A stretch of DNA of 39,970 bases. Source: Klebsormidium nitens. Lineage: Eukaryota > Plantae > Klebsormidiophyceae. The stretch is from contig DF237684.1 in assembly GCA_000708835.1 (NCBI GenBank), forward strand, positions 1-39,970. Reading direction: 5' to 3'. Positions 1 to 39,970 of this stretch are shown here, piece after piece. The notes beneath the pieces are model-generated. The model was given only the letters and a program-made list of their open reading frames with translations. It was not told where the DNA came from and made no database searches. The position numbers and the translations under genes were made by a program. Positions within the stretch are counted from its first letter, which is position 1. Every line of letters begins with the position of its first letter.

Positions 1-429
1 CTATCTTCAGCTCGTATTCAACTCCTCGTATATCGTCTCTCCAGCCCGTATCTCTCTCATCCCGAGTCGCAGCGCCGCTTCAGCAGCGGTCCGAGCAAGA
101 GTCGCAGCGGATGGACCGCGCGAAAAGTTGCAGCGGATGGACCGCGCAATTCGCAGGATGCAGCGGGACACAAGGTCGCGCAACCTGGACACTAGGCCAA
201 ACGAGAGGCCAGGCGATTTGGGCGTGCAGCCACGCCCGCAAGCCACACCCGCCTGGGAATGTGAGCAAGGGGGGCCACTTACCTGCAGAGCACCCCAAGT
301 CAAAGGCTCTGCAGACACATGCCTACTGAACACACGTCAGCCGAACAAAGAAAAGCGACAAGCCTGAAACAAAGAGCAGGTTGTCCACAACTGGAGGCGA
401 GCACGGTGGGCAGCCTGGCGATGTTGCTA

Positions 430-1200
430 CAGGCGCTGGACAGTGGCTGATGTGACCGTCGCTGAAGCTGGCGCTGGTGACCTGGCGCCGGCGCAGTTGG
501 CGCTGGCGCTGGCGCAGACGCGTTGGCGTTGGTGCAGGCGCTGATGTGAGTGGCGCAGGGGCGCAGGCTGGCGCTGGCGCAGACGGTGTAAGCGACGGCA
601 GGGCTGGCTTGCAGGACTTGCGCGGCTCTGCACTCTCATATAATGGCAAATGTCAGCGAAGCCCTCAAGAAAAGGGACAAATCCCAGCAAACGTTGCGCT
701 CTTAGCAGAACTTTCACCCAATGCAACAACATGGGCGCGATTCTGGACCACAAGTGGCCGCAGTCAGTCTCTGGCAGGGGTGTGTCTGAACGTTGGCATG
801 GATCGCAGCGGTCTGCCAAGCAAGAAGCGCTCAGTCCCTACCCCTGTAAGCAACCTGGACTCACTCAACCAGAAATGGTGCCCCAACTGGAAGAGGCACA
901 AGCTGCAGTAAACGCATATGGAGCGCATACGCAGCATATTGGCAGCCAAATAATATCAGGAAAGAGAGACACTCCCTGCTGGCCATGAAGGCCAGAAGCA
1001 TGTGGGATTCCACGCCTTCATGTGTGCGTCCACTCTCCACCTCGCACCCGATTCTTTGTGCGAGTCATTGCGAGCTTGCGGCGTCGGCACATGTGCAAGC
1101 TCTCGGGCTGGGCACGGGATGTGGAGGCAATGGACGTTGAGGTTCTGATGTGCTAAGTGGTCACAGGACCGGTCACATGGGAGGCAGCCATGACAACGGC
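430..1200. pseudogene. Degenerate coding-like/retroelement remnant (Ala-Pro hexamer repeats; frameshifted CCHC-like knuckle)
   Basis: GCTGGC/GCGCAG repeats lie at ~465-590. At ~1150-1195, tgtgctaagtggtcacaggaccggtcacatg reads C-A-K-(C)-H-R-T-G-H-M only if a frameshift is allowed. Multiple stops are present. Confidence 0.25.
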
Positions 1201-4200
1201 TGGCTGTGCTACGCAAAAGAGAAGCGCCTCGCGAAGTGGTCCATGGTGCGACCACTCGCACAAAGAATGGCGAGAGGTCTCTGAAAGTCCTGAATGTCTA
1301 CGAGCTATACGAAAAGTCACTGGTGAAATGTAACGCTATATACGAACTGAGTCTAAAAGCTATACTGAATGGAAAGTGTCGTAACATCGCTGAGGTCCCG
1401 GGGGACCGAATCCCAATCCTATCGAACTAGAATTGTCGTCGAATGTCATGGAAAAGGAGGAAACGTAATGCTAAGACTGGATGATACTAACGGAGCTACA
1501 CAACGAAAGACCTGCAAGGAACGCCGAGTGGCCACAAGGGCCGTGGCGACATGCTGGCGCGCATATATCTAGGCGCTGCCAGTCGTGAGCCGTCAGATGT
1601 GGCATCGACGGTTATTATGCATAGATATCGTATCTAGATATTAGCGAGATTCGCCGCAACCCGGCAGGGATCGGTGCGTACCATATGCTTGGACTCGTAG
1701 TCTGGGCCGTCGATTGGCCGATATCAGCGGCGCTAGGAGCCGCGACGTTGTTAGAGGTGCGCGGTACATGCTCAGAGCGCTTGAACGCGCTCAGAATGGA
1801 CAAGGCCGCGGCGGTTTGACCGCGTCGTGGTCAAATGGCGCATGGCGCGTGCGCAGTCGCACGGCGCGCTCGATACAAAACGAACTCGATGTAATCGGGC
1901 ATGACAGATATGCTGGTAGAGCAAAGCACCCGCTTCAGGAGTGATGCGGCCGCGGAAGCAAAGAAGCAGCTAGCTGAGTCGCTGATGGCGTTATTCCAGA
2001 ATCCCGCAGCTGCATCAGCTATCCAAGGCCTCCAGGCAACTAGCAAGGCGCTTGAGGGCAACTCTTAGATTAGACTCGGCCTCTTTTAACAGCCACTCAA
2101 TTCATCTTGAAAACGTTCGCTTTATTACGGACCGTGCCCGATTAATGCATATCAACCAATAATGCGTGCAGGATGCATGCAACGCCGCCTCGATATCAAT
2201 ATGTGCCAAGACTATCGGCGACATGATTGTTTCTCATCTTGGGACAGTTTGCTCGGCCTTCCACATCCATTATCATTCTGGCATGATTGGCAGAATTAGA
2301 GAGCGGTCACACGGGCCCGGTTGGACAACACATGGCCAACGCCGTAATACTTGGAATGCCTTATAAAACTTTCAATACACCATCGTCCGGTTGCATTTGG
2401 CAGGTTGTGATATCGTAATCCGCTGATGGTTACGTTAAATGCACTAAGCATCAGCCCTAGTACTCATTTGGACTGTCCGGGCTGCAGGCAATGCACCCGC
2501 AATGCACAGAGGCGGCGCCATGCGCCGCTTAGTATAGTGCAGCGCCCGTGGTTGGCGCTGTTTGACTACTGTGAGCGGCATCCCGCCGGCCTTCGCCCAC
2601 CATACTAGTTTCGATGATCGACGGTGCTGAACTCGCTCTTCGGACCGATTCGCTCGACTCAAACCGGTCGATACGTTTTTCCTCCCCCTCAGTCTGTTAT
2701 GACCTTCGATTCATAATGCTAAATTGGACGGTGGCGCGGGCCCGCTTTTTCAGTTTCACCCGAGCACCCTCACCCGACCACTTCAAGGGTCTTTAATGTA
2801 GAAAAGTTTCCGCGATTCTAGTGTAAAATTTCGCTGCTCTCTGTCCATGCGATTGGCGGACAATTCTAAACAGAATCGGTCCTTTCGTATGAGAATCCAG
2901 TCCCTGGTTAGTGATTCTCTACACCTTACCTGCGACTCCGGTTAAAAGTTTGAGGTTAAGCTCGACCGGCTCCGCAATTTCGATGGTCGCCTACACCGCG
3001 AGACTGTAGTACTGTACGAGCTATTACCTCAGGTATGCATCATCAGGGGCTGTTCTCTTAGGACCTTTCGCATGCTTAGTGATCGGGTGTCTTGGAGCGA
3101 GAGGCTAGCGTCTCTGCCACCAAGGTTGCGCTGCGGACCATTAACACTGGTACATGTGCGGGCCCTACGAGGATGTAATGCTCCTGGATGCATGTAAAAC
3201 GGCCCCACCGTAGCCCCATGCCTTTGATAGTGCACGGGCTGTTAGAGAAGTCAACATCCCGTACCGTTTCGATCGGTCGCAAATTTGTTTCACCGGTGTC
3301 GCGACTCGCGACAATTTTTGTACGCAATACTCACGACCGTACTCGACGGTAATCGAGAATCGGGTCCGGGTTCATGAATTTGGACTTTTCTGACAGCTCG
3401 ATCAACGGGAAGTTCCGTATTTCTCGGCGGTACGGTACCCACGGTCGATACTTCAGTCTGAAATTTGAATTTCATGGTCTCGATCGGAACTTCCGACATG
3501 AACCACTTAAGGGTACCGCGGTACCCAGGCTGAAATTCAAGAGTGCAGGAAATGGAAACACTAGTGTTAGACAATGCGCATTTCAAGAAGCAACAATGGC
3601 GGTCAACTTTGCGCCGTATATGTTGCTTCTTGGGATTTGACCGCAATAAAGCGCTCAGCTGGAGCTTTCAAGGACCCACAATGACGCCCTCCTGAAGTGT
3701 CGCTATGCTTGTCAGCGCTTTTTACATGCTGCATAAGCCTCTCCTTTGAGCACCAATTTGATGCTTCTTTCAAAGTGTAAAGCATTACACTGTCTTACAT
3801 TTTCATCACACTGAGCCACGACCGAGCATAAAATTCTCAGTACTTGTACCGTATGTGTAACATAAACCTGAGTCGGCGTTACGCAAACCGCCGGTAATAC
3901 TGACGGTATTTGATACCGTCACTGACAAATTTGCGACGGTCCGAGTCAAAATTGACTCGGCCGTAACCCACCGTAGGTAGCTTGTGTTAATGGTAGCTTG
4001 TGTTAACGTTCTATCTGGCTATCTTGAATGGATACTCAAAGACCATCAAGTTAAGACTTTGCCTAGAGGGCAACCTACCCACATGCCTGGACGCAAGGGC
4101 CATACACGCGTCGACATAAGCATGTGATGGACCCCGCTCGATGCTCATTCTGTTGCATTCCTCGAAAGGTGCCGCATAGATTCTTCTAACTTTCTTGACA

Positions 4201-4336
4201 GCCGCTTGACTTTGCAGACCTATCAGAATCTGCGAGCCTAAAGACTTGGCGTGGAGAACAAATTCTGGAAACGTTAACAAAGAGGGTTAGCAAATGCGCG
4301 TCTTCAACAAGCATATTAAGATCTGCTTGCTCGAGC

Positions 4337-7300
4337 CTACACTATCCTCTCCAATTCCCTTGCATAACCTAGGGTCTGTGTTATGAGTTGATGTGAGGGA
4401 ATGTCCTTCGAAATGGCTTCTTCATTTATCTTCCGGAAGTAGATGGAGCCGTTCTTGATGTCCCAGTCACGCTGCAAGTGAAGAAAATCTTGTCAACACA
4501 AACAATCATTGCGTCCATGCATCACAACATCATATCGACATGCTCGTAGAGGAGATACGATTTTGGGATGATGTACTTTCAACAAACATAACACATTCAC
4601 CATTGAGACGAGAGGCCTGCAAACCCTTACCATCCCGGCAAAATCTGCGACTTCTTGATCCGTTTTCAGAAGCATCATCTTCTTGGCTTCGGCTAATGAC
4701 AGGAAGTCGTATGCTTTTTCACTGCAGCCCGCAATCTCGTCCCTGCAGGAAAGCGACCAAATATCGTCAGGATGCAGAGAAAACAGAAGCTTCAAGCAAA
4801 GTGAACAAGCTTTTGTGTTAGAAGCAGCCCTCCCAACAAAGGTAAAGACAATCGAGTCAGAACTCCGTTCAAAAGGGTCGCTAAGTTGTGAAACGCAGAG
4901 ATTGTGCTCACAGCTTGGCACACAGAAGGTGTTGCTCGAATACGGCGCTCGCAAAGACCAGAGGAACTTTGAAGAGGCGGCTGACATCCATCACGGTCGG
5001 CCACTTGCTTCACGATCTTTGTCACAGCTCACATCGGAGACCCGTGGCATTTATCCAAAGCCTAGACGGAATGTTGTCCAAAGCCAATACAACTTCATAT
5101 CAAGCTCAATAGAAGTGCGACTCGACTGCCTACAAAATCAACACATGAAGCGTTGTAAGATGTGAAGAAGGCTTATTCATTCTGACAGATTCGATGCAGA
5201 TCTGAACAGGTAGCTAAGGTGGTTTCAAAACGCATGATCCACGAGAGACCTGTTCTATGTAATTGACTGGCCCTGATTCCGACAACCGGTCTGCAAGCTC
5301 CCTTACCTAACGGTATCAAGGAGCAGGTTTACAAAGAACGCGTAGCTCTGGTCGGGGAGGTTCGTCCGCGAGTTGAGGACCTTTTGGTATGCGCCCTCCA
5401 TCAGGGACTGCTCCAGCTCGATGGCATAACGAATGAAAGGACTGCTGTGCTGTGCGGAGGGAATCAGCTCCAGCTCGGTGTGGAACTCGGAGATACGGTT
5501 TTGGACTAGCAGGCGCAGCAAGTTTAGGCCCGTGATCAGCTGCTCCCGGGAGGAGGGGGGTATGGAGTTCCTGCACACAAAACGGGGCTATGTCGGTTGA
5601 GGAGAAGCGCCGCTACTGGTTGGCTGATGCAAAATCAAAGGAACGAAAAAAACCTGAGTGGCCATATATCTCAAAGTGCTGAAACCTGAGAGCACACTGA
5701 GGAGGCAGTCGTAAAGGCAGATGAGCGAAGTTTCAATGCTATGACAATAATCTCCACTCATTAATGAGTCTTCAATGGTGCTATCATTCGCCGTGGAATT
5801 TCAAAGCTTACGGTCAGAGCTAAAAACGTTTTTGGGTTCAGAGAGAGAAACAATGCAAACAAGGACCAATTCATCAAACTCACCATAATAAGCATCAAAA
5901 GCTTTCGAAGGGGGCATACACTTGAGCAGAATGATTTGCAACCACTTTGCAAAGCCAACAACGAGCTCTGACCTTCACAAAGACCTCTTCAACAAGAAGA
6001 AGAGGATGCAATCATGAAGCCTGTAGGAAAACAAAGTTATTGGATTCTGCTACCCCGGAAGTTGCGTGGTAGAAGCAGCTGAACACCCACAACCAAATAT
6101 AATCTCACCGTGTATCCACATAGTACGGTTTCAACTGCAGAAACTGCCTCTCAAACCCAGCCTCGTCCTCTTTCTTGACTGTGAGAAGAACAGCGTACTC
6201 TAACACTTCTCCTGCAAAGTGGGAAAAGGGGCTAAGCGATCATAGTAGCTATCAGACGTGCCCTATCATGTACTCAAGCGGGGGATGTATTCTTAAGTAT
6301 GTCGGGATCATGTCCTCTATCTTCACCAATGACATGCGGTTGTCTGCAACATTTAACAGTATTTGATGTATCATTGACAGCCTCACAATTCCTTGCACGA
6401 TAGCATCTGACAGCTGTTCACAAGCAGAATACTGGTACTTTAAGTTCATTGGCCGAACTGCTAAGAACATGGCCGAACTGCTAAGAACAGTGTCATATGA
6501 ACTAGGTTGAAATCACTAATGTATGCTACAAGCAAGTTGCTCAAGAGGAATCGCGTGGACTTAGTGCACCGAGAACAGCTGCCTGAAGGCTTTCCAGGAG
6601 CGATTTAAGCTGTTGCTGGCTTCTGTACTTACTTCCAAGCGACAACTCCTCCTTCTGAGTTGGCGTCTTCTGAAACAGGGGTGGCAGGGCAGGGAACTGT
6701 GTCATACGAATCTGCAGAGAGACCAGCAAGGTTATAAGATTCCCAGAAACGACTCAATGTGCAATCAAGTCCGGAACCAACAGAAAGCAGTTGAGAGGTT
6801 TTGAAAACCCTAGATACTGGAATTAGATGCAAGCAGATTGATAAACTTCTCGCAAAACACCAACCGAAGCAGCTGAGCTGCTTGAGAGGATGAAACACTG
6901 CTTATCCGACCACTCTGCAGAGAGATGGCTCATTCGAAGCACAATTGCCCTGACTTCTGAGAAATACAATCTGCAGCCGCTACTTTTGTATCATCGGTGA
7001 TCAGATTCTCGAGGTATATTCCATCGCCTGCTTTCCTTGGCAGCCCGGAAATAAGCAAGCTTCGATTCATGTTGTCCTCAATTGCCAAAAATGAAGGACT
7101 TGCCACCTCAAAACAATGGCCCAACCGCTAGATGCATGCCACAGAGATGATTAGCCCTTGTTTGAACTCTCGACGACCATGAAAGTGCCAAGCCACCATC
7201 AGGACTAGCAAAATAAAAGCTCAATAGAGTCTGAAATGGGTACACCAAGCAGATGTTGAGAAGTTGTATACCTTCAATTGCCCCAGGTGCTGCTGACATG

Positions 7301-7376
7301 ATGCGACATCCCCCGATTGAAAAGAAGATCTCAAGCCCTGCAGCAACTTGCCAGCTTCTGCCAGACCCCTCTCCAT
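4337..7376 (-). CDS. RPN12: 26S proteasome non-ATPase regulatory subunit 8 / RPN12 (6 exons, 265 aa)
   Basis: Exons 7376-7272, 6711-6633, 6211-6109, 5570-5307, 4742-4631 and 4471-4337 all have GT-AG borders with matching phases and total 798 nt. Translation contains FLQLKPYYVD, GLNLLRLLVQNRISEFHTELEL, RDEIAGCSEKAY and the C-terminal YARELERIV*, which are hallmark plant RPN12 motifs. Confidence 0.97.
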
Positions 7377-9297
7377 GCTTGTAAGCAACGATCTGCTCAG
7401 CAACAATCTGCTCGACAGACACAACCTGGATGCGCCACCGTGCAGCTCTGGTATATCGATTCTGAAGGCTGAAGCTTTGAACAGCCTTCAGCAGCTCGAG
7501 CTCAGCATGTCAATTATTTTCAACTTGTGTCCTCTACCTAAAATCCAGAGCGCTGCCTGAATGTAAATGACACGATTAATACTTTATAGGCATAGAGCGT
7601 ACCGAAGGCATATCGAAGGCATACAAGGCTACAATTTGCATTTGGTATTGTATGTACCTACTAAACTTGAAAGTTGAAACGCATGAGTCATGAGTCAAAT
7701 GAGTCGTGACAAACTTTCTGCTACTTCACGTGCAGTGTATATGCCAGAGACGATTTACGAATTGAGGAGCAGCTTTCATCCATACGCGGATAACAAAAGC
7801 TACGTCCTTGCACGAAAACCTGGTCGGCCCAGATGGCAGCTGGAATTTTACATGCAGGACTGTGGATGCCCTCTTGCCTGCTGATCTCGCCTGTGTGTAG
7901 GATCACTTTTTGAGAGGAGGACGCTGTGAGTCTTGGTCTCCTCCTTCACCATGAGCTGATCCTGGTAGGATGGACGCCATTCTCTCACACCACCTCTCTT
8001 GCCGCGGTGTGCGCCCTTCTCGTCCGCAACGCTTGTGTCTGATCAGAGCCACCACCCACCACGATTTCGATGGATAAGTTCCATCATTGGGAAGAGGGCC
8101 AAAGTCACCAAGGCCCTGCCCTACACTGGGATTTGTTGGAAGTGCAGTCACTTGAGACAAACCTCTGAGGGCGTCTATGCTGGTCTCATCAATGCTGGTT
8201 TTGGTCATTCCGCGGCAGGCAACAAGAATGAAAGCCTGCGCATCAATCATTCTTGGATCAAGGGCGTACCCAGGCAACAAGAAAGTGCAATTTTCAGCTC
8301 TCGGTCTGCTTTGTCTGGGAGCGCAGAGCCCCGTTCGCCAGGGCGAAAATGTTTTAAAGGAGAGAACCAAATTCTAAAATCTGTGGGATCAGGGTGCGGG
8401 GTAAGTACACACTTTGAAAGCCCTTCTTTGGCGCCCTTCCCATCTAGCAACAGGAACGGCCGTCAGGTTACCAATGCTGTTGCCGGCGGGGTGATCGTGG
8501 GGGATCGGTCAGCTACAAGTAGCAAAAAGGGCTACAGCTTTCTCTTGAGCTCAAGGAGGAAGAGTGCGGCAGATCTGATGCTGACAGAGGGGGCGGTAGC
8601 CAGTTGCAGTGAGGCACAGGTCGTCAGTCAAGTGCTTGAAAGGCAACTGAGTGAAAGGACAGCGTCAACTAGCAAAGCACCTTACAGCAGTGGCCCAACA
8701 AGGAGGGGCAGGCTAGAAGGAGCAGTGACGTTAGAGAAACCGGATGGGAGGAGGGGTGATGGAGAGGCAAAAGCTGTTTCGCGGTCAGCAGCGCTGAAGA
8801 AGCTAGCAGAGGTCCATGACACACTTCTCCAGTCAGGGAAAGCAGAGGACTGCGCCAGGCTGGTGCAGTCAATTGCTGAGGAGGGCCGCTGGAGTGCAAA
8901 GCAGATCGACAGAGCCCTCAAAGGAGGCCGCATTGTAAGCTCCAAACAGAGGGGTGCTTCTCGGTCGAGAGGCCGAAACCGACTTAAGGACTTGGGCCCT
9001 AAGTAGCCTGGCCCGAAAAAGCTGGAATCCTGCACATTTGTGGAGGTATGGTTGGGGTCTGCGAAGCTTAGGTACAAGATCGAAGCACCATACCGCCCAG
9101 TTTCGCTACTTAGGAACATGGCGCTATCAACCATGGCACCGACCAGGCTTAGGGACATGAAACCCTGCCACCATGGGCATGTTCGTCGTTTTCCAGGCCA
9201 GTGCCATTTGCTGGCAGGGGGGAGAAGAATGGATATTCCTTTCAAAGTTTCAGAAGCTTGAAACGGTTTCTTCCAGCTGTACACAAACAATGTCAAA

Positions 9298-9933
9298 ATG
9301 TGTGGGGAGAGGGGATTCGAATTCATCTGTGTCGTGATGCTTTCTGGATATGGGTTGGTGGACGAGGTCCAAGGCTATTGGAATACGTGGAATAAGCTGC
9401 GTATGAAGCCTGAAGAGAATATTTCTGAATACAACGTGGCTTTTGAACAGGCACGTGCTGATGTGGCGACCGAGATTCAAAGTAAACAGGCGTTCATTGA
9501 GAGGTACAAGTTTGGCTTGCAGAAGGATCTGAGGGAGGCTGCTCGTGCAGCTCCATCTGGCAAGCGCTGGATTACTCTAAAAGATCTCATCGAATTCTGT
9601 ACTCTGCGGTGGCTCTCGATTCAAGCTTGTCTTGGCATGTCGTTGAACAAATCTGGCAGCCAGAACAACGGGTCACCATCTGTTAGGGTCGGTGGCAAGC
9701 GCAAGGCATTGTCACCTAACCGTCCTAAGAGGTCTAACAAGGCTTCATCTGAGGCAGAAGATTCTGGCAGCTTCCCTTGCTTGACTGACGAGCAAAAGTC
9801 TAGGAACATTTGGGACAATCTGTGCCACATCTGTGGAAGCCCATATCACTATAGTAAGACGTGCCCAAAACGCCGGGTTCCGTGGAAGAGTAGTAAGGGC
9901 AAGGGTGGCAAGCAGCAGAAGGATTTCTCTTAG
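9298..9933 (+). CDS. Retrotransposon Gag fragment with CCHC zinc knuckle (cargo of the TIR element)
   Basis: The Retrotrans_gag-like segment is LRMKPEENISEYNVAFEQ...FIERYKFGLQKDL. The zinc knuckle is CHICGSPYHYSKTC (CX2CX4HX4C). Confidence 0.85.
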   Translation: MCGERGFEFICVVMLSGYGLVDEVQGYWNTWNKLRMKPEENISEYNVAFEQARADVATEIQSKQAFIERYKFGLQKDLREAARAAPSGKRWITLKDLIEFCTLRWLSIQACLGMSLNKSGSQNNGSPSVRVGGKRKALSPNRPKRSNKASSEAEDSGSFPCLTDEQKSRNIWDNLCHICGSPYHYSKTCPKRRVPWKSSKGKGGKQQKDFS

Positions 9934-10289
9934 CTTCAGACACTAGTGAACCAGTGCTTGAAGCAGATTTGCATTTTGTAGATGGAATAGACATTATTTC
10001 TGAGGACTTCAAACATGTTATTGCCCTTGTTGGCAAAACATTTGATCTGGGAGTCCATAATACATCTGAGTCTATCTCCACAAAATGGTGTCCACAATCC
10101 AACTTCTTTGCAGAACGTCTCTCTGGCAAGCATGTCTGGTTGAATGCAAAGTCTCAATCTGAGTTACGAGACAAGCTTCTGTACTCCAAGGCACAGTATG
10201 CATCTGATCCGAGAAATACTTCTGGCTGCATTTTTCTTCTGTCTCGATGGTATTTCAAACCGCGATGCGCAGGGAATGGAGAGAAGTGA
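9921..10289 (+). pseudogene. Truncated 5' pol ORF in the -1 frame of gag, with a degenerate phage Dam-like N6-adenine methyltransferase domain
   Basis: The frame is open from 9921 to 10289. FDLGV...NFFAERLSGKHVWLNAK...DPRNTSGCIFLLSRW follows the FxLD...VWxNPPY...W layout of retroelement-borne Dam-like domains, but the catalytic NPPY is degenerate (NAKS). Confidence 0.55.
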
Positions 10290-11793
10290 TGTCTGTTCAA
10301 GCCTGGTCGGTGCCATGGTTGATAGCGCCATGTTCCTAAGTAGCGAAACTGGGCGGTATGGTGCTTCGATCTTGTCCCTAAGCTTCGCAGACCCCCACCA
10401 TACCTCCACAAATGTGCAGGATTCCAGCTTTTTCGGGCCAGGCTACTTAGGGCCCAAGTCCTTAAGTCGGTTTCGGCCTCTCGACCGAGAAGCACCCCTC
10501 AGGTCGACACGAATAAGGGCGAGCACGTAAAAGGCCCAAATGTGGATAGAGCAGCGTACGAGTTGGCGCTCTCCAAAGACCCAAAGCGTGGTGAGTGTGT
10601 GACTGCAAAGCGCATTCTATACGACCGCCCTGCATCCCAAAGCCTGTGATCTTTCGGAGCCCAGGTCTTAAAATCATGAGAAACGTATGGTTGTTGAAGT
10701 ACTCGTTTCGGCCTTCTAGTGACCATTTCTTATCGATAGGTGCTTTTGCGTTAGATGAGTCGATACAGATTGGCTTCAAAAGAAGAATCGCATGAGGCCC
10801 TTAAATGATTAGGACATGTCCGGTGGTTTCAAGATTATTGATATGTCCTTCTCAAGGATCTGGATAAGCAGGAGAGCAATCAAGGGACCCTCGCTTCCCA
10901 AAGAGGGTCCTAACTTTTGTGCGAGTCATGAGAAACATTGGATAGACTGTTGGTTGGATGATGTGCAACATCTTGACAATCAGGATAAGAACGGCCGGCC
11001 TTATTTGACCACCGAAGGGGGGGCAACCCATATGAGACGAGAGGTATGCGTCTCTTGATACCAAGTCGTGAGAAACTCGCCGTTGATCTGAAAGTGCGCA
11101 ACTTCAGCTTGCTCAAGACTTTGCAGATTACGGACGCTTCAGCAGGCGAATTGTCCTAACCTCTATCTTCCCTCTCCCATGTCAGGAAGAAGCTGGAGAC
11201 ACTAGCGTTGGCGTTCTTCGAGGAGAAGCCGCACGGGTTCAAGCCGCTCTCAACGGAGCGGCTGAAATGGGGCTGCTATCTGGGCAGCATTCTTGAACTT
11301 ATCATGTCCTCCAAAGGCAAACAAAAACTGAGCAGTGGCTGGAGGATACCTCAAACGCCCGGTACATACCGGGCTCTACCAGAGACGCGCTAGCGGAGTT
11401 GCAACCCGACTTGCACAGCAAAGACTCGCGCATACAAATTGACCATATTTGGAACAACTCCTCTGGTGGCCCCGATCATCGGTACAACTACTTCCTGTTG
11501 CCGGGGCCGGTCAACGCGGCTTTCAACAAGTTCATGACGCCGCAGAAGCTCGCGGGGATAGGCAGGAAAGCCGCAAAGGAAGCCATGAACTTTCTGCAGT
11601 ATGTCAAGACGGAGATTGTTTGAAGCTTACATGACGCGCACTGGGAGCTTTCGCTTATGTGGCAACAAGCAAGAGGGCGGACACTTGGGAAGGATGGTCG
11701 TGCGTGGAGCTTCCTTGGAGGTAACAAGAAGGGAGAATTCTTGTTTCTTTAAGGGAACTCGATGATAACATGATTAAACGACTCTCGCCTTGT

Positions 11794-12290
11794 TCAATTG
11801 CGTCGGAGCTCGTTGCCTTCTTGGGGAGTTGCCTTAGTGTGTCGAAAGATTTTGGGAGGTGGGACGTCGTTTGAGATGAGCGCTTTTGAAAAAGGCAGTG
11901 TTATTTGTGATACTCTATCGTGGTCAGGACCTGGACATTCGCACAAACACAGGCCGCACTTTCTGTCCCCTTCCGTCCCAATTGTTAGCTGAATGTCGGC
12001 AGGAGACGAAAGAGACGCTTGTCTGCCTCTTGCAATCACCCGAGGTTTTTGAAAGCGGAGACTATTGACTTTTCGAATCAGGCTCTTTTCACCCAAGTGG
12101 AAAGCCAGCTTCTATCTCCTCGTTGCAGGCAACCCGTCCCATCAAGGAGAATGTTTGACAGTCAACGTCTAGCGTCTATCGAGACTATCTCTGCGTCTCC
12201 CCCGTCTGTGCCAGTCAAAGGCGCCCTCTCATACCCGCTTAGCAACCAGGAGGACGCCCTTTGAAATTCCAGCCCTTCAATTGCAACGAA
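11794..12290 (-). pseudogene. Exon-like degraded coding segment of unknown family
   Basis: A frame reading ASSWLLSGYERAPLTGTDGGDAEIVSIDARR*LSNILLDG...WLSTWVKRA*FEKSIVSAFKNLG has in-frame stops and plausible splice sites. No recognisable domain. Confidence 0.25.
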
Positions 12291-13078
12291 GGTTCCCCGG
12301 GAGCGAGTGACGAAGTGATGAGCAGTACTCGCGCCCTGAGACACGTGTTCCTTTGCGGCCACCTCAGAAGCCAACAAAAGGAGAGCCGGGCTTTTGGCGC
12401 TTCTTTCGCATATGTCGTTATTCAGTCTCATATGATGCGCGGCATGCGGGGCGCTGCATCGCCGCATGTCCAATGAATGCAATTTATTTCTGGTGTTTAC
12501 ATTGAGGACTCATGGCTGGCAGGTTCTCAGTATTCACATGTAGTGACGTCATGCCACGCAATCATATTCTCCGACCATATATTGACCCGTCACGCAGAGG
12601 GGCATCTCATGAGGCGGCGTGACCTTGATCTGCTGCAGTTCTTGAAAGGTAACCAGATACCGGTTCGCATAAACGGCTCAGTGCAGTTCATTCATGTAAT
12701 ACAAGCGTGGTCAAGGATCAACCTGTGGAAAATACTATCAGCCTAGCATGTCCCAGGTTGTAACTTGCATGCTATATGCGAATTGTAGCACTTCATTATG
12801 TAAGCTGAACTGAGCACATGCAATGCACATGCTTTCCTGCAAGGTGGAGGGCTATCACTCGCTACCTTTAGCTAGGAACACGCGGGCGCAGACTGACTAT
12901 CTTTGGCACAAGCTGCATTTCTTCGAAAAGGACTTGACTGTGCGTCATAGACCGAGATCTCTAATGACGGACAGACCGATCATTCTACTTGTGCAACCCA
13001 GGTAACGAGCTTGTCAATCCGTCATGTTCCAACATAAAACTTTCCCCATTTGTAATCAATTGGGCCCTGACAACCAGG

Positions 13079-13606
13079 CTAGAAGTACAATCTTGTCCTC
13101 TGCGTTATTGTTGCTCGACAGTGTGGACATTTGTTGAGAGATGGCGCACAGCCTGCACACGTCTACAAAGACAGGAAGAAGCATGGGTTCGGGAAATACT
13201 TTTGGTTGCGGAGGTGAGATGGATGGGTAGAACGTCTGACATGCACAGATCCAACGGACCACTCCAGTCAATCACAACTTCCTGGAGCATCGAATTGTGG
13301 AGTGAAGCACAGCCCACCAGATCTCGATAAGGGTAACAGTCTCTACTCTGTAATTCAAGTTGAGCTGATTTTCTCACTGCTTCCATAGGAGTTTGAACAG
13401 CACTCTCAGTGCGTTTGACGCCGGAGATTGTATGCGATGAGTGCCACTGAGCTCGCGCGGCGTTTGGGAACGAATGAGCCTTGAAAGCATTGCCCACAAT
13501 CGCAGCAACAGTCGTCTTAGATTGCAACTGTTCGTTTGAACATCCTTACCATATGCCCACACTGGAAGCTCATGTTGGCAACCTCAGAGAAGCAGATGCA
13601 GCAAGT
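13079..13606 (-). other. C-terminal RING-HC (C3HC4, RGLG/IAP/MGRN-type) zinc finger split over two exons
   Basis: Joining exons 13606-13550 and 13162-13079 gives C-x2-C-x10-C-x-H-x2-C-x2-C-x6-C-x2-C-R, followed by an RLYF* terminus like the RGLG-type RING tail. Confidence 0.9.
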
Positions 13607-16600
13607 CTGCAGAGAGCATCGTGAGAAGGCCGTAAGTCAACTAAGCTAAGCTACCCCTCAGCCGTTGTCAAATTTCGCTACAATGACCTCATGCTCTCTT
13701 TTGTTTGAAGAGTCCATATCGAACCAGAGTTGCCTCATCGACTCGTGCACCTAGCTGGCAAGGAAGCGTTCTGAATGACGAGTCAACGGCCCCTTCTCAC
13801 TGACTCTGGAAAAAATCGTCAGAATCTCATTCGAGGCTCCTTTCCGGGCATACTTGCTTACATAGCTCTTCTTGATCACTTCACAAGGGAGTTAAATTGG
13901 ACGAAATCAACGTGCAAAGTTTTCGCTTGGTGAGAATAAGATGCCAGACGAAGTGCGCCTTCAATCGGTACATGTGAGAGCGGTCTTTAAAAGCGATGGC
14001 AAGCAACTCACGTTCTCTATCCGGCCGTCGCTTGCAGTGCTCCTCCTTCGAAGGGGCCTGTTTCTGTCTCCCCCATCTTCGCTTAGCCCTGCTTCCATGC
14101 GGGGGCCACCACCGGGTCGATCGTCTAAGGGTTCCGACATCCTGAACGCTGGGTTCTGGTCGCGCCAATCCACACTGCCTGGCACTTCCGGCGCAGAAGG
14201 CAAGGTTTGTGCACTGTCTTGCGCTGACGTTTGCGTGGGGACTGCATCCTCGAAAGGCGAGCCACCTTCGGGACTGCGAATCAGACCGGCCGGTAGAGTC
14301 TGCTCCACGTGAGAGACCAGCTTGCGCCTGCAGAGGGCACGTGCGAATAGAACTCAGTCGGACGAGGAGCAGCATAGGAGATGTTGCATGCGAAGAGATG
14401 AGACGCTCCATTGCGTCACAGGAGGATAACCTTTACTGAAGCATCATCTCTTCCTCATGGACTGCCTCCCTCGAAGGACAGGCATAGCTATACACACTGA
14501 TGCTTATAAGCAGCTCGTCGTGGGTGCCACTCAAGTCTGTAAACGCTCTCATGTCGCCTGCTCTGCACTCGGCTCTACGGGCAAGTCTCACCGGTAGTCC
14601 TCCTCTAAGAGCTTGTGCAAGACGAATTCAAGCAGCTTCTGGTCCGTCAAGCCGAGTACTTCCGCTACTGTTGCAAGCCACGATGACACGGAGGGCTGGC
14701 TATCTCCCACAGCAAAATCGGCCGAGAAATCGGCCCTGAGCTTGTCAGCAATCGTTCCAGCTAGGATTGCCTTGTCGCGCTTCCGTAGGCACAGGCTCTG
14801 TGGGGAGAAAAGACTGCATCGCAAAATTTCTTATGAACATTCCAGGTGCCGTAGGCTTCACGGCCGGCACCTCCAATGCCGCACTTATGCCGTTTGACTG
14901 CCGCACACGTGCCGCATGGTGCCGCACCGTGCCCGTATTGCCGCAACAGCTGCCGCATGATGCGGGCATTGCATATGGTTGTCGGACGCTATCACGTCCG
15001 CGCCGTAGTTGGTGCCGGGCATGTTGTTGTGCGGCAGCCAATAGCCGTGCCGGCATGGTTGGCTGCCGTGACGGCTGGGAATGTGCCGCGTACAGTGCCG
15101 ATACCCTCTTGTGCCATAGCCGTGCCAGCATGGCCGGCTGCCGTGACGGTTGGGAACGTGCCGCGTACAGTGCCGGCACCGTCTCACAAGAGACCCCAGG
15201 TAGTAAAAAAGATGTGGAGCCAAAAAAAAATTCGAAGAAGCTTACCAGCGCGCACTTTACGATAGACAGGCCAATAGCGCTTCGCATCGTAAACTGTGCG
15301 CCAGCCGTACAAACCGAGAAAAGGAGCCTGCCGCATGTGAGANNNNNNNNNNNNNNNNNNNNNNNNNNNNNNNNNNNNNNNNNNNNNNNNNNNNNNNNNN
15401 NNNNNNNNNNNNNNNNNNNNNNNNNNNNNNNNNNNNNNNNNNNNNNNNNNNNNNNNNNNNNNNNNNNNNNNNNNNNNNNNNNNNNNNNNNNNNNNNNNNN
15501 NNNNNNNNNNNNNNNNNNNNNNNNNNNNNNNNNNNNNNNNNNNNNNNNNNNNNNNNNNNNNNNNNNNNNNNNNNNNNNNNNNNNNNNNNNNNNNNNNNNN
15601 NNNNNNNNNNNNNNNNNNNNNNNNNNNNNNNNNNNNNNNNNNNNNNNNNNNNNNNNNNNNNNNNNNNNNNNNNNNNNNNNNNNNNNNNNNNNNNNNNNNN
15701 NNNNNNNNNNNNNNNNNNNNNNNNNNNNNNNNNNNNNNNNNNNNNNNNNNNNNNNNNNNNNNNNNNNNNNNNNNNNNNNNNNNNNNNNNNNNNNNNNNNN
15801 NNNNNNNNNNNNNNNNNNNNNNNNNNNNNNNNNNNNNNNNNNNNNNNNNNNNNNNNNNNNNNNNNNNNCCCGCGTGTTGTGTCGCCAACCGGTCTTCTTT
15901 CAGTACAGTTCCGCGGTCGGTCCGGACGGTGCCGCACGGTCCATATACCTACGGTGTATGGTACATACCTACTTAGCCTACGGTATGTACCGTCCGGGCA
16001 ATCTGCTGGAAATTGAGCAATCCGCCGTCGATGATCGAATCGACGGTCGGAGTTAAAATGTCGGGCCTACCTAGATTCAAATTCAAAATTCGACGGTCAA
16101 CCACTCGGACTCACTCAGTGTACCTAGCCTAAACGCCTAGACTCGTCAGACTTAGATTCGACACATTGTAGCTGTAATTGGTCGCTAGCTAGGTAAGCCA
16201 TTGGGCGCCGCCTTGAAGAGCGCCATGGCGCAAGTCGTTTCAATCCACCTTTAGACTTTCGCGCAGTGCCACCCCGCAACGGCGTAGATTGCCCAGGTGC
16301 GTCGACAGAGGATTGGAGCACGTGCGGCGGGATTGCGGAAGGCCTGCGTGATGGATTAAGGAAGACAACAATCGAGGGTGAGACACAAGCCATACAAACC
16401 ATACTAGCTCGAACCAATTGATGCACTGATTGCTGTAATGAACTTTGTATGCAAAGCTGTGCAAGATTTGCCAAGCTGTGTAAGAGTTGCCATTTATCCT
16501 CTTTGTCAAGATTGCAACATCTGCTTATAGAAGTGTCTTTCACAAAGCAGAGTTGCAACTCGATTATAACTTGGGTTGTTGCAATTGATCACTTTGATTG

Positions 16601-19600
16601 CTTATATATTGACTGCCAATAATTGTACATTGCAGGACAACCATTGCCAATTGTAGACCTGCGTGAGGGATTAAGGAAGACAACAATCGAGGGTGAGACA
16701 CAAGCTATACAAGCCATACTAGCTCAGACCAATTGATGCACTGATCGCTGTAATGAACTTTGTATGCAAAGTTGTGCAAGATTTGCCAAGCTATGTAAGA
16801 GTTGCCATTTATCCTCTTTGTCAAATTTGCAACCTCTGCTTATAGAAGTGTCTTTCACAAAGCAGAGTTGCAACTCGATGATAACTTGGGTTGTTGCAAT
16901 TGATCACTTTGATTGCTTATATGTTGACTGCCAATGATTGTACATTGCAGGACAACCATTGCCAATTGTAGGCCTGCGTGATGGATTAAGGAAGACAACA
17001 ATCGACGGTGAGACACAAGCCATACAAGCCACACTAGCTCAGACTTGTCAAGCGTTGATGGTAGTATAGATGGATCTCAATAAGTTGATGTCTTGACCAA
17101 CCGGCGCGAGTGTTGGTGTTTTTCAACAAGGTTTGGCTGCTGGCGCATAAGTTACGCTAGCGAGGCATTAAGAAGGTTCCAGCGTAATGTGTGCGCAGGT
17201 AGTGTACTGGTCTAGGCTCCGAAGTATCATGAGGCTAGCTAGACTCAGTGGAAGCACCTAGGCTAGCTAGACTCAGTGAGCAGTAATCAGTGAGTTACCG
17301 AATTTTTCGCCGAAGTTGGACTCGAGAATCAAATTTGATGAGTCGACCGTCCGAGTACTGAAGTTGCGCACATTCTACGCTCACCACCCATTCAAGCATT
17401 CAAGGCTTTCAGCGTAAACTGTGCGCCGTGTGTAACGACGGTATTAAATGCCATGTCGTGCCGTGTCGACGCCGTACACGTAATGAGCAAACCGTACACA
17501 TGCCGTTGCGGCTACATGCCGGCCGAATTCATTGTACCGTGCTGATGCGTGCCTCGGACCCCACAATGCCGTACATGTGCCGGGTAGGTGTGCCGCGCTC
17601 GCCTTGTCGGCACTAGGACGGCTGCCTGGCGGCACCGACACCGCCGGACGGCACATTGCGGCACGTCGATGAGTGCCGGAGCGGCATACCATGACGGCAA
17701 GTGCCGCAACTGCCGCCGGCAGCTTGCGGCACCTGCGCGGCCCCCTCGAAATTTTGCGATGTGAACAAGGTCAAGAATAGGATGGCTGACTCCACTTTCA
17801 CTCCGTTAAACGAACGGGCCGTGGCCAAACAAGAGCCAAGAAGAGATCCTCTGAGATACACAGCTGCTTCAGTTCTGATGGCTTCATTGCACCTTCTGCT
17901 ATCGGATCCCTCTGGGATAGACTCTCAGCTTGAAGTGGCCCCCTTTGTGACGCAAAGGTTCTGAGGTGCCACTTGGAAACCTTCTGCAGCGTACCTCGAT
18001 CTCCTTGGCTCTTCTTGGTCCTTGGGACTCGTCGAAGGCCTTGGACAGCTTCTCGACTTCCTTGGTGTAAGGGAGCCCTTTCGACGACTCGAAATTCCAC
18101 AGATAGAGACCCAGCTCTTTTCGAAGAGCGTCGGCTAAGGGAAACTTCTTTCGATGCTTCCTATACTGCAAGCAGAGATGGCACGTCACGTGATAGCAGA
18201 TATAGGCTCCGGAACGATACATCTACGGCTCCTGATGGTCGTGTCTTCACACCAGCATAATAAGCTCAACATCGAAAGACCTCGCAGATGCAACGTCTCA
18301 TGCGCTTCAGCAGGGGACGTGCGAAGTACTTATCAGTGGTGGTCTACGGAGAGAGCTTCTCTAAGAGGTGGACAAGAAGAAGTGGCGTTGAGCCCATCTC
18401 ATCCTTATGTGCTGGCTGACAAAGGAGAGGAGTAGTGCAGTGACGTCTCGTGCCTTTTAGGCACTCCTCATGGTTGCTCTAAGATCTGGCGCGAGCTTAC
18501 ACTTGTGAGATACGAGTATGCTGTCAGCAGTCCAGAGATCATTGAAAGGGCAGCAGCGCCTCCACCACTCGCGATCGCCCACGTATATTTGAAGACCGAA
18601 GTCGCGGCTTGCTTTACACAGTCTTTGCTTGCAAGATTGGAACTTTGGCTGCAGTCCACTACGCTCCCGTTTGACCCTGCGCCGGTTGAGCCTGCAAGAG
18701 TTGCGTGCATTAATTGGGCACATTCTCCGAGTTTGCGCATATGCAGTTGATAAGTGGATCCAACCATTCCCTTCATTGCAGATGGGTATGGATTTGAAGC
18801 CACAAGCTAGCCGACCCAAAACAGAGTACAAACTGCGAAAAGCCTCTCTGTAGCATATGCCACCAGACTTGGACCCTTGCTCATCAGAACGAAACTGTGG
18901 ACAACAGTTGCAACACGACGCCTGCTTCGTGACAGGAGATTCACTTTAGCTGTCCCGAAGAAGCGGGCCTTTAAGGCAAAGAAGAGGACACGCAAGTCTG
19001 CATGGAAAGAAAAAGCAATCTAAGTTGCTTCGAGCTTCCGTTAGACTTCCCGGAAGGGAGACGAAGTACGAGTGCTTAGCAGTGAACAGTGCACTTTCAC
19101 GCACCTGTGTACGCGACTTGTGGGGGCGCTTGGACGGTGGTCACTTGGTGGGGCCCAAAGATCGACGGCAGGCTGAAGGTCGAGGCCTCGAGGGTGGCGC
19201 TAATATCCGAAACTGTAGCGGCTGACAGAGCCGAGCCCTGTCCGGGAAGTGGTACGGACACTGTTGTGACGATAACGCTCCCCTGCTCCACTCGTGAGAC
19301 CCGGACCTGAATAGGGGAGGCGATCGGCTCGGTGGCGCCCCTTGATGTCTCAGGAGATCAGTAGCATGGCCGGCCGGCTGAAGAAGCAATCTCCACTGTT
19401 GACCGTTCCAAAGTTTGGAACGAAACCTCGACTCTGAGTGCTCTTCAACGGTTGCGAAAGAGGACAAACTCGATTGTTCTCGAGAAGCAAAAGCTGTCGT
19501 TGACTCGGTCACTCTCCTAGTCTGCTGGCTGATAGAAGGACAGAAACGTGTTTCACACTCATGTTGCGTCCCGCTCGTGATGCAGTGAAGCTGGGCACGT

Positions 19601-22458
19601 ACCTGACCCGCTCTAAGCTGGAATGAGTCAGCCAGAGATGCGACGAGCTGCGCTTGCAGGGTGGTGTTGAAAGTGAGCAAGTTGAAGGCAGTGAGCCGGA
19701 GGACTACGGTGAGCGGATACACACAAGGGCACTCCATGTTGACGCCAAGAGTCTGGTCCGAGGGGCACGTGCAAGTGACTGCGAGAGGAAAGGAGGGCTG
19801 GCTGTTGCCGGACATTTCATTCCAAAGGAGCAATCGAAAGCTTCGCGCTCTCTGCACTCAAGGACGCTTGGCTCGACTTGCCTCCAGATATGACAGAGAC
19901 GTGTCTGGCAAATAATCTTCAACCGGTGCCTTGAGGGGTCCCCAGGCTCAAGACCCTGAGGGATTCTCGGGGAATCTCTTAGCTCCGAGTTTTAATGAGG
20001 TCTCTTGGCCATGTCAACCACAGAGGTACGCTCTTTATCCTTGAAGCAAGCTAGCTTTACAGGGAAGGATTTTCGCTGGCAACATAGTCAAGAGACACAC
20101 AAAAGCCCAATTTCGATTGTAAGAAAGGCAAGAGGTTTACCTGTATTGGGAGGCGCACTGGGCTTTGGTGGGCTGAGTGCAAGGGATGGGGAAGGAGATG
20201 GAGCAGGAGTCTCGACTGGGGGCTCTTCCACGGGTGGTGCCGATAATGGTGAGAGGTCCGTTGCATTTGGAGCGTAGGACGGGAGTGGGGAAGGTTGAGG
20301 CCGCACAGATCTAGATGGAGACGGTGAACTTATACGTGAAGAGGTGCTTGGTGAGAGGGAGAACGACGGTGAAGCTTCAAGGGAGGGACTAATTGCAAGA
20401 GAAGTGGAGGGCGAAGGGAGCGGCGAAGGCGACTGCGGACTGGTTTGCGAAGGACTTGGACTTCGTGGTGAAGACGCAGGAGAGGTTTGAGAAGGTGACG
20501 CAACAGGCGATGAGGACATGGATGGATCAGCTTGGAAAGTGGAAAGTGATGGACTTTGAGAGGGAGAGGGGGAAGTGGAGGGGCTAGGGGCCAAGCTTTG
20601 GGCCGGTGGTTGGGAACCTGAGGGCGATGGTGATGCGGATGTTGAAGGGGACGGCGAGAGGCTCTGCAAAGCTGAGGGGCTGAGAGAAGCAGACGGAGAC
20701 GAGGTCATCGATGGAGAGGGGCTCGTTAACGAAGAAGGGGAGGGAGATACTGAGACTGATGGCGATGGAGGTATCGACTGAGCTGGAGATCGGCTTGTCA
20801 TAGGAGAAGGTGAGGGGAAGGGAGTCGAGGAAGGAGATGCAGACCTTGACGGACTTGCCGAGAAAGAAGGCGAGGGCGAAAGGGAGGGGTAGGGGGAGGG
20901 GCTTATCGAAGGTGACGGAGATAAGGACATGGATGGAGAGGGATTGACGGATGAGGACGGAGATACGGAGATCGAAGGCGAAGGAGAGACTGATCGAGAG
21001 GAAGATGGGCTTGGGATCGAAGAAGGAGAAGGCGTCAGCGATGGGGACGGAGAGCTTGCTGGACTTGGTGAGGAGGAAGGAAAAGGCGAGCTCGAGGGAG
21101 AGGGCGACGGGGAAGAAGTTGTGACTGAGAGGGAGACGGAGATGCTGCGAAGAAGGAGAAACAGCCTCAGGTACAAGTACAGCTGTCAGAGAAGATGTTG
21201 GCTGACTTGTTGCTCCTGACAACGAGGTGTAAGGTGCCTTTTCTCAAGCACGAGATCAGAGTGGAAGCAGCTCTACTGGTTCGACGAGGCCACACCAGTG
21301 CCTAGGACCGATACTCGATCAAAGTTGGGTCAGAGTTCGAGAAGAAACGTAGCCACCAAAGCTACATGTCCTCTGAGAGCTGACGCCGTTGGTAATGGAG
21401 TGGGGGAACGAGCTGCTTGTTCAGCCATCGTCCCGGTGTTGGCAGGACCTTGACAGACATACTCACCAGCAAGTCTGAGGTAATAGTTGGTACCCAACGA
21501 GCGCATCAGCCCATGGGAAGGGGCTTGTTGCAAGGAGCAACACAAGTCCGGCCAATAGTTGGACGTCCAGAACGAGAAGCCAATACACGAGCTGAAAGAA
21601 AGGCACAGGTTAGCGCACGCGTCTGCAGAGGGCTGGTAATAACCGACTCTGTCTGATGTACACTCTTGAAGCCCGTCGAGTGCCATTTCGTAATTACCGA
21701 TATAGTCAGCATCCTTGTAGTTTTGGAAGCTGGTTACTCCCGGGAGGCCTGCGGAGAGATGAACTTTGCGCTTGAAGCTAAAGATGCTTCTGAGTCTCCC
21801 TGCCACGGAACTGCCGGGCGCGAAGGTAATATAGCTTTGACCTTGAGTCTGTGGCTACCGATCACAAAAGACAAATGATGTCCCCAAGGATCGCAATGTG
21901 CTGACACAGTAAGCTAAAGATCCTGTAAGCAAGAAACGATGTGCAGGTTGTGAAAGACCAGTTCAGCTCGACCTTAGGTGCAGCAGTCACTGGCACTGGC
22001 CAGGTTTCAGTCCTTCTCAATAGTGTTTCTACTATTCGCAAGCTTCCCTAGTTTGCAACTCTGGTAAGCTCACCGGATCTCCGAAGATATAGACTTGCAT
22101 CCGATCCTGTTGTGAAGCCACCGAAGGGCGCTTGCTTCAAGAAGCAGCAGTTAGGCAGGACTGAGTCTCCCGGCCACCACACGAACCCTATGCAAGTATC
22201 GAAATTGAAGCACACGGTCGCACAGCTATCCACAGATTGCTCGACATATCCGTCATCGCCTGGCCGACACCGGGTAGACTCATCCTTCCAAGGAACAGGA
22301 AGGTCCCGTGTGCCCGTAGCATCCGTTCCGTTGTAATAGATGAATCCAGGAGACACCTCTTGTGGCAGATTGCTAGTAGCAGGCTGGACGTTTGCAAGCA
22401 CCAGAACCAAGGCGAGCGCATAAAGCGTCCACCGAGGGACTTTAGTACGACTCTTCAT
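13079..22458 (-). CDS. Receptor-like single-pass membrane RING-HC E3 ubiquitin ligase (SP-PAN-PAN-Ser/Pro stalk-ALE2-like domain-TM-cytosolic-RING), 12 exons, ~1038 aa
   Basis: Exons 22458-22074, 21748-21467, 21124-20141, 19778-19603, 19306-19105, 18691-18501, 18165-17995, 14797-14592, 14327-14012, 13750-13688, 13606-13550 and 13162-13079. All introns are GT-AG and all phases are compatible; the total is 3117 nt with no internal stop. Signal peptide is MKSRTKVPRWTLYALALVLVLANVQPATS. An uncharged stretch WAIASGGGAAALSMISGLLTAYSYLTS is followed by YRKHRKK. The C-terminus is CCICFSEVANMSFQCGHMTCAGCAPSLNKCPHCRATITQRTRLYF*. Confidence 0.8.
15343..15868. other. Assembly gap (N run)
   Basis: Run of N inside the CMC-like element. 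Confidence 1.
16340..17045 (+). repeat. 315-bp tandem repeat, ~2.25 copies, inside the CMC-like element
   Basis: ag(g/a)cctgcgtga...gattaaggaagacaacaatcga starts at 16340, 16655 and 16970. Confidence 0.9.
19105..19778 (-). other. ALE2-like (extensin-like RLK) juxtamembrane ectodomain
   Basis: VTCTCPSDQ...CPCVYPLTVVLRL...LVASLADSFQLRAGQ|VRVSRV...VIVTTVSVP...SIFGPHQVTTV resembles the CxCVxPxxVxLxL...xQV...FGxxxV ectodomain of ALE2-type receptor kinases. Recognised by eye; no HMM was run. Confidence 0.6.
20141..21124 (-). repeat. Ser-Pro-rich extensin/pherophorin-like stalk exon (receptor-like RING gene)
   Basis: A 984-nt phase1-phase1 exon encodes imperfect (SP)n/SPSPS repeats (ORF 20088..21176). 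Confidence 0.9.
21467..22370 (-). other. Two PAN/Apple domains (exons 1-2 of the receptor-like RING gene)
   Basis: CATVCFNFDTCIGFVWWPGDSVLPNCCFLK and CANLCLSFSSCIGFSFWTSNYWPDLCCSLQ match the PAN/Apple CxxxCxxxxxCxxFxW...CxLK pattern. Confidence 0.8.
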
Positions 22459-23248
22459 GCCTCTACTTATAAGCAGCTGATCAGGACCGGGAGCTGAGCC
22501 ACCAAGGGCCCCTAGCTGCAACGGCCAGCTTTACTAACAGCAGGTTGTCAGGTGACGTGCCTTGATCCAATGGTTGGGTTGCCTAATCCGTGCCAGCTGC
22601 AAGCTGCAGCATCCCCATCATAAATACGAGTATGGATCCCCTGCATTGCCATGCAGTGCCTCCGGCAGTGCACGTGCCAGCTGAGGTTGCCGCTGAGGTT
22701 GCCGCATTTGCAACTCTGAGCGTATGTTGAGCTCCCTCCCCAACTTTGCTTGATCGTGAGTGCATTGTAGTTAGGTAAGCTGCAGGCTCGGGGAAGTAGG
22801 TAGAACCCAGATTGAATATTGTTGTCGATCACAGTCCTGATGTGAGCTGCTGCGCACTTCCTGGCAAAGGAGAAGCTACCTATGTCTAGTACGTATGCAG
22901 CTTACTTACTCAGCTGATCAGTTGTCATCCGCAACATCCCTGCAACAGTGCTTTCCAATCTTTTGCAAAAAGTGCAACATTTCTACCTTGAAGAGGATCG
23001 GCCAGCTTGGAACATTTGTGAACACAGAGACTCCTTCAAACCATTGGCTCAGCTTCCAAGCTAGGCCCTCAAAGACCAGTTCGCATGCGCGGCATCTAGG
23101 CTGGATCTCTCTCATGGTCAGAATTGTGTCAACAGGTGTACGTGTGTCAACAGGTGTACTGTGTGTCAGAAAGTGAGAGTAGCCAAAAGTGGCAGAATAG
23201 AGGAGACTGGCAACGCGCTCCACTTTAATGCCGACTTCACGCCTGCTT

Positions 23249-23308
23249 CTGGTCCGGCTGTGCGAGTCCCTTGACAGTCTGGTCCGGCTGTGCGAGTCCC
23301 TTGACAGT
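23249..23308 (+). repeat. Perfect 30-bp tandem duplication
   Basis: ctggtccggctgtgcgagtcccttgacagt occurs at 23249 and 23279. Confidence 0.9.
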
Positions 23309-24579
23309 CATCAAGAGTTGTACTCTCGGTTGTTATACCTATGAGAGAATCTAGGTACCGTCCTACAGCTGTCACCAACTTGCACATAATGCATCGAGGA
23401 GCGGGTACTGGTTAGATTTGCAACTGTATAACCGCCGTTCAGAAATCCCGAACCCGGCTCGCGAACTGAAAGATGCACGCGCGTGTTCAGCGCGCGCGCA
23501 GATCATCATGCTGCACTGGATCCTTCCGACAAATGTGCGCAACATAACCTTCCGAGTACCCACTCCTGCGCCCTCAACGTCAACATCTTTTGGACTCATG
23601 ATGGCTAAGAACATAGGATTGATGCACTCTGCAAGGCCTATATTTTGTTTTCGAGGCAGTAGGAACGAAACTCTTTGACGTACGTTTGGGGCATCTCTCC
23701 GCAAGAGATGCTGTGCCTTTAGGGAGCGAGTATCGACCAGCTTCTGTTCCCTGGTCTCTTCTTCCCAGCTAGATCCTGCAAAGCAGATTTCGATGCGTGG
23801 CACTAAGGCACTGAAGACGCTTCCTCATAAGAAGCCTGCCGCTAGAAAGCGCGATTACGTAAGGTTTTGCGGAGCAGATTTATAGACCGTGCACGTGACG
23901 CAGAGATAGCAGAGGGAGTTGATTGCTCAAGAAGGCGGTATCTCGTAGAGAAGGAGCAAAGAAGTTGCAAAGGAACGGCTGTTCATGAGGAAATACCTTC
24001 ACGATGCACGACAAATTACAACTTCTTGCCGGAGCAGCGAGTCTTTGGCTGAGTGCTTCACCTCTTTGAGTCAATGCTCGCGACTTCCTTGGCGGCTGCA
24101 TGTCCTCCAAAATACTTACACAACATTCATCAGCCCCGTTCTATCATAGTATGACGGGACAACAGGTATTTCGGTCTTCTTGGCTAAAATTAGTATCTGC
24201 GTTGTGCAGATCTATTCGCTTCCATGTTGGCTAGCTGTTCATAGCGGCGTGCGAATGCTCGATGCGCAAACGGGCTATACTACCTGATTGAAGCAGTGCA
24301 TCTCGTGCATCATCATGGTCGCTTCTTGACAAGGGTTGACGTTGTCAATGCATGCAAAGCAAGATTGGACGTTTGACGTGCAAAGATCAAGCAATGCTTC
24401 AATGAGTGTTTGACTCGCTTATCTGTAACTCCTGCTGTGTCTCTCGGATGAACGGCTCTACCGTCAGTAGCACGCGCCTACCGGGCCGCCAGCCTGCTTC
24501 GATACAAAATCAGTATCCTCCCTCTGTCACAGCTCAGGTTGTACCCTTACCGAATCTCCTCCTCCTGCTCTTTTGCATG

Positions 24580-25125
24580 TCAAGACAGAACGTTCGGAGG
24601 GCGTACGCTCCTGGACTTCGGTCTTCTTTCCCCTCCTTCCTTATAGCTCCTTGCTGTCCGGTTCGTGAATGCTTCTTGCTGGTGCCTTTCGACAGCGCCA
24701 TCTTTACCCGCTTCCTCCCAAGGCCACTTCTGCCCCTCAAAACCGCCCGGGTGATTACCCCGGCCGCAGCCAGCGTCCTGTGGAAGCGGCGAGTAAAATG
24801 TGCTCCCTGCCCGGGGAAAGCAAGCACGCGCATCCTGGCTAGTACATCTCGTCAAACAGAAGATGGCCCAACAGCCCAGGCAGGTTCGGAGACTGAAAGA
24901 AGCGCTTCTCTTCTTTTCCAGCATACGCCTTTCTAGCCTCCTTTGTGCCTCATCTCCAGGGAATTGCGCACGGCGCGGCGGGGTAGTTTTTCCTGCCTCC
25001 CGCTTTATTGCATCAACAAGAGCAGCTTCCTCAGTTGCTTGTAAAGGAGTTGGCTTGCCCTATTCCTCCCCCGCTTTGATTTGAGTGGCTGTTTTTGCCT
25101 GACCCGTTTCGAAAACGACAGCTGT
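24580..25125 (-). pseudogene. Coding-like segment of unknown identity between the Hog and receptor-like RING genes
   Basis: One frame is nearly open for ~180 codons (QAKTATQIKAGEE*GKPTPLQATEEAALVDAIKREAG...RRPKSRS) with one TAG. No domain recognised. Confidence 0.25.
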
Positions 25126-25295
25126 CAATCAAACCAAGAGCCCTCCGCGGGAGTGCTCACTCTTTCGCCCCCTGATGTTTTTCCCCATCTCAACGGCTAA
25201 GAGCAGCACAGCATCGCCAGTCCCTCACGGAGCGCCACGTGGCAGAACCACGTGAGCACACGGGTCCCATTTTCCAGGCTCTTCCCCGCTGCATT

Positions 25296-28200
25296 TCAAG
25301 CAAAAGCCGCGAAGAAGCGGCGCAGAATCCACTCTAGGGCTGCTCGCGGCACCAGGGCCGCGACCAACCGGGCAGGCAGCATCGCACGGTGGAAAGCCCC
25401 GAGGGACGGAGGGAAGGCGGTGGTGAACTGGAGAGCGGCCACCCGGTCGACTAGGATGGTCCCGCTCACAGTTTTGGGGCTGTACAACCCGGCAGGACGG
25501 ATGACGTCACGCTGACGACCGTGCTGGGCGCGAGCGAGGTTTGCCTTCCGGGGCCTTTGGACGTCCAGATAACGTCGCCAGGTTTTACGTCTGCGAAGGG
25601 CTTGATGGTCGCTTGCTGAATTGAGAGGGTAGATCGAGGGTCCGAGACCAGGATGTAATGGTTCGGAGTACCGCTGATGCTTACACCCGCGTCGGCTTCG
25701 AGGGAGACGTAAGTGGCCTGCAAAAGAGTTGAAGGATTGGTGTTTGATGTCCAGCAGTGGCATGAAGAGAAAGACTGATCTCTGCCACAAACAAGGGACA
25801 TCCCTTCTTGGTTCTTTGCAGTGCACGACAGCAAAGTCGTAGAAACTTGTCCGCCAGCTCTAGTTGATCTGGGGTAAGAGGCAAGTTTTGATCCCCCAAT
25901 GCTCAATGGTCCCGACAAAAAAGCATCATGAGTTGAGCATATGAAGCCTAGGGGCGGTGATGTGTCCGCCTCAAATTCACGCTTGCACTTTTGTTGTTTT
26001 CAAGTGTTTGATTGTTAGGCAAGCAGCGCCAATCTACGGGCCGGATGTTCAGCGCACAAAGGCACGTGGAATAAAGCGGAATCCTTTTGACGGTTCTGAT
26101 CATATCCGCAAACGAACGGCAACCGTTTGACTGCCTTTGCTGAGGACGACAACTTAAGTCCTAAAACGGATGAGAAGTCTTCTTTAACTAGAAAACCAGT
26201 CACAAGGTGCCTTCTACCCCTTTCCTTTCATTCGCGTGCTTTGTTTTCCTTTGAACACTTTTCTGTCAATTCTTTATTCAACTTATTCTTTACTTTCTTA
26301 GCACAATTCCGGCGGCTAAAGTCGTGCGACTTACCGTTTGGTTCAGGTGGTGCGTGAACCAGTACACGGGCTGTACAAACAGCTCGCCAGAGCTCGGGTC
26401 AAAGACAAGAACGGGATCGCCCAAATGGACGTCCGCCATTCTTTTCCAGCCGCCGTCCGCTAACGTCACAAAAGCGTCAGCGGGAAAGCAGCCACCCTTT
26501 TTGACCGGAAGGGGAGGTGCGGGGGGCGGCGGTGGCGGCGGGGCCGGGGGCGGGTTTGCGAAGCTCTCTAACGGGGGGTCAAAAAAGGGTGGTTCCGGGG
26601 GAGGAGTTTGCGGCGGCGGCGGCGGCGGCTGTGGGCGCTTGGAGGGCGAAGGCCCAAGCTGCGGGGGAGGGGGTTTACCGATAACGGACCAGGTTGGGTC
26701 CGAAACTACCTCTGTTTGCGCGCTAACGCCCCTCTCTTGCAGCGCGGTTGAGAAGGACCCTGAGTCGACAGACTCCGCGATTGCTGCGGCCTCTGAGGAG
26801 ACTGCGGCCGCGTTAGCTGCGGTTATGCTGATAACCACCTGCACACGAGCGCTAACCGTAGGGGTTTCGGTTACTTGAACGTCCGTCGGCGATAGACCGG
26901 AGGACTCGAAGGCAGCGCTGACTTTGCCGCTAGAAGCGCATCTCCAACGGCCTGCGCCACTTCCTTCGCTTGAGACCCGTCTGTACAGAGGATGCTGAAC
27001 AAAACCCTCAACCCTGGGGTTTGAAGCAACCCGCGTCGCCTCCCGCTCTCCGAGAAGCCGTCTATGGAAACGGACGAAGGATCGACATTTAGAGCGTACG
27101 ACACCCCATCGATGAACGCCTCTCTCCCGCCCCAGTCGGTCCAATCGTCGGGCGACACGTTGCCCAACACGCAGGAATGGTTAACGGCGAAGGTTATGCC
27201 GCTAATGACTACAGACCCCGGGTCAAGCCCGTTGGCTTCGGCAAGCGAGAGCGCGATGTCGTCGTTCTGGATCAGGTTCGCGTCCTCGAGGCTGGTTAAG
27301 GAAACCCCGACGTTAATCGACGCTGCGACAGCCGCGGCCGCGCTTGGGGAAGGCGACTGAGAGGGAGAGGGAGAAGGGGAGGGGCTGGCCTTTGGGCTTC
27401 GGCTGGGTCTCACTGAGGCGCGCGGGCTTGGCGAGGGGCTCTCTACCGGGCTCGAAGGAGTGCTCGGTGAGGGGCTCGGGGAAGGGCTTGAGACTGAGCT
27501 AGAAGAAGAGGGGCTTGGCACCGGGGAGAGAGACGGGCTTTCTACCGGGCTAGGAGAAGCGCTCGGGGAAGGGCTCGGGGCGGAGCTAGACGTCGGGCTT
27601 GGCACCGGGGAGAGAGACGGACTTTCTACCGGGCTAGGAGAAGTGCTTGGGGAAGTTTGAGGCGCAGCGCTTGAGGAAGGGCTCGGTTGAGGGCTCGAAG
27701 AAGCACTCGGGGAAGGACTACCGGGCGGAGAGGAAGCAACTGGGCTTGGCGACGGACTCGGGGAAGGGCCTTCGCTTTGACCTGCACTTGTTGACGGGCT
27801 ATCGGAAGGACGCATGTAGGGGCTGCTAGAAGGGCTCGCAATTGGGTCGGGGGATGCGCTCGCAATTGTGCTGGGAGATGGGCTGGCAACCGGGCTGCTG
27901 GAAGGGCTAGCAACCGGGCTGCTGGAAGGGCTAATAACCGGGCTGATGGAAGGGCTAGCAACCGGGCTACCGGAGGAGCTGGCAAACGGGTTTCTCGGGG
28001 GACTCGCAAACGGGCTGCTGGAAGGGCTGGCAAACGGGTTGCTCGGGACACTCGCAAAGGGGCTGCTAGAAGAGCTCGGAGTTGCGCTGCTTGAGGGGCT
28101 GGCAGCCGGACTGTTTGAGGGCCTAGGAAGCGGGCTGCTAGAGGGGCTTAAAAATCGGCTTGGGGAGGGACTGCTTGAGGGACTAGCAGAAGAGCTAGCC

Positions 28201-31200
28201 ACCGGGCTAGGAGATGGAACTGGGCTCTGCGAAGGGCTGGCGGTAGCACTGTTACCGAGCACCGAAACTTGGACGGCCGTTTCTGCGACGCGCCCGAAGT
28301 TGTCCGTCACAGAGAGCTTGAACGTGTAGTTGCCGGCTACCAAGCCTGACGCTCTCGCGGCCGGCAGGGTCGCATTCGAAAGCACTGAGGCGGGCCCCGA
28401 CACTTGCTCCCATGCATAGCAACTTGCCCGGGGCGGATCCCCGACCGCCCCCAGGAGCTTCCTCCGGGCCCTCGTGCACTGCCCGCGGTCCTCGCGAAGG
28501 GGTATGCAGCCACCATTATAATCATTATCAATGCAATACTTGCAACCGGGCGCATTGTAGCAAGCCCGCTCGCTGTTGGGACACTCGCAGAAGCAGTTCC
28601 ACCCGAGGTTGTTGTAGTTGCAGTTGAAGCTCTCCCAGCCAAACTGGCACGAGCACTTGTTGTTAGCCAGGCACGTGCCCCGGTTGTTGCAATTATAAGA
28701 GCACACGAAGGGGCTGCGTGAAGGGCTCGGTGAAGGGCTCTTGCTCGGGCTAGGAGAAACCGAGGCTTTGGGGCTGGGGCTTCTGCTTGGGGCAGGGCTA
28801 GGGCTTGGAACCGGGCTGGTGCTTGGAACCGGGCTGGCACTTAGACTCGGCTGTGGGTTTGAGCTGGCCCCCGGGGAAGGGCCCGGGGTGGAACTTGGGC
28901 TTGGCTGTGGGCTTGAGCTGGGCCCCGGGGATGGGCCCGGGGTGGGAGCCGGGGTAGCAGGCGTGCAATCTTTGCCGACGTATGAGTTGGCGCACAGAAG
29001 GACGAATGAGTTTCCGCTCGGGGCGCAGGACAGCTGACCGGGAGACGAGACGTTAAGGCAGGGGCTTGGAGGCAGTTCACACCGGGCCCCGCTGTAACCA
29101 GCCTTGCAGCGGCAGGCTGCGGCATTGACGGTGGTAATGCACTCTCCATTGGGGCCGCAGTCGACTCCGAAACACGTGGCACACTTGGACGAGCGCGACC
29201 CGTCGAGGAGGACCGAGGTTTCGGACGTCAACGTGATCTGTGCCGCAGGGACGCGCGCACGCGGGCCGGGCGCGGCAGGGCACGTGCTGCTCTCGTTGCA
29301 TTGCTGGGCCAATAAGCTCCAGGGTTGAGAATTGGTTGGGGTTGCAAGGCAGNNNNNNNNNNNNNNNNNNNNNNNNNNNNNNNNNNNNNNNNNNNNNNNN
29401 NNNNNNNNNNNNNNNNNNNNNNNNNNNNNNNNNNNNNNNNNNNNNNNNNNNNNNNNNNNNNNNNNNNNNNNNNNNNNNNNNNNNNNNNNNNNNNNNNNNN
29501 NNNNNNNNNNNNNNNNNNNNNNNNNNNNNNNNNNNNNNNNNNNNNNNNNNNNNNNNNNNNNNNNNNNNNNNNNNNNNNNNNNNNNNNNNNNNNNNNNNNN
29601 NNNNNNNNNNNNNNNNNNNNNNNNNNNNNNNNNNNNNNNNNNNNNNNNNNNNNNNNNNNNNNNNNNNNNNNNNNNNNNNNNNNNNNNNNNNNNNNNNNNN
29701 NNNNNNNNNNNNNNNNNNNNNNNNNNNNNNNNNNNNNNNNNNNNNNNNNNNNNNNNNNNNNNNNNNNNNNNNNNNNNNNNNNNNNNNNNNNNNNNNNNNN
29801 NNNNNNNNNNNNNNNNNNNNNNNNNNNNNNNNNNNNNNNNNNNNNNNNNNNNNNNNNNNNNNNNNNNNNNNNNNNNNNNNNNNNNNNNNNGTCTCGTTCC
29901 CTTTGAGGCACGTGCAGGTCGACTCGCACCAGCCGCAGCCGGCCCTGAGCGCGCAGTCGCGACACGTGGCGGCGTTTGAGAGGCTGCACGGGTCAGGGCA
30001 CGTGGCTGCGACGGTCGCCCAAGCGTACGGGAGCATCGCTGCGTCCGTGGGCTGAGAGCAGACACCGACGTACGGGCCCTGGTCGTCTCCAGGCCGACAC
30101 GCAGAATCGGTGTCACACCAACCGCAGCCTGCGGTTTCCGCACAGGCATGGCAGTCAAGAATCTGGGCGCAGTCGGAGCGAAGTATCGTCTGGCCAAGGG
30201 AAGGAGCGTCGAATCCAAAGTGGGCGATTGCTAACTCAGAGCCCTGCGCGAGGACTTGCACCGAGCCGACCCAGTTGGGAGCCCCGGTCACTTCGCACTG
30301 GAAGATTGCCCCGAGGTCCAGTATTTGGAGCCGCTGGTCGTAGTAAGACTGCCCGGAAGGAACAGCAGCGATCAGGAAGGGGAAGGACGCGCCAAAGGTG
30401 CCGACAACTGTTACGGAAGTTGCGGACGGCAAAGTAGAAGAGCTCCCAGCGCGGGAAACCGTTGTGACGAGGACCGTGTAGTTAGCCAAACCGCGGATGA
30501 TAACCGGACCGGTAGTGAGGGCCGTCTTTGTCCCGTTGGCGTCGCTGGATTGCAGCTGCACAGAAGGTGAAGCATTTGAGACGGGAATACAACAAACCCT
30601 GAAACCCTGAAACCCTAGATCCTCAAGAAGCTCGTCAACCTACGAGAAAGCTTGTTTGAAGGCGGTTCACAGCGACACTAAGAAGTCAATATTCCTTGTG
30701 AGAAGCTGCTTTCTCTACAACAAGTAAAGAAAAGGCGTACTGCAGAAAACGACAGGCTTCGATCAACAGATTCCGAACATGAGGAGTTGAGCCGCAAAAG
30801 CGAAAAGAGAACTTTCTGCCAAGGCTCGTTGAGAGTGTTTGACTTTCGGGAGCAAAGTTACCTGCAAAGACAGCAGTCCCGAGCGGATCTTGTTTGGAAT
30901 CTGAACGGTGAAGCTGCCGCTATTGGGCAGCGCATCGATTGGAACGCTGATCTGGGGCCCGTCATCCAACGGGTCGATGGAAGCCAGCTGGACGGTTGAC
31001 GGTGAAGCAGCCGACCGAGACATCCGCAATTTGACGCGCCCGTATTGGATGCCCCCAGTCCACGTGACATTGTACGTTTGGCCCGCCGTCCACACGTCCA
31101 GCGAAGCTGGTTGGCTAATGAACGGATCTACGTTTAGGCATGGGTCCACGTTGCAGGCCTCCTGAACAACACGTGGCACAAAATTATGAGCGGCCCATCG

Positions 31201-34200
31201 AGCACGTTGCTTTTAGACGGGCCAAGCATGATCAACGGAGGAGCTGCTGCGTGACAGTGGACTCCAGGTTCGGACGTCCAACGACTGTTTGCCTGATTTC
31301 AAATTCCCTCGCTTCTCTTTCTTTTACAGCTCGCCCTTTTTGAAGGACTCAATGCGAGGGGCATGTCCTTTTCGCTCTCTTCTGCAGTCAAGTCCTCAAC
31401 TTTGACACTCCTACGAGCTCTTGCACTGGCTGGCGACTTGAGAGCTTGACTGGCCTAAACAGAGGTTTCACTAGCTTTCTGGCCTGTTTGGCAATCAGTG
31501 CGCCTGATAAACATCCCTGTTCTTTCAGAGGACGCTCTACAAAGTCAGGAGCAGGAGTCTTGAGGACGAAGAAATAGCGGCAGGGTTGCATGTTTATCTC
31601 CTTGTCGATACACCTTCCTCTGTCTCTTTTCAATGGGACGTCCGCTTCATCGTCCGGCCCTGTCGATTCGGACATGCTGCACTTCCTTCTTTCATGCCAT
31701 GAAACGATGTAGTCTATGGCCGGGTAAAAACCATTGAAATAAAGAAATAATGAAAGAAAGCACTTTTTCTGTTATCTCTTCACGAAGCAGCACTGACCTG
31801 AGTGGGCGGCCGCGCGTCGCTGTCGCAGAGTGACACGTCAGCAAAGCTGCCGTCGGACGCTTTGCAGGCGAGGTCCCGCACGTGACTCCCGCCCCCGCAG
31901 TCCTGGGTGCACTTTTGCCACTCGCCCACCTGTAAGAAAGTGAAGAGCGGACGTCCTTTGCTCAGTTCCGGACGGCATGGCTCTAACTCACGCTTATCAT
32001 CACAACGAGCGTGTGCATTATCAGCCGTTGAGAGCCAATAGATCGTGGAATCCAGGCCGTTGCTTGATCCAGCAAGGACGCCTCTCTTCAAAAAGGATTG
32101 CCGCTCGTTTTATGGTTGGGTTTTTGCTTCATTCTGGCCTTAGACAGCAAGCAAACAATTCTTAAGGATCACGTGCGCAATCATATGTGAGCATTCCTGC
32201 GTCTTGGAAGACGGGTTTTCTTTTCACATGCAAGTCCCCTCTCTGACATGTCTCCCCCTTTCTTAAAGTTTTGGAGGTTTTCCCATAAAGCGAAAGGAAG
32301 CAAGAAGACACCGGAAACAAGCAGTACAAAAAGATCATCTTCGAATCTTGAACTTTGATGCATCTTCGACTTTGGACTGACGATGTGAGAATGTTGAGGC
32401 TTACCTGCCAGGCATACGTCCTGCACGGCTGCGTATTACATTCGTAATACGTATTGGTGACGCTCGTGCTAGGATCCGGCCCGCAGTAAAAGTCCTCGCA
32501 CGTCCGGTCGTCCCTCCGTCCGTTCCACATGACGTAACCCTTACAAGCGAACTTGCGCCACTGGGTGCCGCCTCCGCAGGAAGCGCTGCAAGGCATCTCG
32601 GAAATCACGACCCACTGCGCTTTGTTTGTGCAGCCGTCATCGCAGTAGAGCCTGCAGGACCAAGAAAGATAACAGAATCTTGGTCCTCCAGATGTCAGAA
32701 TCTGCTTCTAGTCGCGCTCCATCAAACGACTTAGAGCACCTCTCAAAAAATACCGCAATGAGTAGGCTTGCAGGACTCAAAACCGAAAGACTGGGAGATC
32801 TAGCACCCTGAGGTTTCAGACTGAAGCAGGTTCGTACGCTTGACAAAAGAGAACACCGACCACATGGTTGTAGCTCTTCACGCATCCAGCCCGCTTCGAA
32901 ACAAGGGCTCAAAAAGGGGAGAGCGAAAGGAGAAGTTGCGAAATTGACAAAAAAAACTTCGTTCGTAGAGCTCCTTTCAGCTGAGTACATTCTCAAAGAG
33001 TAGGCTCAGAGAGTAATTTTGAAGCATCCTCTTATCTGACGGTCAAGAGTGCAGCTTAGAGTCGTGACCTGAAGATCTCCGTCAGGCCCACAAGATTAGA
33101 CCGAAGACGGAAATTCTTATGCCTGTGTCCTGTTTCGGACTTATTGTTCATGGAGAGAGACTTATTCCTCATGAAGAGGGAATCATGGTTCATGAAGAGA
33201 GGCTTATATTCGATGAAAGGGAGACTTATGGTTCATGAAGAGAGACTTATTTTTGATGAAGGAAGACTCACCCTTGCTTCCTGCAGCATTCTTGGTAGCC
33301 GTTGCCCCGCGTGTCGCAGCCGAACGTGGTCTGGGTTCCATACCGGAGACTCGTGGCAACCATTCCGCAGAAGAACGTTCCGTCTCCGTTCGACTTACAG
33401 GAGCAAGCGGAGCAAGAGTAGCCGCTCCCCGACTGACACAGCGGGACGTTGGGGCACTGCACGCACGCCTGCGCGTTGCAGCTCGCGCTCACGGAGGGCC
33501 TCGTGCCCGGGTTGCATAAGCTGGCGTCAACGGTGGTGCCGTTGAGCGCATTTACGCAGCTTGTAGTGCGCGTTCTCACACCGCCCCCGCACTCCTTGCT
33601 GCACGGCCCGAAGTCCCCGGTCGTCCAGACGTAGCCACTCATGTCCAGCCCGCCGTAGACCGCAAAGAAGTCACTGAACGCAAAGTTTCCCAAATCCTCA
33701 TCGGACGCCAGCAATAATTCGAAAGCTCTGCTCGTCGGCAGGCCGCCGTCAATCGCCCAGTAGAACGAGCCCGTGTTGGGAATGCTCGCGAGCGGGATGC
33801 CGAATCCCGAGAAGACGTCCGCGCTATTGTCGAAGCGGTAGCGCAGGACCACGTTGCCCCCGAGGGGACCCCCCGACCACTGCACGGTGAAGCCCTGGCC
33901 TGCCCGGAGGGTGTTTAAGGAGGTTGGGCGGGTGAAGGCAATCTGCTGCTCCTCCAGGGCGCAGCGATTCGTCCACCAGTCACTCGGCAGAGCGCTGCTG
34001 CAGGCGCTCTGCGATTTGAGGCACGTGCCACTGCTCGCGCACCAGCCGCAGGAGGCGCCCCCGGTGAGGCACACCGGGCAGTCTTTGAGGGCCTTGCAGG
34101 GGTCGGTAGAGGCGCAGTCCCCGCCGTCGAAGTTGCACTCCGGCAGGTTGCAGGCTGCCTCGCACGTGCCGTCTCCCAGGGAGCTCGAACGGCACGTGCT

Positions 34201-37200
34201 GGGGCACCCAGGGACAGTGCACGTGCCCGTGGTGGCCGGTTTTGCGCCCGCCTTCGAGCAGTGCGCGTCGCCCATTGCGAAACCCGGCTGCCCGTCGGCC
34301 TGGCACGTGACGTCGCGCTTCCACAGGCCGCTCGAAGTGCATGTGCCCCAGCCCCCGGTAACCCACTTATACACCGGTTCGGCTCCCAGCAGAGGAACGC
34401 AGCCCGAGCAGAAATTGCACGGAAGAAAGTGCTTCCCAATGAGCTTGACCTGCTTGCGGAACGGAACGATGCTCCCGCCGACGTTGATCTTCTTTCCGCT
34501 GATAGGGATCTCCAATTTGCGGGCAAACAAATGTTGGTCAAGCGAAAAGTAGAATGAGTTGCCAGTCCGGAAGGGAGGGACCGAACGGCTGACAAGGAGA
34601 GAGACGAATGCAATCTGGTTTAAGCTGCTAATAAAAGTCTTGCAGACGGGCAAGTAGGGGCCAGAGACAGGCTTTAAGGGTCACGTATACTTTGGATCAC
34701 CCCAGGAGAGAGAGTCAAGCTAGTCTTGCTTGACAATCAGATTGATTGTCTACGCTCTCTTGCAATGGAAGATGACGAATGGATAGCCATTTGGGAAGTC
34801 TTCTCTTTTCAGAACCGAGCTTGTAACAATTTAAGGAGCCCCCACGTCTCAAGTGTTCCGTCATGACTTCAAATAAGTGCCAACACGGTGTCAAAACAGA
34901 CGATGGGACTGGGTGCTTCAGCAGTAATGATGAGCCCAGATATTGCGAGTGTAAATGCGCTCACTTGTTGAGGCCCAAGGATAAGTTGAACCCGGCGTAC
35001 GTCCTAAAGGAGAAGGGGCAGTCTGCCGCATTACTGTCTGAATTGGCCCGGAAGTCCGCCCCGAGGTACGGCATCGGGGCAATAATGATCGGTAAAGCGT
35101 CGTAAAGCTTTAGGGTTATTTCTGGGATAAGCAGTCCTTCGACCGTTGCTTCGCCCTGGAAAGAGAGCTTGGGCTCCTCGTGGAAGTTCAACGGGGCAAA
35201 GTCGTCCGGCTGAACCGGCCGGAATTCCCCCCAAGCTGCCCGGAATTCCTTCCCAAACTGCGCAAAGAAGAGAAAAGCATCTCGTTGTGCGAACCATCTG
35301 GTTATCATGAAAGCAAGCCCGAAGCTCAAAGGAGTCAGATGCTGAGGATTCGAGTCGCACACGGTTCCAATGAGCACGGTCTGCACAAGAACCCGGGTGA
35401 GAGCCGCTTCGAAACTTCCTTCCAGATCAGAAGTCAAGTCGCGAGGCTCGCACTTATCAATAGCTATAAGCAATCAGTTTCTGGTTTCGGCCGATTCCGG
35501 CATCCTAGCTGATATAAGATTGAACTACATAAGCTGATATAAGTCAAAAGTATATAAGCTCGGATAAGACCCCTACTTGCCTGCATACGCTGACGATAGT
35601 CCACCCCAAAGCTCGCTCCACCGCGCACTGAAGCCGCGACGTTCGCCTGCGCCTTAAGCTGAATGCTAGGGGTTACAACGATGGGCACGTCCCCTGCCAT
35701 GATGGTGAGCGTACTCAGCACCTTGTTGGGGCCAATCGGCTTCGTCCAGCTGTTCCTACCGGCTATATGATCGAACTGCGCATTGAAGTCTGCATTCATC
35801 TGGAAGTCGCCGCTGATGACGACCTTCATCTGGTCCAGATACACCGGAACGACAGCCTGCACTCTCAAAGAACCTGGGTTTCTCTCAGAGGGAACGCCTC
35901 GGTATGCACAGGGAAAATGTGACGTTAACCAGCACTGGTTAGGCCCTGGTTAGATGCCTTTTCACGATACTGCATTTGTTCATAGCTGGTTACACACCTC
36001 TTAACCTCAGGATTAGCAGCAAGAAGTTCCTCTGATGTAGTACAGTTTGAGGAGGTCTTTTGATGATAGCAAGGAGGACGTTTCAAATTCCCTTTGCCCT
36101 CAAAAAGGCACGCATCAGACTGCAATGCAACAAGCTTGAGCGGTGGTGCTATCTGCGGTCGCAGAAACACATTCACGGAAGGGCATCTAATCTTCTCCGA
36201 GCGCGTGCTTTGCAAGCAGTTGCGCGCGGCCTTTCTCAGGAAAGTTATGCACGCAAGAAGGCCTTCTCTTCCAAAGCAAACGGAGGACCGACCTGCTGCG
36301 TTTTCAGCACCATATCGAAGCTGACCCCGGCCTCTAGGGTTGCGAAGCAATTCACGCACTCAACCGAAGCCCGAAGTTTTGCGTTGTCGTTGCTGGCCGC
36401 GCTCGCGGGATTCAGCTGGTCTCTTTTCAGAAGCGCCCGCTGCTCGGTCTCGTCGAAATTGAACGCGAAGATTCTCCAATTCGAATCCCCGTGCCACTCG
36501 TATTTGCCGTTTGCAAGAAGTTGAGTCATTACGTCTATCGCCGTAGCTGCACCATCCCCGACTTTCGTGATGGTGTGCTCTACGCCGTCATAAACTTGCC
36601 CCACCACTTTCACTAATCCGAGCAGCTTTCGACGTGCCCGGGTGAGCCCCTTTGCAGGGCTGGAAGCAGAGGACGGCGTGTACCTGGAGGAGAACAACCG
36701 GGCACTTGGTGAGCAGGCAAGGTGCCAGGATGTACCCGGGGAAGAACAACCGGGCAGTCAAGCAGGGGAGCAAGCGCTTGAGGATATGCACACCAACCTT
36801 TTCCTTGTTGCTTGTAGGGCCCGATCTCCTCAGCATCTTAGTCTCATCATTGACTCTCGTTCAGAATGTTGAGATCTGATGTCGGGCCAGAGCAGAGTTT
36901 TGACTATTGCTCTTTCGCACCGTCCATTCAGATTGTCTTGTTCTAAACAGATGATGCCTGTTTGAGCCCAAGCAGGCCACAATGCGTGTCCCAGAAGAAA
37001 ACAAAGCTCATAAGGAGTACCGGCTCGAGGCAAGAGCAGTGGGCGTGCGATTATACCCTGTTAGACACCCATGAGTAGAAGGAACCCAGACTTTCATTTT
37101 TACTGTCACCTAAATGCAAATCGGCAGCAAATGAGCCGCTTCTCGACTTTATTCGTCACCGTCTACTGTACCTGATAGACGGAGAGATGACGTAGGCTGA

Positions 37201-38417
37201 TATCACTGCTCGGAAAGACCGACCTGAAAGACACTTTTGCGCCACGGAAGCAATGGTGCAGCTCCCTCTCCTGTGTTTCTAAGATGACCGTTCCTTCCTC
37301 TACACCATCGACGGTCTGGATCAGCTTTCGGTAGATGGGAGCCGGCGCTCCCTCTTGGTCGGTGCAGTTCCACTCGAGTCCTCCGACCAGAGTTGTGCCC
37401 ACGCGCCAGCCTGGCAGGTGTGCCCGGTTGGACACACTGAGGTGGAGTTGGCCGCCCAAGCACCTGATCAAAAGGCAAAGAGCTTCTTTTGGTGCTCTGC
37501 TTGAAAGGCTGGAATCAAGCAAGCAAGGAGGAACGACTGAATGCATCAACAGGAGTTCTAGTGATCAGATGACCTGAGGATATTCTCCTTAGTGGAGCTA
37601 AGGACAGGCCACTGTTTAAAGCTTGAACCTTAACGCAGCTTCCTAACAAGATCTCGCCCACATTTAGCCAAACTTTCTAGGATGAACCTTAATGATTCGT
37701 AATCCTCTCATCGCAGTCAGTCCACATCTCCAATCGGTTCACTTCCAAGCAGACCACTGAAAGTGAGCAACCAACGTACACGCAAGCATCAGCTTCAGCT
37801 GAACCAAGAGCTGCGTGTCTGACACCTGTCAAACTTCTAACCAAGAGCATAAATGAGGCCTTCTTCCTGCTTTCATGGGAACTTTGCTAACCAGATGAGG
37901 TTAAGGGGTGTCTAACCAGCTACTAACCAGCTCAAGATGGTGAAAAGGTATCTAACCACTGGGGCCTAACCAGTGCTGGTTAAGGCTAACTTCTCCCTGT
38001 GTTTCTGATCTTGTCCCACTCTCACCTGACGCTCGAGATGACGTCAGCATGCTGCGCCAGGTTGACCAGGTGTGCCACGGTGCGCACGTTGTACTTGATG
38101 TGCAGCAGAGCCCCGGAGTCATCCACCATGTGCATTGCCTCGTAACGGTGATGTCCCCCAGTCTCATTCTGCTCCTCAGCGTCCTCCAGAACGACACCCG
38201 GGTGGCCATGCTCGTTCTTGGCGAGGTGAGCGTCCAAGTCAAAGGACTTGGAATGGTGCTCCAGCGTCTCGTCGTCCCAGTCTCCTTGATCCTCTGTGAA
38301 TGCGAGAGCGGACCAATGGGAAGCTGAGAGGCGGAGACAGAGGACTAGAAGGGAGACGCGGAATAGGAATTTGGGTGGAAACAAGCACTTGGGATGACCG
38401 TTCATTAAGGAGCTCAT
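25296..38417 (-). CDS. Giant secreted mosaic Hog protein (TSP1/LNR/PSI/PLAT-like/EGF/PKD-like/Ser-Pro/SEA-like) with C-terminal Hedgehog-type Hint domain, ~2700 aa; two apparent 1-nt frameshifts and one N-gap
   Basis: Exons 38417-38026, 37463-37224, 36683-36293, 35856-35581 (GC donor), 35257-34965, 34498-33272, 32651-32405, 31929-31798, 31161-30862, 30555-26335 (spans the N-gap) and 25717-25296 are phase-compatible. The N-terminus is hydrophobic (FLFRVSLLVLCLRLSASHWSALA). TSP1: WTTGDFGPCSKECGGGVRTRTTSC, VGEWQKCTQDCGGG. LNR: CRSSSLGDGTCEAACNLPECNFDGGDC. PSI: CHACAETAGCGWC. EGF: CRCKAGYSGARCE. Hint: GGCFPADA...TPNH...GLYSPKTVSGTILVD. Frame breaks occur near 26938 and 25488. Confidence 0.8.
25420..26490 (-). 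other. Hint (Hedgehog/intein) autoprocessing domain of Hog type, interrupted by one intron (26334-25718)
   Basis: The N-terminal cleavage motif is GG|CFPADAFVTLADGGWKRMADVHLGDPVL (Cys codon starts at 26490). Block B is T-P-N-H. The C-terminal block GLYSPKTVSGTILVDRVAA resembles Hedgehog GxYAPLTxxGTIVVDxVxAS. It is followed by an SRR-like FHRAMLPARL segment. Confidence 0.9.
27355..28235 (-). repeat. Ser-Pro-rich coding repeat array in the Hog gene (24-bp SPxASPSS units and an 84-bp duplication)
   Basis: Tandem gggctagcaaccgggctgctggaa-like units lie at ~27880-28060. The motif gggcttggcaccggggagagagacgg recurs at 27511 and 27595. A second, shorter SP stalk lies at ~28720-28960. Confidence 0.9.
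29353..29890. other. Assembly gap (N run) inside the Hog gene coding region
   Basis: Run of N flanked on both sides by Cys-rich coding sequence. Confidence 1.
30594..30618 (+). repeat. Short interstitial telomere-like / telo-box-like repeat (AAACCCTG)2-AAACCCTAG
   Basis: aaaccctgaaaccctgaaaccctag lies in a Hog-gene intron and is similar to the plant telomere unit AAACCCT. Confidence 0.55.
33138..33270 (+). repeat. ~21-bp minisatellite, ~6 imperfect copies, abutting a 5' splice site
   Basis: gttcatgaagagagacttatt-like units end at the donor of the exon that ends at 33272. Confidence 0.8.
35895..36030 (-). repeat. ~130-bp dispersed repeat (MITE/SINE-like), copy A, intron 3 of the Hog gene
   Basis: Its reverse complement aligns with 37878-38000 (tgaggttaag.ggtgt.taaccagcta ... 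gtgaaaagg.atctaacca ... gggcctaaccagtgctggttaa ... tccctgtg). Confidence 0.7.
37878..38000 (+). repeat. ~130-bp dispersed repeat, copy B (inverted relative to copy A), intron 1 of the Hog gene
   Basis: A CTAACCAG-rich segment matching the reverse complement of 35895-36030. Confidence 0.7.
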
Positions 38418-39634
38418 ATTTGCAGCTGACGTATCTTTATATGGATCAGAGGCCATCTGCGAGAGGCTTCGGCCTGGCCAGATTCTTAAGCGCCAGCTGT
38501 AACTAGCGGATTGGTGAATCTTTTTGAACACAGGAGCCTGATGAGCTGCAAAAGAAGCCTGCTAGAGAAAGGGTTTCAGATGACATCACTTGGAACGGTC
38601 AGCCAACAGTTCGACCTTGAACACCTGAACATATCTCATAACCAGAGGCATCCGAAGACACTTTGCATATGAGTGTCTCGATCTGCCAATGCGCAATGGG
38701 TGCAATTGTCTTTTCCTTTATCATGCAGCTTAACTGGCACTGTAGTGCGATCCAAAGGGTGGCACACTAGGAGGATGTAAGAACAAAACAGAGCAAGAGA
38801 ATCATAAAGTCAAAGCACTTGATAGTACACAATGCTTAGGTACCTGCAACAGTTTAGACTGCCAGCGAGCTGAATAACGAGTGACCAGCTCGTTTTCATT
38901 GCTCTTCCCAACGCTGTACAACGTACAGCTTCCAAGGTTGTCAGAAGGTGATTCAATACTATTACGATGCAGAAGGTCAGACTGGTGCGAGAAACGGCTC
39001 TGCAACGCTCGCTGCCGCCATGTGCATGATGACCTTGCAATCTGCGACACGATGTGCTCATCGACTGGGTCATGTGGCCTTCCTTGGATCCCCGGGAAGC
39101 GGTTGGCAACTGATTCTCTTAGCTCTTCAATGAATTGAAGCAGTTGGAAGCTCCAACTTCCAAGCTCCAAGGGCCAGCCGGTAACTCCGAATGCTGCACT
39201 CAGCCTCCACCTGATTTGAATCTAGTCACAAGATGCACAACGCGGAACCCTTTTTTTGAAACCTCAGTCGACGACGGCGGCCGCCCTCGGGTCGCGTTAA
39301 GGCGGCCGCTATAAATGGCGGGCCCCGCCTGCCGCGCCGTTACAACTGTCAAAACGCCGTTTGAGCCCGCGTTTGAGCGGCCCGACACGCGCAATAGAGC
39401 TAGTGAAAGGGCTCTACGCGCGCTCGCAAGCAGTGATTTGCGCAATGGTGCGCAACAAAACGTATTCTCAGGCCGTAATGACCTGGCCTTGCTTCGTCCA
39501 GAGACGGTTCGGGAGCACGTGCTTCCAATTCCAATTTTCCGCACGCCCGCGACGGTGTCCGACTACGCAGGCTGGAGTATACCTTTAGGACCCGGTTGGG
39601 GATGGCAGTACCCTCCCTTGTTCTCCCGGTCACG

Positions 39635-39970
39635 AGGGGTGTCGTTACCGACATGCGCTGCATTGCTTAGGAACTTGGGGCAGCCCCCTTGCACTAGGTC
39701 CCTAAGCTTCGACGCCGAGCACGCGTACTTAAGAGTAAGAGTCCACCTTCTGCCCCAAGTCCCTAAGTAGTGACCGGTAGGCCTTGTACGTTACCGGATG
39801 AACCCGAGGCTTAAGGACCAGATTCGATTTCGAAGAAGTTGTCCCTAAGTCCTGAAGCCCCCCTAAAGTAGGCCCACCGGCCGTAACGGCAGAGCCTCTC
39901 AACCGAAAAGCCCTTCCGCTCTGTTCGCCAACACTGAGGGTGTCGTCTCGGAGGGAAGTCCTAACGGACG
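39635..39970 (+). mobile_element. Probable left end of another TIR element related to the 8950-10499 family (runs off the window)
   Basis: It begins AGGGGTG like that TIR and shares gtccctaagcttcg, cttaaggac, ccctaagtag and cttaggaac motifs, with the same CCTAAG/CTTAGG reiteration. Confidence 0.5.

Follow-up and report, generated by a model that had tools for sequence, protein, structure and literature searches.

Gene structure of the locus

The window analysed here, 39,970 nucleotides in length, is the whole scaffold DF237684.1 of the terrestrial alga Klebsormidium nitens. On its minus strand, the sequence running from 22458 to 13079 can be joined into 11 exons (Table 1), in which every acceptor is AG, every donor is GT and all ten junctions are phase-compatible. 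The resulting open reading frame starts at 22458, stops at 13079 and comprises 3054 nt, that is 1017 codons and a TAG stop, without any frameshift or internal stop. A first-pass annotation of this DNA had described GT-AG exons joining without phase conflict into one reading frame. Our reconstruction from the sequence reproduces this, with identical start, stop and junctions 19105/18691, 18501/18165 and 17995/14797, but replaces the proposed 12 exons and ~1038 aa by 11 exons and 1017 aa.

Table 1 Exons and other features of the locus on scaffold DF237684.1.
Feature	Position	Strand	Description
Exon 1	22074..22458	-	ATG, signal peptide (residues 1–29), PAN-like repeat 1 (six Cys); phase 1 donor; from sequence and hydropathy
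Exon 2	21467..21748	-	PAN-like repeat 2; symmetric phase 1-1
Exon 3	20141..21124	-	328-aa (Ser-Pro)n stalk, HRGP-like rod; phase 1-1
Exon 4	19603..19778	-	First half of ALE2_N (SEA-like, juxtamembrane); holds the ATG of the public model at 19737
Exon 5	19105..19306	-	Second half of ALE2_N
Exon 6	18501..18691	-	Extracellular juxtamembrane segment and TM candidate (residues 713–738, Gly/Ala/Ser-rich)
Exon 7	17995..18165	-	Polybasic stop-transfer YRKHRKK, beginning of the cytosolic part; phase 0-0
Intron 7	14798..17994	-	3197 nt; spliced out in the same way in the public model
TIR transposon, non-autonomous	14817..17761		14/14 terminal inverted repeats, GTGCCGCA-type subterminal motifs, internal 315-bp tandem repeat
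Exon 8	14592..14797	-	Cytosolic, without detectable relatives; phase 0-2
Exon 9	14012..14327	-	Acidic and Pro/Gly-rich linker, basic run RRRS directly before the RING
Exon 10	13550..13606	-	First half of RING (C-x2-C ... C-x-H)
Exon 11	13079..13162	-	Second half of RING (C-x2-C-x6-C-x2-C), C-terminal tail ending Tyr-Phe, TAG stop

Two of the junctions are confirmed by domain profiles: the ALE2_N match runs unbroken across exons 4 and 5, and the RING profile is divided exactly at 24|25 between exons 10 and 11, the latter showing additional similarity to IAP proteins. At intron 7, the phase-0 donor of exon 7 pairs with a phase-0 acceptor of exon 8 that has a consensus polypyrimidine-AG. Exon 8 itself is open, with a GC3 of 0.66 versus a GC2 of 0.39, the same pattern as in exon 7, and needs an upstream coding exon because it contains no in-frame ATG. 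The RING stays in frame only when both exon 8 (206 nt) and exon 9 (316 nt) are included; a Pfam search of exon 9 found no family.

The public Augustus model KFL_007350020 (436 aa) joins exons 4 to 10 independently and exactly as in our reconstruction, including 17995/14797, so that the join of the ALE2_N-TM-RING core is also present there. It starts at ATG 19737 inside ALE2_N (profile position 12) and loses exon 11, and with it the second half of the RING, because it reads through the exon 10 donor. Without exons 1–3 the ALE2_N part has no signal peptide, and in-frame upstream ATGs give no hydrophobic leader. Exons 1–3 are covered by the annotation of the neighbouring upstream Hog-like gene, the span of which ends at 20584; the Hint module of this gene ends ~19 codons before a stop at 25296, from where 2.8 kb extend to ATG 22458. 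The public gene models of this region appear to be in error, with KFL_007350020 truncated at both ends, and this would hide the receptor-RING architecture from databases. That the gene had been missed was claimed before and agrees with this truncation and with the 5′ exons lying in the span of the neighbour, but the transposon was not the cause: the public model bridged the transposon intron and failed at intron 10, at the start codon and at exons 1–3.

Domain composition of the predicted protein

The reading frame opens, directly after ATG 22458, with the signal peptide already noted in the first-pass annotation, which is predicted from sequence and hydropathy (basic n-region, hydrophobic core and A-x-S before the likely cut at the end of residues 1–29). 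It is followed by two paralogous PAN-like repeats on adjacent phase-1 exons, which are 34% identical to each other (E 9e-16) with six Cys aligned in both. Matches to Pfam PAN_4, PAN_1 and PAN_3 have E-values of 0.15–0.47 (PAN_4 E 0.26 for exon 1; PAN_4 E 0.15 and PAN_1 E 0.19 for exon 2), and the PAN_1/PAN_4 scores of 11.8–12.6 bits lie below the gathering cut-offs of 21–27. A protein-language-model search of the ESM Atlas, which is a lead-level test only, scored PAN clusters at 0.95 with 173–176 shared features, and 10 of the 10 best named matches were PAN. A PDB search with a profile of both repeats found no PAN or apple chain. What had been called two PAN/Apple domains are two six-Cys repeats with a PAN-like embedding that stay below the Pfam thresholds.

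The stalk (40% Ser, 27% Pro) contains 60 SP dipeptides, one SPP and no SPPP; as a (Ser-Pro)n sequence without SPPP it is not an extensin in the strict sense, and of the ~330-aa extensin-type Ser-Pro stalk proposed earlier the stalk is kept but not the label. In frame A of exon 3 the wobble positions are spread across all four bases, a synonymous-site signature that identifies frame A as the selected frame. The public 3′ end of the upstream gene uses frame B of this Ser-Pro DNA, the third base of which is the invariant C of frame A. For the ALE2-like domain, the previous assignment is borne out: on P0001, the protein of the public model, ALE2_N reaches 28.8 bits against a Pfam gathering cut-off of 27 and covers profile positions 12–117 of 120 (E 0.0037 on exon 4 alone), and the predicted model of this part stored in the Atlas has a TM-score of 0.75–0.79 to models of proteins combining ALE2_N with a kinase.

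The candidate transmembrane segment is the most hydrophobic segment of the protein, is followed immediately by YRKHRKK and falls precisely between the glycosylatable, Cys-rich part and the zinc finger. Its hydrophobicity is clear on the GES scale (1.69; >1.0) and marginal on the other two (Kyte-Doolittle 1.4, <1.6; Hessa-type sum +3.4), so that the membrane span postulated earlier keeps its position in exon 6 and its adjoining basic motif, but as a candidate that is marginal on two of three scales. In exon 7, P0001 is identical to the rebuilt model.

Between this segment and the RING lies a cytosolic stretch of about 230 aa for which no relatives were detected. An exhaustive search with exon 8 among 1.84 billion representatives returned the public model of this locus as the sole match, and neither P0001 nor its ALE2_N part nor exon 1 yielded a relative in word-based searches, so that conservation offers no confirmation of the joins or of the function. 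Neither Pkinase nor PK_Tyr_Ser-Thr matched P0001 or one of the cytosolic exons at E-values up to 1, and apart from ALE2_N and the RING no family appeared in Pfam searches of P0001 and the exons. The two AlphaFold models, predicted from the single sequence, could not be used (pLDDT 37 and 41).

The RING was located by a regular-expression match in the spliced model at residues 973–1005, at the extreme C-terminus of a protein whose last residues are Tyr-Phe. It is of the C3HC4 type with the spacing C-x2-C-x10-C-x-H-x2-C-x2-C-x6-C-x2-C, and all eight zinc ligands as well as the C-terminal tail are preserved. Since the fifth ligand is Cys and not His, this is a RING-HC and not a RING-H2, in line with the terminal RING-HC proposed before. 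Exon 10 matches positions 2–24 of zf-C3HC4_3 (PF13920) with 18 bits and exon 11 positions 25–48 with 22 bits (E 1.4e-4); the halves are contiguous in the profile, and while each alone is below the gathering score of 27, their simple sum is ~40 bits. PDB matches of exon 11 include cIAP2 (E 4.7e-5), BIRC7 (structure 4AUQ), cIAP1 and XIAP, with alignments extending into their tails; the listed PDB matches with E-values up to 10 include no RING of MGRN1 or RGLG. Judged by its sequence, the RING has its nearest PDB neighbours among IAP-type C-terminal RINGs, with putative dimerisation. The RGLG/MGRN-type label given in the first-pass annotation is not supported, as IAP RINGs are the nearest in the PDB and neither the N-terminal region of MGRN1/LOG2 nor the vWA/copine domain of RGLG appears in the Pfam results.

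Intron 7 and transcript evidence

The 2.9-kb transposon reported earlier was found as a TIR element inside intron 7. It contains an N run (15343–15868) crossed by no reading frame, and its two matching ends flank this gap in inverted orientation with a perfect 14-nt TIR. After subtraction of the element, intron 7 measures ~250–252 nt; the other introns range from 264 to 413 nt. Physical continuity across the gap is supported, though not proven. A distance of 19 nt separates one transposon end from the exon 8 acceptor downstream of it, where the polypyrimidine tract and the AG are intact; this proximity may impair splicing. Another copy of the transposon family is represented by an RNA contig of run X2, which matches at 95–99% with an 8-nt deletion.

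Four RNA runs yielded a single contig, 183 nt in length (run X1), which covers 18501–18677 in exon 6 and whose match ends exactly at the predicted donor 18501. In these runs no contigs were found on exons 7–11, and the region 12900–14800 appears in no listed RNA run. The transcript check foreseen in the first-pass annotation returned no transcript spanning any junction. In the runs examined, expression of the gene is weak at best.

Interpretation and alternative explanations

We consider it somewhat more probable than an even chance that the exons form a single gene of K. nitens, namely KFL_007350020 in extended and corrected form, encoding a 1017-aa type-I membrane protein with a putative receptor-E3 mechanism. 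Once joined, they encode the architecture proposed at first pass: PAN, Ser-Pro and ALE2_N modules, a TM and a C-terminal RING-HC, without a kinase. A rather unlikely alternative, which still deserves some weight, confines the gene to exons 4–11 (ALE2_N-TM-RING) and assigns exons 1–3 to a secreted PAN and Ser-Pro wall glycoprotein or to the 3′ end of the upstream Hog-like gene. The public annotation places its boundaries in this way, at 20584 and 19737; splice consensus and phase are the only support for junctions 2/3 and 3/4, exon 3 and exon 4 are linked by no RNA evidence, and read-through of the exon 3 donor would reach a stop after 17 codons, at 20088. However, this division would leave the core without a signal peptide and beginning at ALE2_N profile position 12, and it relies on a public 3′ end in frame B, with a third base that is merely the invariant C of frame A. 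The Hint module and the stop at 25296 look like the natural end of the Hog-like gene, and the signal peptide right after ATG 22458 marks a gene start.

The weakest link is the 3.2-kb intron with its gap, and a split into two genes at this point would give a receptor-like PAN-stalk-ALE2_N-TM protein without an output domain and a small cytosolic RING protein starting from a Met of exon 9. In-frame Met codons do exist in exon 9, read-through of donor 17995 would end in a short tail (stop after 32 codons) and no RNA crosses the junction. We nevertheless regard such a split as improbable: exon 8 has a coding-like base composition (GC3 > GC2), an open frame without in-frame ATG and a consensus acceptor in the phase of the exon 7 donor, Augustus made the same join, and an intron of ~252 nt, once the transposon is removed, is typical for this gene. 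The architecture could also be real in an allele that is silent or decaying, following recent insertion of the transposon near the acceptor of a lineage-restricted, recently assembled chimeric gene. The position of the transposon end, the near absence of RNA contigs and the lack of detectable homologues are in agreement with this; still, we think it quite improbable, given 1017 intact codons, canonical splice sites throughout, an undamaged polypyrimidine tract and AG, and the retention of the eight RING ligands and the tail. Finally, the gap lies within repeat DNA, where assemblers break, and a second family copy exists, so a scaffolding error might have fused two unrelated loci, both of them ending in a member of this transposon family. 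This is hardly credible, as both ends are correctly inverted with a perfect TIR, the flanking half-introns sum to a normal intron and the exon phases agree across the join.

Proposed mechanism

Under the preferred single-gene reading, the locus is probably a real, lineage-specific variant of receptor-like transmembrane E3 ligases, whose function we infer. Outside the cell, a cleavable signal peptide would be followed by two PAN-like Cys modules, the (Ser-Pro)n rod and the SEA-like ALE2_N, and a single Gly/Ala/Ser-rich helix with YRKHRKK would separate this part from the ~230 aa without detectable relatives and the C-terminal IAP-like C3HC4 RING inside. The rod, hydroxylated and glycosylated, might reach into the wall, and the PAN modules might bind to a glycan or glycoprotein of the wall. 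IAP-type RINGs work as tail-mediated dimers; clustering or tethering of the ectodomain would accordingly pair two RINGs, which could then turn on E2~ubiquitin transfer to substrates in the plasma membrane or the cell cortex. Such a protein would follow the logic of a receptor kinase but have ubiquitination as its output, although a role in cell-wall sensing with such an output is something that we purely infer.

Among the streptophyte lineages with reported canonical receptor kinases, that of Klebsormidium branches earliest. We tentatively suggest, as a possibility well short of even odds, that Klebsormidium also linked an ectodomain of the extensin/ALE2 type directly to an IAP-like RING that depends on dimerisation, giving a ‘receptor ubiquitin ligase’ activated by ligand- or wall-induced clustering. 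If so, the plant lineage would at its base have tried ubiquitination as a primary transmembrane output beside phosphorylation. Plant transmembrane signalling is viewed almost entirely through receptor kinases; a streptophyte alga joining a wall ectodomain of this kind to an IAP-like RING would show early ectodomain shuffling onto other catalytic outputs and would offer a simple model, open to testing, of how clustering activates ubiquitination where wall and membrane meet.

Comparison with known systems

The IAP-type RING E3s (cIAP1/2, XIAP, BIRC7; PF13920) share with the predicted protein the C3HC4 spacing, the position at the extreme C-terminus and the conserved second half and tail; unlike them, it has no BIR domains, and its RING is predicted to be tethered to a membrane-spanning receptor-like protein. 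The predicted protein resembles ALE2/‘extensin-type’ receptor-like kinases in its order of Pro/Ser-rich region, ALE2_N juxtamembrane domain, single candidate TM and basic stop-transfer, but carries a RING in place of the kinase, two extra N-terminal PAN modules and an (SP)n instead of an SPPPP stalk. These kinases correspond to the ‘Xiao’ family of metaRLK 2.0 (PMC13174206), and ALE2 is listed in the Extensin class (PMC10868138); ALE2_N is PF23180.

The predicted coupling of a single-pass protein with an ectodomain to a cytosolic RING has parallels in ZNRF3/RNF43, in the PA-TM-RING proteins (RMR, GRAIL) and in the MEGF8/ATRN/GDU1 systems. Receptor-like transmembrane E3s are few and important, as ZNRF3/RNF43 in Wnt and MEGF8-MGRN1 in Hedgehog signalling illustrate. 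ZNRF3/RNF43 and RMR combine a PA ectodomain with a RING-H2. Membership in the PA-TM-RING family (RMR, RNF43/ZNRF3, GRAIL) was rejected for the K. nitens protein, which has no PA domain match in Pfam and a RING-HC. ATLs are short proteins with a GLD motif; those with GUB_WAK_bind or WAK_assoc domains likewise combine a wall-binding module of receptor-kinase ectodomains with a membrane anchor and a RING, but this is a RING-H2, and ATLs are unrelated in sequence and lack PAN, HRGP rod and ALE2_N. Grapevine VviATL144/146 are examples of such RING-H2 ligases (PMC5133618). MEGF8-MGRN1, ATRN-MGRN1, GDU1-LOG2 and ZNRF3/RNF43 have been termed ‘receptor-like ubiquitin ligases’, the MEGF8, ATRN and GDU1 systems recruiting their RING-HC ligase non-covalently (bioRxiv 10.1101/2020.05.25.113944), whereas in K. 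nitens the RING-HC would be fused directly to a plant-RLK-type ectodomain.

Among green algae, a chlorophyte cluster of the ESM Atlas, compared by its automatic name ‘DUF8241 / EGF_Teneurin / zf-C3HC4_3’, also links an extracellular-type module to a C-terminal zf-C3HC4_3 RING; its modules (EGF_Teneurin, DUF8241) differ, and its feature score of 0.59 makes it a lead and not a relative. As membrane E3s with receptor-type ectodomains have already been described (ATLs, MEGF8-MGRN1, ZNRF3/RNF43), the concept is not new, and what remains of the unrecognised architecture claimed earlier is this particular predicted fusion of a RING-HC with an ALE2-type ectodomain.

Gene model and predicted domain architecture

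Scaffold DF237684.1 of K. nitens NIES-2285 (assembly GCA_000708835.1; 39,970 bp) is complete in the window, and the gene rebuilt on it comprises 11 exons with compatible phases at every junction, encoding a product of 1017 aa with 0 internal stops. All introns are GT...AG with pyrimidine-rich 3' ends. The first-pass annotation had proposed a receptor-like transmembrane RING E3 ligase of 12 exons and ~1038 aa. The rebuilt model corrects both of these numbers, while its minus-strand reading and splice sites reproduce the proposed start, stop and three named junctions identically. An Rfam search of the whole window gave no match.

Exons of the rebuilt K. nitens gene and their predicted content
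Feature	Coordinates	Strand	Content
Exon 1	22458-22074	-	Signal peptide and PAN-like repeat 1
Exon 2	21748-21467	-	PAN-like repeat 2, phase 1-1
Exon 3	21124-20141	-	Ser-Pro stalk, phase 1-1
Exon 4	19778-19603	-	ALE2_N, phase-1 acceptor
Exon 5	19306-19105	-	ALE2_N
Exon 6	18691-18501	-	Donor at 18501
Exon 7	18165-17995	-	Cytosolic linker
Exon 8	14797-14592	-	Cytosolic linker, without in-frame ATG
Exon 9	14327-14012	-	Cytosolic linker
Exon 10	13606-13550	-	RING, first half
Exon 11	13162-13079	-	RING, second half and C-terminal tail

Sequence and hydropathy point to a signal peptide at residues 1-29: its n-region is basic, its core hydrophobic, and positions -3 and -1 carry small residues. Exons 1 and 2 each encode one six-Cys module (mutual identity 34%, E 9e-16). 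In a protein-language-model search with these repeats, the ten best named hits were all PAN clusters (score 0.95, with 173-176 features shared), but the Pfam matches to PAN_4, PAN_1 and PAN_3 are weak (E 0.15-0.47), and PDB sequence and profile searches gave no PAN or apple chain. The two PAN/Apple domains proposed earlier are therefore better described as PAN-like repeats, supported but below curated thresholds. An AlphaFold single-sequence model of repeat 1 reached a pLDDT of just 36.9, a quality unfit for fold comparison. Exons 2 and 3 are both symmetric (phase 1-1), as exons of shuffled extracellular modules typically are, and this gives a hint of the way in which the ectodomain arose.

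The stalk encoded by exon 3 (328 aa; 40% Ser, 27% Pro, 60 SP dipeptides) contains 0 SPPP motifs. We therefore rejected its assignment as an extensin in the strict sense. In the Ser-Pro frame, codon positions 1 and 2 are fixed and the wobble position uses the four bases almost evenly, which we read as a mark of selection on this frame; in the alternative frame of the public annotation, the third base is merely the invariant C of the Ser-Pro frame. The adjoining ALE2-like domain was recovered as an unbroken Pfam ALE2_N (PF23180) match across exons 4 and 5, at 28.8 bits against a cut-off of 27. Its predicted model, as stored in the ESM Atlas, can be superposed on those of ALE2_N-containing kinases at TM-scores of 0.75-0.79. 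Besides that, a language-model search with residues 1-112 of P0001, the public model of the locus (window 19737-19105), placed ALE2_N beside animal SEA domains (score 0.84, 32 hits), which suggests a SEA-like juxtamembrane fold.

Residues 713-738 rank highest in hydrophobicity on two of three scales (GES 1.69, Hessa-type sum +3.4); on the Kyte-Doolittle scale they score 1.4, just behind a strand-like ALE2_N stretch at 1.5. The candidate carries no charge over 30 residues and precedes YRKHRKK, the motif named in the earlier proposal of a single transmembrane segment; it is a plausible but marginal membrane span. The cytosolic linker (exons 7-9) matches no Pfam family, and a SAM-like domain considered in exon 8 was dropped, having no Pfam support. 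An AlphaFold single-sequence model of the transmembrane segment with exons 7-8 had a pLDDT of 41.4, likewise of too low quality to compare folds. As the searches with exon 8 and with the public model gave no relative, we regard the linker as a putative orphan.

The RING becomes apparent on splicing: exon 10 covers positions 2-24 of the zf-C3HC4_3 profile (PF13920) and exon 11 positions 25-48 (E 1.4e-4), together giving the complete C3HC4 spacing. This agrees with the terminal RING-HC previously read from the sequence. Exon 11 alone is significantly similar to cIAP2 (E 4.7e-5), BIRC7, cIAP1 and XIAP over the second half of the RING and the tail behind it, with BIRC7 structure 4AUQ among its PDB matches. 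We predict an IAP-like RING that forms the very C-terminus of the protein.

A transposon and an assembly gap in intron 7

The ~2.9-kb transposon noticed earlier could be delimited as a TIR element at 14817-17761, inside intron 7 (17994-14798). It ends in 14-nt inverted repeats without a mismatch (chance expectation 0.01), and ~115 nt of subterminal sequence at one end can be aligned with the inverted sequence of the other. Both subterminal regions are enriched in GTGCCGCA-type motifs, which the flanks lack. The element carries an internal tandem repeat (315 bp, 2.2 copies, 16343-17044), and its left subterminal region (14876-15184) holds short TGCCGCA-rich tandem arrays with periods of 21-22 nt and 75 nt. 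No clear target-site duplication was apparent, the two flanks sharing just the dinucleotide TG. We classify the element as a non-autonomous TIR transposon.

The run of Ns at 15343-15868 also falls within intron 7, and therefore no reading frame crosses the gap. It is flanked by one element end on each side in the right orientation, the picture expected if unread bases interrupt one element. Intron 7 minus the element would measure ~252 nt, compared with 264-413 nt for the other nine introns. Because of the paired ends and this near-normal length, physical continuity across the gap is supported, but not proven. Between one element end and the exon 8 acceptor downstream of it lie 19 nt, a proximity that could weaken splicing.

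One gene or several

Expression of the gene looks low, with RNA nearly absent in the runs examined. For 17995-19778, one RNA run carries 7% of the sampled words; none of the listed runs contains 12900-14800. Runs X1, X2, X4 and X6, searched over 12950-18949, yielded one 183-nt contig in exon 6 (18501-18677), whose genome match stops exactly at the exon 6 donor. The six letters beyond this point differ from the intron sequence, which fits splicing at that donor. The same four runs gave no contig for exons 7-11 and no splice joint across 12950-18949. Their other contig, from run X2, sits on the transposon at 17344-17563; with an identity of 95-99% and a deletion of 8 nt, it derives from another copy, transcribed elsewhere.

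An exhaustive search of 1.84 billion representatives with exon 8 retrieved only P0001 (GAQ91152.1 / KFL_007350020, 436 aa) and three repeat-protein chance matches. Word-based searches with P0001 and with its ALE2_N part returned P0001 only, and with exon 1 nothing. P0001 is identical to residues 565-990 of the rebuilt product and therefore joins exons 4-10 as we do, across transposon and gap. The public K. nitens models come from Augustus, assembled transcripts having been aligned to the scaffolds by SPALN (PMC4052687); in P0001 another program has thus arrived at these joins, which is not transcript proof. P0001 begins at a Met within ALE2_N (position 12 of the profile), lacks a signal peptide and continues beyond the donor of exon 10 until a stop, which destroys the RING, so that its UniRef name comes from ALE2_N only.

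Exon 8 lacks an in-frame ATG, is coding-like (GC3 > GC2) and together with exon 9 restores the RING frame, which favours the 7/8 join. At the other end, exons 1-3 lie in the public span of an upstream Hog-like gene (2778 aa, span 20584-29737; Notch, TSP1, PKD and Hint matches), the path of which through these exons is inferred solely from its end coordinate. Position 20584 is the stop of a non-Ser-Pro frame inside exon 3. Within 25296-27144, three pieces make up a complete Hint module (profile positions 8-63, 64-143 and 136-181), and ~19 codons separate its end from the stop at 25296. With Hint complete, a stop soon after it and the annotated end in a non-Ser-Pro frame, the 3' extension appears to result from two genes having been merged. 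Joining exons 1-3 to exon 4 is favoured since the ectodomain needs a signal peptide, none being available downstream of exon 3, and since the phase-1-1 exons 2 and 3 feed the phase-1 acceptor of exon 4. Within the Hog-like gene, an open frame of 1115 codons (26871-30218) is broken by a second N gap; the long Ser-Pro runs of this frame prefer AGC for Ser, compared with the TCN-rich stalk. From the sequence, we consider a single full-length gene somewhat favoured, and a single gene for the ALE2_N-TM-RING core more probable still. The public annotation of the locus appears to need correction.

Proposed function and comparison with known systems

IAP-type RINGs are active as dimers via their C-terminal tails. 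We propose that the outside part would be of the extensin/ALE2-class receptor-kinase type, with PAN modules added at its tip, and that an IAP-type RING would take the place of the kinase inside. ALE2 is listed in the Extensin class (PMC10868138), and ALE2-N has been equated with the 'Xiao' family (PMC13174206). In the simplest mechanism, wall or ligand engagement would cluster the protein, clustering would dimerise the RINGs, and these could then discharge E2~ubiquitin onto nearby membrane or cortical proteins. The protein may thus function as a wall- or ligand-clustered ubiquitin ligase.

The same logic is found in the 'receptor-like ubiquitin ligases' ZNRF3/RNF43 and the complexes MEGF8-MGRN1, ATRN-MGRN1 and GDU1-LOG2 (bioRxiv 10.1101/2020.05.25.113944). 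In contrast to these complexes, the K. nitens protein would unite both parts in a single chain whose ectodomain is of plant type. Unlike receptor kinases it has no kinase domain, and unlike PA-TM-RING proteins it has no PA domain and a RING-HC instead of a RING-H2; nor is it an ATL. The ESM Atlas holds, as a lead only, a chlorophyte cluster combining EGF_Teneurin with zf-C3HC4_3. The first-pass annotation did not recognise the architecture, and none of the searches made met this exact domain combination; its kind, however, is known, since ATLs with GUB_WAK_bind or WAK_assoc place wall-type ectodomains on membrane RING ligases (PMC5133618). Altogether, the gene architecture observed in the window is confirmed at the level of predicted domains, and the K. 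nitens gene would add a domain combination not met in these searches to the receptor-like transmembrane E3 ligases.

Follow-up and report, generated by a model that had tools for sequence, protein, structure and literature searches.

The window, that is, the whole stretch of 39,970 nucleotides analysed here, carries on its minus strand a multi-exon gene of the streptophyte alga Klebsormidium nitens that extends from about 38417 to 25296 (DF237684.1 window numbering; Table 1). The gene combines four TSP1 repeats, an LNR, PSI-like motifs, two Kre9-like domains, EGF, PKD and two Ser/Pro stalks, and at its end a poly-Pro linker leads into a Hint of the Hedgehog type (PF01079) with GG|CF, TPNH, GLYSPKTVSGTILVD and an SRR-like tail. 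The domains were called with Pfam profiles run on stop-free pieces of genomic sequence. TSP1_ADAMTS matches two stretches within 33271-34680 (E 1e-15), one within 31783-32109 (E 3e-9) and, weakly, 32405-32650 (E 3e-3), so that the signature CSxxCGxGxxxR is satisfied by three significant repeats and one weak repeat, in line with the about four repeats that had been read from the sequence initially. The LNR (Notch profile, E 5e-8), the two Kre9/Ig-like domains (Kre9_KNH, E 3.7e-5 and 6.5e-4) and the PKD-like domain (K319L-like profile, E 1.4e-11) proposed at the same time are all recovered, and both Ser/Pro stalks, the poly-Pro linker, the Hint Cys, TPNH and the final stop can be read directly from the sequence. 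The EGF and PSI assignments stand in part: all EGF-type matches and the single PSI match (E 7e-4) are sub-threshold, and the other CGWC motifs were found by eye. The proposed PLAT-like domain is not supported, with no Pfam match at E<=1 in 29893-30555. No Pfam match to SEA was obtained at E<=1 for 26874-27365 or 26640-26961; a single-sequence AF2 model of this candidate region (pLDDT 39) gives only an alpha/beta pattern and is too poor for a structure search. The beta-rich N-terminal region is without a match in Pfam or the ESM Atlas.

Assembled RNA contigs from four runs place all 3' exons in one transcript. The X2 RNA contig (8,859 nt) and matching contigs in the three other runs span 31165 to 25250 with zero indels and mismatches relative to the genome, and this single 8.9-kb contig carries the Hint exons spliced to those upstream, as the initial annotation had supposed. 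The loose contig end at 31165 maps to 31802, and the true GT..AG intron is 31797-31162. A gap of 538 N in the assembly corresponds to 18 nt in the mRNA, identical in 4/4 runs, which keeps the frame and leaves the ORF continuous. The RNA-based ORF comprises 1,154 codons and closes at TAA 26871. This stop lies 537 nt upstream of a splice junction, a position expected to expose the mRNA to NMD, yet the transcript assembles at good depth; the resulting 3'UTR is about 1.9 kb long. Contigs of the gene are found in every RNA study examined. The 5' third of the gene model was built by exon chaining and may lack perhaps about 300-500 nt, judged by the RNA contigs, which reach about 3500-3577 nt upstream of 31165.

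Table 1. Exons and features of the K. nitens gene, 5' to 3' (window numbering)
Feature	Position	Strand	Basis and remarks
Exon 1 (predicted)	38026..38417	-	ATG at 38417; signal-peptide-like hydrophobic stretch ending ...SALA|FTED (by eye)
Alternative start of exon 1	in-frame ATG 13 codons upstream of 38417	-	translation
Exon 1 donor CGTCAG|GTGAGA		-	picked by exon chaining
N-terminal beta-rich region	34965..36683	-	about 3-4 predicted exons; exon chaining
Predicted exons of beta-rich region	36683-36293; 35856-35581; 35258 or 35155 to 34965	-	exon chaining
GC donor CAG|GCAAGT	exon 35856-35581	-	exon chaining
Possible further exon	near 37436-37306	-	exon chaining
Large exon	33272..34498	-	TSP1, LNR, PSI-like CGWC, Kre9-like, TSP1, Cys-rich tail; Pfam
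First TSP1 of large exon	about 34395-34230	-	Pfam TSP1_ADAMTS
LNR of large exon	34209-34114	-	Pfam Notch
PSI-like CGWC motif of large exon	between LNR and Kre9-like domain 1	-	by eye
Kre9-like Ig domain 1	33927-33658	-	Pfam Kre9_KNH, E 3.7e-5
Second TSP1 of large exon	33627-33463	-	Pfam TSP1_ADAMTS
TSP1 repeat 3 exon (weak)	32405..32651	-	Pfam, E 0.0032; CSASCGGG...R read; borders predicted
TSP1 repeat 4 exon	31798..31929	-	Pfam, E 3e-9; 3' end set by RNA
Kre9-like domain 2 exon	30862..31161 (domain 31113-30895)	-	RNA joints; Pfam Kre9_KNH, E 6.5e-4
Intron	30861-30556	-	spliced in RNA contigs
Beta-rich segment (initially 'PLAT-like') with two PSI-like CGWC motifs	29891..30555	-	RNA; PSI E 7e-4
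Assembly gap, 538 N	29353..29890	.	18 nt in mRNA, + strand GATTGGAAGTCAGGCCGC, coding RPDFQS
Rest of translated ORF, one exon	26871..29352	-	translation, Pfam; RNA contigs colinear, 0 gaps
EGF	29177-29076	-	sub-threshold Pfam
Ser/Pro stalk 1	about 28949-28707	-	read directly
EGF/PSI-like Cys region	28703-28620	-	Pfam/translation
PKD	28430-28260	-	Pfam
Ser/Pro stalk 2	about 28199-27372	-	read directly
Alpha/beta region	between Ser/Pro stalk 2 and stop	-	translation
Frame break 1, net -1	26880..27000	-	f2 to f1 without intron; f2 meets TAA 26873-26871
Stop of long ORF, TAA	26873-26871	-	genome and mRNA
f1 continuation of ancestral ORF: alpha/beta segment and poly-Pro linker (26676-26497)	26497..26879	-	outside translated ORF
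Hint exon A, GG|CF through ...FTHHLNQT	26335..26496 (Cys 26490-26488)	-	Pfam, 41.4 bits; alignment
Intron, 617 nt, GTAAGT...CAG	25718..26334	-	removed in 4/4 RNA runs
Hint middle part, f0	25490..25717 (TPNH 25669-25658)	-	Pfam, E 1.5e-5; f0 closes at TGA 25468-25466
Frame break 2, net -1, f0 to f2 inside Hint	25488..25510	-	RNA contigs of 4 runs, 0 gaps
Hint C-terminal strands (GLYSPKTVSGTILVD) and SRR-like tail (…FHRAMLPARL…), f2	25296..25490	-	Pfam, E 2.6e-3; full-length alignment
Final stop TGA	25298-25296	-	read directly
Remaining 3'UTR	24392..25295	-	end estimated: X2 contig record 9 continues for 858 nt beyond 25250; colinearity checked down to 25250

The module at the end of the gene is a Hedgehog-type Hint, as first proposed. 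PF01079 matches it in three minus-strand pieces, 26293-27180 (E 1.6e-10, profile 8-63, with exon A at 41.4 bits against a cutoff of 29.7), 25469-25999 (E 1.5e-5, profile 64-143) and 25299-25859 (E 2.6e-3, profile 136-181), which jointly span profile positions 8-181, and no intein, BIL or PT-HINT profile in Pfam matches. The Gly-Cys cleavage site is present at the start of the Hint, and TPNH provides the TxxH of motif B, aligned with the T/S-x-x-H of other Hogs. When translated conceptually with an X placed at the break, the Hog can be aligned over its entire length with the chlorophyte, Porphyridium and Shh Hog domains at 30-40% identity, and it conserves GCF, TxxH, GxYxPxTxxGxIxVD and the H…P.R tail. 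This C-terminal tail, a candidate sterol/adduct recognition region about 45 aa long, can be aligned with the tails of algal Hogs through its H…P.R pattern. In the tree, the K. nitens Hint falls among the eukaryotic Hogs, a clade that is separated from bacterial Hints with 100/100 support, and has a long branch (2.0 against a median of 0.89). An exhaustive HMMER search with the linker segment in frame f1 returned no near-identical public protein, the matches being 34-41% identical and mostly bacterial multi-Hint proteins, and public gene models therefore apparently omit this segment. Word-index searches of public proteins returned no protein from the same genome, either gene model or paralogue. 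Protein P0145 proved to be bacterial, of two metagenome scans for orthologues the first gave nothing and the second a single, prokaryotic locus (L001), and the protein and metagenome searches together yielded no orthologue from another strain.

Can this Hint be translated as part of the giant protein? The initial annotation described one self-cleaving, possibly sterol-anchored polyprotein of ~250 kDa. An expressed mosaic gene with the Hint on one transcript does exist, but the motifs on which that description relied lie in different frames without an intervening intron. Within one exon, the giant ORF occupies f2, whereas f1 holds the linker and GG|CF; the long ORF ends at its TAA 125 codons before the Hint Cys, in the other frame of the same exon, and f1 offers no ATG ahead of the Hint. 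A second break lies within the Hint, as TPNH is in f0 and GLYSPKTVSG in f2 of one exon, with the break at about 25510-25488 upstream of the f0 stop, so that no single frame encodes the complete fold. Because the RNA contigs match the genome without indels at both net -1 breaks, these breaks are real. Break 1 is placed by the codon-usage signal, which moves from f2 to f1 at about 26990-26940 and also switches frame at break 2, and no homology evidence pins its site: BLASTP found no internal repeat homology across it, and tblastn with relatives gave no match upstream of 26530. A 36-nt 'intron' (GTAACC…GCAG) at 26873-26838 is unspliced in the RNA, and its removal would still leave a stop. Programmed -1 frameshifting was also rejected. 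Break 1 lacks both a slippery heptamer and any homopolymer of at least 5. At break 2, a single correctly phased CCCAAAA heptamer (25478-25472) does precede the f0 stop by one codon, but one in-register heptamer would arise by chance in about one of every three stretches of 85 codons. The reading of the K. nitens allele as a self-cleaving, sterol-anchored polyprotein is thus not supported. A minor in-frame mRNA form could still exist, since assembled contigs drop rare variants.

We consider it likely that the Hog module, once part of the encoded protein, survives as a transcribed relic in the 3'UTR of a gene for a secreted mosaic protein. The product would be a secreted mosaic glycoprotein of about 2,100-2,200 aa, with a signal peptide and a beta-rich head followed by the TSP1, LNR, PSI, Kre9-like, EGF and PKD modules, two extensin-like Ser/Pro rods and a short alpha/beta tail. 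In the ancestor, the ORF would have continued through the poly-Pro linker into the Hog-type Hint, and cleavage at Gly|Cys would have set free a large N-fragment. The two breaks would disable this arrangement in the sequenced strain, the first by stopping translation before the catalytic Cys and the second by parting the TPNH motif from the last Hint strands. Today the Hint would be a recent fossil in a long, still-spliced 3'UTR, and the present-day protein is probably a non-cleaving wall or adhesion protein. Both lesions are in the last ~13% of the ancestral CDS, with more than 6 kb open upstream, which fits selection acting on the upstream part only. The relic of about 330 codons is without any stop, suggesting either that the breaks are recent or that the relic is somehow still in use.

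The state of preservation of the relic raises the question of whether the damage is confined to the cultured reference strain, with wild Klebsormidium alleles or same-genome paralogues being active Hog proteins. All RNA runs probably derive from the same culture strain as the genome, and natural alleles may consequently be intact; the stop-free relic with all its motifs intact would agree with this. However, culture alone is unlikely to produce a pair of independent lesions in the same gene, and the searches described above found no orthologue from another strain. We regard this scenario as unlikely, and for the sequenced allele it is compatible with the relic explanation. Alternatively, the whole locus might be a transcribed pseudogene that yields no useful protein and whose mRNA is merely a detectable NMD substrate. 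The pair of disabling lesions, the great distance from the stop to the last exon junction downstream, the long 3'UTR and the long branch of the conceptual Hint would all be expected of such a locus. In contrast, at least 1,154 RNA-confirmed codons are open upstream, an open path runs through all 5' exons, contigs occur in every study examined, and had the whole gene decayed freely, the chance that the second lesion also fell in the final part would be about 0.13, which together make a pseudogene quite improbable. That an intact self-cleaving Hog polyprotein is made after all, the breaks being bypassed by recoding (-1 frameshifting or transcript slippage) or reflecting sequence errors, seems very improbable to us: the same -1 shift would be needed at both breaks, CCCAAAA is in register and the relic frames are stop-free, yet four independent RNA assemblies equal the genome without an indel, neither break offers a slippery site beyond chance, and two recoding events within one cellular mRNA are, to our knowledge, unprecedented.

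Although Hog-type autoprocessing domains are known outside animals, their function there is unexplored. The relic explanation implies that a Hog module was once attached to a giant extracellular mosaic protein in a streptophyte alga, and documents decay of the module while the cargo gene remains expressed. The analysis also corrects the annotation in two respects, as the 538-N gap represents 18 in-frame bases and the Hint lies outside the translated product in the reference strain. More speculatively, the locus could capture the ongoing loss of the Hog module within a family of giant Hogs that a close algal relative of land plants possesses; intact alleles or paralogues would still self-cleave and attach a lipid or sterol anchor to a TSP1/LNR/PSI/EGF wall or adhesion protein of ~250 kDa. 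We hold this to be unlikely; if true, the plant lineage would have a Hedgehog-like processing system for extracellular-matrix cargo. Any intact paralogues would be the proper subjects for testing Hedgehog-like processing in the green lineage.

Hog proteins are known from moss, Selaginella and red algae (Bürglin 2008, PMC2362128), and our protein search shows chlorophyte 'Hint domain-containing proteins' annotated in Raphidocelis, Monoraphidium and Gonium, so green-lineage Hog proteins as such are not new. Like other non-animal Hogs, the K. nitens relic has its Hint after Gly-Cys, TxxH, GxYxPxT..G.I.VD, a His (FTHH) replacing the cholesterol-activating Asp of Hh and a C-terminal tail that can be aligned with those of other algal Hogs, and the gene shares with them a lineage-specific cargo at the N-terminus with a signal peptide (putative in K. 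nitens). Motif J has another residue in place of its Cys, as in moss and red-algal Hogs (PMC2362128). The cargo itself differs: instead of a short novel domain, K. nitens has TSP1/LNR/PSI/EGF/PKD modules and Ser/Pro rods that extend over about 2,200 aa. The K. nitens Hint is also twice out of frame, and it falls outside the chlorophyte clade on its long branch. The Hint signature can be aligned with that of Shh (P0018) across about 150 residues, of which about 29% are identical, with GCF and TxxH in common. Unlike animal Hedgehog, however, the gene has no Hedge signalling domain, the equivalents of Asp46 and Cys143 are His and Gln, respectively, and the relic is untranslatable as a fusion. The Hog module has also been lost from Hedgling-type and Hedge-only genes of cnidarians and sponges (PMC2362128); there too the cargo persists without a working autoprocessing domain, whereas in K. 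nitens the loss appears to be in progress, with the module still recognisable in the mRNA 3'UTR. Finally, an environmental Hog (P0033; LNR, DUF5675 and Hint) also carries an LNR upstream of a Hog-type Hint, but is intact, with 753 aa, and is without TSP1, EGF, PKD and Ser/Pro rods.

We show using assembled RNA contigs, profile searches and phylogenetics that the Hog-type Hint module of this Klebsormidium nitens gene is still transcribed and spliced, in reading frames separate from that of the mosaic protein upstream. Contigs from four RNA runs (four studies, two organism labels) were aligned to 25250-31200, and up to 80% of the words sampled from the Hint region were present in RNA runs. The aligned segment is wholly covered by one 8,859-nt contig from run X2 and by overlapping contigs in the other runs, so the transcript physically links the Hint exons with those upstream, as the initial annotation had supposed. 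In all four runs the 538-N assembly gap inside the gene (29353-29890) is replaced by the same 18 nt, which encode RPDFQS and connect f1 on the upstream side with f2 on the downstream side (f0, f1 and f2 are the minus-strand frames). In the mRNA the two flanks of the gap therefore run on in frame without interruption, and relative to it the gap size was over-estimated 30-fold. A second assembly gap, of 526 N (15343-15868), lies inside a neighbouring gene.

The RNA contigs agree with the genome with zero mismatches and zero indels, and both frame breaks are therefore real and not assembly errors. Each requires a net -1 shift. Break 1 lies inside the single exon 29352-26335, where TAA 26873-26871 terminates the long f2 ORF; f1 contains the poly-Pro linker and the GG|CF motif, is open from 27180 only and has no ATG ahead of the Hint domain. 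The RNA-confirmed ORF of 1,154 codons ends 125 codons short of the catalytic Cys. Break 2 lies in the last exon. The confirmed splice junction fixes the frame as f0, which contains TPNH and stops at 25468-25466; GLYSPKTVSGTILVD and the tail are read in f2. In a codon-usage profile, f1 takes over the coding signal from f2 at ~26990-26940, and f2 takes it over from f0 at ~25510-25490. Neither a slippery heptamer nor a homopolymer was found at break 1, and the single CCCAAAA at break 2 is no more than chance would supply.

Frame f2 is open over the entire last coding exon and on into the intron (25859-25299), so that a one-base splice-junction error brings the first Hint exon (exon A) into frame with the C-terminal Hint motif and scrambles the TPNH part; such an error could mislead automated gene models. 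Short RNA contigs of low depth (2.4-2.8; runs X1 and X2) at 26042-26308 fall entirely within the 617-nt Hint intron and could represent a retained intron, pre-mRNA or a separate small transcript. A contig from run X17 (organism label B) differs at five letters and has a loose end at 27955-28144, within the second Ser/Pro stalk, and is otherwise identical, which could reflect a strain difference or repeat mis-assembly.

Is the out-of-frame relic a Hog-type Hint? The Hedgehog Hint profile PF01079 matched in three pieces jointly spanning profile positions 8-181, in agreement with the initial annotation. We assembled a conceptual translation of 194 aa (exon A 26493-26335, then 25717-25490 and 25490-25299, with X at break 2), which aligned over its full length, at 30-40% identity, with eukaryotic Hog domains retrieved by exhaustive and profile searches, including Porphyridium, sturgeon Shh and "Hint domain-containing proteins" of the chlorophytes Raphidocelis, Monoraphidium and Gonium. 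GCF, TxxH, the C-terminal strand motif and the H…P.R tail are conserved. In common with other non-animal Hogs (PMC2362128), the relic has His at the Hh Asp46 position (here FTHH) and a replaced motif J Cys. A maximum-likelihood tree places it within the eukaryotic Hog clade, split from bacterial Hints at 100/100; its long branch and its separation from the chlorophytes make its exact position there unreliable. A metagenome locus, L001, on a contig of prokaryote-like gene density, has a 527-aa ORF (8076-9659, plus strand) in which segment 8871-8954 is 54% identical to exon A residues 15-42; it is not an orthologue.

Stop-to-stop translation resolves the minus strand at 38.6-25.2 kb into a series of coding pieces with introns between them. 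Pfam scans of these pieces largely bear out the proposed domain list, save for PLAT and SEA, which found no support; for the final 164 residues of the translated ORF, AF2 run on the single sequence gave a model of too low quality for use (pLDDT 39). The 5' beta-rich region gave no match in Pfam or Atlas. Transcript support covers the 3' 6 kb of the gene, and the 5' part of the model, built with a small exon-chaining script, is approximate only. The predicted translated product is ~2,100-2,200 aa. About 3.5 kb of RNA contig lies upstream of 31165, somewhat longer than the model with an ordinary 5'UTR would give. The donor at 35581/35580 (CAG|GCAAGT) likely belongs to a GC-AG intron, and with the acceptor gcgcag|TTTGGG at ~35258 it would preserve a protein-like frame (…GVDYRQRMQ|FGKEF…).

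Features of the mosaic gene, from 5' to 3'
Feature	Position	Strand	Basis
Start codon ATG	38417	-	inferred
Exon	38417-38026	-	exon chaining, inferred
Exon, perhaps	37436-37306	-	exon chaining, inferred
Exon	36683-36293	-	exon chaining, inferred
Exon, then likely GC-AG intron	35856-35581	-	exon chaining, inferred
Exon	35258/35155-34965	-	exon chaining, inferred
Large exon: 2 TSP1_ADAMTS repeats, LNR, Kre9/KNH-like Ig domain, Cys-rich PSI-like motifs	34498-33272	-	exon chaining, inferred; domains, Pfam
Exon: TSP1, weak	32651-32405	-	exon chaining, inferred; domain, Pfam
Exon: TSP1, clear	31929-31798	-	exon chaining, inferred; domain, Pfam
Next junction upstream	31161 to 31798	-	RNA contigs
Second Kre9-like domain	31161-30862	-	Pfam
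Intron, 306 nt	30861-30556	-	removed in RNA contigs
PSI, sub-threshold	30555-29891	-	Pfam
EGF-type matches, K319L-like PKD domain (E 1.4e-11), two long Ser/Pro stalks	29352-26871	-	
Intron, 617 nt, GTAAGT…CAG	26334-25718	-	removed in RNA contigs

What may have become of this gene in the sequenced strain? Its ancestor was probably a Hog protein carrying an unusually large mosaic cargo. In the sequenced strain the Hog module lies outside the translated frame and is broken internally, surviving as a spliced 3'UTR relic. The loss is probably recent, because the relic is still without stop codons. Because the coding sequence upstream is intact over more than 6 kb and the two lesions are confined to the last ~13%, we favour a truncated, secreted protein that still functions in the wall or in adhesion, and consider a dead gene less likely. 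Self-cleavage and sterol anchoring, as first proposed, are unsupported for this allele, whose Hint domain is cut off from translation and itself broken, and are reasonable as a description of the ancestor.

A 2008 paper (PMC2362128) described Hog proteins from moss, Selaginella, red algae and many protists, and eukaryotic Hint domains have been reviewed as widespread (PMC5784728). The gene is a degenerate addition to proteins already known; what sets it apart is how large its cargo is, what that cargo is composed of, and a module loss caught under way. A literature search found no paper tying Klebsormidium to Hedgehog, Hint or thrombospondin. An exhaustive search of 1.8 billion proteins returned no near-identical public protein for the linker/Hint segment, so the relic is apparently unannotated. 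In an environmental Hog-type protein of 753 aa (P0033), Hint occurs together with DUF5675 and an LNR module, so the pairing of LNR with Hog is also present outside this genome.

Elsewhere in the window, a 202-nt inverted repeat (8949-9150 and 10299-10500; 99% complementary, arms 1,148 nt apart) surrounds a plus-strand ORF (9262-9930) with weak hints of Retrotrans_gag (E 0.047) and a zinc knuckle (E 0.021), and is probably, together with that ORF, a transposable-element fragment or foldback.
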